Positions 1-64,000 of a DNA stretch of 64,000 nt are shown one piece after another. Both the position numbers and the translations under genes were made by a program. The DNA lies in the NCBI GenBank assembly GCA_964631605.1, contig CAZVYG010000017.1, positions 10,964 to 74,963 of the forward strand. The letters run 5' to 3'. The notes under the pieces are model-generated. The model was not told the origin of the DNA. It was given only the letters and a program-made list of their open reading frames with translations, and made no database searches. How positions within the stretch are numbered: the stretch's first letter is position 1; every line of letters begins with the position of its first letter. This DNA is from an uncultured Verrucomicrobiota bacterium (lineage in GTDB: Bacteria; Verrucomicrobiota; Verrucomicrobiia; Limisphaerales; UBA8199).

Positions 1-260
1 TCGTCACCAATCTCGATTGTTGCGTTGGGCGACAAACAATTAACCATGCAGGGCCGATTCAGGCCGTGAAGATTACTCCGCGTGCCCGACAAAAAGCAGC
101 AGCGGTCCCCAATCGAGATTCGGGCGCCGCAAGGGCGCCGGAAGACTGGTATGCCTCGAAATGCACAGCCCGCTCCCAAGCGTACCCCCCACCATGCGGC
201 CAACAGGCGGGCAAGCCAGGACGTGCCAAAGCCGCCGATCCACTCGCTTCCCAGCCTCAT
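1..260 (-). CDS. Acyltransferase, left-handed beta-helix (hexapeptide-repeat, maltose O-acetyltransferase/WcaF-like); 5' part only, runs off the window start
   Basis: Not in the ORF track. Manual translation from ATG at 260: MRLGSEWIGGFGTSWLARLLAAWWGVRLGAGCAFRGIPVFRRPCGARISIGDRCCFLSGTRSNLHGLNRPCMVNCLSPNATIEIGD. ISIGDRC and IEIGD are hexapeptide-type motifs. Starts 13 nt after the wzy-like stop. Confidence 0.8.
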   Translation of the reverse strand, partial: MRLGSEWIGGFGTSWLARLLAAWWGVRLGAGCAFRGIPVFRRPCGARISIGDRCCFLSGTRSNLHGLNRPCMVNCLSPNATIEIGD

Positions 261-273
261 GAGATGCGCGCGA

Positions 274-1764
274 TTATCCCAGGAAAGCCTCGCCATGAGT
301 TTGCTGTGGTTCGACTTCCGACACCCGTGGGGTTCCGGACTCAGCCTGGCTGGCCAGGCCCAGCGCCCCGCCTGCTCGACGTTGACGGGATCGGCCCCGC
401 CGGCGGCCCTGCCGCCATGGCTGCGAAAGCGCTGAGTCGCGACCGGCGGAGAGCATCATGTATGCGCCCAGGACAAAGGCGACGTTGTGGGGGATGTCAC
501 CGCCGTTGCCATTGAAACTGTTACACAATACCAAAAAGAGACTGAAGTTCAAGATGAGTGCTCCGGTGGAACCCCCGTAGAGGTAACGCCTCGAAGTCCA
601 TCCCAGAAAATAGCCAAGTACCCCAAGATAAAGAACGCCTCCGAGCAGGCCGAACTGAGCCGCACTCCAACCGAAGAGGGTCGGCCAGGCCGCCAGAGAA
701 ACGCCCCGTTCATACCTCCATTTGTCAACCAGCCGCTCAGACTTGGTCTCATAGTCTGGATAGAACTTACGGATCTGGTCCAAGGTCCGTCCTCCGAGCA
801 GGAGCATCGGGTCCCAGCTCACCCACGGCGCTTGTGAGCAAATGGCGTTGATGACGGGCAGTGTGTGAGTCCCGTAACTCATCAGGTAGAGCAAGGTTGT
901 CAGCCCAGCGGGATCTTGAGAACGATTGAAGAGACCGTACCGGTCTCGCTCCATGTAATCAGCTCCGACCCGTTTTAGGAATCCAGCATCGTGCCGGTGC
1001 TGCGTTATGAAATTGAAATAAACGAACACTGCCGCTAGAAAACATAACAACCCCGTCCGCATTATGAGGTAGCGGCGGCTTAAGAGCAAAGTTGTGATCT
1101 TTTCTCCTTTTACAAAGAACAGAAAGTACAGCAAATAAACCGCCACCCAAATGACTCCTCCCCGCTTTGCCATGAGCACCGTGTTGAGACACAGAAGTAA
1201 CATCATGCTCCAGATCAAGGCGTGTGCCCAGCCGGGCACACGCCTCCGGGCAGCAAGAAGATGGAAGTACAGAGCCAAGGCCGTTACAAAGAAAGAATAG
1301 GGTACCACTGAAACTGTTGTGAGTATCGTGGTTGCTACAGTTTCCTCCCTCACGGAAGCAGTGTCGGTCAGGGTTTTGGCCAGGCTGGCGCCGGCAAAGA
1401 GCGTCCGGTCGAGCACGAGCCCGACCGCCCCGAGGAAACTCGCAGGGGCGAGCCAGCGCACCCATGCCCACGCTCTCTCGGGGCTTTCGCCGTCTTCCGG
1501 CCGGGTCAAAGCGGTGGTAGTTGCGGAGGTCGCCTGCCAGTAAGCGAAGGTAAACGAGCCCAGACTGGCAAGGAGATAGACCCAAGTCCCGGCTCCCAAC
1601 TTCTCAAATACAATTGGGCCGAATCTGAACAGGAGAAACGCGGTGCTCCAAAAAGCAATGAACCAGAGCGCCGGAAACCAGCACCGCAACAAGGTGATTT
1701 CGCCGGGAGAGGGCTCCGCGACCTGAGCCTCGACAGGCGGTGGTCGAATCTTTCGCTCCCTCAT
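274..1764 (-). CDS. Polytopic membrane protein, probable O-antigen/EPS repeat-unit polymerase (Wzy-like)
   Basis: About 10 hydrophobic segments with a central hydrophilic loop; lies in a wzx/GT operon; ATGA overlap with the GT gene. Confidence 0.65.
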   Translation of the reverse strand: MRERKIRPPPVEAQVAEPSPGEITLLRCWFPALWFIAFWSTAFLLFRFGPIVFEKLGAGTWVYLLASLGSFTFAYWQATSATTTALTRPEDGESPERAWAWVRWLAPASFLGAVGLVLDRTLFAGASLAKTLTDTASVREETVATTILTTVSVVPYSFFVTALALYFHLLAARRRVPGWAHALIWSMMLLLCLNTVLMAKRGGVIWVAVYLLYFLFFVKGEKITTLLLSRRYLIMRTGLLCFLAAVFVYFNFITQHRHDAGFLKRVGADYMERDRYGLFNRSQDPAGLTTLLYLMSYGTHTLPVINAICSQAPWVSWDPMLLLGGRTLDQIRKFYPDYETKSERLVDKWRYERGVSLAAWPTLFGWSAAQFGLLGGVLYLGVLGYFLGWTSRRYLYGGSTGALILNFSLFLVLCNSFNGNGGDIPHNVAFVLGAYMMLSAGRDSALSQPWRQGRRRGRSRQRRAGGALGLASQAESGTPRVSEVEPQQTHGEAFLG

Positions 1765-2711
1765 ACGCCGCCCCTCCGGAGTCGCGACCGAGTCCGGCGA
1801 AAAAACTGCAGGACTTTCCCCCTGACCCTGTGGGGAAGGTTGCGCCAGGTAATTGTGTTGGAATAGAATTCTTGCTGGAGGTACTTTTCGTAAGCCCGGT
1901 CCACAGCTACGGCCCCGTTGTCGTCAAGCGGGAAGGTAAGGCTGTAAACGGGCCGGTTGCAAAACCTGCCGCCTCCGGAATGCGTGGCACCCGGCCCCCC
2001 CCCGATATTGCATATCTGGTTCGCATAGGGAAACAAGGTGAGCCCCCCTCGCCGCAGGCAGAGAAGCCAAAACTGGTAGTCCCAAGTGTGATCCGGGTGG
2101 GCGGCGATAAAACGGAAGCTTTTTTTCCAAACCTCGGGCATAAAACCCGCTATCCGCTTTTCCCTGGCAATGGCGTCCAAGAAATCGGTGTCCCACCCCT
2201 TCAACTCGCGGTCGTAGCCCTCCCAGCTTCTGGCCCAGGCTGCCCAGCCCCAAACACAAGGAAAGTGCGTCGCACCGTAGGAATTCGGCGTTGATTTCCT
2301 TTTCAAGAGATAGGTGCCAGTTATGCTCGCTACGGATGTTTCCTTCTGGTGCTTTTTAAGCAATGCGTCGGCGTACGGGAGGAAGGTTTCTGAGGGCAGG
2401 CAGTCATCTTCGAGAAAGATCGCGCGGTCAAACCTGCCCAGGGTCGCCGTCACGCCGCTCGATATTCTCTTGGAACAGCCGAGGTTGGATTCCGCATAGT
2501 CGGTAATCACGTCGGCCGGCCAGTTGATCATTGATTCGAGCTCGCCTCGAAGTTCTCTTATCACCCGGTGTTCCCCCGCCACGTGGGCGCGTGGGCCGTC
2601 GCTAACGAGCACGAGACGCGAAGGCTTTGCTTCGCAAATGCGAGCGAAGACCCGCCGCGCGGTGTGCGGGCGGTTGAAAAACAGGAAGACTACCGGACTC
2701 TCGATTGGCAT
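1761..2711 (-). CDS. GT-A fold glycosyltransferase ('hemolytic protein HlpA-like' nucleotide-diphospho-sugar transferase)
   Basis: Motifs FFNRP, DGPR, NLGC, IFLEDDC (DxD-like) and WGWAAW. Confidence 0.85.
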   Translation of the reverse strand: MPIESPVVFLFFNRPHTARRVFARICEAKPSRLVLVSDGPRAHVAGEHRVIRELRGELESMINWPADVITDYAESNLGCSKRISSGVTATLGRFDRAIFLEDDCLPSETFLPYADALLKKHQKETSVASITGTYLLKRKSTPNSYGATHFPCVWGWAAWARSWEGYDRELKGWDTDFLDAIAREKRIAGFMPEVWKKSFRFIAAHPDHTWDYQFWLLCLRRGGLTLFPYANQICNIGGGPGATHSGGGRFCNRPVYSLTFPLDDNGAVAVDRAYEKYLQQEFYSNTITWRNLPHRVRGKVLQFFRRTRSRLRRGGV

Positions 2712-2724
2712 GGTCCTGTATTTG

Positions 2725-3483
2725 TCATCGCGCGGCCGGTTCGCTGCGGCGGCCGATATAATCAGGCTGGAGAAACACCGCGTCCGTCCATGCGGCTCTG
2801 TTTTGAAGGTAGCGGATTCGATAAAAAGTCACCAGCATGAAGCCATGCTCACGCAGGAACCTGTAAAGGTGGTCGAAGGGCGGCATCCCGTCATACATGG
2901 CGACAAAATTGACTTCAGTGAATACCAAATGAATTGCCTTCCGCGCAAGCATCCGGCGCGCACCTTCAAGGACGTAAAGGTCGTACCCCTGAGTATCAGT
3001 CTTAAGGATGTCAATCGCGGCGACATGGTTCGCGGCGCAATACTCGTCCACGGTTGAGGTTTCTACTTCGCGCCGTGCGACGACATCGCCCCAGCCCCAC
3101 GGCCCCTTCTCAAGAAACGAACTCATTACGGAATGGGAATTCTCGAGGAAAACCTTGCGGCCGCTTTCGGAACCCAGCGCAAGCCGGTTGACTTTGACAG
3201 TCGGAAAGGCGGCTGCAGCGGCGAGCAGCGTATCGAGCACCCGGGCCGAAGGCTCAAAGGCATGGATGCGTGGAGACTTAAACACCCTGCAGAACTCATT
3301 GATGGTTTGGCCTTCGTTGGCGCCAACATCGAATATCGTGGGTGACGGGAACGACACAAGCCTTTTCATGTCAGCGAAGGGATCCTGGCCGAGGTCCGCT
3401 ATAACGGATGATGGCGCCGTTCGATGAATCTCAAGGCCCGCAAGGGAAAAAACATATTTTACAAGCTTCTTCAGTGGTAGCAT
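2725..3483 (-). CDS. FkbM-family SAM-dependent methyltransferase
   Basis: Motifs IFDVGANEG, AFEP and DILKTDTQGYD. Confidence 0.9.
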   Translation of the reverse strand: MLPLKKLVKYVFSLAGLEIHRTAPSSVIADLGQDPFADMKRLVSFPSPTIFDVGANEGQTINEFCRVFKSPRIHAFEPSARVLDTLLAAAAAFPTVKVNRLALGSESGRKVFLENSHSVMSSFLEKGPWGWGDVVARREVETSTVDEYCAANHVAAIDILKTDTQGYDLYVLEGARRMLARKAIHLVFTEVNFVAMYDGMPPFDHLYRFLREHGFMLVTFYRIRYLQNRAAWTDAVFLQPDYIGRRSEPAAR

Positions 3484-3513
3484 AGGGTAATGCTGTAATC
3501 GTTCAAATCCGGG

Positions 3514-5058
3514 TCACAAGTAATCGGGAGGCTTGGGTCCTATGCCAACGATACCCTTGATTATGTGCCGTAGGTACGGTGCGAGTCTCATTATCGCATA
3601 AAACGCCGTGGCCGCGGTTCCGGCAATGCCAGCGATCACGGTCCAAGTTCCCGGAAGCGTGATGCAAAAGATAGCGACTAGGGCCAAGCAACACGCGAGG
3701 AGCGCCGCAAGCCGCACGTTTGAACTGGCCCACGAGAATCCTGTAGTCCGACGGGCAGCGAAATAGAGCAAGGCGAGTTGTGCAATCTCAAAAAAAAGTG
3801 ACGCTATTCCGGCACCGACGAGACCGCAATACCGAATGGCCAAGGGCAGGAGCAGCGCGTGGAGACAGTTGGCCGCAAGGACGGAACGGGTGTAGGATGC
3901 CGCGTTAGCTTTGGCCAGGAGGAGGTAACCCAGCGGCCAGGAAATCATCTGAACAAAAACGCCAAGGAGGAGCCAGTAGACCAAAGGAACTGCCGCGAGA
4001 AACTCTGCGGAATAGAACGTTTTGATCACAAGGGGACAAGCGGCGAAGGTAAGCATGAGCCCCGGAGCCGCCATGAGCAGGGCGACTTCAGTTTGCTCAT
4101 TGACGAGGGTGTTGCAGGAATTGTTGTCCTCCGATCGCTCGCTGAGGGTAGGGAAGAAGTCCGCACCCATGGCCTGGGTCAGGAAGCCGACGTACAAGCC
4201 AGCCAGAGCAACCGCGGCAGTATAAAAGCCTGCAGCTTCAAGTCCCAGTTGGCGAACGACTAGAACCCTAGCTAGGTAAGCAATTGCGGAGACCGACAAA
4301 ACACTGGTCATGAACGCGCCCCCGCCTTTAAGAAGCGACTGTGCCTCCTTCCAAGTCTCTCGCCATGCAGGACCGCTGTCGGTCCCCAGTCTTGGTTCCC
4401 GGGCATACCACCAGGAGCTGGCCAAGCCCATCGCGGCAGTCACAACAATCGCCAAAACCACACCATCGCCTCCCAGCCACCAGACTAGCGCGACGCTCGT
4501 GGTCGTGCCAAGCAGCGCCCCAGAGAGACGGGCCTTGGCGAGGTCCGAAATTCTTCGCCTGCCTTGGATAAGGGCAGATTGCGCGCCGGAGAGTACCGCG
4601 AAAAGGACGGCAATGGATAATATTAGCGTTGCGGAAGACGGCCTCGAAAGAAAGCCTCGATGCCCGCTTTCTATGCTTTCTGGCTGGCGGCCAAAGCTTA
4701 GCGCACTAATAGGTTCGTGGAGGATCGCCAAGGCCAACAGCCCGCTGCAGCCAAGAATGAGCGAGACGCGACGCAACACCACGATTCGTCGCGCAACCGT
4801 CGTTGGGTCGCCTGTCCGTTGGGCGGCTGCGATTTCTCTGACCCCGCTGTTGCCGATGCCAAATGCCGACAAAGTGCTAAGAACATTCGCAACGGACTGA
4901 TAGAGCCCCATTGCGCCTACGCCTGGCGGGCCCAGCAGCAGCGCAAAAGCCTTCGTCTTTATTATGCCGAACACCAAGGTGCCGGCCGAAGCAGCAGCGA
5001 CGATCGCGGAAGACTTAAGAATTCTCTGGTGCGAGCTTTGGGGCACAGTTTCGGGCAT
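3514..5058 (-). CDS. wzx: O-antigen translocase/flippase (Wzx, MATE-like fold)
   Basis: ILKSSAIV...KTKAFALLLGPPGVG N-terminus and ~12-14 TM segments. ATG at 5058 preferred over the track start at 5097. Confidence 0.85.
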   Translation of the reverse strand: MPETVPQSSHQRILKSSAIVAAASAGTLVFGIIKTKAFALLLGPPGVGAMGLYQSVANVLSTLSAFGIGNSGVREIAAAQRTGDPTTVARRIVVLRRVSLILGCSGLLALAILHEPISALSFGRQPESIESGHRGFLSRPSSATLILSIAVLFAVLSGAQSALIQGRRRISDLAKARLSGALLGTTTSVALVWWLGGDGVVLAIVVTAAMGLASSWWYAREPRLGTDSGPAWRETWKEAQSLLKGGGAFMTSVLSVSAIAYLARVLVVRQLGLEAAGFYTAAVALAGLYVGFLTQAMGADFFPTLSERSEDNNSCNTLVNEQTEVALLMAAPGLMLTFAACPLVIKTFYSAEFLAAVPLVYWLLLGVFVQMISWPLGYLLLAKANAASYTRSVLAANCLHALLLPLAIRYCGLVGAGIASLFFEIAQLALLYFAARRTTGFSWASSNVRLAALLACCLALVAIFCITLPGTWTVIAGIAGTAATAFYAIMRLAPYLRHIIKGIVGIGPKPPDYL

Positions 5059-5184
5059 CCGTAGGGAACTGTTTTGTTTCAGACGGCCGCCGACCAAAAC
5101 GCGCCGCGGGCGAGGCGGTAGCCGAGGGGTGAGGCTCGGAGCCGGGTCCAGGCAGTTTGGAGGGTGAGGGGGAGGGGGGGCAAA

Positions 5185-5354
5185 GGCTGAGGGATGAAAC
5201 TTGAAACCGGAAAGTTGAAAGAGTGGACTATCGGACTATCGGACTATCCGACCATGGGGCCGACGGACGGATGAGGGATGAGGCGAAGGATGAGGGATGA
5301 AACTTGAAACTTGAAAGGGCCGAGTAAACCACGGAATACGCGGGAGACACGGAA
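5185..5354. repeat. Composite short-tandem-repeat spacer 1: TGAAAC(T) heptamers, GGACTATC octamers (5225-5256), GGATGAG heptamers and a CACGGAATA-type 9-mer block
   Basis: Read directly. 5185-5248 matches 5960-6023 with 1 mismatch in 64 bp. Confidence 0.95.
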
Positions 5355-5366
5355 GAGACCTGGGCG

Positions 5367-5669
5367 TCAGGCCACTCGATCTTTTGTTTTGAGCCAGTAT
5401 TCCGGACGGCGGCGGCCATGGGCGATCGCAAGAACCCAGATTGCATCAGCCCAAAGGACGTAGGCGACCTAGTACGGAAAGACTTTGAGGTTCACACGCC
5501 GATAGCCGGTTGGCCGGAGGCGCGGAATGTCGGGATGGCGCGCGATCCATTGGATGGTCTCCCGGGCCATTTCCTTGAGGCGGAAGCCCAGGCCGGGCTC
5601 GAGTTGTTCGTAATAAATGATGGCCTCGACGAGTTCCTGCTCCGCCTCCTCGAGAATTTCAATCCTCAT
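5367..5669 (-). pseudogene. RelE/ParE-family toxin with in-frame premature TAG at codon 67 (5469-5471)
   Basis: MRIEILEEAEQEL...VFPY* continues in frame as VAYVLWADAIWVLAIAHGRRRPEYWLKTKDRVA* (TGA at 5367-5369). The full frame is 101 codons and includes the typical AHxRRxPxYW C-terminus. Confidence 0.85.
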
Positions 5670-5902
5670 TGGGTGAACCGGCGGTCAAGATCGGCGAACA
5701 CGTCTTCGAAACTTCGCGAACGGGCGGTTCCGGCCTGCACAGCTCTCAGTCGCCGACAAAGTTCGGATTCCCACTCGGCCTGCGCCTCCGGGTCAACCGG
5801 CGCGTCGGCTTCGGCCAGATCAATGAGGATGCGGGCCAGGGTCAGGCGCTGGGGCGCGGGCAATTCCAAGGCGTCTTTGGTGACCTCTGCAAGCGCTTTC
5901 AT
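5666..5902 (-). CDS. Addiction-module antitoxin component (TIGR02574-like)
   Basis: LELPAPQRLTLA and EWESELCRRLRAVQAG patterns; overlaps the ParE start by 4 nt. ATG 5902 preferred because ATG 5914 falls within the predicted -10 box. Confidence 0.85.
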   Translation of the reverse strand: MKALAEVTKDALELPAPQRLTLARILIDLAEADAPVDPEAQAEWESELCRRLRAVQAGTARSRSFEDVFADLDRRFTQ

Positions 5903-5912
5903 AACTGGCGGC

Positions 5913-5941
5913 ATTATCTACGGCCCCGCGGTGCCTGGCAA
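5913..5941 (-). promoter_or_regulatory. Sigma70-like promoter TTGCCA-N17-GATAAT for the antitoxin/ParE cassette
   Basis: Minus strand reads TTGCCA ggcaccgcggggccgta GATAAT; spacer counted as 17 nt. Confidence 0.6.
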
Positions 5942-5959
5942 GTCAGGGGACGGAGGCAA

Positions 5960-6208
5960 GGCTGAGGGCTGAAACTTGAAACCGGAAAGTTGAAAGAGTG
6001 GACTATCGGACTATCGGACTATCGGACTATCCGACTATCGGACTATAGGACCATCCGACGATGGGACTGACGGAGGGCTGAAACTTGAAACTTGAAACTT
6101 GAAACTTGAAATCTGAAATCTGAAAGGCCCGAGTGAACCACGGAATACGCGGAAGACACGGAAACACTGAAACACTGAAGCACTGGAGCACTGAAGCACT
6201 GGAGCACC
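5960..6208. repeat. Composite spacer 2: GGACTATC-type octamers x8-9 (6000-6071), (C/T)TGAAA(C/T) heptamers x7 (6078-6126), 9-mer block (6136-6165) and G(A/G)A(A/G)CACT octamers x6 (6161-6208)
   Basis: Read directly from sequence. Confidence 0.95.
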
Positions 6209-6233
6209 GGATTACAGACGCACCGGCGCCCGA

Positions 6234-6495
6234 TTATGGGGCGGCCCAGCCTTGTTGGGAACGAACTTTGTCGCCGAATTCGACACACCAGGCAGGCAGC
6301 TCGCCGGCGAGGCGCCCCGCCACCGTTACCAGCTCGCGGAGGCGGTCCGGCCGCAAGGTCAGATCGTAGGCGTGGCGCATCACGTGGCGGAAGCCTTTAA
6401 GTTCGCGAAGGTCGCTGACCCGGTCGGCGGGAATGAAGGCCGGCCGAATGCCAGGTAAATTCGGTGAGGAGGATGGTCAGGCCGGCAGGGTCCAC
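6234..6495 (-). pseudogene. HEPN (HepT-like) RNase toxin remnant with an internal deletion and frameshift
   Basis: GTG at 6495 gives (M)DPAGLTILLTE. A different frame then reads LPGIRPAFIPADRVSDLRELKGFRHVMRHAYDLTLRPDRL...GWAAP*, containing the R-X4-H motif RHVMRH. Total 262 nt is not a multiple of 3 and is much shorter than a full HEPN gene. Confidence 0.75.
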
Positions 6496-6824
6496 GGTTC
6501 TCCTTCGCGCAGAATTTTGTCACGAAAACGGCATTCGGCCAACAACAGTATGTCCACCCGGCGCCCGAGGCGCTCGGCCAGCAGGCTGGTCAACTGGTAA
6601 AGGCTCGGGGTGGCGGGCTCGGCGGCCAAGGCCAGGTCAACGTCGGAGGTCTCGTCGAACTTCCGCGGCGTGGCGAGGGATCCGAAGACGATGACGGTCT
6701 GGCCCGGAAGCAGTTGGCAAAGGGCTTCCCACAATTGCCGGCGCACCTCGGCGCGCAGGTCTTCCCGGCGCTGAAGCCGCTCTTGTTCCATCTGCTGCAG
6801 CAAGGTCACAGGCTTTGGTTCCAA
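6477..6824 (-). CDS. Minimal nucleotidyltransferase (MNT) antitoxin
   Basis: Motifs VIVFGSLA, SDVDLAL and RRVDILLL. Track start is TTG and may lie upstream of the true start. Confidence 0.9.
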   Translation of the reverse strand: MEPKPVTLLQQMEQERLQRREDLRAEVRRQLWEALCQLLPGQTVIVFGSLATPRKFDETSDVDLALAAEPATPSLYQLTSLLAERLGRRVDILLLAECRFRDKILREGEPWTLPA

Positions 6825-6827
6825 ATT

Positions 6828-6856
6828 ATTATTCCCGACAAGCGGAGGATTGGCAA
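6828..6856 (-). promoter_or_regulatory. Sigma70-like promoter TTGCCA-N17-AATAAT for the MNT-HEPN cassette
   Basis: Minus strand reads TTGCCA atcctccgcttgtcggg AATAAT. Confidence 0.5.
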
Positions 6857-6865
6857 GGGGAGGAG

Positions 6866-7086
6866 GGACTATGGGGCTGTGGGACTATAGGACCATAGGA
6901 CTATCCGACTATCGGACCACCCGACCATGGGAGCGACGGACGGATGAGGGATGAAACTGGAAACCGGAAAGCAGCAAGGTGTGAAGGTGCGAAAGTCCAC
7001 AGGTGCGAAAGTGTAAAGGTGTGAAAGTCCAAAAGTGCGAAAGTGGGTTCCGTGGTTAGCGATTCGGTATTCGGTGCATTCCGTGA
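6866..7086. repeat. Composite spacer 3: GGACTAT(C/A/G)-type octamers x8 (6866-6929), heptamers, (C/T)GAA(A/G)GT(G/C) octamers x9 (6974-7045) and reverse-oriented 9-mer block
   Basis: Read directly. 6923-6988 matches 7740-7805 with 2 mismatches in 66 bp. Confidence 0.95.
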
Positions 7087-7128
7087 TCGGGAAAAAGTTG
7101 AAACGCTGCAGCCCGCCGTTGCCCGCGG

Positions 7129-7419
7129 TTACTTGAGTCGCTGCCGTGTCCAGGCGGGGTCGCGACGGCAGTCCAGGACGGCACTGACGGAGACGAGGTC
7201 GCCTTCCACGGTGTAATAGATGGCATAGGGGAACCGGCGGGAGAGGAGCCGGAACCGCCCAAAGACTTTCCGGTGAACCCCGGCATACAATTGGAGCGAG
7301 TCAATGTCCGAAAAGAGCGAGTCGAGGAAGTAAGCGCCCAGGCCCTGTCGCTGGTTTTCGTAAAACGCGAAGCCCGCGGCCAGGTCTTCCTTCGCCGAGG
7401 GCAGAATCCGAATGGTCAT
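7129..7419 (-). CDS. RelE/ParE-family toxin (intact)
   Basis: MTIRILPSAKEDL...GLGAYFL...RFPYAIYY...VLDCRRDPAW pattern; 96 aa. Confidence 0.9.
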   Translation of the reverse strand: MTIRILPSAKEDLAAGFAFYENQRQGLGAYFLDSLFSDIDSLQLYAGVHRKVFGRFRLLSRRFPYAIYYTVEGDLVSVSAVLDCRRDPAWTRQRLK

Positions 7420-7634
7420 GGAAAGCGGTTGCGCAACTCTCGCTTGGCGGCTTCCCAGTCCTCATATTGCTCCTGGCCGGAGCGCACGCGCTGCTCGCGT
7501 TGGTCGAGAACTTGCGCGTGCCAAGGGGGGGACTCGAATTGCTCGGCGTTTCGGCTGAGGTCGGCCCACAGGGCTTCCATCGCCCGGAGTTTCTCCTCCA
7601 AGCTCATCCGCTCAATCTCCAACTCAACGGCCAT
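7416..7634 (-). CDS. Addiction-module antitoxin component
   Basis: MSLEEKLRAMEALWADL...SPPWHAQVLDQRE pattern; ATGA-type overlap with the toxin. Confidence 0.9.
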   Translation of the reverse strand: MAVELEIERMSLEEKLRAMEALWADLSRNAEQFESPPWHAQVLDQREQRVRSGQEQYEDWEAAKRELRNRFP

Positions 7635-7640
7635 ATTCAA

Positions 7641-7649
7641 AGCCTAGCA
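7641..7649 (-). promoter_or_regulatory. Extended -10 element (TGC-TAGGCT) positioned for a leaderless transcript starting at ATG 7634
   Basis: Minus strand reads TGCTAGGCT ttgaat ATG. Confidence 0.4.
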
Positions 7650-7706
7650 CACCGCCCCCCCGGAACAAAGGGCAAAGACCAGGGAAGGGAACATAATAAG
7701 GCCGTC

Positions 7707-7899
7707 CAACTATCCGACCATGGGACTATCCGACTATCGGACCATGGGACCGACGGACGGATGAGGGATGAAACTTGAAACCGGAAAGCAGCAAGGTGTG
7801 AAGGTCGCCAGGTCCGAAGGTGCGAAAGTCCAAAAGTTTTTCTGTGTATTCCGTGTATTCCGTGGTTAAGGAATCGCTGAAACACCGAAACACTGAAAC
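7707..7899. repeat. Composite spacer 4: octamers x5 (7707-7746), heptamers, GAAGGT-type octamers, reverse 9-mer block (7842-7867) and GAAACAC octamers
   Basis: Read directly from sequence. Confidence 0.95.
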
Positions 7900-8684
7900 T
7901 ACAGTCCGTAATGCACGCCAACGAGCCGGGGGAGGGAGCCGCCCAAGGTGGCGCGGTGAACGCTGAAGCCGGGACTATCATGCCACCCGATTTGGTCGGC
8001 GTCGCGGACGAAGGCGACACCGGGTTCGACGCCGGCGGCGGCAGCCTTCTGAATCTCGCGCAGGGCGGTGTCCGCCAGAGCGAGCCAGCGGGTTTTGAGG
8101 TCCACCGGGTCGAACGCGGCGCCCATCTCGCGAAGTTCGGCCGGGTTGACGCGGGAGTTGCGTTGCATTTGGTTGAGGAGGAGAAAGGGATTGAAGCCCG
8201 GGTCTTTGGCGCACGCCGCCCAGATGACCGCGTAAAGGGGATAGGTTTCCGCGTTGGCCACAAGGTCCACGAGGTCGCGGGTCTCGGCCCGTCCGCCCAT
8301 GGCAAGGGCTTTGTTGGTAAGCGCATCGAACCGGTGCAGCCGCCAGCCGAGCAAGTCGTCAGGCTGGATCGGAAAGAAGCGCCAGGCGGCGTCCTGACAC
8401 CATTCGAGCTTGACACCGTCGGCGCCGCGCGAAACCCAGGCGCGGCGAATGGCCGGCGTCCAGAGTTCCGGACGGACGGCATAGCCGTGTTGCTGCAGGG
8501 TTTGCAGGTCTTTCTCACTGGACTGGATGACGGCCTGCTCGGCGTCGTGGAAAACGTCCACATCGGCGCTCCAGCGAACGGCTTCGCGGGCATTCAGAGA
8601 AATCCCGCCCGCCACGTAGCTTTCGGGCGAACGGTTTGCGGCCAGGAGGCGGAGCAGCTCGGATTGAAACGGGGTTAAAGGCAC
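7899..8684 (-). CDS. AbiEii/AbiGii-like nucleotidyltransferase (type IV TA toxin-like)
   Basis: GTG start at 8684 gives (M)PLTPFQSELLRLLAANRSPESYVAGGISL...RWSADVDVFHD (GG...DxD Pol-beta signature) and later KALAMGGRAETRDLVDL (K...R...RDxxD). Confidence 0.75.
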   Translation of the reverse strand: MPLTPFQSELLRLLAANRSPESYVAGGISLNAREAVRWSADVDVFHDAEQAVIQSSEKDLQTLQQHGYAVRPELWTPAIRRAWVSRGADGVKLEWCQDAAWRFFPIQPDDLLGWRLHRFDALTNKALAMGGRAETRDLVDLVANAETYPLYAVIWAACAKDPGFNPFLLLNQMQRNSRVNPAELREMGAAFDPVDLKTRWLALADTALREIQKAAAAGVEPGVAFVRDADQIGWHDSPGFSVHRATLGGSLPRLVGVHYGL

Positions 8685-8887
8685 GCTTCGATTTCGCGCG
8701 CGGTTTGCCAGGCGGCCGGGCCGCCGTTCTCGCGCAGACGGCGGACGACCAGTTCGACGTCGGCCCGGTCGGCAAGCGGGAGGGCGGGCTGACGGGTCCA
8801 GAAGCATTCCGGATGCCTGACCAGGGCGGCTTGCGCCCGGCGCAGAGCCTCGGCCGAGACGGACAATGCGGTCTTCTGGACGCTCAT
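8675..8887 (-). CDS. 70-aa hypothetical protein, probable cognate partner of the AbiEii-like NTase
   Basis: MSVQKTAL...HPECFWTR...LRENGGPAAWQTAREIEACL; overlaps the NTase start by 10 nt. The track's extension to 9151 runs through repeats. Confidence 0.65.
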   Translation of the reverse strand: MSVQKTALSVSAEALRRAQAALVRHPECFWTRQPALPLADRADVELVVRRLRENGGPAAWQTAREIEACL

Positions 8888-8940
8888 ACGTTCGCTGAGT
8901 TCAGGGTCGCACGAAGACACTTCGAGGGCAAGGGGCGGAG

Positions 8941-9047
8941 GCAAGGCTGAAGGCTGAGGGCTGAAACTTGAAACTTGAAACTTGAAAGACCGGACTATCG
9001 GACCATCCGACCATCCGACTATAGGACTGTTCGACCATGGGACTGTC
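8941..9047. repeat. Composite spacer 5: AGGCTG(A) units, (C/T)TGAAAC heptamers x4 (8961-8988) and GGACTATC-type octamers x7 (8992-9047)
   Basis: Read directly from sequence. Confidence 0.95.
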
Positions 9048-9078
9048 GCGAGGGTGATTTCGAGCCTGAAGGACTGGT

Positions 9079-9453
9079 CTAGGCTGGGAGTAAAGGCCGG
9101 GGCCTGCCGCGGCGGCCAAACACCGGAAGGCCGATGTCGCGGACCATCCAAGGGGGGACTTCCTCGGGGATGGGGTCGCGGCAGCCCAGTTGCTCGCGGA
9201 ATCGGCGCAGCATGGTCGGGAGCCGATAGAGGCGGGCGGCGGCCTGGTACAGGGCCAGCCGCCGCAGGGCGCGCCCGGAAGCAGCAGGGGCCTCGGGCAA
9301 TCGCTGGTGCAGGGTGAGCGCCCAGTCAACAGCCTGACGCAGGGCGTCCAAGTCAGTCACCGCGCCTTTTTCCCATTCGTTCCACGCGGCGTTGAGGCGG
9401 GCCGGATGGAAGGCCAGTTCGTAGGCGGTTTGGAGTTGGGCGCGCGCGGTCAT
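9079..9453 (-). CDS. Hypothetical helical protein translationally coupled to the DUF6036-like NTase
   Basis: ATGA overlap with the upstream NTase stop; protein-like composition; no family recognised. Confidence 0.6.
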   Translation of the reverse strand: MTARAQLQTAYELAFHPARLNAAWNEWEKGAVTDLDALRQAVDWALTLHQRLPEAPAASGRALRRLALYQAAARLYRLPTMLRRFREQLGCRDPIPEEVPPWMVRDIGLPVFGRRGRPRPLLPA

Positions 9454-10013
9454 GACAGCCAGCGTTTAAGGTCGCGTTGCAGATTTTCAAGGTTTTCGCG
9501 AACCAGGGCATCATTTCGGAAAGGGGCAGGCAGCCTGTCAACGGCCCGGACGATGTCTTCGAAGCGGAGGCGGCCATGAATGACCAGGAACTGAATGTCC
9601 GCCTGGTCGGTCGGGTCGTAGCGGATCAGGCGGCTGGCTACAAGGTCCGCCGGCGACAGGGTAAATACGCGCAGACGACTGCCCTGCCACAACGGCACGC
9701 TGTTTTCAGGGGAGGGAGCGGCCAAGCAGAGACGGTCGGGACCGATCCATTCGATGTGGTCGGACGGAAAATCTTCAGCAGGGTTGACGGGCAGGCCAGC
9801 CTGCTCGGCTGCGGCAACCAAGGCGCGCTGGTTGGCGACGCTATAGGGTCCGGCGACGTCCACATCAAGGCTAAACCGGTCTTCTTCACCCATGAGCATG
9901 ACAGCGGCCGACCCGTAAACGCAGAGGCTGGCGGGTTCATTCAGTGCTGCATCGAGGCGGTCCAGATGTTCGCGAAGTGTTTTGGCGTTCATGAACGTGA
10001 TCCGCTGATTCAA
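9450..10013 (-). CDS. DUF6036-like nucleotidyltransferase
   Basis: LCVYGSAAV...SLDVDV (GS...DxD) and DLVASRL...DQADI motifs. True start possibly ATG 9992. Confidence 0.7.
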   Translation of the reverse strand: MNQRITFMNAKTLREHLDRLDAALNEPASLCVYGSAAVMLMGEEDRFSLDVDVAGPYSVANQRALVAAAEQAGLPVNPAEDFPSDHIEWIGPDRLCLAAPSPENSVPLWQGSRLRVFTLSPADLVASRLIRYDPTDQADIQFLVIHGRLRFEDIVRAVDRLPAPFRNDALVRENLENLQRDLKRWLS

Positions 10014-10115
10014 CTTTTTGAGGGCAAGCTGCCGCCCTTGGTTGTTTGCGGGGTTTCCCGCAAAAACCTGCTTCGACTGACTCGATTGTCGTGCCGGAAC
10101 ATCCGGCGTTTTGTC

Positions 10116-10219
10116 CGACGATCCGACTATCCGACTATCCGACCATCGGACTATCCGACTATAGGACCATCCGACTATCGGACCATCCGACCATCAGACT
10201 ATCGGACGATGCGACTATC
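10116..10219 (+). repeat. Tandem array of 13 (G/C)GAC(T/C)ATC-type octamers; the last unit overlaps the four-helix-bundle stop codon
   Basis: Read directly from sequence. Confidence 0.95.
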
Positions 10220-10589
10220 CGTCTGCGGCGGCCTCTCGCTCCACAGCGCGAATCAATCCCTGCAAGCATGCCAAGGTCCGTCGGGCCTGGTCCTGGAGCG
10301 GCTCAACTTCCGCACGCTTGAAATACCCCAGCCGGGTGGCAAAGTGCAGAAAATAATGGGCTTCGTTCAGCGAACCACGGGCAACGTACAGGAAATGCAA
10401 GTAGTCCTTCTGCCTCGAGCGTGAGGCTCCTTCGACAATGTTGGCCGGCACTGAGTATGCCGCGCGTCGGATTTGCGATGTGAGGCCATAAACTTCCTCT
10501 TTGGGAAAGGCGGCGGTGGCCGAGTAGATCGCAACCGCCAGGTCGTCAGCCAGTTTCCATGCTTCAATTTTCGTGTAGTCCCGCAGCAT
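10215..10589 (-). CDS. Four-helix-bundle protein (23S rRNA intervening-sequence protein / TIGR02436 family)
   Basis: DYTKIEAWKLAD...FPKEEVYGLTSQIRRAAYSVPANIVEG...LHFLYVARGSLNE is the family signature. Confidence 0.95.
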   Translation of the reverse strand: MLRDYTKIEAWKLADDLAVAIYSATAAFPKEEVYGLTSQIRRAAYSVPANIVEGASRSRQKDYLHFLYVARGSLNEAHYFLHFATRLGYFKRAEVEPLQDQARRTLACLQGLIRAVEREAAADG

Positions 10590-10669
10590 GAGGTCCTTCT
10601 CAAACTTAACTAATTCGCCGGCACCGAATTCCGGCTGCCGGATTCACCAGCAGTCCGGTTTTCAGAATT

Positions 10670-10717
10670 CCCAGTCCGATAGTCCCATAGTCCGGTAGTC
10701 CCATAGTCCGATAGTCC
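10670..10717 (-). repeat. Reverse-oriented octamer array: (G/C)ATAGTCC x5 plus one partial unit
   Basis: Reverse complement of the GGACTAT(C/G) arrays at 5225, 6000, 6866, 7707, 8992 and 10116. Confidence 0.95.
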
Positions 10718-10754
10718 CATAACACTGCTCCTCGGTCTCTGGTCCATGGCCTTG

Positions 10755-11258
10755 TCATCCCCGCCTTTTCCATCCGCCCAGAAGATTGGTAACGAATGGG
10801 ATGACGCGGCGGCTCTGCCTGCCCCAACTGTGGAGCATGGTGACTCGGGCCTGGACTCGGCCGCGCTCGTCAGGCGGCATTTCCCGTACCAAATCGGCAA
10901 TGCGGTCCATGCGGTCCAGGCCGGCATCCAGCCGCGGCAGGACTTGGTCGCGCAGGAAGCGGGTCGCGAGGTTGCGCAGTTCGGCGACGGCTTCGTAGTG
11001 GACGCGGCGGTCGCCGGCGACATAGACGGCGCGGATGGCGCCGGCGTTGCGGAGGAACTTGAGTCCCTGGCTGGCGCTGCCTTTGCTGAGGCGCAGGCGC
11101 TCAATAAGGTGGTCCATGGCCAGCGGTTGGGCGGAGATGAACAGCAGGCCGTAGATTTCGGCGTAGGAGCGGGGCTGACCCAGCAGGCGGCCCAGCTCAA
11201 CGAAGAGATGGATCACCTCGGTCTCGAGGGGGGAGAGAGCTGGGGCGGCGGGGGACAT
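10755..11258 (-). CDS. GbsR/MarR-family winged-helix transcriptional regulator
   Basis: LGQPRSYAEIYGLLFIS...LSKGSASQGLKFL...GDRRVHYEA pattern. Confidence 0.9.
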   Translation of the reverse strand: MSPAAPALSPLETEVIHLFVELGRLLGQPRSYAEIYGLLFISAQPLAMDHLIERLRLSKGSASQGLKFLRNAGAIRAVYVAGDRRVHYEAVAELRNLATRFLRDQVLPRLDAGLDRMDRIADLVREMPPDERGRVQARVTMLHSWGRQSRRVIPFVTNLLGGWKRRG

Positions 11259-11338
11259 GGGCGGCTGTGGGGTGGCGGATTACGGGGCGGTGCGTTCAGA
11301 GTTTGGGATTGTGCGGGAGTTCGGATTTGGCATTTGAA

Positions 11339-11394
11339 ATTTCAAATGTGAGATTTCAGATTTCAAATTTCAGGTTTCAGGTTTCAGCTTTCAG
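11339..11394 (-). repeat. Reverse-oriented heptamer array (A/G)TTTCA(G/A) x7-8
   Basis: Reverse complement of the (C/T)TGAAA(C/T) arrays at 5195, 5297, 5970, 6078 and 8961. Confidence 0.95.
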
Positions 11395-11460
11395 ATTTTG
11401 TTGGGGCCGGGGGGCATCCGGCGCGTGATCATTATTGACATGGTTTCATCGTATGCAGGT

Positions 11461-11501
11461 CTTATACCAAGCTGGTTCGAAACGTTCAAGTACAAATGAA
11501 C
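11461..11501 (-). promoter_or_regulatory. Promoter TTGAAC-N17-TATAAG with overlapping palindrome GTTCA-N8-TGAAC (candidate autoregulatory operator)
   Basis: -35 at 11484-11489 and -10 at 11461-11466 on the minus strand; palindrome spans 11484-11501. Confidence 0.5.
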
Positions 11502-11725
11502 AAAATGAACGCGGGGCCTGTGGGGACACGACCGCACAGCCCGACTACGGAACACCAAAACATCAAATGACCGAAATACCGGCCCGAGGTTCAAAGGCCG
11601 CTCTTTGGCCCAAATTGAATTCCCGCCGCGTCCGGAGGAACGGCCGAACCGGGGCCTTGGGTTTCCAGCGGCCCGGCGAGGAGGGCGGATTCAACCCGGG
11701 CCTGGCCCGAGGGAACCGGGCCGGG

Positions 11726-12622
11726 TCAGGCAACCAGCCACTGGAGGGCGGCTTTCTGGGCGTGGAGACGGTTTTCGGCCTGGTCGAAGATGGTGTCGGC
11801 GTGGGCTTCGAAGGTGGCTTCGTCAATTTCCTTGCCCCGATAGGCGGGAAGGCAGTGCATGACCAGGGCGCCGGGCTTGGCGAGCTTAAGCAGGCCGGCA
11901 TTGAGCTGATAGCCTTTGAGTTGTTCGATGCGGCTGGCCGACTCGGCTTCCTTGCCCATGGACACCCAGACGTCGGTGTAAAGGACATCGGCGCCCCGGG
12001 CGGCTTCCCGCAGGTCTTCGGTGCACAGGACTCTGCCGCCCGCCCGTTTGAGGAGGTCGGGTTGGGGCTGGAAGTTCCGCGGCGCGGCGATTCTCAACTC
12101 GAAGCCGAGTTTTGCGGCGGCAAAGACCCAGGAATTGACCACGTTGCAGGCGCCATCGCCTATGAACGTGACGATTTTGCCCTGGATGGGCCCGCGTTTT
12201 TCCTGGACGGTGAACACGTCGGCCAGAATCTGGCAAGGGTGCTCCTCATCGGTGAGGGCGTTGATGGTGGGGATTTTGGCGTAACGGGAAAACTCCTCGA
12301 CATCAGACTGGGCGAAAGTCCGAAAGACCGCGCCATGAACCATGCGTCCCAGAACCCGGGCGGTATCCTTGATGGGTTCGCCGCGTCCGAGTTGTATCTC
12401 GCTGGAGGGCAGGAAGATAACCTGTCCGCCCAGCTCGCGGATGCCGACCTCGAACGAAACCCGGGTGCGGGTCGAGGCCTTGGAGAAGATCATCGCCCAG
12501 ATTTGTCCCGAGAGCGGCTGTCGCGGGTGGTGTCCGCGCTCGCGCTTGAGAACTGTCGTGTCGGAGAGGATTTGGTTGATGTCCGCCGCCGACAAAGACT
12601 CAATGCTCAATAGATGTCTCAT
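11726..12622 (-). CDS. argF: Ornithine carbamoyltransferase
   Basis: Motifs KASTRTRVSF, HPCQILAD, DVLYTDVWVSMG, MHCLP and FDQAENRLH. Confidence 0.97.
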   Translation of the reverse strand: MRHLLSIESLSAADINQILSDTTVLKRERGHHPRQPLSGQIWAMIFSKASTRTRVSFEVGIRELGGQVIFLPSSEIQLGRGEPIKDTARVLGRMVHGAVFRTFAQSDVEEFSRYAKIPTINALTDEEHPCQILADVFTVQEKRGPIQGKIVTFIGDGACNVVNSWVFAAAKLGFELRIAAPRNFQPQPDLLKRAGGRVLCTEDLREAARGADVLYTDVWVSMGKEAESASRIEQLKGYQLNAGLLKLAKPGALVMHCLPAYRGKEIDEATFEAHADTIFDQAENRLHAQKAALQWLVA

Positions 12623-12664
12623 CTTGGATTGGCTGAAAGGTGACTGTTTAAGGGCGAAACGGGG

Positions 12665-13954
12665 TTAAGCGTCCAGTCGAGCGGCCACCGTCTCCAGAAT
12701 GCCGAGGCCCTCCTCGGCTTCGCTCCGCCGCAGGTTGAGCGGGGGCAGGAGCCGGAGGATTTCGGGTCCGGCGGGTATGGTGAGCAAGCCGCTGGCATGC
12801 AACAGGTTGGCGAAGCGAGAGGCCTGCGTTTTGGAGGGGTCGCCGGGCAGACTCTGGATGTTGGGCGCCAGCTCGATGCCGAGCATGAAGCCGAGTCCCC
12901 GAACCGTTCGAATGACGTTGGGGTATTTCCGGGCCATTCCCTCGAGCCCTTGTTTGAGGAAATCGCCGACCTGCCGGACGTTATCCGCGAGGTTGTCGCG
13001 CTGGATGACCTCGAGAATCTTTAGCGCCACAGCACAGGCCATGGGTGACCCTCCGTAGGTGGTTCCGTGGGTGCCGGGGCCCAGCAGGTCGGCGTATGGA
13101 GCCCGCACCCAGAATGCGCCCATCGGATAGCCGCCGCCGAGGGACTTGGCCATGGAAATGCCGTCGGGCAGGAACTGTTCTCCACCGGGGGTGCGTTCGA
13201 GGATGCGTTGGAAGCTCTGGAACCGTCCGCTGCGGAAGTGGCCGCATTGAACGCCGTCCATGAGCAGGAGCAGTTTCTTCTCGTCGCAGAGCTGTCGGAG
13301 GCCGAGCAGGTATTCCGGGGTGGCGGGAGTCACCCCGCCCTCGCCCTGAATGCCTTCGATCATGATCGCGGCGGTGGCGGGTGAGATGGCCTCCCGGGCG
13401 GCCTGGAGGTTGTTGTAGGGCACCTGGCGGAAGCCGGGCACCATCGGCTCGAACCCCTTTTTGACCTTGTCCTGGCCCGTGGCGGCGATGCCGGCCAGGG
13501 TCCGGCCATGAAAGGAGTTGATGGTGGTGAGGATTTCGAACCGGCCCTCGTCGTGGCCGAATTTGCGGGCAAGTTTGAATAATCCTTCGTTGGCCTCGAC
13601 GCCGCTGTTGCAGAAGAAGCATTTGCCCGGGCCGATCAACTGGACCAGGGCCTGCGCCAGACGTCCCTGGGGCTCATGGTAATAGAAATTGGAGACATGA
13701 ATCAGCTTGCGGGACTGCTCGATGAGGGCCTCGGTCAGGGCCGGGTGGGCGTGGCCGAGGGAACTGACGGCAATGCCGCCTCCCAAGTCGAGGTAGCGCC
13801 GGCCGGCGACGTCATGGACATAACTGCCCGAGCCGTGGCTCAGGACCAGCTCGAACCGGCCATAGCTGGGCACAACATACTGTTGGAACAGCGCCTGGAC
13901 CGCCGCCGCCTCATTTCGAACCATGGGCGGCGGGGATGGAACGATCTCTTTCAT
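12665..13954 (-). CDS. argD: Acetylornithine aminotransferase (class III PLP)
   Basis: Motifs YLDLGGGIAV, CNSGVEANE, FHGRT, MAKSLGGG and HGTTYGG; upstream of argF. Confidence 0.93.
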   Translation of the reverse strand: MKEIVPSPPPMVRNEAAAVQALFQQYVVPSYGRFELVLSHGSGSYVHDVAGRRYLDLGGGIAVSSLGHAHPALTEALIEQSRKLIHVSNFYYHEPQGRLAQALVQLIGPGKCFFCNSGVEANEGLFKLARKFGHDEGRFEILTTINSFHGRTLAGIAATGQDKVKKGFEPMVPGFRQVPYNNLQAAREAISPATAAIMIEGIQGEGGVTPATPEYLLGLRQLCDEKKLLLLMDGVQCGHFRSGRFQSFQRILERTPGGEQFLPDGISMAKSLGGGYPMGAFWVRAPYADLLGPGTHGTTYGGSPMACAVALKILEVIQRDNLADNVRQVGDFLKQGLEGMARKYPNVIRTVRGLGFMLGIELAPNIQSLPGDPSKTQASRFANLLHASGLLTIPAGPEILRLLPPLNLRRSEAEEGLGILETVAARLDA

Positions 13955-14152
13955 GTCTAATTCATCCCAACTTAATAAAGAGCAAACTTTAATACGAATG
14001 CCGCCGGAATAAAGAGGAAATTTTTTTAAAGATTTTTGAATGAATTCATCCGTGGGCCCGTCTCAGAGATGTTGGGTTTCTCATAGACTGCCGTGGGGCG
14101 GTGGTGGGAACACCGCCGCCCCTGGTTTTCATGGTAAACTGGTTCGGGTTGG

Positions 14153-14184
14153 ACGGCCCGGTGTAAAAGCCGGGCCGTTTTTTT
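14153..14184 (+). terminator. Intrinsic terminator, plus strand
   Basis: ACGGCCCGG-tgtaaaag-CCGGGCCGT followed by a T run. Confidence 0.75.
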
Positions 14185-14297
14185 GTACGAAGCCGCCGGT
14201 TGGGGGATGGGGGACCCGGCGGGGGGGGTGCCGGAGGGGGATTAACGCGCCGCCGGAGCGGCGCGTCCCGGGCGCTGGCGGACGGGGAGACTGCGGC

Positions 14298-14531
14298 TCA
14301 GGCCGCCAGGCTCTCCAACCGGTAGCTCAAGGTGTTGCGATAACGGCGTTTGAGGCCGCGTTTGGACCGCTGCCGTTCCCGCGCTTTGATGAGGTGCTTG
14401 AGGCAGCGGGAGCCTTCGGGGGCGGGCTCGCCGCATTCGGTGCAGCGCTTGTCGCGCTGCATGCGCAGTTGATACTTGCGTTGGCGCGATATTTTCAGGT
14501 GCGTAAACTCGTCGTTGATCCGTCGTCTCAT
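14298..14531 (-). CDS. Small basic protein with CxxC...C..H putative Zn-finger (77 aa)
   Basis: MRRRINDEFTHLKISRQRKYQLRMQRDKRCTECGEPAPEGSRCLKH...; ATG 14531 preferred. Confidence 0.65.
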   Translation of the reverse strand: MRRRINDEFTHLKISRQRKYQLRMQRDKRCTECGEPAPEGSRCLKHLIKARERQRSKRGLKRRYRNTLSYRLESLAA

Positions 14532-14747
14532 ATCGTTCACTCGAATGTCCGGGGGATTGACCCGGAATAAATTCGGTGACATTAGAGCGGTTTTCAAATT
14601 GTGGGACCATCCTGCGCGCCATGATTTTGGCATCATGGTTTCCATGATGGCGATGCGCAAAGGAGTGGGCGGCGGCGGCCGCTCCTGGGCGCCACAGCCA
14701 GTGGCCCAAGACCCGGCGGGAAGGAGGGCGAAATTGACAGGGGCGGG

Positions 14748-15431
14748 TTATTTCTGGCGGTTCACCCACTCGACCGCCCGCCGGACAAGTTCCATTCCAT
14801 TGGCAAGGCGGAGTTTCTCTTTGAGGTGAGCGCGGTAGGTTTCGACCGTGCTGACGGACAAGTGGAGTTTGGCCGCAATGCGGCGGGTGGTGAGGCCGGC
14901 GCCGATCAGTTGGAAGACTTCGAGCTCGCGGTCGCTGAGGTTTTCGAGTTCGGAAGGAGACTTAGGGGAGGAGGTTCCATGCAAGTGCTTGTGGACCAAT
15001 CGAGTATGCATGGACTCGCTGAGCCAGAGCTGGCCGCCCAGGACCTTGCGGATGGCGCGCATGAGTTCGCTGGTGGGGGCCTGTTTCATCACGTAGCCGC
15101 GGGCGCCGGCACGAAGCGCCCGTTCGGCGTAGAGCGATTCGTCGTGGGTCGAGAGAACCAGAATGGGCAGACGCGGGTGGCGCGCTTTGATGTCTTTGAT
15201 CAGTTCCAACCCGCTGGATTCGGCGAGGGAAAGGTCCACAATGACAAGGTCCGGGCGGGTGGTGTCAATGCCGACGAGGGCCTTGGCTGCGGTGCCTGCC
15301 TGACCGCAGACCTCGAGGTCGGGCTGGTAATTCAACAATTGGGCGAACCCTTCGCGGGTGACGGGGTGGTCCTCGACGAGGTAGAGGCGGCTTTTGTTGG
15401 ATTTTCGCTGGGATTCCGGTTTTGAGGTCAT
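14748..15431 (-). CDS. NarL/FixJ (LuxR-type HTH) response regulator
   Basis: Receiver motifs LVEDH, DLVIVDL and GYVMK; HTH segment LSDRELEVFQLIG...TVETYRAHLKEKL. Confidence 0.95.
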   Translation of the reverse strand: MTSKPESQRKSNKSRLYLVEDHPVTREGFAQLLNYQPDLEVCGQAGTAAKALVGIDTTRPDLVIVDLSLAESSGLELIKDIKARHPRLPILVLSTHDESLYAERALRAGARGYVMKQAPTSELMRAIRKVLGGQLWLSESMHTRLVHKHLHGTSSPKSPSELENLSDRELEVFQLIGAGLTTRRIAAKLHLSVSTVETYRAHLKEKLRLANGMELVRRAVEWVNRQK

Positions 15432-16645
15432 AGCAACCTCCGGTTGGCATTGGAGAGATGAGGGCCGCGCAGCCAGCATTTGACCACGGTCCCCTCGGTC
15501 GGTCCCGGCTGGACTTCGAGGTGGGCGCCCACAGTGCGGGCGCGGTAGTTCATGAGGTGCAGGCCCATGCCGGCTTTGCGTTTGGGTTTTGGGGGCAAAC
15601 CGCTGCCGTTATCCTGAACGCAAAGCTTAAGGAAGTTATCGCTGCAGGTGAGGCGAATCCAGATTTTGGTGGCATGGCCGTGCCGGATGGCGTTGGTCGT
15701 AGCCTCCTGCGCGATACGGTAAAGATGAGTGGCCATGGCATGGTCATGGACCAGGACGGGTTTCTTGAACTGGCAAACGCAGGACACGCCAAACACGCTG
15801 CTGACGCTGGCGGCCAGCCCTTGCAGGGCGGACATCAAGCCGCGGGCCTCCAGGTCCACGGGGTGAAGTCCCCGGGCGACATTGCGGGCCTGGTGAATGG
15901 CGGAATTGATAAGGCCCTCGATCGCGCCGGCGTCCTTGGCCTCGGCCGCGTTTTTGGCGTCGAGTTTCTGTTCGAGGAGGGTGATTTTGTATTTGATGCC
16001 GCTGAGCAACTGGCACAGGCCGTCGTGGAGGTCCTGCCCGATGCGCTCGCGCTCTTGATCGGAGATTTCCAGGATTTGTTGTTCGAGCCGTTCCCGCTCG
16101 GTGAGGTCGTTGGCGGCCAGAAGAAAGCGTCTGCCGACCACGGTGCCAACGAACTCGACCCGGCGAAGGGAACCATCTTTGCAGGTGACTTCGACTTCGA
16201 GGGGCCCGATTTCCTTGCCGGTGCGCAGGCCGCGTTTGAGGCAGGCCTGCCACTGGGTGGCGACCTGGCGGCGGTATTCGGGGTCGGGATAGGCGCGGGC
16301 GAACCAGGCGGCGGAAGTGGGCAGTTCTTCGCGGGTGTAGCCGAATTTCTCCACGAATTTGCGGTTCAAATACTCGATGGTGCCCTTCATGTCGTCCACC
16401 GACAAGGGTACGGGCGAGGCGTCTATGACCTGGCGAAAATCGGTTTCCACCGCGGGGGACGAACGGGCGGCCCGCAGGGCGCGGTTCTCGGCTTGCAGAG
16501 CCCGGAGGCGGCGTTTCAGCTTGCGGACAAGCGAGGACTCCCCGTTATCGCCAGCGGCGAGAGCCGACTTCGCGGACGCTGACTGCTTCGTTTGGCCGCG
16601 AAAGCGGGGCATGCCGCGGATTCTTTTTTTGGGCTTTGGCAACAT
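15428..16645 (-). CDS. PAS-domain sensor histidine kinase (HisKA_3)
   Basis: PAS-like segment, ERERIGQDLHDGLCQ, YRIAQEATTNAIRH and DNGSG motifs; overlaps the response regulator gene. Confidence 0.93.
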   Translation of the reverse strand: MLPKPKKRIRGMPRFRGQTKQSASAKSALAAGDNGESSLVRKLKRRLRALQAENRALRAARSSPAVETDFRQVIDASPVPLSVDDMKGTIEYLNRKFVEKFGYTREELPTSAAWFARAYPDPEYRRQVATQWQACLKRGLRTGKEIGPLEVEVTCKDGSLRRVEFVGTVVGRRFLLAANDLTERERLEQQILEISDQERERIGQDLHDGLCQLLSGIKYKITLLEQKLDAKNAAEAKDAGAIEGLINSAIHQARNVARGLHPVDLEARGLMSALQGLAASVSSVFGVSCVCQFKKPVLVHDHAMATHLYRIAQEATTNAIRHGHATKIWIRLTCSDNFLKLCVQDNGSGLPPKPKRKAGMGLHLMNYRARTVGAHLEVQPGPTEGTVVKCWLRGPHLSNANRRLL

Positions 16646-16845
16646 GAGCCTGAGCGCGCTGTCAATTCCAGCAATTCGATCTTACCCTTCCCCTCCCCTG
16701 CGCGGCAAGGTCCGCCTGAGGGGTCGCCACGCATCCTTCCCCGGGGCCAAGGTGTCCTGGGCTTCGCTTTTTGTTTGCAGGCTCGCCTCGGCGACAGACC
16801 GGATCGGGTTGTTGATTCTGCCGAGGAACCGCTGGTCGGGAGGCT

Positions 16846-17916
16846 TCAACGCGAAAGCAGATTCTGGACAATGTGGCCGGGCACGGCCAGGGCGGTGCCG
16901 TGGCGGGCGCCTCGAGGCATTGAGATGAGGGAGGAAATGTCTTCCCAAGTCTCGAGATCACGGGAACGGAGGGCTTCGTAACGGCGGTCCCGATAGGCGT
17001 CGAAATAAACGAGGTGGAACTCCCCGACCTTGAGGGCGGTGGGACCTTCAACCCAACTGCGGGTGAAGGGCGGTTTAAGCGGTTCGAAAGGGCCCTCGGG
17101 GGAATTGGCGCTGGCGATGCGCAGGTGTTTGCGGGGCGGCTTGACGGTTTCGTCCTTGATAATGAGATGGAAACGGTCGCCGACGGGTAGCAAAGTGGCA
17201 TCAATGACGCTGAAGCCGGGATCGTAAAACAAACGGGTGGGGGCGAAGGTTTTGAAGTCGGTGGTCGTCGTGCAATACATTCGATGATTGTAGTTGTTTT
17301 CCGACTGGCCCGCCGTTTCGAGAAACCGGTTGGTGACGGTGCTGGCCCAAAAGATGAGGTAACGCTGCTTCCCGGAATCCCAGAAAATCTCAGGCGCCCA
17401 GCAGTTCAACACAGCCGGCTCGTGGGCCATGACGGGGACGGCCTGCTGGGGGGACCAGCTCAACAGGTCGGCCGAGGAGGCGTAACCGATGGTTTTTCCG
17501 TTCCAGGCCGTGGTCCAGACCATGTGGAATTTAACGTCGGGACCCAGCAAAAGGCACGGATCGCGCATCAGCTTCGACTCGCCGACCTCAGGCTTCAGAA
17601 AGCTCCGGTCCCCGTTCAAAGCTTCCCAGCGGTAACCGTCCGGGCTCCAGGCGAGGTGAAGACCGTCCTCACCGTTGCCGACGAAGTACGAGAACAGATA
17701 GGCGGTGGCGGGGACCTTTGAGACGGGGACGGGCGGCGTGGTGGACGGGGACAAAGCTCCGGACGCAGGAGCGTTTTTCGGCTCTCGGGGCGGCGTCTGG
17801 GCCAAGACCCTTTCGGGCCGCGCCTCAAGGAGCGCGGGTTGAGCCGGGGCCTGGAAAGTGCCCAACAAAGCTGACAGCATCGCGGTAACGGCGAAAGAAC
17901 CGGATTGAATTCTCAT
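16846..17916 (-). CDS. Secreted glycoside hydrolase, GH43-like five-bladed propeller
   Basis: YLFSYFVGNGEDGLHLAWS, MRDP, CWAPE, VIDAT and WVEGP motifs; signal-peptide-like N-terminus from ATG 17916. Confidence 0.88.
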   Translation of the reverse strand: MRIQSGSFAVTAMLSALLGTFQAPAQPALLEARPERVLAQTPPREPKNAPASGALSPSTTPPVPVSKVPATAYLFSYFVGNGEDGLHLAWSPDGYRWEALNGDRSFLKPEVGESKLMRDPCLLLGPDVKFHMVWTTAWNGKTIGYASSADLLSWSPQQAVPVMAHEPAVLNCWAPEIFWDSGKQRYLIFWASTVTNRFLETAGQSENNYNHRMYCTTTTDFKTFAPTRLFYDPGFSVIDATLLPVGDRFHLIIKDETVKPPRKHLRIASANSPEGPFEPLKPPFTRSWVEGPTALKVGEFHLVYFDAYRDRRYEALRSRDLETWEDISSLISMPRGARHGTALAVPGHIVQNLLSR

Positions 17917-18022
17917 ATACAGTGGGAAAAAATACTGGCCCGACAGAAGGGTGTCACGACGGAAGGCGGCAACGGAATAATCTTCCTTTATTCGCGGCCG
18001 ACGTTCCGTGTATGAGTAACTT

Positions 18023-21000
18023 ATGCGGACGATACTTTGGCTGAGTGCATTCGGCGTCGGGCCATCAGTTGCTTTTCCCAGCCTTTCAATGCTGGCTGCA
18101 AGCGTAATTCTTCTGGCCGGCCAATTGGGCGCGAAGGAAGTGCTGGAACCCGCCAGTTCGCTGCCCGTGCTGAAGAAGGTGGATGTGGTGGTGGTTGGGG
18201 GAGGTTCCGCGGGAGTGGCGGCAGCGGTGGAAGCGGCGCGAAGTGGCGCCAAGGTTTTTGTGGTCGCCCCGCGGCCCTATTTGGGGGAGGATATCTGCGG
18301 GCCGTATCGCCTCTGGCTGGAACGGGGGGAGGAGCCGGCCACCGACGTGGCGAGGGAAGTGTTTAAGCCGACAGCCGCATTTACCCCCGAGCTGATCGGT
18401 CGTGGACTGCGTTTCCGATACGCGGCGGACAAGCCTGCCTCGGCGCGGCACCCGGACAGCCAGGCCGAGCCCCGGCTTACCGACGGCAAATGGCAGAACG
18501 CCAGCTCACAAAGTGTTCAATTCGACGGGAACGTCACTTTGATTCTGGACTTTGGCAAACCCGCTGCACTTGGCGGAATCCACGTGCTGGCCTACCAGCG
18601 GAATGATGATTTTGAGGTCGCCGAGGTCGCGGTTTCGTCAAGCGAGAACCAACAGGACTGGAGCGCGTTGGCGATGATTAAGAACAGCCAACTCGGCGCG
18701 GGTGGATTCGAGGAAACCGCGCTGCGTCTATCGGCATTCTTCCAAACCAAGGCCCGGTTTCTGAAGCTTGCCATCCAAAAGGGGCCGAAAGCCGGCCGGG
18801 TTTTGCTGGGCGAAATTGTGGTGGAGGGTGTTCCCGAGACCCCGGTCGCAAAACCGCAAACGCCACGGAGACCCCTCGCGACGCCGATGCAGGTCAAGCG
18901 CGCGCTGGACGAAGCGCTGATCAAGGCAAAAATCCCATTCCTCTATGCCAGTCATGCCATCGAAGTGTTGCGCGACGCCGCGGGAAAGCCTGCGGGTGTG
19001 GTCATTGCGAACCGCTCCGGACGCCAGGCGGTGCTGGCCAAAGTCATTATTGACGTCACGGAGCGAGCCAACATTGCGAGACGGCTCGGGGCGCGATTTT
19101 CGCCCTCGCCGAGTGGTCCGCAGGTCTTCAACCGGGTGGTGGTTGGAGGGCCGACCCGGAGCGGGGAGCCGCTCTCGGTGCGGGCGCCCGAGCAGCCGAT
19201 CACCATCATTGACCGCCGAGGCAATGCCCACCCCGTGCTCGAGTACACCCTCCGGGTCCCAATGACGGACGATTCGTTCGCTTCGTTTGCCGCGGCGGAA
19301 CAGATCGCCCGCGACTGGACTTGGACGCGGGACGCAGTGGATGCTTCCGAAAGTTTGTTTCAAGTTCCGCCCGACTCTTTTCAAAGCCGCCAGAGCTACA
19401 GCGGTTCGTGGCCTGGAGCGGACCGGATTCCGTTTGGATGTTTTCAACCAGCCGGGATTGAGCGCCTGTTCGCCCTGGGCGGGTGCGCGGATGTATCCCG
19501 CGAGGCGGCGGCCGAACTTCTGCGGCCCGTCAATTTGATGGCCGTCGGCGCGCGGATTGGCCAAGCCGCGGCGGAGCTGGCGTCGCGGGAGCCCGCGCTG
19601 GAAGGGGTTCGTCTGCCGGGCCGCGCGGTCGGGAACGCTGTCGGGGGGGAAATCCGGCAGGCGCACGAGGGCGCCAACCTCCGGCAGGAGGGCGCGCGGA
19701 CCATTGCAGCGGAAGCCCTTGGGGTTCCGGTCATCGGGGAGTACGACGTAGTTGTGGTGGGCGGGGGCACGGGCGGGGCCCCGGCGGCGATCGGGGCCGG
19801 CCGGCGGGGGGCGCGAACGTTGTTGGTCGAGTATCTGCACAGTCTTGGAGGGGTGGGCACGGCCGGGTTTATCGCGAAGTATTACCACGGAAACCGGGTT
19901 GGCTTTACGGGCGAGATTGACCGCAAGGTAATGGAGTTCGAGAAGGAAGACTCGCGAAGCGTGGGCTCGGGGTGGAATCCGGATCATAAGAGCGAGGTGT
20001 ATCGCCGCGAGCTGCGGCAGGCGGGCGTGGATATCTGGTTCGGGGTGATGGGCGGCGGGGCGGTGGTGGAGAATGGGCGCGTCAAGGGCGTCGTGGTCCT
20101 CACGCCGCATGGACGGGGTGTGGTCCTGGCCGGGATGGTCATTGACGCCACTGGCAATGCCGACATTGCGGCGGCCGCCGGGGCCCCGTGCCGCTATACG
20201 GATGAGACCGACGTTGCGGTTCAAGGCGCGGGGCTTCCGCCCCGTGATTTGGGACAGAAATACCTCAACACGGATTTCACCTTTGTGGATGACACGGATG
20301 TTTTTGACCTCTGGCGGGTGCTGGTGGTGGGGCGGCAGAAATATCCCGCGGCTTACGACCTGGGCCAACTGGTGGACACCCGCGAGCGGCGGCAGATTGT
20401 GGGAGACTTCTTTTTCACGCCCATGGACATGATGCTGCGGCGGACGTTTCCTGACACGGTCGTGGTTGCGCGGAGCAATTTCGACACGCATGGGTACACC
20501 GTTCATCCTTTGTTCATGCTCCGGCCGCCGGACCGGGAGGATTTGGACGTGCGCGTGCCCTATCGCTGCCTGCTGCCGCAGGGGTTGGATCGAATCCTGG
20601 TTACGGGGCTGGGGGTCAGCGCGCATCGGGACGCCATTCCCTGCATCCGCATGCAGCCCGACATCCAGAACCAGGGCTACGCGGCAGGAGTGGCTGCGGC
20701 GGAAATCGTTCGCCAGAACATCTCCAGCCGCGCCCTGGATATCAAGGCCCTGCAGAAGCACCTGATCGAAATCGGCAATCTGCCGCCGTCGGTTCTCGAA
20801 GAGACGGACAACTTTCCACTGCCAAAGGAGCGAATCCTTGCGGCGGTGCAGGCGGTCGCCAAGGATTATGAACAGTTGGAGGTGGTGCTTGCGCAATTTG
20901 ACGCGGCCCAACCGCTGTTGCGCGAGGCGTACGCGAAGGCTGGGTCCGGCCCGGCGCGGCTGATCTACGCGCACATTTTGGGCATGATGGGGGACGCGAC

Positions 21001-21544
21001 CGGAGTTGACGCGCTGGTTCAGGCGGTTTCCTCGGCCGAGTGGGACAAAGGCTGGCGCTACACGGGCATGGGCCAGTTTGGGGCCTGCATGAGTCCCCTC
21101 GACAGCCAGATCATCGCCCTGGGACGAACCCGCTCGCCCGCCGCAGTGCCGGTGATCCGGGAAAAGGCCGAACAACTGGATGCCCATGCGGAGTTTTCTC
21201 ACATTCGAGCCGTGGCAATGGCGTTGGAAACGCTTGGGGACAGCTCCGCAGCCAAGGCGCTGGCCGACCTCCTGGAAAAACCGGGGATGAGCGGTCATGC
21301 GGTGACGGACATCGAGTCCGCGTTGAGGGACATTCCAACAAGCGGAACTGACACCTCAACCCGGAACCGCGCCTTGAGCGAACTTTACCTGGCGCGCGCC
21401 CTGTATCGCTGCGGAGATTACCAGGGGCTTGGCGAAAAGATTCTCCGGCAGTACGCCAACGATCTGCACGGCCACTACGCGCGCCACGCCCGTGCCGTGC
21501 TCAAACAAGGGCCAAAGCCCGCCCGCGAGCAGCCGGTGATTTAA
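18023..21544 (+). CDS. Large FAD-dependent oxidoreductase with two Rossmann GxGxxG modules, a discoidin/F5-8-like insert and a HEAT-like C-terminus
   Basis: VDVVVVGGGSAG and YDVVVVGGGTGG; IDATGNADIAAAAG; RERRQIVG. Start may be ATG 18089. Confidence 0.85.
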   Translation: MRTILWLSAFGVGPSVAFPSLSMLAASVILLAGQLGAKEVLEPASSLPVLKKVDVVVVGGGSAGVAAAVEAARSGAKVFVVAPRPYLGEDICGPYRLWLERGEEPATDVAREVFKPTAAFTPELIGRGLRFRYAADKPASARHPDSQAEPRLTDGKWQNASSQSVQFDGNVTLILDFGKPAALGGIHVLAYQRNDDFEVAEVAVSSSENQQDWSALAMIKNSQLGAGGFEETALRLSAFFQTKARFLKLAIQKGPKAGRVLLGEIVVEGVPETPVAKPQTPRRPLATPMQVKRALDEALIKAKIPFLYASHAIEVLRDAAGKPAGVVIANRSGRQAVLAKVIIDVTERANIARRLGARFSPSPSGPQVFNRVVVGGPTRSGEPLSVRAPEQPITIIDRRGNAHPVLEYTLRVPMTDDSFASFAAAEQIARDWTWTRDAVDASESLFQVPPDSFQSRQSYSGSWPGADRIPFGCFQPAGIERLFALGGCADVSREAAAELLRPVNLMAVGARIGQAAAELASREPALEGVRLPGRAVGNAVGGEIRQAHEGANLRQEGARTIAAEALGVPVIGEYDVVVVGGGTGGAPAAIGAGRRGARTLLVEYLHSLGGVGTAGFIAKYYHGNRVGFTGEIDRKVMEFEKEDSRSVGSGWNPDHKSEVYRRELRQAGVDIWFGVMGGGAVVENGRVKGVVVLTPHGRGVVLAGMVIDATGNADIAAAAGAPCRYTDETDVAVQGAGLPPRDLGQKYLNTDFTFVDDTDVFDLWRVLVVGRQKYPAAYDLGQLVDTRERRQIVGDFFFTPMDMMLRRTFPDTVVVARSNFDTHGYTVHPLFMLRPPDREDLDVRVPYRCLLPQGLDRILVTGLGVSAHRDAIPCIRMQPDIQNQGYAAGVAAAEIVRQNISSRALDIKALQKHLIEIGNLPPSVLEETDNFPLPKERILAAVQAVAKDYEQLEVVLAQFDAAQPLLREAYAKAGSGPARLIYAHILGMMGDATGVDALVQAVSSAEWDKGWRYTGMGQFGACMSPLDSQIIALGRTRSPAAVPVIREKAEQLDAHAEFSHIRAVAMALETLGDSSAAKALADLLEKPGMSGHAVTDIESALRDIPTSGTDTSTRNRALSELYLARALYRCGDYQGLGEKILRQYANDLHGHYARHARAVLKQGPKPAREQPVI

Positions 21545-21669
21545 TTGAAATGGAGATGATGGCGCGGCAGAGGCCGGGCGCGGGACTCTTTGGCGAAGGC
21601 CGCGCCGGGTTTGCTGCGCCCAAAGGCTGGATCATCCAGTCGGAATCTGCAATACTACTGGCCTAAAAT

Positions 21670-23184
21670 ATGAAGTGTTTTCTGGTCCCCCACCTGGTTG
21701 TCCTGTCCGGTTTGGTGTTCGGCCCGTTCGCGCCGGCGCAAGCCGGGGCGCCGGTCGCGCGACCGAACGTGTTGTTGATTTGCGTGGATGATCTCAAACC
21801 CGTGCTGGGCTGCTACGGCGACCCGCTCGCGAAAACGCCCAACCTGGACCGTCTGGCGGCGCGGGGGATGCGTTTTGACCTCGCCTACTGCAACCAGGCG
21901 GTTTGCGCGCCGTCGCGCAACAATCTGATGGTGGGCAGCCGCTCAACGACGTTGGGGGTTTACTCGCTGGGCACGCATTTCCGCAAAGCCGCGCCGGATG
22001 CCGTGACCCTCCTCCAATACTTCATGCGGCACGGATACCGCACCGAGGGCATCGGGAAGATTTTTCATATCGGCCACGGAAATCACGACGACCCGGCCTC
22101 GTGGTCTGTGCCCTTCCAACCGGACAAGGTGGTCGAGTATGCCCTGCCAGCGAATTCCGCCAATGGGCAACTTACCCGCGAAGAAGCTTATTTTACCAAT
22201 CAGAAACTCGGACAGAATCGCGAACTGCCGCGGGGGGCCGCCTGGGAAATCGCCGACCTGCCGGACAACACCTATGCGGACGGCCGGATTGCGGATGAAG
22301 GCATCCGCCGCCTCCGCGCGGCGGCTGAGCGCCCCGATCAGCCGCTGTTCCTCGCCCTCGGTTTTGTCAAGCCACACCTTCCCTTTTGCGCGCCCAAAAA
22401 GTACTGGGAGCTGCACGACCGCAAGGCCTTCAAGCTTGCCGGGCAAACCCAACCACCCGTGGGCGCGCCTCGTTATGCCGGCAAGACTCTGGGAGAATTG
22501 AACCAATACACCCCTGTGCCAGAGCAGCCGCCCCTCTCGGAGGACCTGCAACGCACCCTCATCCACGGCTACTACGCCGCCACGTCTTTCATGGACGCCC
22601 AAGTGGGCCGGGTGCTTGACGAGTTGGACCGCCTTGGATTGTCCAAGCGCACGATCATTGTGCTCTGGGGCGACAATGGCTGGCACTTCGGCGACCACGG
22701 CGCCTGGACGAAGCATACCAACTACGAACACGCCAATCGCATCCCGTTGATGATCGTGGCTCCCGGGATCACCCAGCCGGGATCCTCGACCCGGCAACTG
22801 ACCGAGACCGTGGACTTGTATCCGACTTTGGTGGAACTGGCGGGGCTGCCCGCGCCCCAAGTTCCCCAGAAACTGGATGGCCTGAGCCTGGTGCCCGTGC
22901 TCAGGAATCCAGATGCCCGGGTGCGCGACCACGCGTATCACGCCTTCCCACGACAGCGGGCCGGCCAGCCGATCATTGGCCGGGCCATTCGCACCGAACG
23001 CTATCGCCTCGTGGAATGGAAGAAGCCCGGGGCGTCCCGCGACACAGCCGATATTGAACTTTACGATTACCAGTCCGAGCCGCTGGAATCCACCAACCTG
23101 GCCCCGCGTCTGCCGGCGGTGGTTGAACAGTTGAGCCAGATTCTGGCGCGTCATCCGGAAGCCAGGGAAGGCATCGAAAACTAA
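21670..23184 (+). CDS. Cys-type sulfatase (iduronate-2-sulfatase-like)
   Basis: PNVLLICVDD, CAPSR formylglycine motif, GKIFH, GFVKPHLPF and WGDNG; signal peptide. Confidence 0.93.
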   Translation: MKCFLVPHLVVLSGLVFGPFAPAQAGAPVARPNVLLICVDDLKPVLGCYGDPLAKTPNLDRLAARGMRFDLAYCNQAVCAPSRNNLMVGSRSTTLGVYSLGTHFRKAAPDAVTLLQYFMRHGYRTEGIGKIFHIGHGNHDDPASWSVPFQPDKVVEYALPANSANGQLTREEAYFTNQKLGQNRELPRGAAWEIADLPDNTYADGRIADEGIRRLRAAAERPDQPLFLALGFVKPHLPFCAPKKYWELHDRKAFKLAGQTQPPVGAPRYAGKTLGELNQYTPVPEQPPLSEDLQRTLIHGYYAATSFMDAQVGRVLDELDRLGLSKRTIIVLWGDNGWHFGDHGAWTKHTNYEHANRIPLMIVAPGITQPGSSTRQLTETVDLYPTLVELAGLPAPQVPQKLDGLSLVPVLRNPDARVRDHAYHAFPRQRAGQPIIGRAIRTERYRLVEWKKPGASRDTADIELYDYQSEPLESTNLAPRLPAVVEQLSQILARHPEAREGIEN

Positions 23185-26174
23185 TGATCATCAAGAATCA
23201 GTGGAGGAGCCGGTCATTCCGCGCCCTTGCGGGTCTGTATGCTGCCGTTTTTCTGGGGTTGTGTCCGGGTGGATTGCCTTCGATGGCGGAACCTGCGCGC
23301 CCGAATTTTATTTTCGTTTTGATAGACGACATGGGTTACGGGGACCTTTCCTGTTACGGCGGCCAGGGGGTGAAGACGACGCACATTGACCGGCTCAGCC
23401 AGGAGGGTATCCGTTTCACCCAGTTTTATGTTGCCGCGCCAATTTGCTCGCCGTCGCGGACCGCCTTCACCACCGGCCAGCACCCGGCGCGCTGGCGCAT
23501 TACGTCCTACCTGGCCGCCCGACGGGAGAATGAGCGCCGCGGCATGGCCCAATGGCTGGACCCGAAAGCTCCCACCCTGGCGCGAATTCTGCGCGAAGCC
23601 GGCTATATAACCGGGCACTTTGGGAAATGGCACATGGGAGGCCAGCGGGATGTCGGCGAGGCGCCGCTGATTACCGAGTATGGTTTTGACGAGTCGCTGA
23701 CCCAGTTTGAAGGGTTGGGCGATCGGATTCTGCCGTTGTGTGACGCCTTCGACGGGTCGCCTCCGACCCGGCACGCCCTGGGCAGTGACAATCTCGGGCG
23801 AGGAGAGATCACTTGGATGGATCGTTCGAAAATCACCGGGGCATTTGTCGAGCGCGCGCTGAAATTCATCCGCCAGGCGGAGCGGGCCGGACGCCCCTTT
23901 TACGTGAATCTCTGGCCTGACGATGTGCATTCCCCCTTCTTTCCACCCAAGGAACTGCGCGGGGATGGAAGCAAACGGCAGCTCTACCTGGGGGTGGTGA
24001 AGGCGATGGACGAGCAATTTGCACCGTTGTTCGATTACATCCGCACAAGCCCGACCCTGCGAACCAACACGCTGATCATCGTGAGCAGCGACAATGGACC
24101 CGAGCCGGGGGCGGGGGTTGCCGGCCCGTTCCGCGGTCACAAAGGAACGCTGTATGAGGGTGGCGTCCGCGAGCCCTTTATCGTGTGGGGCCCAGGGATT
24201 GTTGACGCGGAGGCGGCTGGGACGACGAATGATCGCACAGTGATTTCCGCCCTGGACTTGCTGCCGTCGGTGGCGCGGCTGGCGGGAGCCAAGTTGCCCG
24301 AGGGTGTCGTGTTTGATGGGGAAGACCTGAGCCGCACCCTCATCGGCAAGGCGCAGGAAAAACGTTCCAAACCCTTGATGTGGAACCGGCCGCCGGACCG
24401 CCCGGGGCAGAACGGCGAGCGCTGGCCGGACCTGGCGATTCGGGAGGGGGATTGGAAACTGTTGCAACAGGAGGACGGCTCGCAGGTGCAGCTTTACAAC
24501 CTGACGCAGGACCCCGGCGAAAGCCGCAATCTCGCCGCCGACCAGCCGCAGGTGGCGCAACGCCTGAGCAATCAGTTGCAGGCTTGGCGCAAGACTCTGC
24601 CGCTCTCGGAGCTGGTCCCCGCGAGGCCAACCAACCGGGTCGCCCCACCGCGCTCCTTCGTCAATCCAATGGCCGAGGGAGCCGATCCTTGGATCGTCCG
24701 TCATCAGGGCACTTATGTTTCCTGCCAGTCGGATGGCAACCGGGCAGTTGCCCTTTATTTGTCGGAGCAACTGACGATGCCTGGAAAGAAGCGTATTATC
24801 TGGCGCGCTCCCACTCAAGGCATGTGTTCGGCCGAAATCTGGGCGCCGGAACTTCATTTTCTCGACGGCCGCTGGCACGTTTACTTCGCGGGCTCTGACG
24901 GCCAAAACCGGAATCACCGGATGTGGGTCCTGCAGTCGGAAGGGGCCGATCCGCTTGGACCTTACACCCTGCATGGGCCCCTTTACACTGGAGATCATCC
25001 CGGCACGGGCGCTGACAATCGGTGGGCCATAGACGGGACGATTCTGGAGACAGGCGGCCGACGTTATTTTGTCTGGTCCGGGTGGGAGGACGAACGGGAT
25101 GAACAATGGCTTTACATCGCGCCGATGAAAGATCCGCTCACCCTTGCGGGAAAACGCGTCAAACTCTGCGACAACGATGACTATCTCTGGGAGCGCGTGG
25201 ACGAGAACGAACGCGGTCGGGGTTTGCACGAGGCGCCGCAGGTGCTGCAACGCGACGGGCGCGCGTTCATCGTCTATTCGTGCAGCGGTTCCTGGCAGCC
25301 CAGTTACAAGCTCGGTCTGCTGGAGTTGCGCGCCAACGGCGACCCCCTGAACCCCACAGACTGGAAGAAGCACCCCGAGCCCGTTTTTCAGTCCTCGCCG
25401 ACGACTTACGGGGTTGGCCACAACTGTTTTGTGAAATCGCCCGACGGTCGGGAGGACTGGCTGGTTTATCATGCGAAACTCGATCGCGGCAACGGCTGGC
25501 GTCGCGCTCTGTTTGCCCAACCGTTTAGCTGGGGTTCGGATGGGCTTCCCCAGTTCGGCACTCCGGTCAGCGCCGGCGTTCCCCTGCCCTGGCCCTCGGG
25601 CCAGGTTGCCCCGCGCCCTGTTCGGGGCCGCTGGGTCTGCGCCTTCAATCAACAGACGGACCTTGATTCATTCCACTATTACGGCCATCACCAGTTCATG
25701 GCGTGGGCGGACGGCGAACTGCACTTGGGAACGAAGCCCACGCAGCCGGTCAACCCTTGCCGCTCCGGCGAAAAGGTTCTGGTGGCGGGCGGCGATTGGC
25801 GGGACTTTTCCGCGTCGGTGCGCGTGCGGGTGGTGGAAGGGACGCGGGATGCCGGCTTGCTCTTTCGCTGCACACTGCCGGCGGTCGGTTACGACGCCCA
25901 GCGGGGCTATTTCGCGGGCATCATACCCGGGACTGGCAAAGTCGTGCTGGGCAGCATGGACGGCGTGACATGGCGTGAAATCGCGCTGGTTGACGCTGAG
26001 GTCAAAGCGGGCCGCGACCATCTCTTGAGCGTGAGCGCCCGCGGCGATGCAATCACGGTGCGTCTTGACGGGAAAGAGGTTTTGCGCCGGTCCGATCTGG
26101 AACACCACGCCGGCAGCATTGGCCTGCGCGTCGTGGAGACACACGCCACTTTTGACGATCTCGAGATCCAATGA
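23184..26174 (+). CDS. Sulfatase-GH43-DUF1080-like fusion protein
   Basis: N-terminal PNFIFVLIDD/CSPSR/GKWH sulfatase; central GADPW...IWAPE...WAIDGT...HEAPQ GH43; C-terminal beta-sandwich (DAGLLFR...GSIGLR). Confidence 0.88.
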   Translation: MIIKNQWRSRSFRALAGLYAAVFLGLCPGGLPSMAEPARPNFIFVLIDDMGYGDLSCYGGQGVKTTHIDRLSQEGIRFTQFYVAAPICSPSRTAFTTGQHPARWRITSYLAARRENERRGMAQWLDPKAPTLARILREAGYITGHFGKWHMGGQRDVGEAPLITEYGFDESLTQFEGLGDRILPLCDAFDGSPPTRHALGSDNLGRGEITWMDRSKITGAFVERALKFIRQAERAGRPFYVNLWPDDVHSPFFPPKELRGDGSKRQLYLGVVKAMDEQFAPLFDYIRTSPTLRTNTLIIVSSDNGPEPGAGVAGPFRGHKGTLYEGGVREPFIVWGPGIVDAEAAGTTNDRTVISALDLLPSVARLAGAKLPEGVVFDGEDLSRTLIGKAQEKRSKPLMWNRPPDRPGQNGERWPDLAIREGDWKLLQQEDGSQVQLYNLTQDPGESRNLAADQPQVAQRLSNQLQAWRKTLPLSELVPARPTNRVAPPRSFVNPMAEGADPWIVRHQGTYVSCQSDGNRAVALYLSEQLTMPGKKRIIWRAPTQGMCSAEIWAPELHFLDGRWHVYFAGSDGQNRNHRMWVLQSEGADPLGPYTLHGPLYTGDHPGTGADNRWAIDGTILETGGRRYFVWSGWEDERDEQWLYIAPMKDPLTLAGKRVKLCDNDDYLWERVDENERGRGLHEAPQVLQRDGRAFIVYSCSGSWQPSYKLGLLELRANGDPLNPTDWKKHPEPVFQSSPTTYGVGHNCFVKSPDGREDWLVYHAKLDRGNGWRRALFAQPFSWGSDGLPQFGTPVSAGVPLPWPSGQVAPRPVRGRWVCAFNQQTDLDSFHYYGHHQFMAWADGELHLGTKPTQPVNPCRSGEKVLVAGGDWRDFSASVRVRVVEGTRDAGLLFRCTLPAVGYDAQRGYFAGIIPGTGKVVLGSMDGVTWREIALVDAEVKAGRDHLLSVSARGDAITVRLDGKEVLRRSDLEHHAGSIGLRVVETHATFDDLEIQ

Positions 26175-27781
26175 CTACGTGCCAAACAACTCGAAAAGTC
26201 TCGGTCCGGGTCCTGCTGTTGGTGGCTCTGTGGCTGGCCACTCTCCCTTTGGCCGCGGCATCAAAACCCAACCTCCTGCTCATTCTGGCTGACGACCTGG
26301 GGTTTTCAGACTTGGGCTGCTACGGGAGCGAAATCGCCACGCCGAACCTGGATGCCCTGGCGGCCAACGGGCTCCGGTTCACTCAATTCTACAACGTCGC
26401 GCGTTGTTGTCCCTCGCGGGCGGCGCTGATGACGGGTTTGTATCCTCACCAGGCGCACATCGGCGACATGGTGGACGAATATGCGCGGCGGGTTCGCGAG
26501 ACCTTGAACAGCCCTGCCTACTCGGATCGCCTTAATCCCAACGCCCCCACCCTCGCCGAGGCCCTGCGGGCGGCCGGTTACCGCACCGGCATGGCCGGAA
26601 AATGGCACCTGGGCTATCGCACCAACGAATGGCCCGTCGCGCGAGGCTTTGACCGCTCTTTCACTGTCATTGAAGGGGCCATGAATTATTACGGCTTCGG
26701 CATGCAGCACATCGGCGTCATGACCAACCCTCCCATGGCTCTCGATCGTGAACTGTTTATTCCGCCCCGCGACGGCTTTTTTGCCACGGACGCGTTCACC
26801 GACTTTGCGGTGGAGTTTATCCGCAACCAGGCTGGCCAAAGCGCTCCGTTTTTCTTTTATCTGGCGTACACCGCGCCGCATTGGCCTTTGCATGCCCGTC
26901 CCCAAACCATCGCCAAATACCGCGGCCGCTACCAGGCCGTCGGGTGGGACAGGTTGCGCGCCGAGCGTTATGAGCGGTTGAAACGGGCGGGGATTATCCA
27001 CGCCCGGTGGCCTCTTGCCCCCCGGCCCGCCACCGTGCCGGCGTGGGACCAGGCACCGCCGGCGCGGCAGGACCAGTGGGACGCAGAGATGGCGGTTTAC
27101 GCCGCGCAAATCGAGGAAATGGACTGCGGGATTGGGCAGGTGCTCCAGACGCTCAGGGCCTCGGGCCTTGACAACAATACGATCGTTATTTTCCTCTCCG
27201 ACAACGGTGGCGCTGCCGAAGACCCCAACCGCTCCCTGCCGGGAGCGGTGCTCGGCACGCGCGAGAGCTACAAAGGGTATGGCATCCGGGGCGCTCACGT
27301 CAGCAGCGCGCCGTTTCGTAAAACCAAGAAGTTCACTCATGAAGGCGGCATCGCCTCGCCGCTGATTATCGCCTGGCCGGCGGGTATTGCCCCTTCGCGC
27401 CGGGGAAGCATGGCGCATGAGGTGTCCCACATTATTGACATCATGCCCACCTGTCTCGCGCTGGCAGGCGCTTCCTGGCCCGGGCAGTGGAACGGCAGTG
27501 CCACCTTGCCGCCGGAAGGCGTTTCCCTCGCTCCGCTGTTGCAGGGAGGTTCCTTGAGCCGCCCCAATCCGCTGTGCTGGGAACACGAAGGCCACCGCGC
27601 CATTCGCGACGGCAAATGGAAACTGGTCGCCAGTTTCGACGAGCCGTGGGAGCTTTACGATATGAAGGCGGACCGCACCGAATCCAGAGACCTGGCGGCT
27701 GCGCGACCGGGCACGGTGCGCAAACTCACGGCGGCGTATGCAGCCTGGGCCAGCCGGATTGGCGTCCAACCCTGGCGTTAA
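26171..27781 (+). CDS. Arylsulfatase
   Basis: PNLLLILADDLGFSDLGCYGSEIATPN, CCPSR, GKWHLG, APHWPLH and SDNGG motifs. Confidence 0.93.
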   Translation: MTTCQTTRKVSVRVLLLVALWLATLPLAAASKPNLLLILADDLGFSDLGCYGSEIATPNLDALAANGLRFTQFYNVARCCPSRAALMTGLYPHQAHIGDMVDEYARRVRETLNSPAYSDRLNPNAPTLAEALRAAGYRTGMAGKWHLGYRTNEWPVARGFDRSFTVIEGAMNYYGFGMQHIGVMTNPPMALDRELFIPPRDGFFATDAFTDFAVEFIRNQAGQSAPFFFYLAYTAPHWPLHARPQTIAKYRGRYQAVGWDRLRAERYERLKRAGIIHARWPLAPRPATVPAWDQAPPARQDQWDAEMAVYAAQIEEMDCGIGQVLQTLRASGLDNNTIVIFLSDNGGAAEDPNRSLPGAVLGTRESYKGYGIRGAHVSSAPFRKTKKFTHEGGIASPLIIAWPAGIAPSRRGSMAHEVSHIIDIMPTCLALAGASWPGQWNGSATLPPEGVSLAPLLQGGSLSRPNPLCWEHEGHRAIRDGKWKLVASFDEPWELYDMKADRTESRDLAAARPGTVRKLTAAYAAWASRIGVQPWR

Positions 27782-27805
27782 GGTTCCGGTTCTGGGAGGC
27801 CACTC

Positions 27806-29245
27806 ATGAAATTTCAATTCATTGCGGGAATCGCCCTTGCGGCAGCGGGCCTGGGCGCCGCGGCCGCATCGCTGCCTTCAAAGCCGGACCTGGTCATTTT
27901 CCTAACCGACGACCAGAGCCAATCAGACCTCAGCCCATACGGGGCGAAGGAATTGCGAACGCCGAACATGCAGCGGCTGGCGGATCAAGGCATGAGGTTT
28001 ACCCGCGCTTACGTCGCCTCCCCAACCTGCGCCCCGAGCCGGGCGGCGCTGCTCACGGGCCTGATGCCCGCCCGCAACGGAGCTGAACCCAACCACAGCA
28101 AGCCGCGCCCCGAAATCAAGAAATGGCCGGCTTATTTCCAGGACCTGGGTTACGAGGTGGTCGCTTTCGGCAAGGTTTCCCATTACCGTCACACGGCGGA
28201 CTACGGGTTCGATTACTTCGCTCACGACACTTTCCATGACCACGCCGCCATTCCCGCCGCGGTTGAATTCCTGAGGAACCGCCCGCGCCAGGGCGCCAAA
28301 CCGCTTTGCCTTTTTGTCGGGAGCAACTGGCCGCACGTTCCGTGGCCTGAGGATACTCCCGGCTACGATCCCAACCGGCTTCCGCTGCCCGCCGGGTCAG
28401 TGGACACGCCCGCAACCCGCGCCTGGCGTGCCCGTTACGCGGCCGCGGTCACCAAAGCGGACGAGGACCTCGGGTTGGTATATGAGGCGGCAGGGGCGGC
28501 GCTTGGTCCGCATACGCTCTACCTCTTTTCCGGGGATAACGGCGCTCAGTGGCCGTTTGGCAAGTGGAATTGTTACGAAGCCGGGGTTTGCGTCCCCTTG
28601 ATCGTCGTCTGGCCCGGCATCGTCAAGGCCGCCTCGACCACGGACGCCATGGTCAGTTGGGTGGATTTTCTGCCCACGCTGCTCGAGGTGGCAGGCGGGA
28701 AACCTCCGGATGGCCTGGACGGCCGCTCCTTTCTGCCCGTCCTTCTTGGCAAACGCCGCGAGCATCGCGACCGCATTTTTACCACTCACAGCGGCGACGG
28801 GCGTTGGAACATCTATCCCTCGCGGGCAGTTCGCGACGGAAACTGGAAGTATATTCGGAACCTCCACCCGGAATATGCGTTTACGACTCACATAGATCTG
28901 CCGGGGAACCTGGGCCAGCGCGCCTACTTCGCCTCGTGGGAGGCTGCCGCCCGAACCAACAGCCAGGCCGCTGCCATTCTCAATCAGTATCATGCCCGTC
29001 CGGCCGAGGAATTGTACAACCTGAAGTCAGACCTCTGCGAACAACGCAATCTGGCGGCGGACCCGAAGCAGGCGTCCCGCCTCAAACGCCTGCGCAATCA
29101 AGTTGACACATGGATGCGTGACCAGGGCGATCCAGGCCGGACTTATGCCGAACCGCGACTCCTGAGCGACCCCGCCAGTTACGGGCCAAATGCACCGCCG
29201 GGAGACGCCGCGGCGACGGCGCGCCCGCAAAACAAGACTCGATGA
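27806..29245 (+). CDS. Sulfatase (N-sulfoglucosamine sulfohydrolase-like)
   Basis: FLTDD, CAPSR, GKVSH, SNWPHVPW, GDNG and RPAEELY motifs. Confidence 0.9.
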   Translation: MKFQFIAGIALAAAGLGAAAASLPSKPDLVIFLTDDQSQSDLSPYGAKELRTPNMQRLADQGMRFTRAYVASPTCAPSRAALLTGLMPARNGAEPNHSKPRPEIKKWPAYFQDLGYEVVAFGKVSHYRHTADYGFDYFAHDTFHDHAAIPAAVEFLRNRPRQGAKPLCLFVGSNWPHVPWPEDTPGYDPNRLPLPAGSVDTPATRAWRARYAAAVTKADEDLGLVYEAAGAALGPHTLYLFSGDNGAQWPFGKWNCYEAGVCVPLIVVWPGIVKAASTTDAMVSWVDFLPTLLEVAGGKPPDGLDGRSFLPVLLGKRREHRDRIFTTHSGDGRWNIYPSRAVRDGNWKYIRNLHPEYAFTTHIDLPGNLGQRAYFASWEAAARTNSQAAAILNQYHARPAEELYNLKSDLCEQRNLAADPKQASRLKRLRNQVDTWMRDQGDPGRTYAEPRLLSDPASYGPNAPPGDAAATARPQNKTR

Positions 29246-32200
29246 GGACCTGCATTTCCGCTATTGTGTTCAAATGATGTGTCGGTGTATCGCGTTGAAC
29301 GCCCCCCGAGGATTCAGGGGCGTCCACCCTGCTCTTCTGGGCGTTTGGTTCACCCTGCTGTTATTGTTGGTTCCTCCGCCTGTCGTCGCCCAAACGCCCC
29401 TGGTCTGGTACGGCAATCTGAACAACCAATGGGACCAGAATGTCACGGCGAACTGGCTCGCGGGGGCCGCGCCGTCAGTATTTACCAATGGGGCGGCCGT
29501 GTTGTTTTCGGATGCCGCCGTTGGCTCGGGCTCCGTGACAGTGATTGGAACGGTGCAGCCCGCCGGCATCACGGTCAGCAATCTCTCCAAACCCTACCTC
29601 TGGACCGGACCCGGCGTGGTGGACGGCTCCGGGACTTTTACCAAGTTCGGCGTCGCACCCTTGACACTTGCAAACACGACCCGGCTCACGACAACCGGGA
29701 ACTTTGCGGTGGGGGCGGGAACTGTCACCGTATTTGGCGCGCCGGGCCAAACCAACGTCGTCAACGGCCAGCTTTGGGTGGGACACACGCCTGACAGTCC
29801 TGCGCACCTCGTCCTGAGCAACACGGCGCTGTCGGTCTCCTCGTGGTTTGCGATCGGGCGCGGCAACGGGACGGTTGGACATTCATCATCGGCCACGCTT
29901 TACGATTCGATTCTGTCCTGCAACAACACCGCCCTGGGTTACTGGGCCAACGTACCGGGCAACCGCCAAAATCCTGTGCTGACGCTCAACGGGAATTCCC
30001 GGCTGGTGAATGATGGCAGCACCGGGTTCAATTTGGGGGAAAGCTCCGGCTCGTCCGCCACGGTGACGATTAATGATGCCTCCTACGTCACTTCCAATCA
30101 GCGCGTTTTGCTCGGCATGGCCTCTGGGGCAACGGGGTCGCTCCTTATCGCGGCTTCGGGGGCGCTGACGAATGGCGGTTATGCCTCGGTCGGCGCGGTT
30201 GGCGTCGGTTCAGCAACGCTGAAGGACAACGCTGTCTGGCATGCCCCGGGCGACTTCAATGTTGCCGATACTTCCGGAAGCTTCGGCACACTCGCAGTGC
30301 AGGATAACGCCCGGCTTGTTATCAATACCCTTTACGTCGGCAAAGCCGCCAACTCCACAGGCGCGGTCCACCAAACCAGCGGCCGCGTTGCGCGCGGCGC
30401 CGGGGGCGGCGAGTGGCGGATTGGTGGCAATGTTTCGGGCGGCGCGAACCAGCTCGGCACTTACAGCCTCGCCAATGGGGTGCTGGATGCGGGGTCGGCA
30501 AATGTGCAGATTGGCGCCTATGGCACCGGCCAGTTTAATCAGAGCGGCGGCAGCGTCTTCATCGGCGGCTGGCCTTCCATCGCCCGTTTTACCGGCAGCA
30601 CGGGCATGCTGAACGTCTCGGGCGGAGCCTTTTACCAGACCGGCGCAAGCACGGCTTTAATCGTGGGGGAACAAGGGACGGGAACGCTGAACCTCAGCCA
30701 GATAGGTCTGATTCAACTGGCGAACAACCTCGTGATCGGCCACACCGCAACCGCCTCCGGCACGGTCAATCTCAACGGAGGCACGCTGATCACGCGCCGG
30801 GTGCTGAGAACCGATGCTGGCGCCACCGCGACACTCAATTTTAACGGCGGCATCCTACGAGCCGCCTCGGGAGCTGACCCGGCGTTTCTCGAAGGGCTTA
30901 CCGCGGCAAATGTGCAGGGCAGAGGAGCAATCATTGACTCCGGCACCAACTCAATCACCGTGTCCCAAGACCTTCTGAACGGCGGAGGAAACGGCGGCCT
31001 GATCAAGCAGGGAGCGGGTACGTTGACTCTCTCCGGCAGTCTGCAGTATGCGGGCCCAACCCTCGTGAGCAACGGGAGGCTCATCATCACCGCACCCAAT
31101 ATCCCGGCCACCTCCGGCATCACGCTTTCCGAGAATTCGGCCTTTGGCGTCAGGGTCCTCGCGAGCGATGCGCGGGTGCAGGTTTTGCAGCTCGGTTTGG
31201 CTGGCGGCTCCCAGACCGCGCTTGACTTCGACTTGGGCGCCTTGGGCACGCCGACGGTTGCCCCCCTGTTTGTTTCCGGGACGTTCTCGCTGAACGGCGT
31301 CGCCACCATCAATCTGGCCGGGGCCAACTTCCAACTGGGTCGGCTGCCGCTGTTGAAGTATGGCAATCTTGCGGGAACCGGGCGGTTCGTTCTTGGGACG
31401 CTTCCCTACGGCATGGCCGCCCAACTGGTTACCAACCAGGCCACGCAGACCCTCGAGCTGAATGTCACAGCCGAGCCCACCGCGCCGGCCTGGAGCATGA
31501 AGCAGGCGCCGTTGATGACCGATTGGGCGCAGCAGGTTGACCCGAACAATCCTTGGCCCGAGTATCCGCGCCCCCAACTGCAGCGTCCGGATTGGATGCA
31601 CCTCAACGGCGTCTGGCAATGGCAGCCCGGGAATACCGCCGACCCACTGCCCACCAACAACCTAATCGGCTCGATCCTCGTGCCGTTCTGCATGGAATCC
31701 GCCATTTCAGGCGTGATGGAGCACCATGAGCGTGCGTGGTATCGCCGGACGTTCACGGTGCCGCCGGCGTGGGCCGGGCAACGAGTTCTACTGCATTTCG
31801 AGGCTGTGGATTGGGAATGTGAGCCGTTCCTCAACGGCGTCAGCCTCGGCATCCACCAGGGCGGCTACGATCCGTTCAGTTTCGACATCACCCCCTACCT
31901 GACCAACTTGGGTCCCCAAGCCCTCGTGGTTAGAGTCTATGACCCCACCGACTCGACTTCCGGGCCCGTGCTGGCCCCGTCCGGCAAACAGCACCTGAAC
32001 CCAGGAGGCATCTGGTACACGCCCTGTTCGGGCATCTGGCAAAGCGTGTGGCTCGAACCGGTGCCGGTCACGCGCATCGCCGACCTCCAAATGGTGCCGG
32101 ACATTGACTCGAGGCAGGTCAGAATCAAAGTGGCGGTTTCCGGACCAACCGCCGGGGTTTCCGTCCAAGCCACGGCGTTTGACGGCACCAACCAGGTCAG

Positions 32201-33872
32201 CTCCGCCACCGGCTTGCCGGGCGCCGAGTTCCTTTTGCCGGTTCCCACGCCGAAACTCTGGTCGCCGAGCAATCCCTTCCTTTACGACCTGCGGCTGGCG
32301 CTGGTCACCCCATCAAACACTCTGGACACCGTCACCAGTTACTTCGGCATGCGCAAGATCAGCCTCGGGAACCACGCGGGCTTCGTCAAAATGTTCCTCA
32401 ACAACCAGTTTTTATTCCAGTATGGGCCTTTGGATCAGGGTTACTGGCCGGACGGAATTTATACGCCACCGACCGATCTTGCGATGCGCTACGATCTCGA
32501 GCAATCCAAGGCGCTTGGCTTCAATCTCATCCGCAAGCATGTGAAGGTGGAGCCCCGGCGCTGGTACTATTACGCGGACAAGCTGGGCCTGCTGGTTTGG
32601 CAGGACATGCCTTCCATGGTCGAGGGCAGGACGATTTCCGACGCCAGCAAGGCGAATTTCGAAGCCGAGCTGTCGCGGATGATTACCACTCACTGGAATC
32701 ATCCCTCGATTATCGTGTGGACGGTATTCAACGAGGGTTGGGGACAGTATGACACCGTGCGGGTCGTTTCCGACGTCATGGCGCTGGACCCTTCGCGGCT
32801 GGTCAACTGCGCCAGCGGCTGGACTTTTTACGAGGTCGGGCACTTGGAAGACTCGCACTCGTATCCCAACCCGAGCTGTCCGCAGAACGACACTCGGGCG
32901 GTGGTGAACGGCGAATTTGGCGGGGTTGGCCTGGGCATCACCAACCACACTTGGGCCTCCGGCTGGGGATATGTGGGCGCGACCGATCCGGCCGATCTGA
33001 CCGCCCGATTTGCCGCGTTCTGCGACCAGTTGTCCGGCCTGATCCACAACAACGGTCTCAGTGCCGCCGTCTATACCCAGATCACCGACGTTGAGACCGA
33101 GCTGAACGGCCTCTACACCTATGACAGGAAAGTCTTCAAACCGTTCCTGCGGCCCATGCAGGAGGCCATCGCGTCAAACTACGGGTTCTACTCCTACACT
33201 CCGGTCGTCCCCACCTCGGAAACGATTGCCCAGACCTGGCGCTACACGATGACCGCCCCGCCTTCAAACTGGGCAACGACGAATTTCTCCGACGCGGGCT
33301 GGAATTCCGGTCCCGGCGGATTTGGCACCGCCGGCACGCCGGGCGCCGTGATCGGCACCACCTGGAACACGGCCGACATCTGGCTCCGCCGCGCTTTCGA
33401 CGCCAGCGGTTTGACGCCTCAGCAAATGTCGAACCTTGTCTTCAGGGTCCATCATGACGAGGCCGTGGAAATCTACCTCAACGGAGTTCTGGCTGCATCC
33501 GCAGCCGGATACACCACCGCCTATGGCACCCTGCCAATGTCCGAGGCTGCCCGGGCGGCGATTGTCTCCGGTCCCAACAACGTCCTGGCCGTCCACTGCC
33601 ATCAAACCGCCGGTGGACAATACATTGACGTGGGCATTGACCTGCGCACCGTGTACGCACCCTTGATGGTGTCACCCGCCATCGTCAACGGCCAGTTCGA
33701 GGTTGCGGTCACGGGCCCGGCTGGAGCCGACTACATTGTTTATGCATGTACCAACCTGGTCCAGCCGGACTGGACGCCGATTCTCACCACCAACGCGCCA
33801 GCCATCCCCTTCCGCTTCACTGAACCGATTGGCCATGCTCAGCGGTATTACCGGGTCGAACTCGGCCCTTGA
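29190..33872 (+). CDS. Large secreted protein: autotransporter-associated beta-strand repeats + GH2 glycoside hydrolase + beta-sandwich + C-terminal FYR-type tail (start uncertain, probably downstream of 29190)
   Basis: GLIKQGAGTLTLSG repeat; PWPEYPRPQL, LHFEAVDW, GPLDQGYWPDG, RKHVKVEP, NHPSII.W..FNEGWGQ and NGEFGG GH2 motifs. Confidence 0.85.
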   Translation: MHRRETPRRRRARKTRLDEDLHFRYCVQMMCRCIALNAPRGFRGVHPALLGVWFTLLLLLVPPPVVAQTPLVWYGNLNNQWDQNVTANWLAGAAPSVFTNGAAVLFSDAAVGSGSVTVIGTVQPAGITVSNLSKPYLWTGPGVVDGSGTFTKFGVAPLTLANTTRLTTTGNFAVGAGTVTVFGAPGQTNVVNGQLWVGHTPDSPAHLVLSNTALSVSSWFAIGRGNGTVGHSSSATLYDSILSCNNTALGYWANVPGNRQNPVLTLNGNSRLVNDGSTGFNLGESSGSSATVTINDASYVTSNQRVLLGMASGATGSLLIAASGALTNGGYASVGAVGVGSATLKDNAVWHAPGDFNVADTSGSFGTLAVQDNARLVINTLYVGKAANSTGAVHQTSGRVARGAGGGEWRIGGNVSGGANQLGTYSLANGVLDAGSANVQIGAYGTGQFNQSGGSVFIGGWPSIARFTGSTGMLNVSGGAFYQTGASTALIVGEQGTGTLNLSQIGLIQLANNLVIGHTATASGTVNLNGGTLITRRVLRTDAGATATLNFNGGILRAASGADPAFLEGLTAANVQGRGAIIDSGTNSITVSQDLLNGGGNGGLIKQGAGTLTLSGSLQYAGPTLVSNGRLIITAPNIPATSGITLSENSAFGVRVLASDARVQVLQLGLAGGSQTALDFDLGALGTPTVAPLFVSGTFSLNGVATINLAGANFQLGRLPLLKYGNLAGTGRFVLGTLPYGMAAQLVTNQATQTLELNVTAEPTAPAWSMKQAPLMTDWAQQVDPNNPWPEYPRPQLQRPDWMHLNGVWQWQPGNTADPLPTNNLIGSILVPFCMESAISGVMEHHERAWYRRTFTVPPAWAGQRVLLHFEAVDWECEPFLNGVSLGIHQGGYDPFSFDITPYLTNLGPQALVVRVYDPTDSTSGPVLAPSGKQHLNPGGIWYTPCSGIWQSVWLEPVPVTRIADLQMVPDIDSRQVRIKVAVSGPTAGVSVQATAFDGTNQVSSATGLPGAEFLLPVPTPKLWSPSNPFLYDLRLALVTPSNTLDTVTSYFGMRKISLGNHAGFVKMFLNNQFLFQYGPLDQGYWPDGIYTPPTDLAMRYDLEQSKALGFNLIRKHVKVEPRRWYYYADKLGLLVWQDMPSMVEGRTISDASKANFEAELSRMITTHWNHPSIIVWTVFNEGWGQYDTVRVVSDVMALDPSRLVNCASGWTFYEVGHLEDSHSYPNPSCPQNDTRAVVNGEFGGVGLGITNHTWASGWGYVGATDPADLTARFAAFCDQLSGLIHNNGLSAAVYTQITDVETELNGLYTYDRKVFKPFLRPMQEAIASNYGFYSYTPVVPTSETIAQTWRYTMTAPPSNWATTNFSDAGWNSGPGGFGTAGTPGAVIGTTWNTADIWLRRAFDASGLTPQQMSNLVFRVHHDEAVEIYLNGVLAASAAGYTTAYGTLPMSEAARAAIVSGPNNVLAVHCHQTAGGQYIDVGIDLRTVYAPLMVSPAIVNGQFEVAVTGPAGADYIVYACTNLVQPDWTPILTTNAPAIPFRFTEPIGHAQRYYRVELGP

Positions 33873-33901
33873 GCAGGAACTGCGAACGCCGCCGTCGAAG
33901 C

Positions 33902-35353
33902 TCACCCATCGCGACCACCCGCCAGGCGGCGATAGACTTCTCCGTACTTGGCCGCGGTTCGGTCCCAGGAGAAATCCACCCGCATGGCGTTGGCGCGGTA
34001 GCGCTCGAACAAGGGCGGTTCCGCGTAAAGGGCAAGCGCCTTGCGGATCGCTTTGGCCAGCGCCTGCGCCGAGTATTCGTGGAACTTGATGCCGTTCATC
34101 CTTTCAGGGTCCTCCCGGATGTCCACGACCGTGTCGTCCAGTCCTCCGACGGCGCGAACCACGGGAATGGTGCCATAGCGCAGGCTGTACATTTGGTTCA
34201 GCCCGCACGGTTCGAAGCGGGAGGGCATGAGGAAGAAATCGCATGCGGCTTCGATCCGGTGAGACAAACCTTCGTCGAACTCGATCCTCACCGCCGCCTG
34301 CCGCGGGAACCGCCGCGCCAACTCATGATAGGCGCGCTCATACTCGGGGGCCCCCGTGCCCAGCACCACGAACTGCAGGTCCGCGTGCAACATCTCTTCC
34401 AGCGCCCCCAGCATGATTTCCACCCCCTTCTGCTCCACCATCCGACCGATATTGCCGAACATCGGCACCTCCGGTCTTTCCGGCAGGCCCAATTCGCGCT
34501 GCAAAGCCAGTTTGTTCAGCGTCTTGCCCTCGAGCTCCTCGGCTGAATAGTCGTGCGGGAGATACGGATTTCCGGTGGTGCGCCATTCGCTGTAGTCCAC
34601 CCCGTTGAGGATTCCCACCAGATGCGAGTTGCGATATCGCAGCAAGCCATCGAGGCCGCAGCCGAACTCCTCGGTGGTGATCTCGCGGGCGTACCTCGGG
34701 CTTACAGTGGTCACCAAATCTGCATACGTGAGCCCCGCCTTGAGACAGCTCAGTTGGCCGTAAAACTCGACGCCGTCCGGCCTGAAGTAGTCCCAGGGCA
34801 GATTCGTCAGGGCATATTGCGAGGCGGGGAACAAGCCCTGGTAAGCGAGGTTATGCACGGTGTTGCAGACCCGCAAGGAGCGGGCGCCGGTCCGCTGCTG
34901 ATGCCGGACAAACAAGGCGGCGGGTCCGGTCTGCCAGTCATGCGTATGCACAATCTCAGGTTGCCAGGGTAGCCGCAAAGCCAGGTCGGCCACGGCTTTG
35001 GAAAGGAAGAGAAACCGCTCCGCATTATCCGGAAAATCCATGCCGTCTTTCTGGTACAGGCCGCTGCGCTGATAAAAGCCGGGCTGGTCCACGAAATACA
35101 ACTTAAGGCCCGCCTCGGAATCCGCGGTCCACACTTCACCCTGGACGCGTTTGACGCCGAGCGGGAGGTCGAGCCTCAATTCCTCGCGGCGGAGACCGGC
35201 GCAGCGTTCCCGCACGCCGGCATAAAGGGGGCTCACCAGGCCGACCTGGTGCCCGGCCCGGGCCAGCGCCTTGCCCAGGGCGCCGACCATGTCCGCCAGT
35301 CCGCCGGTTTTCGAGTAGGGATGAACTTCGCTGCTCGCGAGAAGAATCTTCAA
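33902..35353 (-). CDS. glgA: Glycogen synthase (ADP-glucose, GT5)
   Basis: KTGGL, HTHDWQT, HNLAYQG, GILNGVD and PSRFEPCGLNQ motifs; TTG start overlapping the serS stop. Confidence 0.96.
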   Translation of the reverse strand: MKILLASSEVHPYSKTGGLADMVGALGKALARAGHQVGLVSPLYAGVRERCAGLRREELRLDLPLGVKRVQGEVWTADSEAGLKLYFVDQPGFYQRSGLYQKDGMDFPDNAERFLFLSKAVADLALRLPWQPEIVHTHDWQTGPAALFVRHQQRTGARSLRVCNTVHNLAYQGLFPASQYALTNLPWDYFRPDGVEFYGQLSCLKAGLTYADLVTTVSPRYAREITTEEFGCGLDGLLRYRNSHLVGILNGVDYSEWRTTGNPYLPHDYSAEELEGKTLNKLALQRELGLPERPEVPMFGNIGRMVEQKGVEIMLGALEEMLHADLQFVVLGTGAPEYERAYHELARRFPRQAAVRIEFDEGLSHRIEAACDFFLMPSRFEPCGLNQMYSLRYGTIPVVRAVGGLDDTVVDIREDPERMNGIKFHEYSAQALAKAIRKALALYAEPPLFERYRANAMRVDFSWDRTAAKYGEVYRRLAGGRDG

Positions 35354-36651
35354 GGGCTGATCCTTTCGGCCTTGAGGTAAGGCTGGAGCGCCGGCGGAAT
35401 GACCACGCTGCCGTCCGCCTGTTGCATGGTTTCAACGAGCGCGACAAAACACCGCGCCAGGGCGGTACCGCTGCCGTTCAAGAGGTGGGGATGGCGGTTG
35501 TCCCCCGCGGCGGTTTTGTAGCGCAGATTCATGCGCCGGCTTTGAAAATCCTCACAATTCGAGACACTCGAAACCTCGAGGTAACTCCCCTGCCCCGGCG
35601 CCCAGACTTCGAGGTCGTAGGTTCGGGCGCTGGCAAACCCCAGGTCCCCCGTGCAGAGCAGCACCACCCGGTAATGCAGGCCCAGCAATTGCAGCACCCG
35701 CTCGGCGTTGGCCAGCATCTTCTCCTGCTCGGCATACCCGTCCTCGGGCTTCACAATTTTAATCAATTCCACCTTGTCAAACTGGTGCACGCGAATCATG
35801 CCCCGGGTTCCCACCCCCGCGGCGCCGGCCTCGCCGCGAAAGCAGGGGGTATAGGCGCAATAATTCAGCGGCAGTTGGGCCTCGGCGAGGATTTCCTCAC
35901 GGTGAATATTGGCCACGGGCGTCTCCGCCGTGGGAATGAGATACAACCTGCCCAGGGTGGCCGGGTCGAGTCCTTCCTGCGCCGCGTAATACTGGTCGGC
36001 GAATTTGGGGAACTGGCCGACGCCCTCAAGGCAATGCGGCCCGACGAGGAAAGGCGGCGACACCTCGGTATAACCATGCTCGAGGGTGTGCAAGTCGAGC
36101 ATGAACTGGATCAAGGCCCGTTCCAGGCGCGCGCCCCAATGGGTGTAGAGCACAAAACCGCTGCCGGACAGCTTGGTGGCGCGTTCGAAATCCACCAGCT
36201 TCAGTTTCTCGCACAGCTCGACGTGCGAGCGGGGCTTGAAATCGAACTGGCGCTTTTCCCCATGCACACGCACCACGGGATTGTCCTCCGCGCTGCGGCC
36301 GCGCGGCACGGATTCGTGGGGCAGGTTGGGCATGCGCAACATCACCTGCCGCCGCGCCTCGTCAACCTCGCCAGCCTGCCGGTCCAATGCCGCGATACGG
36401 TCGCCAAGATTCCGGGTTTCCTGTTTCCGGGCTTCGGCTTCTGCAAGTTTCTTTTGCCCCATTAACACCCCGATTTCCTTGGAAACGCGGTTGCGCTGCG
36501 CTTTGAGAGATTCCACTTCGGCCAGCAGACGCCGGCGCTCCTCGTCCAGCTTCAACACCTCGTCCACGCGCGCCTCGTCGCCCGCCCCGCGGCTGGCCAG
36601 CCGTTCGCGCACGAACTCCGGGCGCTCGCGTATCAATCTAATATCCAGCAT
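35350..36651 (-). CDS. serS: Serine--tRNA ligase
   Basis: MLDIRLIRE start, YLIPTAE, CFRGEAG, RVHQFDKVE, YDLEVW, EVSSVSNC and HLLNGSG motifs. Confidence 0.97.
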   Translation of the reverse strand: MLDIRLIRERPEFVRERLASRGAGDEARVDEVLKLDEERRRLLAEVESLKAQRNRVSKEIGVLMGQKKLAEAEARKQETRNLGDRIAALDRQAGEVDEARRQVMLRMPNLPHESVPRGRSAEDNPVVRVHGEKRQFDFKPRSHVELCEKLKLVDFERATKLSGSGFVLYTHWGARLERALIQFMLDLHTLEHGYTEVSPPFLVGPHCLEGVGQFPKFADQYYAAQEGLDPATLGRLYLIPTAETPVANIHREEILAEAQLPLNYCAYTPCFRGEAGAAGVGTRGMIRVHQFDKVELIKIVKPEDGYAEQEKMLANAERVLQLLGLHYRVVLLCTGDLGFASARTYDLEVWAPGQGSYLEVSSVSNCEDFQSRRMNLRYKTAAGDNRHPHLLNGSGTALARCFVALVETMQQADGSVVIPPALQPYLKAERISP

Positions 36652-37061
36652 CCGCGCATTATAAGTGCGTCCTCCAGACTGTCCACCCTTTAGCCCAGGT
36701 GGGGCGGTTGGACGGTTGGACAGCATCGCATGCGCCTCAGGTCGGATTTTGCCAAAAGAAAGTCGCGGGCCTGCAAGACAGAATGTGCCGTTTTCGAGTA
36801 AATGTATCGTGAAATGTTGCAGAGCAGTTTCAGCGTGCCGAGTGCGGGAAAGTCCGGAAGTTCGGTGTCACGGCTGAACCGGCACTTTCCAGGAAGGCGG
36901 TATGCCCCATCGGGCATCCGGATCTGCCAACGTGTTTCGAAATCGTCTTTGCGACATCCCTCGCTTCCGCCATGTGGTGGGTACCGAGAACCCAGTTCAA
37001 AATCGCCCAAGAAAAAACCATCCGTCCAACATTACAGCAACCAAAACCATCCCCATCTACT

Positions 37062-38174
37062 ATGAAAATACCAAATTCACAACTCGTCATTGACCTTGCT
37101 CTGTGGAGCGCGAGACAGGTTTGTCGCCTGCGCGGGGATCGTCACCGCATTCGCAAACTTTCCGCCTCCTTGTCAGGAGCCGTGTTATTGGCACTCCCCT
37201 CAGTGTCCCATGGCATGCTGATCATGGCAGATGACTTCGAGGCGGACACACCCAAGTTCCCTTGGTATATGGATGCAACAGCAGGTGAAACCCGCTTCGT
37301 GGAAGTCGTGACCAACGCCCTGTTTCAATCCAAAGCCTTGCGTTACCATATGACCACGCCCACGTCCGGCCAACAGGAGCTGGTGGGCCAGATGAGCCTG
37401 CCGGTGGATATGTCGCCAGAGGGTGTCACCAGCCTGACGCTGCAGTTTGACTTCTACTTCAACTACCCAGCCGTTCCCCTCGCGAAAGCCTTCAACTTCG
37501 GTATCGGATCCTCGATGGGCACGCCGTTAACGAACCACAATCAGGTTACAACTTTGGGCGCCGATGACAGGAGCTTCAATTCATATATCGGGTGGCTAAC
37601 GCCATACTGTCGGATTCAATATGAAGGCTCAGTTACAGTGAGTGGTCACGGGCGGGGTGCAACGTTGGCAACCGATTACACGGTGATGATAAGTGCTCCC
37701 GACACCATTGGGACGGCAAGAATGACGCTGACCAAGAACGGGGACATGTACGACATCTTGGTCGAGTATCGAGAGGGCACCAACGATTTTGTTCAGGGGT
37801 TGAGCACCACGTACGCGCAAACTGTGACGAATTGGGACCAAGTCTTGTTCGGCTGGGGGAGTTTTGGCGCGAACCCTCTGCCACCCGAGGGGGCCGATCT
37901 TTACATGGACAATCTGATGATTTTCACCAACAATGATCCCACACCTCCGCCGGAACTTCCGCGGCTGTCTTACGAGATTGTCGGCAGCCAATTTGTTTTA
38001 ACCTGGCCTACAAATGCCGGCTGGAGGCTGGAGAGCCAGACGAACCCCCTGAATGTGGGATTGCAGCCCGGCTCGGGCAATTGGGGCCCGGTAAGTGGAG
38101 CGGGGGACGGTTACCATGCACAACCGCTGAACACGGGAGCCGGCACCGTCTTTTACCGGCTGGTAGCTCCGTAG
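37062..38174 (+). CDS. Secreted hypothetical protein (beta-rich) with C-terminal FYRL tail
   Basis: Long N-terminal signal-like region ending AVLLALPSVSHG; ends ...GTVFYRLVAP. ATG 37062 preferred. Confidence 0.7.
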   Translation: MKIPNSQLVIDLALWSARQVCRLRGDRHRIRKLSASLSGAVLLALPSVSHGMLIMADDFEADTPKFPWYMDATAGETRFVEVVTNALFQSKALRYHMTTPTSGQQELVGQMSLPVDMSPEGVTSLTLQFDFYFNYPAVPLAKAFNFGIGSSMGTPLTNHNQVTTLGADDRSFNSYIGWLTPYCRIQYEGSVTVSGHGRGATLATDYTVMISAPDTIGTARMTLTKNGDMYDILVEYREGTNDFVQGLSTTYAQTVTNWDQVLFGWGSFGANPLPPEGADLYMDNLMIFTNNDPTPPPELPRLSYEIVGSQFVLTWPTNAGWRLESQTNPLNVGLQPGSGNWGPVSGAGDGYHAQPLNTGAGTVFYRLVAP

Positions 38175-38871
38175 GCGACCGACCTTGGACCGCCACTCCT
38201 GAATTTAGGGCTATGGAGCAGGCGGTCGCTTCCTGGAGCGAGGCGAGGATGGGTGCGGTGGCGGCGGGGGGATCGGGAGGGCGGCCAGCGGCGCTTCGTG
38301 GGGGTGCACGGTGCGTCTCTGGCCCCTCGCCGGTTGCTTGCGGGTTCGGATGCCGGGCACAATCAACTGTGGTTCGGGCGGCAGTCGGCGAGGCAGCCGC
38401 TTCTGGTCGCGGGGAAAGCAGACCAGTCCGCGCAAGCCGACCCGGCAGAGGAATGTGGAAAGGGGAGCACTCCTTGGCCGTGGCGGCCTCTGGCCGAACC
38501 CCGGCCGAGCTCACGTGAAGCGTCGCGTGCGTTCTTGAGGCTCCAGAACGTACCCGCAATCCCGTGTTGCGGATGCGGGCCGAACCGGTGGCCCCCCCGG
38601 TCCCGTGCTGGGTTTTGTCCAAGTGCGCCAGTAAGGACGCCGGGGTATGCCCCGTAATTTTCTTCTCGATTCCAGCCGCTGTTATCGCGTCATTCAATAC
38701 ACGAACGATTCTGACCGCACGAACCGAACCATCCGACGCCACTTTCTGGCCGCAACCAGTGTCCCTTTGATGGCCCCAACCTTGGTCCCCGCCTCCGCCC
38801 TTGGCCGGGGGGCGGCCAGCCCGTGGAAGGGGTCATGGAAGGGGTCAAGCCTCTAGTTTTCGCCGCTTCCT

Positions 38872-39487
38872 TCATAGACTTAATCGGCGCTGCGCCGGGT
38901 CGGCTGAGGGTTGGTTTCGCATCACCGCCCGCAGACGAAAGCTCGCGCTCTTGGGGGTGCCAATGCGCAGGCGCTGGGCGATCCGCTTAGCCGAAAGCGT
39001 CGTCTCCCGCCGCAAGCGCACCGCAATCTGGACTTTGCCTGGGTCGTGCCTCCGCCGGGACATCAGGTCTGTTTCCTGCCAGCCCAGACGGCGCAGTTCC
39101 TCCGCGATAATCCGTTCTTTGTAACGCCCGCTTAACACCTGCCCGATCAGTTGGTGCCGGTGATTGAGGCGGAGGGGGTACGGGCTTTGGAGCCAAGCCC
39201 TTCCCGCCACCAGATTGGCGTTGGGCGTTTCGACCACCAGAGGATAGGGGTTCGACATCAGGCCGTAGGCATGCACTGGTTCACCCCGTGAGATAACGGG
39301 CGCATTGATTGGCGCGCACACCGCCCAGATCTCACGGGGCAAGGCCGCTTTTCAGGCGGGCCTCCACCAGCGGCTTCAGGAAATCCTGCCGATCCACGTC
39401 CTCGAGATAAAGGTCAGCGCGCCGGTTCCCACGGCTCATCACGTGATCCAGGGCACCGCTAGACTCATGGCGTACGGGGCGCGGCAT
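38872..39487 (-). pseudogene. REP-associated tyrosine transposase (RAYT/Y1 HUH) pseudogene
   Basis: MPRPVRHESSGALDHVMSRGNRR...DRQDFLK N-terminus from ATG 39487, then VHAYGLMSNPYPLVVETPNANLVAG...GRYK joined directly to the C-terminal ERIIAEEL...RLRRETTLS. HUH histidines are lost, there is an internal deletion and a 56-bp insertion. Confidence 0.8.
39284..39339. mobile_element. 56-bp hairpin insertion (MITE/REP-like) with 11-bp perfect terminal inverted repeats
   Basis: CCCCGTGAGAT (39284-39294) and ATCTCACGGGG (39329-39339), with an internal GGGCG/CGCCC pair; flanked by CA on both sides. Confidence 0.6.
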
Positions 39488-39771
39488 GGTCCAACTCTAC
39501 CAACCTGAAACTGGCGCTGCCAACCGAAAGGCGAACAATAGAGGCTTGACCCCTTTTCCGCCGGGCGGGGCTTGGTGACGCCGGCAATGAAGCGCTCGGC
39601 CAGCTTGGTGGCACTCTCGAAGGAATGGCAGGGATAGGAGCGGGTGTCCTTGAAGGTGGTAAGGGTGACCACGAAGGTGAGGACGCCCCGAGCTGGATTG
39701 CGGGCAGCGATGGTGACGGACGGCGGGGTGAGGTTCTTGTTGATGTCTGTAGTGTTCATATTTTGTTTCAT
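39439..39771 (-). CDS. Orphan hypothetical protein (MKQNMNTTDINKNLTPPSVTIAARN...)
   Basis: A-rich start context and an open frame of 110 aa. The 3' end overlaps the RAYT remnant, so it may itself be truncated. Confidence 0.35.
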   Translation of the reverse strand: MKQNMNTTDINKNLTPPSVTIAARNPARGVLTFVVTLTTFKDTRSYPCHSFESATKLAERFIAGVTKPRPAEKGSSLYCSPFGWQRQFQVGRVGPCRAPYAMSLAVPWIT

Positions 39772-40160
39772 TTGTTTCGGGCTTCTTTGCCCTTTCACTG
39801 AAAAGCGCGGCGACTGCGGGCGGCCAGTGGAGGTTGCCTTCAGGAGGAACCACTTGTCCCGGCCCCCGCCCCAAAGCCGCGCGGTGAAAGGCGAAGGGAC
39901 TGGAACAAGACACTGAACACGACAAGGACAACAACAGTGCAGCAGCCCCGGGACCATGCGGCAGTGCAATCCTGGGGCGTCTTTTGTGGTTAGCCTCACG
40001 GCCAGGGAGTCCGCAGGCTGACGCTCCGGGGGTTGGGGCTTTCCCTGGCTCAGCCAACGCTTCTCCAGCACTCGGCACCTCTAAAACGGACGTCTATTCC
40101 TGTCGGTTAGGAACGGGACTTCCGACTCCTCGTCTGCTGGGTAGGGAGCTTGAACTGCAG

Positions 40161-42470
40161 TTAGGGATTCTTTGTAATGCGGTAAATCCTTCCTGTGTTG
40201 CGTTCCGCCAAGTAAAGGGCGTTATCTGGGCCGAACTGGAGGCACGTGACCTGCTGGAAGCCACTGCCCATAATGGTTGCTGATCCGTTGGCATCCACCC
40301 GGATCAACTGGTTCGAGCTGTTCACCGCGTAGATGTCCGATCCCCAGAATCGGTCGCCCGGCCCGCGTGCCAAGGGTGAGGATTCCTTTGTCGGAGCGAA
40401 ATAGCGGGTGAGCGGAGTGCCATCGGGGGCGAACAGCGACGCCCAGTTCGAATAGCGCGCGGTTGCCACAATCCGATTAAGCGAATCCACAGCAATCGGC
40501 CCGGCCCAAGCCAAATCGAAGAGCTTCGTCACTGATGTCCCGAGGAAAACAAAGACTGCCTCTTTCCCTTCGTCGGAAATCAGCAAGCGCCGCGGTGTTG
40601 AGTCGTCCAGAACCATGAAGTTGGGATTGCTCAAACTCGTGCTGGGGCCTAAAAGGGCATTGGTCGAGCCATCTGGTTTGAGGACCCAGACCGCTCCGCC
40701 CTTAAGATAGTAATCCAGCACAACCAAGACCGATCCGGGGCTGCCTGAATAGACCCCGTCTTGATCCACCCAGACCCCATCCGGGTCAGAGATAGGATCG
40801 CCGAATTCCGCTGCGGGCGTGCCGCACTGGCCAACTTTCCAGATTTTCATCTCGAGCGAGGGAGTCTGGAAACCGAGGGTGTCGCGCCCAACATAAAGCA
40901 CTCCATTCGTTGCGAAGGCCAGTCCGTAGGCGTTGGGCAGGAGCGCGTAAAGCTTGGTGACGGCACCGGAAACCTGCGGACAAGTGTCTTGGCCGTCTGT
41001 AAGACGATAGAACTTCGCTTCGCCTTGGATCGGAATCGTTGCGCAGTAGTTGTTCCCGATCGGCGCGACGCCGACTGAGGAGTACGACCATGCGGGCGGG
41101 TCGAGTCGGTCGGTTTCCTGCAAGACAAAGCCGGTGCAGGTCTGCTCCCAGCAGAGGGTGACGTTGGTTTCGGCCAGCGCGAGGCGCAGCGTCGGTCGCG
41201 GCGGGCCACCGACGGTGACCGTAAAGGTGCAGGCGTTGGAGTTACCCGAACTGTCCACCGCCCAGCATGTGACGGTACTGTGGCCGGGACAAAAACGGGT
41301 GCCGGCGGCCGGCTGGAAGGTCACCGTAGGGCTGGGATCGCAATTGTCGCGGACCTCCGGGCTGGGGAACGAGACGGCCGTGCCTCCACACCCGTCGAAT
41401 TCCGCCGCGACGTTTGACGGACAGGTGATTACCGGGGGGGTGGTATCCACCACTGTCACCGCCTGGCTGCAATTCGTGCTATTACTACAGCAATCGGTGG
41501 CCTGCCACGTCCGCGTGATGACCGCTGGACAGGTACCGTTGGTAATCGTGCTGAGCACACTGATAGTTACGTTGGTTCCGCAGAAGAAGTCCAAGGCGGT
41601 CGGCTCATCGAAGCTCCAACTGCTGCCGCATTCCACGGTCTTGTTGATGGCGCAGGTGATTGCCGGCGGCATGGTGTCCACCACGGTCACCGTCTGGCTG
41701 CAAGTATTGGTCGCGCCCTGACAGTCGGTGGCCTGCCAGGTGCGCGTGGCGGTCATCTGACAACCGGCGGTGTTGGTCACGGTGCTCAGGACCGACAATG
41801 AGGTATTCGTGCCGCAACAGAAACTGTGCAGGACAGGGGAATCGAAGTCCCACGGCGCGTTCGAATCAACGGCCTTGTCGGAAGCGCAGGTCAGACTCAA
41901 CCCGTGGCCAACAGGAATGATAATGATGGAGGATTCCCCGATGGCATTGGTTGGCTCGCTGGGATGCCAGGCACCTCCGGCAAAGAAATTCGTTACCCAA
42001 GCGTTGCCGACCCACTTCAGCCACTGTGCACCCTCCAAGGGTGGCGCGCCCATGATGTTTTCGAATGTCCCCACGCCCATATCTTGTCGGCTCACGAAGT
42101 TCACCGCCCCGCAACCACAGGGCAACGCCAGCGGCAACGCGACTGACGGGGACGCACCACTGAAAATCAACTGGGCGGCGCCTGACAGCTGGATCAATGC
42201 TCCTTCGCCTGGTCTGAGGGTGCCCCCGGTTGGAGTCCAGGCGAGTTCCATGTCATCGAAGGCATATAGTATCCATCCGGAACAGGTCCACTTCCAGAGT
42301 CGCGTCAGTGGGGGCACGTTTGGCAGGACCTCATCCAAGGTGTTGTTGCCGTTATCCAAGTGATTTGCAATGGCGCTAAAGCCCGCAGGCAGAGCATTGG
42401 TGTACGAATCGGCCAGACTGCTCACTGCCAGCGCGCACAAGCAGACGGGGAGCAGAAGACATGTTTTCAT
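40161..42470 (-). CDS. Secreted HYR-domain protein with repeated Cys-containing Ig-like units and a C-terminal beta-propeller
   Basis: Signal peptide MKTCLLLPVCLCALAVSSLA; repeated TRTWQATDC...VTVVDT units; HYR (DTTPPVITCP...TVTCWAVDSSGNSNACTFTVTV); NHL-like FGPDNALYLAE. Confidence 0.8.
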   Translation of the reverse strand: MKTCLLLPVCLCALAVSSLADSYTNALPAGFSAIANHLDNGNNTLDEVLPNVPPLTRLWKWTCSGWILYAFDDMELAWTPTGGTLRPGEGALIQLSGAAQLIFSGASPSVALPLALPCGCGAVNFVSRQDMGVGTFENIMGAPPLEGAQWLKWVGNAWVTNFFAGGAWHPSEPTNAIGESSIIIIPVGHGLSLTCASDKAVDSNAPWDFDSPVLHSFCCGTNTSLSVLSTVTNTAGCQMTATRTWQATDCQGATNTCSQTVTVVDTMPPAITCAINKTVECGSSWSFDEPTALDFFCGTNVTISVLSTITNGTCPAVITRTWQATDCCSNSTNCSQAVTVVDTTPPVITCPSNVAAEFDGCGGTAVSFPSPEVRDNCDPSPTVTFQPAAGTRFCPGHSTVTCWAVDSSGNSNACTFTVTVGGPPRPTLRLALAETNVTLCWEQTCTGFVLQETDRLDPPAWSYSSVGVAPIGNNYCATIPIQGEAKFYRLTDGQDTCPQVSGAVTKLYALLPNAYGLAFATNGVLYVGRDTLGFQTPSLEMKIWKVGQCGTPAAEFGDPISDPDGVWVDQDGVYSGSPGSVLVVLDYYLKGGAVWVLKPDGSTNALLGPSTSLSNPNFMVLDDSTPRRLLISDEGKEAVFVFLGTSVTKLFDLAWAGPIAVDSLNRIVATARYSNWASLFAPDGTPLTRYFAPTKESSPLARGPGDRFWGSDIYAVNSSNQLIRVDANGSATIMGSGFQQVTCLQFGPDNALYLAERNTGRIYRITKNP

Positions 42471-42756
42471 CGGTTTTGTTTCCTTTCTATGGCGCGGTTT
42501 GTTTGGGGAGTGTTCGGTAGGGGGCGGCAAACTGGTAAACTGGTAAGAAATTGGTTTTTTGGCGCTGGATGTACTAAGCGCTCCGCGGGTAAGGGAGAAT
42601 TGGTTTTGCGGCTCACCAATCATAGTCCCATGCTACCACCCGGCGGTCCGGCCTGTCAAGGGGATTTTCTTGGCGCTACACAGCGGCTTGGGAGCGGGGC
42701 TGCTGGCCAGGGCGGCGGGTGGCGGCAGGGCAAAGGGGAGACGAGGAGAAGAGTTG

Positions 42757-42864
42757 GAAGGTGAGAAGGTGGGAAGGCGAAACGGGACCTTTCGACCATG
42801 GGACTATCGGACTATGGGACTAAAGTGAGGGGCGAAGGGGCGAAGGTGGGAAGGTGCGAGAGCA
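42757..42864. repeat. Isolated copy of the octamer repeat families (GAAGGTG-type and GGACTAT-type)
   Basis: cgaccatg-ggactatc-ggactatg-ggactaaa at 42793-42824, flanked by gaaggtg units. Confidence 0.85.
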
Positions 42865-43303
42865 CGGGGCGTTTTGGCAAGCTGGTGTGCGGCAGACTGG
42901 GGCGGATGTCGAACTCTGGACCGAATGGGGCGGTCGGGCCGCGGATGGGGAGGTCACCGTCAGTGTCCATATCGCCACAAGTCCGAGGGACCCGCGCGTC
43001 ACCGAAGACACCCATTCGATCGCCGTCACCTTACTGACTGAAGGGTTTGGCAACGATCTTGGAATCCACTTCGATGCTTTGGCCGCGGAGGCCATCGAGA
43101 ATGCCGCAACCTCGAATCAGCTTGCCTGTTAAATCCTGCGTTCAGGCGTCATTTTCGAGCACGCCGACCAATACCTCTACTTCAACCAGCACGCGCTCTT
43201 GGTTCAGACTCAGGAACCGATAGCTGTGCCTGCGAACGGCGCTCGCAAAAGGCTTTCATTTTGTTCTCGAATTTTTGCCGGCTTTATGGCGTCATTCCCC
43301 CCT

Positions 43304-44623
43304 ATGAAGAACTCTGTTCACGTTAACGGCATCACACGCCGTCACTTTCTTGCCACCAGCACCCTTGCGCTTGCCGCTCCAACACTCATTCCCGCATTCG
43401 CCCTTGGGCGGGGCGGCCAGCCCGCGCCGTCCGAGCGCATCACGATGGGGGTGGTGGGCTGGGGGATGATGGGTCCCGGCAACACCGATGCCTTCCTCGG
43501 CATGAAGGACTGCCAGGTTCTGGCCGCGTGTGACCTGGATCAAAAACATCTCGAGGCGGCCGTCAACCGCATCAACAAGCAGTACGAAAACAAGGACTGC
43601 AAAGCCTACAAAGACTATCGCGAGATGATGGCCCGAAAGGACATTGACACGGTGATGCTGGCCGTCCCGGACCATTGGCACGCCCTCACTGCGGTGGAAG
43701 CCGCCCGGCAGAAAAAGGATATTTACGGCGAGAAGCCGCTGGCACGCACCATCGCCGAGCAACAGGCCATTGTGAAAGCGGTGCAGGCCAACCAGCGGAT
43801 TTGGCAGACTGGCTCGTGGCAGCGCTCTCAAGCACCGTTCCGCAAGGCCGCCGAGATTGTCCGCAACGGCCTGATCGGCAAAGTCACCCGCGTCGAAGTC
43901 GGACTCCCCGCCGGCCACCATGATTTCGCCGGCACCAAGAATTTCATGACCCCTTCGGATCCGCCGCCCGAGTTGGATTACGACTTTTGGATCGGCCCGT
44001 CGCAGATGGAACCCTACATCAAAGGCCGGGTCCACATGAACTGGCGCTGGAACTACAATACCGGCGGCGGCCAACTCCTGGATTGGATTGGCCACCACTG
44101 CGACATCGCCCATTGGGGCCTTGACGCCGACAACTCCGGTCCCTCCGAAGTTGAGGGAACAGGCGAGTTTCCTCCCAAGGACGCGGTCTGGAACACTTGC
44201 ACCAAATACCGGATCACTTGCAAATACCCGGGCGGTGTCGAGCTGGTGATCGCGGGAGGTCACTCGGACATCCGCGGCGGAACAAAATGGATCGGCACCG
44301 ACGGGTGGGTCTGGGTTGACCGCGGTGGCTTTGATGCCTCCAACACGGATTGGTTTGCTCAAATCCCGCCTGAAAAATATCAGGTCAAGCTCTACCGTTC
44401 CGACAGCCACCACCGCAATTTCCTGGACTGCGTCAAGACCCGCAAACCGACCATCACCCCGGTCGAGACCGCTCATCATTCCGCCATTCCGGGACACCTG
44501 GGGCTCATTGCGATGCTTGTCGGCCGCAAAATCAAGTGGGACACGGCGACCGAAACCATCGCCAACGACCCCGAGGCTTCCAAGCTCCTCACACGACCTT
44601 ACCGTTCGCCGTGGAGAATCTAA
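43304..44623 (+). CDS. Tat-exported Gfo/Idh/MocA-family oxidoreductase
   Basis: TRRHFL twin-arginine signal; GVVGWGMMG, VPDHWHA, YGEKPL and WIGHHCDIA motifs. ATG 43304. Confidence 0.93.
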   Translation: MKNSVHVNGITRRHFLATSTLALAAPTLIPAFALGRGGQPAPSERITMGVVGWGMMGPGNTDAFLGMKDCQVLAACDLDQKHLEAAVNRINKQYENKDCKAYKDYREMMARKDIDTVMLAVPDHWHALTAVEAARQKKDIYGEKPLARTIAEQQAIVKAVQANQRIWQTGSWQRSQAPFRKAAEIVRNGLIGKVTRVEVGLPAGHHDFAGTKNFMTPSDPPPELDYDFWIGPSQMEPYIKGRVHMNWRWNYNTGGGQLLDWIGHHCDIAHWGLDADNSGPSEVEGTGEFPPKDAVWNTCTKYRITCKYPGGVELVIAGGHSDIRGGTKWIGTDGWVWVDRGGFDASNTDWFAQIPPEKYQVKLYRSDSHHRNFLDCVKTRKPTITPVETAHHSAIPGHLGLIAMLVGRKIKWDTATETIANDPEASKLLTRPYRSPWRI

Positions 44624-44796
44624 AGTAACTTGGGCGGTTTGGTTGGTTTCAACGCAAAAAAAACCCATTGGATGGGCATTAGACTTGCGCAGTGGGCTGT
44701 TCTTGCAATAAAGTATGGTGAAGTCAGTTAAACCATGCGTTCAGGAACCATGAATTGCAAGTACGGCAGCAGCCGTGCTGAAGTTGGATACACCCC

Positions 44797-45537
44797 ATGA
44801 GAGCCTTGCCTTTTCCCCCCGTGGCGCCGCTGCGGCGGGCCTTCACCCTCATTGAGTTGCTGGTCGTCATAGCAATTATAGCGATCCTCGCGGCCATGCT
44901 GTTGCCCGCCCTGGCGAATGCGAAGCGGAAGGCCCAGCAAACCGGCTGTCTGAACAACCTGAGGCAGACCGGGATGGCCCTCCACATGTGGGTGGATGAT
45001 AACAACGGCTGGCTGCCGCCTGGGGAAGGCTCCAGCTTCGGCCTCTGGCACGGTCAACAAACCAGTTACAACCAGAATACCAAGTCCGAGCTCATCTACT
45101 ACCTGGCCACCTATATGGGTTACAAGGCCCCGGATAACGTGACCCGTTTGGCTCCCGCCATGTTCTGCCCCGGCTACCAGCGTTACAACGAAAACCGGGC
45201 GAGCACTTTGATGTCCAACGTGACGGTTTATGTTCGCACCGTTCCGCGGCAGGCGGGGTTGACCAATGCGGACGGGAGCGTGGTGTTCGATCCGTTCGGC
45301 TATCCTGTTTACCAAGGCAACCCACCGTTGCCGCCCCATCGCCTAAGCGAAATCGCCGGGGTGCGTCCCTTTACCGATGTTTTCCTCATGATGGATGCGG
45401 ACCAAATTGCCTTCCCCACGGCCGGCTGGGTTGACCAGTTACCCAAGCAGCCCGTGCACGGGCGGGTCCGCAATTACATTTTCTTCGACAACCACGTGGC
45501 AACCCGCAGGATCGGCCCCAAGGGCTCGCTTCAGTAG
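44797..45537 (+). CDS. Prepilin-type N-terminal methylation domain protein (DUF1559 / H-X9-DG-like)
   Basis: [27 protein letters not shown]...CLNNLRQ; C-terminal [13 protein letters not shown]. Confidence 0.9.
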
Positions 45538-45743
45538 TTGTTACCAGCCCGAGTGCGGCCCCGGAGGACTTCGGGGTTAGACGTTCACCCCTCGATGTCC
45601 GGCGCCAGGTTCACTTTAGCTTGTGAGGAAGCGCCGTGCGCATCTCCGGGCCAGCCCCTAACCCGATTCGAGCCGGGCAAAGGGGGTTTGCCGTTGTGGC
45701 GTTTCGCCTTCGAGGTTCGAGATCCCATTCCCAAGGTTCAATC

Positions 45744-48700
45744 ATGCGCTTCACCCTCTGTTCACCACATCTCTTCTTGACGGGGGCTCTCGCCTTCCTG
45801 CTCGCGACGCTGGGCCCCCTGCCTGCCATTGCCCTGGGCACCGGCCTGACGGGTGAGTATTTTGACAACAGCGACTTCACCACCCTGCGCGCGACCCGGA
45901 TTGACCCGACTGTGGACTTCAATTGGGGCGCCGGCGCCCCGACCAACACCATGGGCACCGACACGTTCTCGGTCCGCTGGTCTGGCCAGGTCGAACCCGA
46001 GTTTTCCGAGACCTACTCTTTCCATGTCACCGCGGACGACGGCGCCCGGCTTTGGGTCAACAACCGGCTGTTGTTTGCTCGCACAACTTATTCGGCGGCC
46101 GCCCTGGAGATGTCCGGCCGGATCAATCTGGTCGCCGGCCAACGCTATAATATTGTCCTCGAATTCATCGAAGGGGCGGGCAACGCGCAGGTTCAGCTTG
46201 CGTGGTCCAGCCCCAGCCGGCCCAAAGAAATCATTCCACAAGGGCGGCTTTATCCGGCGGTGGCCGCTCCAGAAAGCGGGTCAATTCTCGCTGAGACCTG
46301 GCTCAATCTGCCGGGCACCAATGTCGCCACCCTGACTTCCGCCCCGAACTATCCTTCCCGGCCGGACGGCCGCGAGTTTCTGACCTCCATGGAAACACTC
46401 CAGCCGGATTGGACCGATGATTACGGTACGCGGGTTTCCGGTTTCCTGCTGCCGCCCCGTGACGGAACTTACACCTTCGCGGTCGCCGGCGCCGACGCGG
46501 TCCAGCTCTTCCTGAGCCCCGATGCCAGCCCTGCCTCGAAACAACTCATTGCCTCGAACAACACCCCCACCGGCCTCCGTCAGTTCAACCTGCTGCCAGG
46601 CCAGGTTTCCGCTCCCGTTGCCCTCAACGCCCACACGAAGTATTACGTCGAACTGGTTCATAAAGCCGGCACGGGCGCGGACCACTTTGCCGCCGCGTGG
46701 ATCGAGCCGGGCGGTTCGAACTTCACGATAATCCCCGCCAGCGCTCTCATTCCAGCGGGTCTTGACCGCGCCGCTCCCGCCCAAAACAACTACCTCGACA
46801 CCCTCACCGGATCGCACCCCCGGTTGCTTGCCTCGAGCCAGCGTTTCGAGTGGCTCAAACGAACCCTCGCCTCGAACTCGGTTCCCCAGCTCAACTCGTG
46901 GTGGGCCACGGTCAGTAATTCGGCCTCTGCGATGCTCTCCCAGCCGGTCAATGTTTACAACCAGGACGTGCGCGGCACCATCCTTGCCGTCAGCCGGAGC
47001 GTGGTGGATCGCATGTACAAGCTGGGCCTGGCCTGGCGCATGACGGGCAACAACATTTTCGCCGAGCGCGCCTGGGCCGAACTCGAGCAGGTTGCTTCCA
47101 CCAACTTCCCCGATTGGCACCCGGCGCACTTCCTGGATACGGCGGAAATGACCCACGCGTGCGCCATCGGCTACGACTGGCTTTACGATTACTGGACTCA
47201 GCCGCGGCGCGACACCATCCGCACTGCGATCATCAACAAGGGGCTGAACCCTTCGCTCACGCTCTACACCAATAATTCGAGTTGGGTGGCCTCCTCCGCC
47301 AACAACTGGAACCTGGTCTGCAACGGGGGCATGATCCTGGGCGCCCTGGCGATCGGCGCCGAGAACGAACCCCTCGCCGAATACGTTCTCTCGAAAGCGG
47401 TCGCCTCCGCCAGGCTGGTCATGCGCCATTACACAACGGACAACGGCGGCTGGTATGAGGGCCCCGGTTACTGGGATTACACCACCGATTACAACATGCG
47501 CCTCATGGCCGGCCTGGAATCGGCTCTTGGCTCGGATTTCGGCCTTAGTGCCGTCTCTTCGGTCTGGGAGACGGGGCTGAACCCGATCTACATGGTGGGT
47601 CCGTTGAAGCTCTCCTTTAATTACGCCGATGCAGGAGCCGGGAACATGCGCGGACCACAACTCTTTTGGCTCGCGCGCCGCCATAACCGTCCCGAATTCA
47701 GTTGGCATGAGCGCAACAACGCTTCGGTCGAACCGCTCGATCTTCTGTGGTACGATGGCCGCGGCTTTGATCCACAAACCACCGGTCTTCAGCCCGACAA
47801 TTACTTTCGCGGCCCCACCGGCACGACGCCGTACGCCACCGCCGATGCGGTAACGTTGCGTTCGCGCTGGCAGGACACCGATGCCACTTTCGTTGGGACC
47901 AAGGGCGGCGAACTGGGCGCCAGCCACGGCAACTTGGATGCGGGCAGTTTTGTGCTCGACGCCCTCGGCGTGCGCTGGGCGCATGATCTCGGCGGGGATG
48001 ATTACGCGCTGCCCGGCTATTTCGGCTCGCAGCGCTGGACCTATTACCGCCTGCGCGCCGAGGGCCACAACACCCTGGTCATCAATCCCAGTTCTGCCGC
48101 TGACCAGACCGTAGGGGCCAAACCGCCGGTCATCCTCCATACCTCGGAACCGAACGCCGAGCGCAGCGCGGTCGTTCTGGACCTGACCAGCGCCTACTCC
48201 GTCTCGAAGGTCTGGCGCGGGATTCAGCTTTTGCGCAATCGCCGGTGGGTGCTGGTCCAGGACGAAATCCGTGCCGGCTCGCCCGCCAACGTCTGGTGGT
48301 TCATGCACATTCATACCAACAGCGCCGTCACGCTTGATCCCTCCGGGACCTCCGCCATGCTGACTCAAGGTTCCGATCGTCTGTGGGTGCGCATCCTCGA
48401 AGGTGGGGGCACGATCACGGTAAGTAATGCGGTCCCGTTGCCCACCTCTCCGAACCCGGCCGGGCAAAATCCGAATGCGAGCTATCGCAAACTGGCGGTC
48501 AACCTCGCAAACGTCACCAACACGACCTTCGCCGTTCTTTTTGTGCCGCTGTACCCTGCTGAAACCCCGCCGACCAACTTTCCGCCCATTGTGCCGTTGG
48601 CTGATTGGGGCGCGGCGGACACCAACGCCTTCGGCATCGTCTCAAACCAACCGCCGGTGGCGGTTTCCGCCCAAGTGGCCGTCGGCGCGGGTACTCCCCT

Positions 48701-50669
48701 CGATCTGGACCTTCGCACCCTTGCCTCGGACCTCGAGACGCCAGCCGATCAGCTCTTGTTTGCTGTGCTGCAGCCCACCAACGGGACAGTCTCCCTGTTG
48801 TCCGATGGTCACACCGCCCGGTTCATTCCCTCACCCGGTTTCACGGGTCCGGCCTCGTTCCAATTCAGCGTGGTGGACACCTGGCCGGATCCCCGCCTGA
48901 TGGCGCACTTCGACTTTGAACCGCCGGAGGACACCCTGGACGGCGCCATCACCGACCGTTCGAGTCGGGCGGTGCCAGGTATTCTCACCACCGTCGGTTC
49001 CGGAACCAATTACCTTTCGCCGGACACCCCGCCGCAGCTTGGCCTGCGCTCTTCTCAATCCTTGCTCCTGCGCGAAGCCGGAGACTTCAACGGCTCCCGA
49101 CTGGTGGCCTCTGTTAACCCCGCAGACCTTGACTTTAACAAAGACGACTGGACGTTCACCGCCTGGTTTAAGCGACTCTCCAGCACCAACGACGATTTTC
49201 TGTTCTATATCGGCAGCAGTGATGGATTCGGGTCGCCCGACGAGTTCCAGGTTTATGGCCCCTCGGGGCAGAACTCGCTGACCCTGCGCCACTACATCGC
49301 CACGACCACCACCGATGCCGACCTGTCGGTCGGGGGTGTGGTTCCCGGCCAGTGGTATCACGCTGCGGTCTCCTTTCGCTCCACGGCAGGGAATACGGGT
49401 GAAATCGCCTTTTACCTGAATGGCAACCTTGTGGGTTCCGACTCTTCTGTAACGTTGAACATGGCCTCGGGCTCCTCGGCAGTGTTCGGCGGTCACATGT
49501 CCTCCAGCTTTGCCATCACCCGCTGGTTCAACGGGGTGATTGACGACGCCACGATTTTCCGCGGTGTCCTCTCCCCGCAGGAAATCTCGCGTCTGATTTC
49601 CCTGCCCGCGGCCTATCGGGGCGGCGCCCGCGCCACCAACACCGTTTTGCTGACCGTGCTGCCGCCCAACCAACCTCCGACCATGACGGCCCTGTCCAAC
49701 CTCTCGGTGATCGCAGGCGCCCAGCTTTTACTGCCGGTGCCCGCGGCAGACCCCGACTCTCCGCCCCAGCGGCTCGTTTTCTCGCTGCTGAGCGCCCCCC
49801 CGGGCGCCGCCATTGACCCTGGGTGGGGTGTGATTTCCTGGCGGCCGACAGTCGCCCAAGCCGGCACGACCGGCCTGTTCCAAGTCGTCGCCACCGAAGC
49901 GGGCTGGCTGACCAACCTGGCTCCGGAAGCCGATGCCTATGTCCGGGATGGAAGCTACGCCTCCCTGAACTTCGGCTCGGATCCGCTGCTAACGGTTAAA
50001 CTGGGCGCCAGCGGTCTGGCCCGGGAATCCTACCTGCGCTTTCCAGCTCCCGTCATGCCCGGGTCGCTCGCCGACGCGGTGCTTCAACTGACCCCTGTGG
50101 CGACCAACGTGCCCGCCCCTCACCTGCTGGGCATGGTTACCAACGACAACTGGAGTGAATCCGCCCTGACGTGGAACAACCGCCCGACGTCGTCCGCCGT
50201 TCTGGCCAGTTGGACAGCGCAGGCCGGTGTTCCGATTCAAGTGCCGCTGGCTCCGTTGTATGCGCAGGAGCAGGTCGGTGATGGCCTGATCTCGTTGCGG
50301 ATTTACGCTACCAACACGACCAGTGACGGAAGAGTGGACTACGCGTCGCGGGAAAACTCCCCTGACCTGGCGCCCCGCATCATGGTTTTCAGCACCAATT
50401 GGTCCGCGCTGAGTGTCACGCAGACTTTCCTGGTATCCGTCGTTGCCCCTCAACCGCCCCGTCTTGCCCCGCTGGGCATCCACCATGGCGCGTTCGAGTT
50501 TCGGGTCAGCGGCGACCCCGGCCCGGATTACACGGTGCAGGTTTCCACGAACCTGCTGCAGTGGACCACCCTGCTAACCACCAACTCAGCAACGGTTCCT
50601 TTTACCCTCGCCGATCCCGTTTCGACAAATTGGCCCGTGCGGTTCTACCGGGCCTTGCTCGGGCCCTGA
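45744..50669 (+). CDS. Giant secreted modular protein: PA14 x2, heparinase II/III-like lyase module, Ig-like, LamG-like, cadherin-like, DNRLRE/CBM96-like, FYR tail
   Basis: GLTGEYFDN...TFSVRWSG (PA14); HPRLL, HFLDTAEM, NNWNLVCNGG, EGPGYW and HGNLDAGSF (heparinase II/III-like); EADAYVRDG...RESYLRF; ends RFYRALLGP. Confidence 0.82.
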   Translation: MRFTLCSPHLFLTGALAFLLATLGPLPAIALGTGLTGEYFDNSDFTTLRATRIDPTVDFNWGAGAPTNTMGTDTFSVRWSGQVEPEFSETYSFHVTADDGARLWVNNRLLFARTTYSAAALEMSGRINLVAGQRYNIVLEFIEGAGNAQVQLAWSSPSRPKEIIPQGRLYPAVAAPESGSILAETWLNLPGTNVATLTSAPNYPSRPDGREFLTSMETLQPDWTDDYGTRVSGFLLPPRDGTYTFAVAGADAVQLFLSPDASPASKQLIASNNTPTGLRQFNLLPGQVSAPVALNAHTKYYVELVHKAGTGADHFAAAWIEPGGSNFTIIPASALIPAGLDRAAPAQNNYLDTLTGSHPRLLASSQRFEWLKRTLASNSVPQLNSWWATVSNSASAMLSQPVNVYNQDVRGTILAVSRSVVDRMYKLGLAWRMTGNNIFAERAWAELEQVASTNFPDWHPAHFLDTAEMTHACAIGYDWLYDYWTQPRRDTIRTAIINKGLNPSLTLYTNNSSWVASSANNWNLVCNGGMILGALAIGAENEPLAEYVLSKAVASARLVMRHYTTDNGGWYEGPGYWDYTTDYNMRLMAGLESALGSDFGLSAVSSVWETGLNPIYMVGPLKLSFNYADAGAGNMRGPQLFWLARRHNRPEFSWHERNNASVEPLDLLWYDGRGFDPQTTGLQPDNYFRGPTGTTPYATADAVTLRSRWQDTDATFVGTKGGELGASHGNLDAGSFVLDALGVRWAHDLGGDDYALPGYFGSQRWTYYRLRAEGHNTLVINPSSAADQTVGAKPPVILHTSEPNAERSAVVLDLTSAYSVSKVWRGIQLLRNRRWVLVQDEIRAGSPANVWWFMHIHTNSAVTLDPSGTSAMLTQGSDRLWVRILEGGGTITVSNAVPLPTSPNPAGQNPNASYRKLAVNLANVTNTTFAVLFVPLYPAETPPTNFPPIVPLADWGAADTNAFGIVSNQPPVAVSAQVAVGAGTPLDLDLRTLASDLETPADQLLFAVLQPTNGTVSLLSDGHTARFIPSPGFTGPASFQFSVVDTWPDPRLMAHFDFEPPEDTLDGAITDRSSRAVPGILTTVGSGTNYLSPDTPPQLGLRSSQSLLLREAGDFNGSRLVASVNPADLDFNKDDWTFTAWFKRLSSTNDDFLFYIGSSDGFGSPDEFQVYGPSGQNSLTLRHYIATTTTDADLSVGGVVPGQWYHAAVSFRSTAGNTGEIAFYLNGNLVGSDSSVTLNMASGSSAVFGGHMSSSFAITRWFNGVIDDATIFRGVLSPQEISRLISLPAAYRGGARATNTVLLTVLPPNQPPTMTALSNLSVIAGAQLLLPVPAADPDSPPQRLVFSLLSAPPGAAIDPGWGVISWRPTVAQAGTTGLFQVVATEAGWLTNLAPEADAYVRDGSYASLNFGSDPLLTVKLGASGLARESYLRFPAPVMPGSLADAVLQLTPVATNVPAPHLLGMVTNDNWSESALTWNNRPTSSAVLASWTAQAGVPIQVPLAPLYAQEQVGDGLISLRIYATNTTSDGRVDYASRENSPDLAPRIMVFSTNWSALSVTQTFLVSVVAPQPPRLAPLGIHHGAFEFRVSGDPGPDYTVQVSTNLLQWTTLLTTNSATVPFTLADPVSTNWPVRFYRALLGP

Positions 50670-50709
50670 CACGGTTCAGACGCGGGGAGGCCGTGCGCAA
50701 AGCCCCGGC

Positions 50710-52242
50710 TCAGCAGGCTTGCCGCAACTGGCGGACCAGGGTGCGGTCGCGATCGTAGATGTTGACGCAGAGGGGCACATGCCCGGGCAGCGCGTGGGTC
50801 GCGCAGCCGAAGCAGGGATCGTAGGCGCGAAAGGCCATTTCCACCATGTTCAGCAGGCCATCGTCCACCTTGCCCTTCTTGATGAGCCCCTTGGCGGCTT
50901 TGTCCACGCTCATGGCGATGCGGGCGGCATTGTTCTGCGTGGCGACGATCAGGTTTGCCATTTGGATCAGGCCGCGTTCGTCGGTTTCGAAATGGTGGAA
51001 CAGGGTGCCGCGCGGGGCTTCCACGACGCCAATGCCCACCTTGGGTTTGGCCTGCGGGATTTCGCGCAGGTTGGTGCTGGTGATTTCGTGGTCGTTCAAC
51101 AACTCGACGATCCGCTCCGCCGCGTAAATCATTTCAACGATCCGCGCCCAGTGATTCGCAAGCGTGTGATGAACCGGCTTGCCGCCGAGGGTCTGGAAAA
51201 ACTCCTCGTAGGCTTTTTGGGCGTGGGGCGTGGCCATGCCGTCCGCGACGTTGAGGCGTGCCAGGGGCGCGACCGCATACACACTGCTCTGGGGAAACTC
51301 TTCAAAGCCGTGCCAGCCGAGCGGCTTGAGGTAACAGAACTTGATGTAACTCCAGGGTTCGACGTGTTCGGCGATAAACTCGCGGTAACGCTGGGCGGGG
51401 AACTTGGCATACTCCTTGCCGGTGGAGTTTACGACGCGGAGCTGGCCGTCATAGAAGTTGATCCAATTCTGGGCGTCCACCAGACCGAGATAGTAGGTTC
51501 GGTGCGTATAGCTTTCCGACTTGATGAGGTTGACGTATTGCGGGTTGCGCAAGACGATATCCTTGAACACCTGCAAGGTGAACAAGGCGAACTCGACGGC
51601 ATCCTTGCCCAGTTCTTTGAACCGGGGCAGGTCCTCGGGTTTGAGGCCTTTGGACACGCCGCCGGGCAGGCCCATGACCGGATGGATCACCTTGCCGCCG
51701 AAGTAGGCAATCAGCTCGCGCACGCGCCGGCGCATGGAGATGACCTTTTTGCCGGTCTCCAGCCCCACCTTCTGCACGACGCCCACCACGTTGCGCTGCT
51801 CCTTCGGTGCGTCGGGTCCCACAATGAAATCCGGGCCGCCCAGCAAATAAACATGCAGGGCGTGGTCCTCGAGCATGAAGGCGTTATAGACCAGCTCGCG
51901 AATTTTCCGCGCCGCCGGCGGAGGTTCGACCTGATAAAGGTCATCCAGCGCCTTGGTCGCCGCCATGTGATGAGCGGTCGGGCACACGCCGCAGATGCGG
52001 CTGGTGATCTGGGGCATTTCCTCCGCGGGCCGGCCGATGCTGAAGACCTCGAAGCCCCGGAGTTCGGGGATTTGCAGGTAGGCATGCTCGACGTCGCCCT
52101 GGTCGTTCAAAAAGATATCAATCTTGCCGTGGCCTTCCAGCCGGGTGATTGGGTCAATCGTAACGCGGCGGCGCTGGGCTTGAGCGGCGGCGCCCGCGCG
52201 GGCCTGGGCTTCGTTCCAAACAGATGTTGCAGCGGGGTTCAT
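50710..52242 (-). CDS. mvhA: [NiFe]-hydrogenase large subunit, MvhA-like (group 3c by gene context)
   Basis: DPITRLEGHGK, L1 motif RICGVC, EAPRGTLFHH, L2 motif DPCFGCATH plus a cleavable C-terminal extension. Confidence 0.92.
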   Translation of the reverse strand: MNPAATSVWNEAQARAGAAAQAQRRRVTIDPITRLEGHGKIDIFLNDQGDVEHAYLQIPELRGFEVFSIGRPAEEMPQITSRICGVCPTAHHMAATKALDDLYQVEPPPAARKIRELVYNAFMLEDHALHVYLLGGPDFIVGPDAPKEQRNVVGVVQKVGLETGKKVISMRRRVRELIAYFGGKVIHPVMGLPGGVSKGLKPEDLPRFKELGKDAVEFALFTLQVFKDIVLRNPQYVNLIKSESYTHRTYYLGLVDAQNWINFYDGQLRVVNSTGKEYAKFPAQRYREFIAEHVEPWSYIKFCYLKPLGWHGFEEFPQSSVYAVAPLARLNVADGMATPHAQKAYEEFFQTLGGKPVHHTLANHWARIVEMIYAAERIVELLNDHEITSTNLREIPQAKPKVGIGVVEAPRGTLFHHFETDERGLIQMANLIVATQNNAARIAMSVDKAAKGLIKKGKVDDGLLNMVEMAFRAYDPCFGCATHALPGHVPLCVNIYDRDRTLVRQLRQAC

Positions 52243-53237
52243 GATTCCTTTCCGTTGCCGTTGTCAGTCGGGAGATTCACTTTTCGACGCAACAGACTCT
52301 TGGGCAATCCATAGCGGTAAAAGGTGCCGACCGGGTCGGGAATGCCAGCCAGGACCTCGGCGATTTCCTTGCCCTGTTTGGGCGCCAGGTTGGCGCACAA
52401 GGATGACAAAATCTTGGCGCCTTGGTCCCGCACGCGGGAGGTGGGGCCGAAGCAACCGGTACAAGGCATGTTTCCACAGGTGCAGGCAGCCTCGCACCCG
52501 CCGCGCGTGGCCGGCCCCATGCATACGATTCCCTGCGCCAGGAAGCACTCCTCGGGGTCGCTGTGGGTCAGGTGAGTGCGGCGAAACTCGGCAAAACTGA
52601 GGTCGGCCGGTTTGGTCGCTTTCCGCGGGCATTGCTCGCAAAGCGCAATGTCCGGCGCCAGCACCGTGCCCCGGGGCGGCAGGTTCCCAGCCAGCAAGGC
52701 CTGCAGGGCTGCCTGGGTAATCTTGGGGGTCGGCGGGCAGCCGGGGATGTAGAAGTCCACCTCCACCACCTGGTCGAGCGCGCGGACCACGTGCCGCAGT
52801 TCCGGCAGTGTGAGGTGATGGCCTTTAATATCCGTATTCACGGCGGGCCGCACCTTGTTCGGGTTGACGACCGAGGGAGCCTCTTCGAAGACAAAACGCA
52901 GCAGGTGCTCCCGGGAAAACTGGTTCGCCAGGCCCGGGATGCCGCCCAGGTGGGCGCAGGCGCCGTAGGCAATCAGGTACTGGCTCTTGCGCCGGAGCAT
53001 CCGCGCCATTTCCTCCTGTTCACTCGAACGGATGGCGCCATTGACCAGGGTCGCCAGGATGGACTGGTCCGGCAGGGCTTCGACATCTTCCTTCTTGAAG
53101 TCCATTGCGCAGGGCCAGAAGACAATATCCACGGCTTCCACCACGCCGAGGATGTCCTCCGCAAAGTCCACCACCGCCTCCTCGCATCCGCCGCACGAGG
53201 CGCACCAGTAAAAGCCGATTTTGGGTTTAGCGGGCAT
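52239..53237 (-). CDS. mvhG: [NiFe]-hydrogenase small subunit, MvhG-like
   Basis: CASCGGCE, YGACAHLGG, IPGCPP, CEQCP and C..QGIVCMGPATRGGC...C...NMPCTGC.GP motifs. Confidence 0.9.
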   Translation of the reverse strand: MPAKPKIGFYWCASCGGCEEAVVDFAEDILGVVEAVDIVFWPCAMDFKKEDVEALPDQSILATLVNGAIRSSEQEEMARMLRRKSQYLIAYGACAHLGGIPGLANQFSREHLLRFVFEEAPSVVNPNKVRPAVNTDIKGHHLTLPELRHVVRALDQVVEVDFYIPGCPPTPKITQAALQALLAGNLPPRGTVLAPDIALCEQCPRKATKPADLSFAEFRRTHLTHSDPEECFLAQGIVCMGPATRGGCEAACTCGNMPCTGCFGPTSRVRDQGAKILSSLCANLAPKQGKEIAEVLAGIPDPVGTFYRYGLPKSLLRRKVNLPTDNGNGKES

Positions 53238-53769
53238 GGGTCATCTCCGGTTGGGCGGCGGGCGCCGCCGCTTCGTGTTGCTTGATTTCGTGGGCCAGTT
53301 CGGCCATTTCCTGGTCCCAAGCCTTAAACCGGCCGGGCAGGTCCAACGGCCCCAACTGCCGCAATCGGGCCACCATGTCGTTGACCACTGTTCGGACTTT
53401 TTCGCCTTCGCTGGCCGAAATCCACTCGAGACGCAACCGCGGTTCTTCGATGCCCAGGTCGGTGAGCATTCGCTTGAGCATTTCAAACCGGCGGAGAGTC
53501 TTGTAGTTCCCCTCCACATAATGACAGTCCCCGGGATGACAGCCGCCGATGAGCACGCCGTCGGCTCCCCGCGCGAAGGCTTCGACAATAAACTGCGGGT
53601 CCACGCGCCCGGAACACATCAGGCGGATCACGCGGATATTCGGCTCGTATTTGAGCCGCGATACGCCCGCCAGGTCCGCCGCCGTGTAGGTGCACCAGTT
53701 GCAGAAGAAAGCCGCGATGCGCGGCTCCCACCCCGCCGCTCCAGGTTTTTGGTCACTCATGCGATCCAT
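53227..53769 (-). CDS. mvhD: [2Fe-2S] hydrogenase/Hdr coupling subunit MvhD
   Basis: FCNWCTYTAAD, MCSGRVDP, GGCHPGDCHY and EWISASEG motifs. Confidence 0.95.
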   Translation of the reverse strand: MDRMSDQKPGAAGWEPRIAAFFCNWCTYTAADLAGVSRLKYEPNIRVIRLMCSGRVDPQFIVEAFARGADGVLIGGCHPGDCHYVEGNYKTLRRFEMLKRMLTDLGIEEPRLRLEWISASEGEKVRTVVNDMVARLRQLGPLDLPGRFKAWDQEMAELAHEIKQHEAAAPAAQPEMTHAR

Positions 53770-53789
53770 GTGTTAAAGGTTTGACCGGC

Positions 53790-55793
53790 TCAGGAGGCCA
53801 GGACACCGGCGATTTCATTGAAGATTTGCTCGTCCTCGAACAGGTGCTGCCGGATGGAGCCGGACGGGCAGGAAGCGACGCAGGTGCCGCAGCCTTTGCA
53901 CAAGGCTTCGTTGATGCGCGCCTTGCGCGTGGGTTCATCAAAGCTGATGGCAGTGTAGGGGCAGAGGGGCACGCAACTCTTGCACCCCGAGCAGTCGGCT
54001 TCGACGATGTAGGCCGTGTTGGGCTCCTGTTCGATGTAACCTTTATCAATCAACGCCAGAGCCTCGGCGGCGGCCGCCCCGGCCTGCGCGATGCTGTCGG
54101 GGATGTCCTTGGGCCCCTGGCAGCAACCGGCGATAAAAACGCCGTCCGTGAAGGTGTTCACGGGCGCCAGTTTGGGATGCTTCTCAAGGAACCACCCTTC
54201 CGTGCTGCAGCTTAAATTGAACAGGCGGCGCACATCCTGCGAGTCGGCGTTGGGCTCCATGCCCACCGCCAGCACGATCATGTCCACCGGAATGCGGCGC
54301 ACAAAACCCGCCAGGGTATCCTCGACGCGGATGACCAGCTTGCCCTCCTCCTCGGGGGCCAGGGCCCAGTCGGTGACTTCGGCCACGCGCCCGCGGACGA
54401 AGCGGATCCCCTCGCGGAGCGACTTGTCGTAGAACTCCTCGCATCCTTTGCCTGGCGCCCGGATGTCCATGTAGAAAATGGTAACATCCGCGCCGGTGTG
54501 CTCCTTGAACAACTGCGCCAGCTTCATCGAGTGCATGCAGCAGGTGCGCGAGCACCAGCGATTGGTTTTCACATCGCGCGATCCCACGCACAGGATGAAC
54601 CCCGCCGTGAGGGGCTTGCTCCCGTCCCGCAAAATAATCTCGCCGCCCGTCGGCCCCGAGCTGTTCACCAGCCGCTCCAGCTCCAGCGAGGTGACCACGT
54701 TTGGATACAAGCCGTAGCCGTACTGCGGAATCCGGGTCGCATCAAACAGCTTGAAGCCGGTCGCCAGAATCATCGTGCCCACCTGGATTTCGACCAACTG
54801 CTCCTTCATCGAGAAGTCTATCGCCTTGCGGTCGGCACAGGCTTCCAGGCAGCTTTTCTTGCACTTGCCGGTTTTCACCTGAAGACAGCGCTCGGGATCA
54901 ATCACCACCGCCTGGGGCACCGCCTGCGGGAAGGGAAGGTAAACGGGCTTGCGCTTGCTGAGGCCCACATTGAACTCGTCGGGAAACCGCGAATCCTTGT
55001 ACACGCAGGCGGTGATGCATTCCTGGCAGCCCACGCACAAATCCTCGTGCACATACCGGGGCTTGCGCTTCACCGTGACTTTGTAGTTGCCTACATAGCC
55101 CTCGACCTTGACGACCTCCGAGTAGGTCCAAAGCGTGATGTTTTCGTGTGCTCGAACCGCCGACATTTTGGGGGTCAGAATGCAGGCCGCGCAGTCCAGC
55201 GTGGGGAAGGTCTTGTCGAATTTGGCCATGTGGCCGCCAATACTCGGCTCCCGCTCGACCAAGGTGACCTTCTTTCCGGCGTTGGCGAGGGTCAGGGCGG
55301 CGTGAATGCCCGCAATCCCGCCCCCGACAACCAACACATCCGGGTTGATCGGCACCCGCGTGGTCTCCAGCGGGCGGTGGAAGCGCACGCGCTCGATCGC
55401 GGCCCGCGCCAGCGCCTTGGCCTTCGCGGTGGCAGCGGCGCTGTCGGCATGGACCCACGAGTTGTGCTCGCGGATGTTGACCATCTGGAAGTAGAAGGGG
55501 TTGAGGCCGCCGCGCTCGACGGCGCCACGGAAGGTATGCTCGTGCAGCAGCGGGGAGCAGGAGGCCACCACCACGCGGTTGAGCTTGTGCTCGCGAATGT
55601 CCTGCTGGATCAGTTCCTGGCCGGGATCCGAGCACATGTACTTGTAATGACGCGACAGCACCACGCCCGGCAGTTTCGAGGCATATTCCGCCACCGCCGG
55701 ACAATCCACCACGGCCCCGATGTTGTGCCCGCACTGGCAGACATAAAACCCGATTCGGATCTCGCCATTTCCATTCTTGGAGGAAGCGCTCAT
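53790..55793 (-). CDS. hdrA: Heterodisulfide reductase subunit A (FAD, Fe-S)
   Basis: IGFYVCQCG, CSDPGQ, VVASCSP, VLVVGGGIAG, KTFPTLDCAACIL, CVGSRD, CSRTCC, GCCQGPKDI and two terminal ferredoxin motifs. Confidence 0.96.
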   Translation of the reverse strand: MSASSKNGNGEIRIGFYVCQCGHNIGAVVDCPAVAEYASKLPGVVLSRHYKYMCSDPGQELIQQDIREHKLNRVVVASCSPLLHEHTFRGAVERGGLNPFYFQMVNIREHNSWVHADSAAATAKAKALARAAIERVRFHRPLETTRVPINPDVLVVGGGIAGIHAALTLANAGKKVTLVEREPSIGGHMAKFDKTFPTLDCAACILTPKMSAVRAHENITLWTYSEVVKVEGYVGNYKVTVKRKPRYVHEDLCVGCQECITACVYKDSRFPDEFNVGLSKRKPVYLPFPQAVPQAVVIDPERCLQVKTGKCKKSCLEACADRKAIDFSMKEQLVEIQVGTMILATGFKLFDATRIPQYGYGLYPNVVTSLELERLVNSSGPTGGEIILRDGSKPLTAGFILCVGSRDVKTNRWCSRTCCMHSMKLAQLFKEHTGADVTIFYMDIRAPGKGCEEFYDKSLREGIRFVRGRVAEVTDWALAPEEEGKLVIRVEDTLAGFVRRIPVDMIVLAVGMEPNADSQDVRRLFNLSCSTEGWFLEKHPKLAPVNTFTDGVFIAGCCQGPKDIPDSIAQAGAAAAEALALIDKGYIEQEPNTAYIVEADCSGCKSCVPLCPYTAISFDEPTRKARINEALCKGCGTCVASCPSGSIRQHLFEDEQIFNEIAGVLAS

Positions 55794-55815
55794 AATCTCT
55801 GGCTGGTTACGCAAT

Positions 55816-56727
55816 TCACCGGCTGGCTTTTTCCGCAGGCTTGGGCGGCGCCCCGGCCTGGCTCGCGCCGTTGCCCCACTTCAGCGGCAGCGGAACGAAG
55901 TTCCGATGCAACCCCAGTTGGCGGGGTTCGAGGCCAAAGGCCAACCCCATCAATTGGGTGAAATAAACCGTCGCAATCCGCGCCTCGCCCCAGCGCCGGA
56001 CAATTTGATCGTGATAGGCGTCGAGATTAAACTGGCACAAGGGACAGATGGTCGCGATTACATCGGCGCCCCGGCGGACAGCCTCCTTGAGCAGGATGTA
56101 GCTCATCCGCAAACCCGCCTCCGGCAGCGTGCCGGTCAGGCTGCCGCCGCAACACTTGGTCTTCAAGGGGTAGTGTAACACCTCCGCGCCCAGGGCCGCC
56201 AATATCTTGTCCATCGTTACCGGGTTCCAGGCTTCATCGAAAGTGGCGTAAGGCCGGACGACCTGGCAGCCGTAATAGGGAGCCACCTTGAGGCCGGTCA
56301 GCGGCCGCACCACTTTTTGCTTGATCGCCTCGACGCCCACGTCGTGGAACAACACATCCAGCGGGTGCCGCACCACTGTGGTGCCCTTGTAGGCCAGTTT
56401 GGCGCAATCCAGCGCCCGCTGAACATTTTCCGCAATCTCGGGGAAATCGTTGATGTTGTGCTTGGCCTTGTTCAAAACCAGGTAGCAGGCGCTGCATGGG
56501 GCCAGCAAATCCTGCGGGCCGGACTTTTCGGCGATTGCCAGGTTTCGCGCGGCGAGCACCGTTGCTTCATGCTCGTCCACAGACATGTAAGCCGTTGCTC
56601 CGCAGCAATTCCAATCATCCAGTTCCATCAATTCGACGCCAAGATGCCGCATGACCGGCAGCAGCGATTCCTCGTAAGCGCGACCCAGGCCTTTGAGCGA
56701 ACAACCCGGAAAATAGAGGTATTTCAT
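55816..56727 (-). CDS. hdrB: Heterodisulfide reductase subunit B (two CCG domains)
   Basis: YFPGCSL, NCCGA, PCSACY, YYGCQ, KCCGG and CPLCQFNLD motifs. Confidence 0.95.
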   Translation of the reverse strand: MKYLYFPGCSLKGLGRAYEESLLPVMRHLGVELMELDDWNCCGATAYMSVDEHEATVLAARNLAIAEKSGPQDLLAPCSACYLVLNKAKHNINDFPEIAENVQRALDCAKLAYKGTTVVRHPLDVLFHDVGVEAIKQKVVRPLTGLKVAPYYGCQVVRPYATFDEAWNPVTMDKILAALGAEVLHYPLKTKCCGGSLTGTLPEAGLRMSYILLKEAVRRGADVIATICPLCQFNLDAYHDQIVRRWGEARIATVYFTQLMGLAFGLEPRQLGLHRNFVPLPLKWGNGASQAGAPPKPAEKASR

Positions 56728-57320
56728 GACTTAGCCTTTCCATTGCCGTTGCCGTTGACGGTCGCCAGCATCGCCGCCAGTTCCGCCTGCCGCTGGATCC
56801 GCTCGGGCTTGAGGACAAAGCGTCCCGTCCGAATCAGCCCCAACCCCAGGCGCCAGGAGCTCAACACCGCCCGCCAGTTGGCGCGCAGGAACAACTGCAT
56901 CACCAGCAGGGTCTCGGTGATCCGCCCCTTGCTCAGCACCATCTTGGCAAATTCCTTGGCCAGAATCGGGATGGGCATGTGCCGCGGATAGACATGCTCC
57001 TTGATCGCCCGCTGCTTGAGCGCATACATGATGTCCGTGATCCGAATCTGCCGCGGGCACTCGACCGTGCAGGCGTAACAGGAAGCGCACAGCCAGACGG
57101 TGTTGCTGGACAACACCTCGTTCTTGAAATCCGCCCGCACCAGCGCCATGACCTGCCGGGGGGAAAAGTCCATGTAAATGCTGAGCGGACAGGCGCCGGA
57201 ACAGGTGCCGCATTGGATGCAACTGGGGAGTTGCTCGCAACCGGTCACTCCCATGATCTCCCGGCCGAAGCCTTGAACTCGATCGGCGTCGTATTTAATC
57301 GTGCGCTTTATTTTTATCAT
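56724..57320 (-). CDS. hdrC: Heterodisulfide reductase subunit C (2x[4Fe-4S])
   Basis: CIQCGTCSGACP and WLCASCYACTVECPR motifs. Confidence 0.95.
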   Translation of the reverse strand: MIKIKRTIKYDADRVQGFGREIMGVTGCEQLPSCIQCGTCSGACPLSIYMDFSPRQVMALVRADFKNEVLSSNTVWLCASCYACTVECPRQIRITDIMYALKQRAIKEHVYPRHMPIPILAKEFAKMVLSKGRITETLLVMQLFLRANWRAVLSSWRLGLGLIRTGRFVLKPERIQRQAELAAMLATVNGNGNGKAKS

Positions 57321-57814
57321 AAGCTCACCCGATTCTTTTTGGGTATCTTGTCACGCAGCCCTAATTCTAGCTGCCAACAATACGCCTACTGCCGCTTAAG
57401 GTAGCTCATGGCAAATTAAACCCTCTAAACATCACTTGCCTATTCCTTGTCATTTCTTGGCATGCTTATGTTTGTTGCAACTCTGCGGGCAACACCCGGT
57501 TTCCGATCGTTGGCAGGATGCGCCCCGCTTTTGCGCCCGGTCCGCCGCACCACCACCCCGTTCGCAGGAGAGGCTTCGGGCGCTTGATCAGCGCTCCGTC
57601 CCGAACGCAATCTCGTGCGCGGCTCGGCGGAGGTATGTATCACCTTCGAGGCCACTGTCATCGCGTCCGTCGAGGCGAAGGCCAGGAATGACGAATCTCC
57701 GTTCGAGGGGGCGCTGGCAACGGACAGGTTGGCTACCAAGGCATGCCCTGAGCCAACCTTCCCAGTCTGCGCGTGCTCGACAATCCTCCCCGGGGGATTA
57801 CATTGAACCGCGAC

Positions 57815-58633
57815 ATGTTTGTTGAGCAGCAACCGCTTGTGATCGCCGGGCGAGCCTTCAGCTCGCGGCTGGTGATGGGCACCGGAAAGTTTGCGTCGCC
57901 CGAGACGATGCGGGACGCGTTGGCAGCCAGCGGAACCGAAATGGTGACGGTGGCCCTGCGGCGGGCGGATTTGACGGGCAAAAAAGACCCCTTCGCCAAT
58001 ATCCTCGAGTTCATTGACCCGAGGCGCTACCTGTTGTTGCCCAATACCAGCGGCGCGCAGAACGCGGAGGAAGCCGTGCGTCTGGCGCGGTTGGCCGCCG
58101 CGGCGGGGCTGCCGCGCTGGATTAAACTCGAGATTCACCCCGATCCTCGTTATCTGCTGCCCGATCCGATGGAAACCTTCAAAGCGGCAGAACAACTTGT
58201 CAAAGAGGGATTTACGGTCCTTCCGTATATCAACGCGGATCCGGTTCTGGCCAAGCGGTTGCAGGACGTCGGCACGGCCACGGTGATGCCCTTGGGTTCG
58301 CCTATCGGGTCGAACCGCGGAATGCAAACACGCGACCAGATTCGCATCATTATTGAGCAGGCCACAGTGCCGGTGGTGGTGGACGCCGGATTGGGCGCGC
58401 CCAGCCATGCGGCCGAGGCCATGGAACTGGGAGCCGATGCCGTTTTGGTCAACACGGCGGTTGCGGTGGCCAGCGACCCCGTCCGGATGGCTGCCGCTTT
58501 CAAGCTGGCGGTTGAAGCTGGACGCGCCGCTTATGAATGCGGCCTCGCCCAGCCGCAACTCGCCGCCAGCGCCACCAGTCCGCTCACCGCCTTCCTGGAT
58601 GAACCGGAATCCGAACCCGCGCGCTCGCCATGA
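57815..58633 (+). CDS. thiG: Thiazole synthase
   Basis: [40 protein letters not shown] and LVNTA motifs. Confidence 0.96.
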
Positions 58634-59670
58634 ACCGCCGCACCACCACCACCCCCTTGCCCCAGACTCTGCTGCGGCGGTCCCGCGTTCGGCAATTGCT
58701 TCGTGGCGCCTCTCGGGCCCGCGTGCTCGTCATCGGCGACGTAATGCTTGACCAGTTCATTTGGGGCACGGTGGCCCGCATCTCGCCCGAGGCGCCGGTG
58801 CCGGTGGTGGAGTTTCAGCGCGAGAGCTGCATGCCTGGCGGCGCGGCCAACGTCGCCCGCAACCTCACCGCGCTTGGGATTCCAACCGAGCTTTTTGGGA
58901 TCGTCGGCCACGATGCCTCGGGCCAGCAGCTCAAGAACCTCCTGGTGAACCACCGCATTGGGTGCCAGGGGCTGATTACAAGCCGATCCCGGCCCACCAG
59001 CGTCAAAACGCGCATTGTCGCCCACCAACAACAGGTGGTCAGGATTGATCGCGAAAGCCGCGACGGCGTCGAGCCGGCTCTGGCCCGGCGGCTGGGCCGT
59101 TCCCTGGCATCGCGCATCGGCCATGCCCAGGCAGTGATTGTGGGAGATTACGGCAAGGGCGTTGTGACGCAGGGCTTGCTCGATGAACTCAAGCGCCTGT
59201 GCCGCAGCCACGCGGTCTGGCTCAGCCTGGATCCCAAACCCGTGCATTCCCTTGATCTCGCCGGCCTCTCGCTCATCACCCCCAACCGCAAGGAAGCCTT
59301 CGAACTGGCCCGCATCCCGGACGAAACACGGGCAGCCGACCCGCTGAAAGATCGGAACCTGATGGCGGCCGCCCACCGCTTGCTTTCCGAACTCCGCCCC
59401 GCCGCGCTTTTGGTCACTCTGGGCGAGTTCGGCATGCTGCTCTGCCAACATCAGCAACCGCCCGTCCATATCCCAACCGTGGCGCAGGAAGTCTTCGACG
59501 TCTCCGGCGCCGGCGACACGGTCATTGCCACTTTTACGGTGGCGATCGCCGCGGGGGCCTCGCCACTTGAAGCTGCGATCCTCTCCAATCACGCCGCCGG
59601 TCTGGTCGTCGGCAAGATCGGCACGGCCACCGTCTCGCCGGAGGAGTTGCTGGCCAGCTTCCCAAACTAG
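58630..59670 (+). CDS. rfaE1: D-glycero-D-manno-heptose-7-phosphate kinase (stand-alone RfaE/HldE domain I, PfkB family)
   Basis: VIGDVMLD...[29 protein letters not shown] and DVSGAGDTV motifs. Confidence 0.9.
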
Positions 59671-59706
59671 CGGCTGGCCGCGCGCCTGACTGAGGAACCG
59701 TTTGCC

Positions 59707-60492
59707 ATGAGTTCCGTCAAAACCACTCCCGAATCCATTACCGCCGCCAAAGGCAGGACACGAATTGCCGCCCTGACGGCTTACGATTTTCCCATGACCC
59801 GGCTGTTGGATCAGGCGGGGATTCCCTTGATCCTGGTGGGTGATTCGCTTGGGATGGTGGTGCTGGGCTACCCGGACACGACCCATGTCACCATCGAGGA
59901 AATGGAGCATCACACCCGCGCTGCCGCCCGGGCCAAACCGCGGGCCTTGCTGGCAGCAGACCTTCCCTTTCACAGTTACGAAACCCCCGAGACCGCCGTG
60001 GCCAACGCCCGGCGACTGGTTGCGGCGGGGGCGGAGGCCGTCAAGGCCGAGGGCGGTCTTGAGATCATCGAACAGGTTCGCGCCATCCGAAACGCCGGCA
60101 TCCCCTTTCTCGGCCACTTGGGCATGCTTCCGCAACATGTGCTGGAAGAAGGGGGCTACCACGTGAAAGGCAGGCAGGAAGCCGAACGACAGCGATTGCT
60201 GGCCGATGCGGACGCCCTGGCCGAAGCGGGCGCGTTTGCGGTGGTGCTCGAGTTGGTTGCCGCCCCTCTCGCCGCCGAGTTGACCCGGCGTCTGCCCATT
60301 CCCACCATCGGCATCGGGTCCGGCCCTGATTGCGACGGGCAGATTCTGGTCACGCCCGATTTGCTGGGCTTGCTTCCCTGGTTTAGCCTCAAGCACGTCA
60401 AACCGCGGCTTAATGCCGCCGAGCAAATGCGCGCCGTCGTTGAGGAATGGAAAAAGTCAGTTGAGCAGGGCTCTACCGCAAAACCCGGTTAA
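59707..60492 (+). CDS. panB: 3-methyl-2-oxobutanoate hydroxymethyltransferase
   Basis: LTAYD, LVGDSLGM, ADLPF, VKAEGG, GHLG and IGIGSGPDCDGQILV motifs. Confidence 0.97.
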   Translation: MSSVKTTPESITAAKGRTRIAALTAYDFPMTRLLDQAGIPLILVGDSLGMVVLGYPDTTHVTIEEMEHHTRAAARAKPRALLAADLPFHSYETPETAVANARRLVAAGAEAVKAEGGLEIIEQVRAIRNAGIPFLGHLGMLPQHVLEEGGYHVKGRQEAERQRLLADADALAEAGAFAVVLELVAAPLAAELTRRLPIPTIGIGSGPDCDGQILVTPDLLGLLPWFSLKHVKPRLNAAEQMRAVVEEWKKSVEQGSTAKPG

Positions 60493-60569
60493 GTCTTCTT
60501 CAGGACCTTTGCTCGCGCTTAAGAAGCCTTTGCTTGGACGGCTGTTTATCCTTATCATGGGTGGTCATT

Positions 60570-61748
60570 ATGGATTTGGCAGCATTAGTCCGGTTGGCCG
60601 AAAGCAGCGGGGCCAGCGACCTCCATCTGGAACCGGGTTTGCCGGCGGCATTGCGAGTGCGTGGCGCCCTGCGGCTCGCAGGCGAACCGCTGCCAGCCCG
60701 GGCCCTGCTGGAAGCCGCGCACCATCTGCTGCCGCCCGAACTTTGGGCCGACTTCCAGCAACGACGGTCCGCCGACTTGTCCCGCACCATTGCCGGGGTC
60801 CGGTGCCGGATCAACATGCTGCACAGCGCCCGAGGGGTCGGTTTTGCCATTCGCCTGCTTGCCTCCTTCCAGGCGACGGTCGAAAAACTCAACCTCCATC
60901 CCAGCCTCAAGAAACTGGTCCAGAATCCGCATGGACTGGTCCTGGTCAGCGGGCCCACCGGCTCGGGCAAATCCTCGACCCTGGCCGCGTTGATCCAGGA
61001 AATCAACCTGACGGAAACCCGTCACATTCTGACCATCGAAAGCCCCATCGAATATACCTTCCGCCCCCGCCGCTCCTACATTCGCCAGCGGGAGGTCGGC
61101 CGGGACACGCCCAGCTTCGAGCAGGCGCTGCTGGATGCCTTGCGGGAAGATCCCGACGTCATTATGGTCGGCGAAATGCGCGAGCCGGAAACCATGCGCC
61201 TGACCCTGAGCGCGTCGGAGACCGGCCACCTGGTCCTTGGCACCCTGCATTCCGCCACCTGCGCCGAGGCGCTCAATCGAATCGTTTCCGCCTTCCCCGC
61301 GGAGATCCAGAACAGTGTCTCCGCTCAACTGGCGGATTGTTTGGTTGCCGTCATTTCCCAACGCCTCCGCTTTCGCGCGGACCTGAATATCCGCGTGCCC
61401 GAATGCGAGATTCTGATGGCCACCCACGCCGTGCGGAACTTCATTCGGAACCGCGATTTTTTCAAGCTGGCAACCGCGCTGGAGACGGGAGCGGATCAGG
61501 GCATGTGGACCTACCAACGATACCAAAACTGGTTGGAAAAACGCACCAACTGGGCCTTTCCGACGCAGGAAAGCGAGCCGCCGGATACGGAACCCGCCGA
61601 AGCGGAAGTCAGTGCTGCCGCCGGCGCCACGGCTGCCACGCCGCCGCGGCCGGCCCCGGCGTCGGCACCAGCAGGCGGCCCCAAACGCATCGAAATCGAG
61701 GTTGGCGAGAGTGAGTTTGGAAAAATCCTGAAGCCGCCGGGAGTATGA
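60570..61748 (+). CDS. pilT: PilT/PilU-family type IV pilus retraction ATPase
   Basis: ASDLHL, GPTGSGKSST (Walker A), TIESPIE, LREDPDVIMVGEMR and ETGHLV.GTLH motifs; Ala/Pro-rich C-terminal tail. Confidence 0.88.
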   Translation: MDLAALVRLAESSGASDLHLEPGLPAALRVRGALRLAGEPLPARALLEAAHHLLPPELWADFQQRRSADLSRTIAGVRCRINMLHSARGVGFAIRLLASFQATVEKLNLHPSLKKLVQNPHGLVLVSGPTGSGKSSTLAALIQEINLTETRHILTIESPIEYTFRPRRSYIRQREVGRDTPSFEQALLDALREDPDVIMVGEMREPETMRLTLSASETGHLVLGTLHSATCAEALNRIVSAFPAEIQNSVSAQLADCLVAVISQRLRFRADLNIRVPECEILMATHAVRNFIRNRDFFKLATALETGADQGMWTYQRYQNWLEKRTNWAFPTQESEPPDTEPAEAEVSAAAGATAATPPRPAPASAPAGGPKRIEIEVGESEFGKILKPPGV

Positions 61749-62125
61749 AGCTGGTGAGTTGTGTATCCGTCCTGCTGGTGACCTGCTGGCTGAGCGGGGC
61801 TCTGGGATGCGTCTCCCGCGCCCGGGCCAGAGCGGATGCAGCCGCGGCCTACGCGGCGGGCCTTCGGGAAGGGATGTCCCGCGCGGGGCCGGTGGTGCAA
61901 GGGCCCACCGTCATTTTCTCGGGCCACGTGCGCAACCCTTATGTCCCCTGGACACCAAAGCTGACGCTGGCGCAGGCGATTCTGGCCGCGGGCTACTACG
62001 CGCCGACTGATCCCGTCCGCATCACCATTACCCGGCATGGGACGGAAATTCCGGTGGACGTGGAGCAACTGCTCGCCGGCGGCGATGTACCGCTGGAGGC
62101 GGGAGACCTGGTGAAAATGGAATAA
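61745..62125 (+). CDS. Probable lipoprotein with SLBB (beta-grasp) domain
   Basis: Signal with ...ALGC; V...GHVRNP...LTLAQAILAAG...D.PLEAGDLV pattern. Confidence 0.65.
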   Translation: MKLVSCVSVLLVTCWLSGALGCVSRARARADAAAAYAAGLREGMSRAGPVVQGPTVIFSGHVRNPYVPWTPKLTLAQAILAAGYYAPTDPVRITITRHGTEIPVDVEQLLAGGDVPLEAGDLVKME

Positions 62126-62135
62126 AAGGACGCTC

Positions 62136-63245
62136 ATGCAGGAAGCCGAGCCGCTGCAACAAGTCAATCGCACCTATGTGCGGGTTCGAGGGCGTCAGCT
62201 CACCTACTTCTCCGGCTGCGATTATTTTCGCCTGGCAAGCCATCCCCGGCTTCTCGCGGCGGCCAGCCGCGGGCTGCGCCATCTCGGTCTCAACGTCGCA
62301 GCGTCCCGGGTCACAACGGGCAACCATTCGGTCTATGTCGAGCTGGAAAGCGCACTGGCCCGTTTCTTCGAGGCCGAGGCCGCGCTTTTGGTGCCCACCG
62401 GCTATCTCACGGGGATGATTGTTGCCCAGGTGCTGGCAGGGTCGGTTTCCCATGCACTGGTTGACGACCAGGCTCACGCCGCGCTGCACGACGCGGCACG
62501 CTTTCTGGATTGTCCCGTCCTGCAGTTCGAGTCCTGCAATGTGCAGGCGCTCGCACTCAAGGCGCACCGTTGCGGCCCCGGCGCCAGGATTCTTTTGCTG
62601 ACCGACGGGATGTTCGCTCGTGACGGCGTGGCGGCGCCGCTGGGCCGTTACCTCGAAGTACTGCCGAAGGATGCATGGCTGCTGGTGGATGATGCGCATG
62701 GCGCGGGCGTCCTTGGCCCCAACGGCCGAGGCACCCTCGAGCACACGGGGGTAAATCGCAGCCGCATTATCCAGACGATCACACTGAGCAAGGCATTCGG
62801 CGCCTACGGTGGGGCCATCCTGGGGACTTCCGCCCTCCGCCGCCGGATGATACAAGACAGCCGGCTGTTCATCGGCAGCACCCCCCTGCCGCCGCCTCTC
62901 GCCAACGCTGGCCTTGAGGCCGTCCGCCTGATGTCCACGCACGGACCAGGACTGCGCGCCGCCCTGATCCGCAACGCCAGTTTTGTGAAGGACGGCTTGC
63001 GGCGGGCCGGCGTGCCGGTCCCGGAGTTCCCCGGTCCCATCCTTCGCGTGGTCCCGCGTAACAAGACGGAAACGGAGCGGCTCTCCAAGATGCTGCTGCG
63101 GGCAAACATCTACCCGCCGCTGACCCGGTACCTGCGAAAATCGGGCAACGGCTATTACCGCTTTGTCATCTCGAGCGAACACTCCCCCCGGCAACTGGAA
63201 TCTCTGTTGCGGGTGTTGGTCCGATTCTACCAAGACAGAACCTGA
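62136..63245 (+). CDS. 8-amino-7-oxononanoate synthase-like alpha-oxoamine synthase (class I/II PLP)
   Basis: FSGCDY.RLA, TGYLTG, H..L.D, TDGMF..DG, VDDAHG.G and TLSKAFG motifs. BioF-like, substrate unverified. Confidence 0.85.
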   Translation: MQEAEPLQQVNRTYVRVRGRQLTYFSGCDYFRLASHPRLLAAASRGLRHLGLNVAASRVTTGNHSVYVELESALARFFEAEAALLVPTGYLTGMIVAQVLAGSVSHALVDDQAHAALHDAARFLDCPVLQFESCNVQALALKAHRCGPGARILLLTDGMFARDGVAAPLGRYLEVLPKDAWLLVDDAHGAGVLGPNGRGTLEHTGVNRSRIIQTITLSKAFGAYGGAILGTSALRRRMIQDSRLFIGSTPLPPPLANAGLEAVRLMSTHGPGLRAALIRNASFVKDGLRRAGVPVPEFPGPILRVVPRNKTETERLSKMLLRANIYPPLTRYLRKSGNGYYRFVISSEHSPRQLESLLRVLVRFYQDRT

Positions 63246-63449
63246 CCTGAACGGCGCGGGGTAGGAGTCGCGCGTTCGGACCTGCCAGGGGGCTTGGAAC
63301 GACGCACACGGTCCGAATTTGGACACTGCCGCACCGGATTGTTGACGGATGCGGCGCACAATCTCACTTGGTATTCCGCCTGGAACCGGCCGGAACAAAT
63401 CAGGCCGATCCGAGGAAGACTCGGCCCGCCAAGGAAGAGAACTGCGGTT

Positions 63450-63860
63450 TCAAGACATCGGAAGGGGCACGGCCGAAGCGCAAGCCGAACCACGTGATTC
63501 CAATAGCGCATTTGCCTTGGAAACCAACTCAGCAGGACTGACCGGTTTGGTCAGGAAATCCGTCCCGCCGGATTCGAAGCCTGCGAGGCGCGCGAGCTGG
63601 CTGCACAAGCCGGTGAGCATAATCACCGGCACGGAAGCAGTTTGGCTTCCACGCCGGAGCGCCTCACAAACCGCAAAACCGTCCAGCTCAGGCAACACCA
63701 GGTCCAGGACGATCAAGTCCGGCCCCAGCGTCTTTGCTTTTCTTAGCGCCTCAATCCCGTTGCGGGCGGTGGCGACCGAATAGCCGGCCGACCGGAAAGC
63801 CAGCCGAAGCAACTTCACCAACCCGGCGTTGTCGTCAACAATGAGGATTTTCCTGCGCAT
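63450..63860 (-). CDS. Single-domain response regulator (receiver)
   Basis: ILIVDDN, DLIVLDLVLPELDG, PVIMLT and FLTKP motifs. Confidence 0.92.
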   Translation of the reverse strand: MRRKILIVDDNAGLVKLLRLAFRSAGYSVATARNGIEALRKAKTLGPDLIVLDLVLPELDGFAVCEALRRGSQTASVPVIMLTGLCSQLARLAGFESGGTDFLTKPVSPAELVSKANALLESRGSACASAVPLPMS

Positions 63861-64000
63861 TTTTGCTTCCAATCAATGCCCGTGAGCACACCCATGGACC
63901 ACCGGCCTTCCACGGCGCAAAACCGGCGTCCCTGCTGCTAAAGGCACAGCACAACTCGTGCCTAATCCCCCCCCCGCTTGCCCTCGGGGTGCTTTTCCGG

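Follow-up and report, generated by a model that had tools for sequence, protein, structure and literature searches.

In the window, by which we mean the whole 64,000-nt stretch of Verrucomicrobiota DNA analyzed here, a short gene is enclosed by two arrays of octamers that run in opposite directions. Do this gene and its arrays form a unit and, if so, does the unit act in the transcript or in the DNA? The initial annotation had described the inverted arrays around a four-helix-bundle gene and the overlap of one array with the stop codon, and it was right on all points that the letters themselves can show. The features of the locus are listed in Table 1.

Table 1 Features of the four-helix-bundle locus and its surroundings in the window
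Feature	Position	Strand	Content	Basis
MarR/GbsR-like regulator gene (context)	10755-11258	minus		Pfam MarR_2, synteny
5' arm	10673-10721	minus	~6 units GGACUAUS (sense reading)	TRF, fold
5' untranslated spacer, arm to ATG	10590-10672	minus		sequence, fold
Four-helix-bundle gene (cargo in loop)	10215-10589	minus	124 aa	PF05635 / TIGR02436
3' arm	10114-10221	minus	13.5 units GAURGUCS (sense reading)	TRF, fold
Conserved noncoding leader after cassette (context, outside cassette)	10014-10113	minus

Anatomy of the locus and its predicted stem

On the plus strand, the upstream array reads GATAGTCC CATAGTCC GGTAGTCC CATAGTCC GATAGTCC at 10678-10717 and is flanked by degenerate units; TRF assigned 6.1 copies of period 8 to the whole arm. 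The downstream array consists of 13 units of SGACYATC at 10116-10219 (13.5 copies with a period of 8 by TRF), just one of which is an exact GGACTATC, and the unit nearest the gene contains the stop codon TAG (10217-10215). The two arms, which are unequal in the window (6 versus 13.5 units), are 75-81% complementary across 43-53 nt. The minus strand from 10100 to 10730 was folded with RNAfold, and the minimum free energy (MFE) was -263.8 kcal/mol (z = -4.9 versus shuffles). In this structure, 45 long-range pairs (19 GC, 20 AU, and 6 GU) connect 10722-10674 with 10207-10159 around the ORF, and only the proximal ~6 units of the 3' arm (10159-10207) are used in pairing with the 5' arm. The predicted 45-bp stem has helix runs of 13, 6, 6, 3, 5, and 12 and a mean pair probability of 0.95, in agreement with the stem of about 40 bp, with the gene in its loop, that had been proposed at the outset. 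The duplex of the arms alone was predicted at -74.9 kcal/mol.

The 5' arm and the ATG are 84 nt apart. The spacer between them contains a local hairpin (~10625-10665) and a purine-rich, Shine-Dalgarno (SD)-like GAGAAGGA 5-12 nt before the ATG, outside the stem. Since the hairpin is kept in one orthologous locus (L086) and missing in six others (L001-L006), it is probably not essential. An internal promoter in this spacer, between the 5' arm and the ATG, is possible; a promoter and terminator scan of 9900-11500, which is weak and uninformative for this phylum, detected no site resembling a sigma-70 promoter and a single terminator-like site, which was on the wrong strand. Upstream, the co-oriented MarR-like gene (Pfam MarR_2 23.9 bits, under the cut-off of 27) has its stop codon 33 nt ahead of the 5' arm. 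Downstream, the noncoding leader contains a hairpin GCCGGAUGUUCCGGC (~10093-10107), a second hairpin GCGGGAAACCCCGC (10048-10061), and an ops-like element GGGCGGCAGCUUG (10025-10037). This leader is kept in L001-L006 regardless of the gene that follows and, in 55 of 69 metagenome loci, lies 3' of MarR, with covariation in the leader hairpin, and no Rfam family matches it at 10014-10113. The sole Rfam match on the island, Proteo-phage-1 over the repeat array, was sub-threshold (27 bits versus 42) and was rejected as low-complexity noise.

The protein scored above the curated cut-offs of both PF05635 (114.5 bits, cut-off 33.8) and TIGR02436 (111.8 bits, cut-off 24), and its residues 3-122 matched PDB 2GSC (XCC0516 from Xanthomonas) with E = 2e-24. 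That entry holds five chains, and XCC0516 is presumably a pentameric protein. There were 1892 homologues at E <= 1e-5, and the nearest relatives were found in Verrucomicrobiota MAGs (subdivision 3, Pedosphaerales-like, and Udaeobacter-like), so that this phylum is the probable origin of the window. Avd of diversity-generating retroelements (DGRs) is likewise a four-helix bundle forming pentamers, and we know of no inverted arrays that bracket Avd genes. The likeness to Avd lies in a homologous four-helix bundle, but the window protein is far under the cut-offs of the Avd profiles (PF22296, 17.1 bits, cut-off 40; NF033474, 27.3 bits, cut-off 80), and no reverse transcriptase, which a DGR would have, was found among the Pfam-scanned ORFs of the island, where no template/variable repeat pair was noted either. 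The link of the family to rRNA intervening sequences (IVSs) and to Avd, which the initial annotation had asserted, is upheld by these profile matches, by the homology of the four-helix-bundle family to Avd recorded in PMC10053308, and by the heptamers of the Coxiella IVS (PMC4990558).

The surroundings of the gene form an island (~5100-11430) in which small genes all run along the minus strand; these include ParE/antitoxin pairs, a nucleotidyltransferase, a DUF6036 nucleotidyltransferase and its partner without a Pfam match, and the four-helix-bundle and MarR-like genes (the Pfam scan covered the island apart from 6230-6460). The spacers of the island consist of 7-8-nt tandem arrays of many sorts. 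In the window, GGACTATC occurs 15 times versus 0.64 expected, and arrays of this type are found at 5225, 6000, 6866, 7705, and 8991, all with the polarity of the downstream arm; the 5' arm is the only one of the seven with inverted polarity. Because chance could explain a single inversion in a set of seven arrays, the window is insufficient, and relatives were compared. That the inverted pair is meaningful is shown by the orthologous loci and the family survey, and not by the window alone. A candidate outer stem, between an inverted ATTTCAG array (11332-11398) and TGAAACT arrays further down, was rejected, as L001 and L002 have the opposite polarity upstream of MarR.

Cassette occupancy at orthologous loci

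The closest homologue was 90% identical, and contigs of relatives retain the pair of MarR and four-helix-bundle genes (synteny in L001-L006 and L086-L088), followed by varying cassettes with PIN, DUF6932, or ParE genes. In L001-L006, sense-polarity GGACTATC-type arrays are present upstream and GATAGTCS arrays begin at the stop codon, the remaining upstream spacer being unlike that of the window. The upstream array of L086 has the same type and polarity as in the window. The copy number of the 3' arm varies, with 13.5 units in the window, 8 in L086 (MarR 99% identical), and 8-13 in L001-L006. We regard the window element as a real and conserved hairpin cassette of the IVS type in an mRNA leader.

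The comparison was extended to 80 metagenome loci with MarR orthologues 55-99% identical to that of the window. A four-helix-bundle gene was found 3' of MarR in ~14 of the 80 loci, and these genes belong to differing subfamilies (33-100% identical to the window protein). They sit before or after the conserved ops-like leader motif, and each has its own matched arms (GGAAGAT/ATCTTCC, GGGGAGC/GCTCCCC, GGACCAC/GTGGTCC, and others). Most MarR loci with enough sequence have no four-helix-bundle gene, and many of these empty sites carry a solo array of 3'-arm polarity straight past the MarR stop codon; these solo arrays may be either relics or landing sites. Truncated or frameshifted copies with arms still present were observed in L101 and L138, and ORF-less inverted arrays in L101, L119, and L121.

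One relative, L087, shows an exchange. Its MarR is 95.5% identical, its four-helix-bundle protein is 64% identical, and its arms are ATAGACC (x~16) and GGTCTAT, after which the old GATAGTCS array follows. As read from these arms, L087 is a cassette swap with breakpoints inside the arrays, and the position of these putative breakpoints points to DNA-level recombination. No mobility enzyme (transposase or recombinase) is encoded within the four-helix-bundle cassettes, and inspection of boundaries by eye revealed no target-site duplications. The view that the gene and its arms behave as a self-contained unit was supported to the extent that gain, loss, and replacement are observed beside orthologous MarR genes.

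Repeat arms across the protein family

For the family survey, 79 loci were fetched, with homologues chosen by peptide motifs only, from Verrucomicrobiota, Omnitrophota, Nitrospirota, Planctomycetota, Chloroflexota, Acidobacteriota, Bacteroidota, Proteobacteria, Elusimicrobiota, CPR, and others. The flanks were scored by the best ungapped inverted repeat between the 200 nt upstream and the 200 nt downstream, with the direct repeat as a control. This score, together with real control ORFs, replaced a duplex folding of 160-nt flanks, which gave mostly negative z-scores but had inflated energies and a poor control of mononucleotide shuffles.

The results showed that the median inverted-repeat score was 17 for PF05635 genes and 8 for control ORFs, with a median direct-repeat score of 8 in both groups. 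Inverted-repeat scores of at least 15 were obtained for 46/81 PF05635 genes versus 4/417 control ORFs (Fisher p = 7e-38; Mann-Whitney p = 4e-32), and direct-repeat scores of at least 15 for 7 PF05635 genes only. The four control exceptions were two missed PF05635 genes, one PF13366 gene (PDDEXK_3, GxxExxY), and one neighbor sharing an arm. In the MFE structures, the median number of flank-to-flank pairs was 48 for PF05635 genes and 14 for control ORFs; 40 or more pairs were predicted for 58/79 PF05635 genes and 8/87 size-matched controls, of which 5 were again PF05635 or PF13366 genes. The excess of inverted repeats around homologues, on which the initial annotation had staked its reading in advance, was therefore found.

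TRF detected arrays on both sides of 56/80 genes, with reverse-complementary units in 40 of these 56. More than 30 different units, mostly with a period of 7, were recorded (for example, GACCACGA, GGCAATG, AGTGGGT, GGCTTGT, GCAGTGG, AGTGGTC, and GGGGTTAG), and paralogues at the same locus (L018 and L015) have differing arms, each matched to itself. Judged from these units, the arms covary at the level of whole repeat units. A CsrA sponge with one GGA per unit was considered and rejected, as GGA is missing from most lineage-specific units. Read in the sense direction, the 5' arm is rich in purines in 36/42 cases and contains more G than C in 34/43. The upstream neighbor is co-oriented in 66/75 cases (median gap 78 nt) and the downstream neighbor in 53/75 (median gap 68 nt), and these gaps are largely filled by the arms. 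In many homologues, the 5' array, with GGAG-like units, ends 0-10 nt from the start codon.

The same brackets were found around PF13366 nuclease genes (L066, L029, and L021), indicating that the arms are a property of the vehicle rather than of any one protein. The suggestion that the four-helix-bundle protein may bind the repeat duplex, (GGACUAUC)n, is weakened by these PF13366 brackets, as far as gene content can tell.

The bracket is also present on complete plasmids of cultured cyanobacteria. On pNPUN02 of Nostoc punctiforme PCC 73102 (gene NPUN_RS35280), GGAGTCA (x4-5) lies ahead of the ATG and TGACTCC-type units lie past the stop codon; the arms in Calothrix NIES-22 (gene NIES22_67910) are GGGTGTA and TACACCC. 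In Picosynechococcus PCC 7003 (gene AWQ21_RS15215), a cassette fills the space between cas10/cmr2 and cmr3, and the 36-nt gap on each side corresponds to the arms. Where the arms fill short gaps between co-oriented operon genes in this way, both arms must be in the mRNA. An earlier survey reported 18 genes of the family within cas loci, one of them between cmr3 and cmr2, and did not comment on repeats (PMC3936711). No homologue was located in an rRNA gene among the 18 loci tested.

Transcript-level and DNA-level readings

We lean, by a small measure, toward the reading that the element is a promoter-less hairpin cassette, of the kind of the ORF-bearing 23S IVS, that resides in an mRNA leader and acts through RNA pairing and an RNase III cut. 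For the pairing, the cleavage, the timing of translation, and the mode of cassette movement, we infer the following course. The unit comprises a purine-rich tandem array, a PF05635 ORF, and a complementary array that starts at the stop codon. It sits in a co-directional string, with the MarR-like gene on one side and a polysaccharide operon with its ops-like leader on the other, and would be read through from upstream. After transcription of the 3' arm, the arrays would pair in one of several possible registers, forming an imperfect duplex of ~45 bp with the ORF in a loop of ~470 nt. By analogy with rRNA IVSs, RNase III would cut this duplex and so split off the cassette RNA from its host transcript, and translation would be limited to the time before stem closure. 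Arms and ORF are acquired, lost, and exchanged as one unit, and slippage in the arrays may quickly alter the number of units.

Three other explanations were weighed against this course. It is very improbable that short tandem arrays are merely strewn across the accessory island of this lineage and that one of them was inverted by luck: seven GGACTATC-type arrays in 5.2-10.7 kb with just one inverted, the many other 7-8-nt arrays, and comparable clutter in L001 and L002 would fit such a coincidence, but all orthologous loci retain the inverted pair, and the bracket surrounds homologues of many phyla without such clutter, with real control genes at 1% or less. A benefit of the stem for expression or for the host operon, without cleavage or mobility, is quite unlikely. 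In this explanation, the stem would hide the ribosome-binding site, as an off-state tuned by repeat number, or would shield the upstream mRNA from 3' exonucleases in the manner of REP/BIME elements. Where the 5' array with its GGAG-like units lies 0-10 nt from the start, pairing would bury the Shine-Dalgarno sequence, and the Coxiella SD region in the stem, which is removed by cleavage (protein undetected in vivo), the ORF-less inverted-array hairpins in the same leaders, and the strain-variable repeat number agree with it. The window itself does not, since its arm stops 84 nt short of the ATG and its SD-like motif is outside the stem. Moreover, the swap and the repeated independent arrival of differing subfamilies at the same leader are left unexplained, and the escape of a 45-bp duplex, a canonical RNase III substrate, from this enzyme would need explaining.

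The remaining explanation, which we regard as unlikely although it has an appreciable share of the evidence, is that the arrays act in DNA, as terminal inverted repeats or hairpin ends for recombination, replication slippage, or transposition, the RNA stem being a by-product. Mismatches between the arms were G·U in 42 cases, A·C in 67, and other in 122, with no bias of G·U over A·C, in a test of low power given that the arms are 92% Watson-Crick and the registers ambiguous. The wobble signature that selection for pairing in the sense RNA would leave is thus missing, and the match between the arms could be upheld in the DNA, as a symmetry at that level. The L087 swap with its breakpoints within arrays, the differing unit number between 99%-identical strains, the polymorphic occupancy with solo 3'-arm-polarity arrays at many empty MarR loci, and the second cargo family, PF13366, are also in line with this explanation; PF13366 is a PD-(D/E)XK nuclease, and this fold is typical of DNA-cutting enzymes. 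Against it stand the four-helix-bundle cassettes without a transposase or recombinase and the boundaries, inspected by eye, without target-site duplications. Paralogues in one genome differ in their arms, so a single trans-acting protein that recognizes the ends is unlikely. A pure DNA model also does not predict the purine bias of the 5' arm (36/42) or the co-orientation with the upstream gene (66/75), and the homologous rRNA stem demonstrably works in RNA. Taken together, purine bias, co-orientation, and tight packing argue for a transcript-level role, whereas the swap inside arrays and the cargo of nuclease genes speak for events in DNA, which are not exclusive of such a role. The interpretation offered by the initial annotation is, overall, partly supported.

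The hairpin-cassette reading was compared with known systems. In the IVS of Coxiella burnetii, a terminal stem of 28 bp holds an S23p (PF05635) ORF in its loop, the 5' arm contains GACAGAT (x3-4, strain-variable in number) directly before the start codon, the RNase III cut was mapped within the stem, where the first repeat starts, and the SD region in the stem is lost on cleavage, with the protein undetected in vivo (PMC4990558). As in the rRNA IVSs of Coxiella and Leptospira, a PF05635 ORF lies in the loop of the window cassette, and the terminal inverted repeats close a stem (45 bp as predicted) that encloses the ORF almost exactly. The differences are that the window cassette has protein genes on both sides and is located in an mRNA leader and not in rRNA (no rRNA match was found in 4900-11600 at E <= 1), that its unit is 8 nt long, and that its arms are longer and unequal (6 versus 13.5 units). 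rRNA IVSs are regarded as selfish elements that were acquired horizontally. Integron cassettes, like the proposed hairpin cassettes, are small promoter-less units arranged head-to-tail in one orientation behind an upstream promoter. The window cassette shares foldable ends, strain-variable presence, and ORF-less derivatives with integron cassettes, REP/BIME elements, and MITEs, but its ends are lineage-specific short tandem arrays without an attC or REP consensus, and both ends of one cassette pair across the gene; no integrase was found among the island ORFs scanned.

The arms also resemble the heptamer arrays of other bacteria (STRR, GGGAATC in Xanthomonas, GGGGAYT in Nostoc, and TAACTGA in Beggiatoaceae), which are 7-8-nt tandem units in transcribed intergenic DNA. 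Like STRR-type arrays, the window arrays have head-to-tail units, are intergenic, and vary in copy number among relatives, but the classical STRR units and the cyanobacterial host do not apply to the window, and the unit is 8 and not 7 nt. The arms of the Nostoc and Calothrix cassettes resemble such intergenic arrays. Among the Xanthomonas arrays, 70-75 convergent (inverted) pairs have been counted (PMC4692102), and the Beggiatoaceae arrays stop just short of start codons (PMC4679880); both papers describe the arrays alone and make no mention of S23, four-helix bundles, or intervening sequences.

In the journals covered, full-text searches returned work on IVSs and on intergenic heptamer arrays as well as notes on members of this family in cas loci and close to DGRs, but no description of the bracket outside rRNA or of a link between the arrays and this family. 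The ORF-bearing IVS is known; the general form, the mRNA habitat, the short-tandem-repeat nature of the arms, and their covariation are new. IVSs with S23p/four-helix-bundle ORFs have been known since 1993 and intergenic heptamer arrays (STRR and relatives) since about 1990, and we know of no function for the former and no origin for the latter. The bracket rule unites these two puzzles, and bracketed copies of the family occur across phyla, mostly in operons rather than in rRNA. A wider and more tentative possibility is that array-bracketed PF05635 and PF13366 genes are widespread, unrecognized mobile hairpin cassettes whose relics explain some of the heptamer repeats. If so, rRNA IVSs would merely be the best-known habitat of cassettes that colonize long, processively transcribed units, namely rRNA, cas operons, and those polysaccharide operons that have an ops-like leader. 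The decay products would then be arrays that stand alone and inverted-array hairpins without an ORF, and such relics would account for part of the heptamer repeats in cyanobacteria (STRR), Xanthomonas, Beggiatoaceae, and Verrucomicrobiota and in the island spacers of the window. Both puzzles can be tested with genetics and RNA-seq in cultured strains, namely Nostoc punctiforme, Nostoc PCC 7120, and Picosynechococcus PCC 7003. The arms provide a simple signature for finding cassettes and relics, and they account for the presence of PF05635 genes in cas operons and for the odd C-terminal tails of annotated homologues.

An ops-like leader downstream of the MarR-like gene

A conserved non-coding leader was found downstream of the MarR-like gene and in 55 of the 69 metagenome loci with MarR orthologues (L086-L165). 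It consists of a covarying hairpin of the GCCGRAAAnnCGGC type followed by AAACGACCAAGGGCGG[C/T]AGCTTG, and none of the Rfam families matched it. The Escherichia coli ops/JUMPStart consensus is GGCGGTAGnnTG, with which the leader variant of L097 and L103, GGCGGTAGCTTG, agrees. The genes 3' of the leader belong to polysaccharide synthesis (flippase, wecB-like, carbamoyltransferase, Ugd-like, and Wzm-like genes). The leader is probably an antitermination leader for a NusG paralogue (RfaH-like). In addition, an imperfect second copy of the ops-like core, GGGCGGCAGCCTC, was observed at window 28940-28952 on the minus strand.

Coordinates of arrays, cassettes, and neighboring features
Feature	Location	Coordinates	Strand	Remark
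Flippase gene	window	3514-5097		other border of the island
Island of five two-gene cassettes	window	5100-10013	all minus	bounded by the ops-like leader on one side and the flippase gene on the other
Ops-like leader	window	10025-10070	minus	
ATTTCAG/ATTTCAA array, 9.6 copies	window	11332-11398		upstream of the MarR-like gene
Another small cluster of purine-rich arrays	window	42746-42859		GAGAAGAGTGGGAAGGT, GGACTATC (2.8 copies), AGGGGCGA (4 copies)
PF13366 gene	L066	6805-7203		inverted arms
PF13366 gene	L029	2914-3300		inverted arms
PF13366 gene	L021	783-1184		inverted arms
PF13366 gene	L138	82-495		less clear case than L066, L029, and L021
4HB cassette (L169)	Picosynechococcus sp. PCC 7003 plasmid NZ_CP016476.1	126543-126899		
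ORF-less inverted arrays	L101	~610-700		
ORF-less inverted arrays	L119	~990-1090		
ORF-less inverted arrays	L121	~1215-1290		

The cassette island and other arrays of the window

The island members scanned with Pfam include two ParE/Unstab_antitox pairs, a Pol-beta nucleotidyltransferase, and a DUF6036 nucleotidyltransferase; the ORFs at 7899-8807 and 9079-9453 had no Pfam match. The pairs are set apart by composite spacers of 7-8-nt arrays (TGAAACT, GGACTATC, GGATGAG, AAGGTGCG, GAAGCACT, and TTCCGTGTA), and other cassettes occupy this position in L001 and L002, the relatives that keep the MarR-4HB pair.

The TGAAACT arrays at 5195, 5298, 5970, 6078, and 8962 are reverse-complementary to the ATTTCAG/ATTTCAA array that precedes the MarR-like gene. 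A conserved outer stem formed by these arrays was ruled out, since the arrays upstream of MarR in L001 and L002 have the opposite polarity. On one side of the purine-rich cluster is a large gene for a secreted protein (40161-42623, minus strand), and on the other is a 92-aa ORF (42854-43132) without a Pfam match.

Cargo genes, protein tails, and ORF-less hairpins

PF13366 genes (PDDEXK_3, TIGR04256 GxxExxY; about 115-135 aa) were bracketed by inverted short-repeat arms, as 4HB genes are, and are a second cargo of this kind of cassette. The L169 cassette lies inside a type III-B operon, with cas10/cmr2 on one side and cmr3 on the other, and the 36-nt gaps are its arms.

Most Verrucomicrobial 4HB homologues carry a hydrophobic C-terminal tail of about 25 aa (…SLLVLGL..WSGGQLSVVS; tail-bearing proteins among P0003-P0120, 144-152 aa), which is absent from the window protein. 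The end of the tail resembles a translated heptamer array, for example CAGTTGT repeats, and in L089 (~1930-2010) the 4HB ORF extends into the 3' arm. The tail may be an array by-product rather than a functional domain.

Back-to-back inverted short-repeat arrays with no intervening gene were found in L101, L119, and L121. These ORF-less hairpins occupy MarR-to-operon leaders, the sites that hold full cassettes in other loci.

Follow-up and report, generated by a model that had tools for sequence, protein, structure and literature searches.

A probable group 3c-type [NiFe]-hydrogenase and heterodisulfide-reductase-like operon, hdrCBA-mvhDGA, in a freshwater Verrucomicrobiota bacterium

Results

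The window analysed here, a stretch of 64,000 nucleotides from the MAG of a freshwater Verrucomicrobiota bacterium, holds an intact operon that quite probably encodes a soluble, cytoplasmic complex of the MvhADG-HdrABC type, in which a group 3c-type [NiFe]-hydrogenase is joined to a heterodisulfide-reductase-like module of a lineage that is widespread in bacteria and TACK archaea. Judged from its sequence, the complex would most likely oxidise H2 and, by flavin-based bifurcation, pass the electrons to ferredoxin and to an acceptor other than CoM-S-S-CoB. The host genome is 93% complete and belongs to a degrader of sulfated glycans; an earlier note on this DNA had called the host glycan-degrading, and this is borne out in the window by four sulfatases, GH43, GH2, and a heparinase II/III protein.

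The operon consists of six close-set ORFs on the minus strand between 50710 and 57320, and the ORF map places hdrC, hdrB, hdrA, mvhD, mvhG, and mvhA, all intact and contiguous, exactly where the earlier note had them. Neighbouring genes overlap by 4 bp or 11 bp or are separated by gaps of no more than 20 bp, which indicates translational coupling. Under translation table 11 none of the six frames contains an in-frame stop and hence no in-frame TGA, in agreement with the earlier statement that selenocysteine is not used. On the far side of hdrC, the ORF map shows an intergenic stretch (57321..57772), the presumed location of the promoter and without a match to any Rfam family, that leads to the divergent thiG on the plus strand (57773-58633). 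Pfam and NCBIfam labels along the operon read Fer4 dicluster/HdrC, two CCG/HdrB, HdrA, FlpD/MvhD, Oxidored_q6/VhuG, and NiFeSe_Hases/VhuA, and the top or near-top PDB matches of all six subunits come from 5odc, the solved Hdr-Mvh complex of a methanogen, and from related structures. Every metal-cluster cysteine of that solved complex has its counterpart here, as had been claimed for the ligands, and neither Tat signals nor transmembrane segments were found in any of the six subunits.

The gene hdrC (56724..57320, minus strand) encodes an HdrC-like subunit of 198 aa for two [4Fe-4S] clusters, with Fer4_8/9/17 domains. Its residues 20-116 share 33% identity with PDB chain 8rvv_C, with 8 of 8 cysteines aligned; the C-terminal half found no match in the PDB search, and the score on TIGR03290 (85.7 bits) stays under the cut-off of 160. 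The HdrB-like catalytic subunit (hdrB, 55816..56727, minus strand; 303 aa) carries the two CCG domains (PF02754 twice) for two noncubane [4Fe-4S] clusters that are expected of an HdrB, and aligns with 5odc_B at 35.5% identity and with 10 of 10 ligand cysteines, while scoring 182.1 bits on TIGR03288 against a cut-off of 345 and 515.1 bits for the genuine HdrB 5odc_B. The gene hdrA (53790..55814, minus strand; 674 aa), which starts with TTG, encodes the bifurcating subunit, with FAD and [4Fe-4S] clusters; it matches 5odc_A over its full length (716 bits, 52% identity). HdrA has the FAD domain and all conserved cluster cysteines, with one motif spaced differently: within the inserted ferredoxin domain, the second cysteine motif reads CX7CX3CX3C, here and throughout the bacterial clade, unlike in methanogen HdrA.

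On the hydrogenase side, mvhD (53227..53769, minus strand) encodes the [2Fe-2S] adaptor that links the hydrogenase to HdrA, a protein of 180 aa that scores 183.8 bits on PF02662 (FlpD) and is 57.6% identical to 5odc_D with 5 cysteines aligned. The small subunit (mvhG, 52239..53237, minus strand; 332 aa) is of the long three-cluster type with VhuG as its top NCBIfam match; residues 6-316 align with 5odc_E over the full length (214 bits, 38% identity, 13 cysteines aligned), whereas the group 3d small subunits 7t2r_E and 5xf9_C align with residues 2-188 only. The [NiFe] large subunit (mvhA, 50710..52242, minus strand; 510 aa) has VhuA as its top NCBIfam match and shares 39.6% identity with 5odc_F. 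Its motifs L1 (RICGVCPTAHH) and L2 (AYDPCFGCATH) keep both CxxC pairs (RICGVC and DPCFGC), and 27 residues follow DPCFGCATH, which form the C-terminal tail cleaved on maturation that the earlier note had pointed out.

Group 3c large subunits are characterised by the motifs ICGxCxxxH and AYDPCxxCATH (PMC6085437). MvhA carries both, and they discriminate weakly, since LCGICPVSH and AYDPCLSCATH stand at these places in the HoxH of the same genome. MvhG has the long form of a 3c small subunit (~300 aa) with proximal, medial, and distal clusters, unlike the short single-cluster HoxY, and the linkage of mvhD with hdrABC that marks group 3c is found in the contiguous hdrCBA-mvhDGA, an arrangement kept in relatives. 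All six subunits score under the NCBIfam cut-offs for the methanogen equivalogs (VhuA 395.8 against 800, VhuG 197.5 against 450, and VhuD 125.2 against 215 for the hydrogenase side), and despite these scores the Vhu models are the best-matching families for MvhA, MvhG, and MvhD. Production of the CoM/CoB substrate by the organism, a mark of the CoB-CoM heterodisulfide reductase of methanogens, is not seen here in that the genome lacks a match to ComA, the one marker searched for.

In the MvhA tree the protein falls into a clade of bacteria and TACK archaea with 100% support, apart from methanogen Mvh; this position and the scores below the methanogen equivalog cut-offs make the earlier label "methanogen-type" imprecise. 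The gene identities given in that note hold. This clade takes in lineages that are called 3c in the literature (Thermoanaerobaculum, Sumerlaeota, Elusimicrobia), and the 3d references form a separate clade with the genome's own HoxH (99% support). The node that joins the bacteria/TACK clade to methanogen MvhA/VhuA is poorly supported in this tree, whose references leave out groups 3a, 3b, and 1. Close relatives of the cassette occur in more than 584 species genomes. It is carried by 27 of the 45 genomes of the host's family (60%, with 18 genomes lacking it) and by ~2% of a phylum-wide sample, and the six-gene order is repeated in relatives from Verrucomicrobiota, Elusimicrobiota, Ignavibacteria, Acidobacteriota, Armatimonadota, Chloroflexota, and TACK archaea. 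These counts, together with the O2 reductases encoded by the host, correct the earlier view that bacterial versions are known mainly from sulfate reducers and some other anaerobes. Since the same cassette is present in hundreds of uncultured bacteria, the operon counts as an ordinary representative of an enzyme class already known, and such cassettes have been reported before in bacteria and archaea without CoM, with the disulfide left unnamed (PMC8092238, PMC9723716, PMC6085437, PMC5296606).

Divergence from the methanogen complex is greatest in HdrB and HdrC (33-35% identity, as opposed to 52-58% for HdrA and MvhD), and 28 clade-invariant residues of HdrB differ from methanogen HdrB, many of them adjacent to cluster ligands. 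A search for ComA (PF02679), the one marker of CoM and CoB synthesis that was covered, gave no match in the genome and was positive for the Methanocaldococcus control. A search with PF04358, which among the Dsr proteins covered DsrC alone, yielded no genuine DsrC in the genome; its single match (25.3 bits) was rejected as it falls in a LexA DNA-binding domain. With no ComA in this bacterial host, CoM-S-S-CoB is excluded as substrate, and DsrC is excluded as acceptor because the only PF04358 match is LexA, so that the predicted acceptor is neither of the two, in line with what the earlier note had supposed. It is probably a disulfide or a related sulfur compound common to the whole bacterial clade. 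Across 80 loci no conserved neighbour genes hint at the acceptor, and the only other CCG domains in the genome lie in a GlcD-GlcF-like fusion (C2).

Discussion

Homology with the solved methanogen complex suggests the following electron path. The Ni-Fe site in MvhA would split H2, and MvhG, with its three clusters, would relay the electrons to the [2Fe-2S] cluster of MvhD. From there they would reach the FAD in HdrA, where the electron pair would be bifurcated. One electron would move uphill through the ferredoxin domains of HdrA to ferredoxin, and the other downhill, first via the two HdrC clusters and then via the two noncubane clusters of HdrB, to the high-potential acceptor. The direction is most likely that of net H2 uptake, which would supply reduced ferredoxin and a reduced thiol. 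The host encodes two A-type oxidases, a bd oxidase, and 2-oxoacid:ferredoxin oxidoreductases (three POR_N matches), and is probably a facultative aerobe on account of these genes; the ferredoxin-linked enzymes among them could consume the reduced ferredoxin.

A failure of the locus itself, either as an operon that was misassembled or misbinned or as one left without function by the lack of HypCDE maturation genes, can be set aside as very improbable. The contig is not chimeric: the junction at 50690 is crossed by contigs from two separate metagenomes and that at 57400 by one, with 0-2 mismatches and at even depth, and GC content runs unbroken at 0.62-0.63, which disposes of the suspicion that the contig might be chimeric or misassigned. 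The closest relatives of MvhA are moreover all from Verrucomicrobiota, and a genome of the same genus carries a copy that is 96% identical. What speaks for a dead locus is that the 93%-complete assembly yielded neither HypD nor HypE, and that the maturation protease gene, which follows mvhA in 57 of 80 relatives, lies outside the operon here. As the earlier note had it, the window is indeed free of hyp, maturation protease, dsrC, and com genes; the maturation genes are however not missing altogether, since HypA, HypB, HypF, and an orthologous Mvh-type protease are encoded on other contigs of the same genome. These genes, the level of completeness of the assembly, and the intact frames and ligands all count against a dead locus. 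HypD is present in 19 of 31 relatives, including the genome of the same genus.

With an intact operon in hand, the question becomes which way the complex runs and where the high-potential electron goes. It is unlikely that the complex works mainly backwards in sugar fermentation, forming H2 from reduced ferredoxin and a dithiol (confurcation) while NAD(P)H re-reduces the disulfide. Such a role would suit a glycan degrader whose 2-oxoacid:ferredoxin oxidoreductases yield reduced ferredoxin, and group 3c enzymes are regarded as reversible in MAG studies (PMC8092238). A confurcating, H2-evolving enzyme is less needed, however, because the genome already has a NAD-linked hydrogenase of the Hox type and, for ferredoxin-dependent H2 evolution, an Ech-like group 4 enzyme, and in the 80 loci no dedicated partner for regenerating the disulfide is tied to the operon. 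Nor is any Mvh-Hdr complex known to have such a reverse physiology. I give still less credence to a diverged HdrBC that hands the high-potential electron to quinone or another non-thiol acceptor, by which the complex would become an H2:ferredoxin/quinone bifurcase comparable to FixABCX. Such a transfer is ascribed to CCG-domain subunits like SdhE, found in type E succinate:quinone or methylmenaquinol:fumarate reductases. The window's HdrB scores 186 bits over its full length on the MFR SdhE model and much the same, 182 bits, on the CoB-CoM HdrB model; for a genuine HdrB the two scores are 158 and 515 bits. The host, without DsrC and ComA, furthermore has a quinone-based aerobic respiratory chain. 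Nevertheless, the score on the SdhE model is far below the cut-off of 500, HdrB retains all ten cysteines that ligate the disulfide-cleaving noncubane clusters, and in none of the six subunits does a membrane-binding or amphipathic anchor stand out. The quinone role of SdhE is itself not firmly established.

Under the preferred reading, that is H2 uptake with bifurcation to ferredoxin and probably to a sulfur compound, the 28 clade-invariant HdrB residues that differ from methanogens give grounds for a more specific, tentative proposal: the bacteria/TACK clade, with its own conserved HdrB active-site environment, may reduce one specific non-CoM acceptor, be it a small or protein-bound disulfide, a persulfide, or even a quinone. 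If true, facultatively aerobic soil and freshwater heterotrophs could make low-potential ferredoxin from H2. The presence of the cassette in some genomes and its absence from others within one verrucomicrobial family (27 and 18, respectively) would make the acceptor pathway traceable by phylogenetic profiling.

Compared with MvhAGD-HdrABC of methanogens (Methanothermococcus thermolithotrophicus 5odc; Methanothermobacter 8rvu/9sw2), the six subunits correspond one to one and share the Fe-S, FAD-domain, and Ni-Fe ligand cysteines, the long three-cluster small subunit, and the MvhD adaptor. In contrast to the methanogen systems, the genes form a single operon, hdrCBA-mvhDGA, without the mvhB polyferredoxin gene, the host has no ComA, HdrB and HdrC are strongly diverged, and MvhA sits in a separate clade. 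Mvh:Hdl/Hdr-like complexes of sulfate reducers (Archaeoglobus, Deltaproteobacteria) are proposed to reduce DsrC. They resemble the present system as a hydrogenase with an Hdr-like module in a non-methanogen for which a protein-disulfide acceptor is proposed (discussed in PMC5296606), and differ from it in that the search of the host genome here gave no genuine DsrC. The large subunit is also similar to those of the Hox-type group 3d enzyme 5xf9 and of NiFe-HydABCSL from Acetomicrobium mobile (7t2r), with phmmer scores of 317-366 bits against 353 bits for 5odc MvhA; their small subunits, however, are short and single-cluster and their partners a NuoEFG-like diaphorase instead of MvhD and Hdr. 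The sulfur-oxidising sHdr system (hdrC1B1A-hyp-hdrC2B2, LbpA, no hydrogenase genes) was considered and rejected, as the locus has a single hdrCB pair with mvhDGA downstream.

Of the same lineage are the group 3c/Hdr cassettes described from MAGs and isolates of non-methanogens, namely Sumerlaeota (PMC8092238), groundwater Elusimicrobia (10.1101/765248), Thermoanaerobaculum aquaticum (PMC5900883), and Culexarchaeia (PMC9723716). With the loci of Sumerlaeota, Elusimicrobiota, Thermoanaerobaculum, and TACK archaea the present operon shares both the fully supported clade and the gene order, and it is set apart from them by its occurrence in a Verrucomicrobiota family with 60% carriage, by O2 reductases in the host, and by a protease gene detached from the operon.

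A complete Mvh-Hdr operon in an intact locus

The ORF map, together with Pfam and NCBIfam assignments, placed six tightly packed genes on the minus strand, joined by overlaps of 4 or 11 bp or by gaps of at most 20 bp: hdrC (56724-57320; Fer4 dicluster/HdrC), hdrB (55816-56727; two CCG domains/HdrB), hdrA (53790-55814; TTG start, HdrA), mvhD (53227-53769; FlpD/MvhD), mvhG (52239-53237; Oxidored_q6/VhuG), and mvhA (50710-52242; NiFeSe_Hases/VhuA). The best or near-best PDB matches of all six proteins were chains of methanogen Hdr-Mvh complexes (5odc, 8rvu, 9sw2, 7bkb, and 9sfi). An earlier note had described this operon as free of in-frame TGA codons and complete in its cysteine ligands, and both statements held: none of the six ORFs contained an in-frame stop, and alignments to the PDB chains recovered 10 of 10 cysteines in HdrB, 8 in HdrC, 5 in MvhD, 13 in MvhG, and both CxxC pairs in MvhA. 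Every cluster cysteine of HdrA was likewise conserved in an alignment with 43 orthologues and the HdrA chain of the Methanothermococcus thermolithotrophicus complex (5odc_A). The cleavable tail ascribed to MvhA consists of 27 residues following DPCFGCATH. Since ORFs, domains, PDB matches, ligand cysteines, and MvhA tail all agree, the observation was correct in every detail, and the operon encodes every subunit and all cofactor-binding sites of a bifurcating Mvh-Hdr complex. HdrBC was checked for membrane association and no hydrophobic segment stood out; the complex is soluble. A search for riboswitches or other RNAs near the operon or thiG returned no Rfam match between 44000 and 64000, and none of the RNA runs searched for mvhA contained it.

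A chimeric contig, which the earlier note had named as a concern for the junctions at 50690 and 57400, could be ruled out. GC content was flat (0.62-0.63) over the operon and its flanks, and the region was found in two freshwater metagenomes, X1 and X2, from different studies. Independently built contigs from both (X1, 49720-51209; X2, 50418-50949) cross the junction between mvhA and the PA14 gene near 50690, and one X1 contig (55581-58421) crosses the hdrC/thiG junction at 57400. In these Logan contigs, 0-2 mismatches were seen and depth stayed even at ~6-9. The flanking genes are ordinary chromosomal ones (thiG, a pfkB kinase, panB, a PilT-like ATPase, and a prepilin-type N-methyl protein), the last being typical for Verrucomicrobiota.

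Classification of the hydrogenase

A large-subunit tree was computed with PDB references typed from alignments, the host's own HoxH, and paralogues from related loci. MvhA fell into a 100%-supported clade of bacteria and TACK archaea, within which the Verrucomicrobiota formed one 99%-supported group. The references of group 3d, the Hox type (5xf9 HoxH, 7t2r HydL, and host HoxH), made up a separate 99%-supported clade, and methanogen MvhA and VhuA branched apart from the clade of the window, with the deep node unresolved. In phmmer searches of MvhA against the PDB, 3c and 3d references scored alike. The architecture of the small subunit was a clearer criterion than the tree: MvhG is of the long type and matches 5odc_E across its whole length, while the alignment with 3d small subunits is confined to its N-terminal 188 residues. 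Group 3d was consequently rejected, with MvhA outside the 3d clade and a small subunit of Mvh architecture. The combination of a long MvhG-type small subunit with MvhD and Hdr genes supports a predicted assignment to group 3c (Mvh/Vhu type) in the functional sense. The label 'methanogen-type' used in the earlier note is imprecise, as the lineage, within the limits of that deep node, is sister to the methanogen enzyme; none of the six proteins reached its NCBIfam equivalog cut-off.

Divergence from the methanogen complex

Identity to the 5odc chains ranged from 58% (MvhD) and 52% (HdrA) through 40% (MvhA) and 38% (MvhG) to 35% (HdrB) and 33% (HdrC, of which only the N-terminal half aligned). 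Against the NCBI model for CoB-CoM HdrB, which has a cut-off of 345 bits, the HdrB of the window scored 182 bits and the genuine 5odc_B 515; on the SdhE model (methylmenaquinol:fumarate reductase) it reached 186 bits. The active-site comparison proposed earlier showed that HdrB keeps its cysteines but differs around them: 28 positions are invariant in 42 bacterial-clade sequences and differ from the residue common to two methanogen HdrBs, and many flank cluster ligands (W39-N40-CC-G43-A-T45, P77, Y151, T190, L230, N234, and L235). This residue pattern fits a putative conserved acceptor of the bacterial clade that is unlike the methanogen's. The inserted ferredoxin domain of HdrA, the presumed electron donor to ferredoxin, is remodelled across the clade, as its second [4Fe-4S] motif (residues 310-326) reads CX7CX3CX3C in the window protein and the 43 bacterial-clade orthologues, compared with CX2CX2CX3C in 5odc_A.

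Acceptor candidates and maturation genes

The earlier note had remarked on the lack of CoM and dsrC genes in the window. In the genome as a whole ComA is absent, which speaks against CoM as a candidate, and there is no genuine DsrC, the sole PF04358 match being weak and a false positive inside LexA. From this context, the acceptor would be neither CoM-S-S-CoB nor DsrC. Clustering all ORFs of 80 related mvhA loci yielded no neighbour that names an acceptor; a maturation protease recurred directly after mvhA in 57 loci and an HdrD-like gene in 13, and otherwise only some hyp genes did. Elsewhere in the genome, CCG domains occur only in a GlcD-GlcF-like fusion, a 945-aa frame around 58608-58835 on the minus strand of contig C2 that joins a GlcD-like FAD dehydrogenase to 4Fe-4S and CCG domains.

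The host encodes two further [NiFe]-hydrogenases, three in all: a Hox-type NAD-linked enzyme (C16:13717-18291) with HoxF-, HoxU-, HoxY-, and HoxH-like genes, and an Ech-like group 4 enzyme (C12:28317-34082), with the motifs RICGIC...DPCISCTER in its large subunit and flanked by NuoL-, NuoH-, NuoB-, and NuoC-like and ferredoxin subunits. A sigma-54-type activator lies upstream of the Ech-like cluster, in which the 341-aa NuoB-like small subunit (C12:31227-32252) seems to have an extra C-terminal half that resembles a GNAT acetyltransferase.

Most maturation genes, none of which had been seen in the window, are present in the genome: a HycI-family protease adjoins hypF on C128 (4277-7125), and hypA and hypB are on C22. 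The protease is an orthologue (55-62% identity) of the gene directly after mvhA in the nearest relatives, and is simply detached from the operon in this host. It was the only HycI-family protease found in the assembly, and the Hox-type large subunit also has a C-terminal tail cleaved on maturation; the two enzymes may share this protease, or else the assembly lacks a HoxW gene. Neither a Pfam search nor tblastn with relatives' proteins found hypD or hypE in the assembly, a gap attributed to incomplete assembly because hypD is present in 19 of 31 relatives, including a same-genus genome.

Host and distribution

The assembly (5.19 Mb, 155 contigs) is 93% complete. Its window holds a sulfated-glycan degradation locus on the plus strand (18023-33872 and 45636-50669), so the host had rightly been called glycan-degrading. 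The locus encodes four sulfatases, one fused to GH43 and 3-keto-disaccharide hydrolase domains, a GH2 giant with PATR repeats (1560 aa), a protein with a doubled FAD_oxidored domain (1173 aa), and a PA14/heparinase II-III/Laminin_G/CBM96 protein (1677 aa), whose gene converges on mvhA with its end 40 bp away. With two strong A-type haem-copper oxidases, one cytochrome bd oxidase, and three 2-oxoacid:ferredoxin oxidoreductase-type genes, the host is, judging from its gene content, probably a facultative aerobe or microaerophile and not a strict anaerobe.

Among the matches listed, the closest relatives of MvhA were all Verrucomicrobiota MAGs (72-83% identity). Scanning one genome per species returned more than 584 loci encoding a close MvhA relative, and among the 80 fetched the order hdrC-hdrB-hdrA-mvhD-mvhG-mvhA recurred in Verrucomicrobiota, Elusimicrobiota, Ignavibacteria, Acidobacteriota, Armatimonadota, Gemmatimonadota, Chloroflexota, Nitrospirota, and TACK archaea. 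An orthologue was present in 27 of 45 genomes of the host family (60%; 63-96% identity) and in ~8 of 400 genomes (~2%) sampled evenly across the phylum. The cassette is thus a common trait of one glycan-degrading Verrucomicrobiota family, apparently kept vertically.

Several related loci deviate. In L003, L016, L033, and L053, mvhA is immediately preceded by an additional hdrC-hdrB pair that has diverged from the one in the window (35-46% identity); in the last three hdrA-mvhD-mvhG sits several kb further upstream, so this cassette is rearranged with a different HdrBC module. Some 1.4 kb of additional sequence interrupts the hdrA match in four loci from Acidobacteriota, Sumerlaeia, and Acetothermia (L026, L031, L041, and L062). 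In three genomes (G206:C36, G266:C2, and G248:C28) the frames of Verrucomicrobiota large subunits of ~40% identity contain TGA at one or two codons, which may mark selenocysteine sites or pseudogenes.

Proposed function and comparison with known systems

The electron path in methanogens was reportedly laid out by Wagner and by Kaster and their colleagues, in 2017 and 2011. By homology to 5odc, H2 would be oxidised at MvhA and electrons would pass via MvhG and MvhD to the FAD of HdrA, which would bifurcate the pair to ferredoxin and, via HdrC, to the noncubane clusters of HdrB. The earlier note had also considered the confurcating, H2-evolving direction. I regard such reversal as unlikely, given that the Ech-like and Hox-type enzymes already serve ferredoxin- and NADH-linked H2 evolution; for the same reason, genomic context makes net H2 uptake more likely. 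A quinone or other non-thiol acceptor is less probable still, with no hydrophobic segment standing out in HdrBC, and an artefact or dead locus is the least probable reading of all in view of the flat GC content and the evenly covered junctions. Overall, the original observation is confirmed and its interpretation partly supported.

Enzymes of this kind are already known and widespread, and the window adds another member. MAG studies reported group 3c hydrogenases with Hdr in Sumerlaeota (PMC8092238), Elusimicrobia (10.1101/765248), Acidobacteria (PMC5900883), and Culexarchaeia (PMC9723716), and likewise noted the lack of CoM and an unidentified disulfide; with many such genome surveys of CoM-less bacteria, the finding alone adds little. 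Almost nothing was found in the literature on Mvh-Hdr of Verrucomicrobiota specifically, for which a cassette common in one family and rare elsewhere in the phylum is now documented. The main value lies in the acceptor question of the bacterial clade and in the probably facultatively aerobic host: when complete genomes were surveyed earlier, Mvh-Hdr turned up in obligate anaerobes alone (PMC6085437), whereas this host encodes O2 reductases. HdrB of the clade has its conserved differences around the clusters, and the division of the family into genomes with and without the cassette gives a way of approaching an old question, namely which substrate HdrB reduces outside methanogens.
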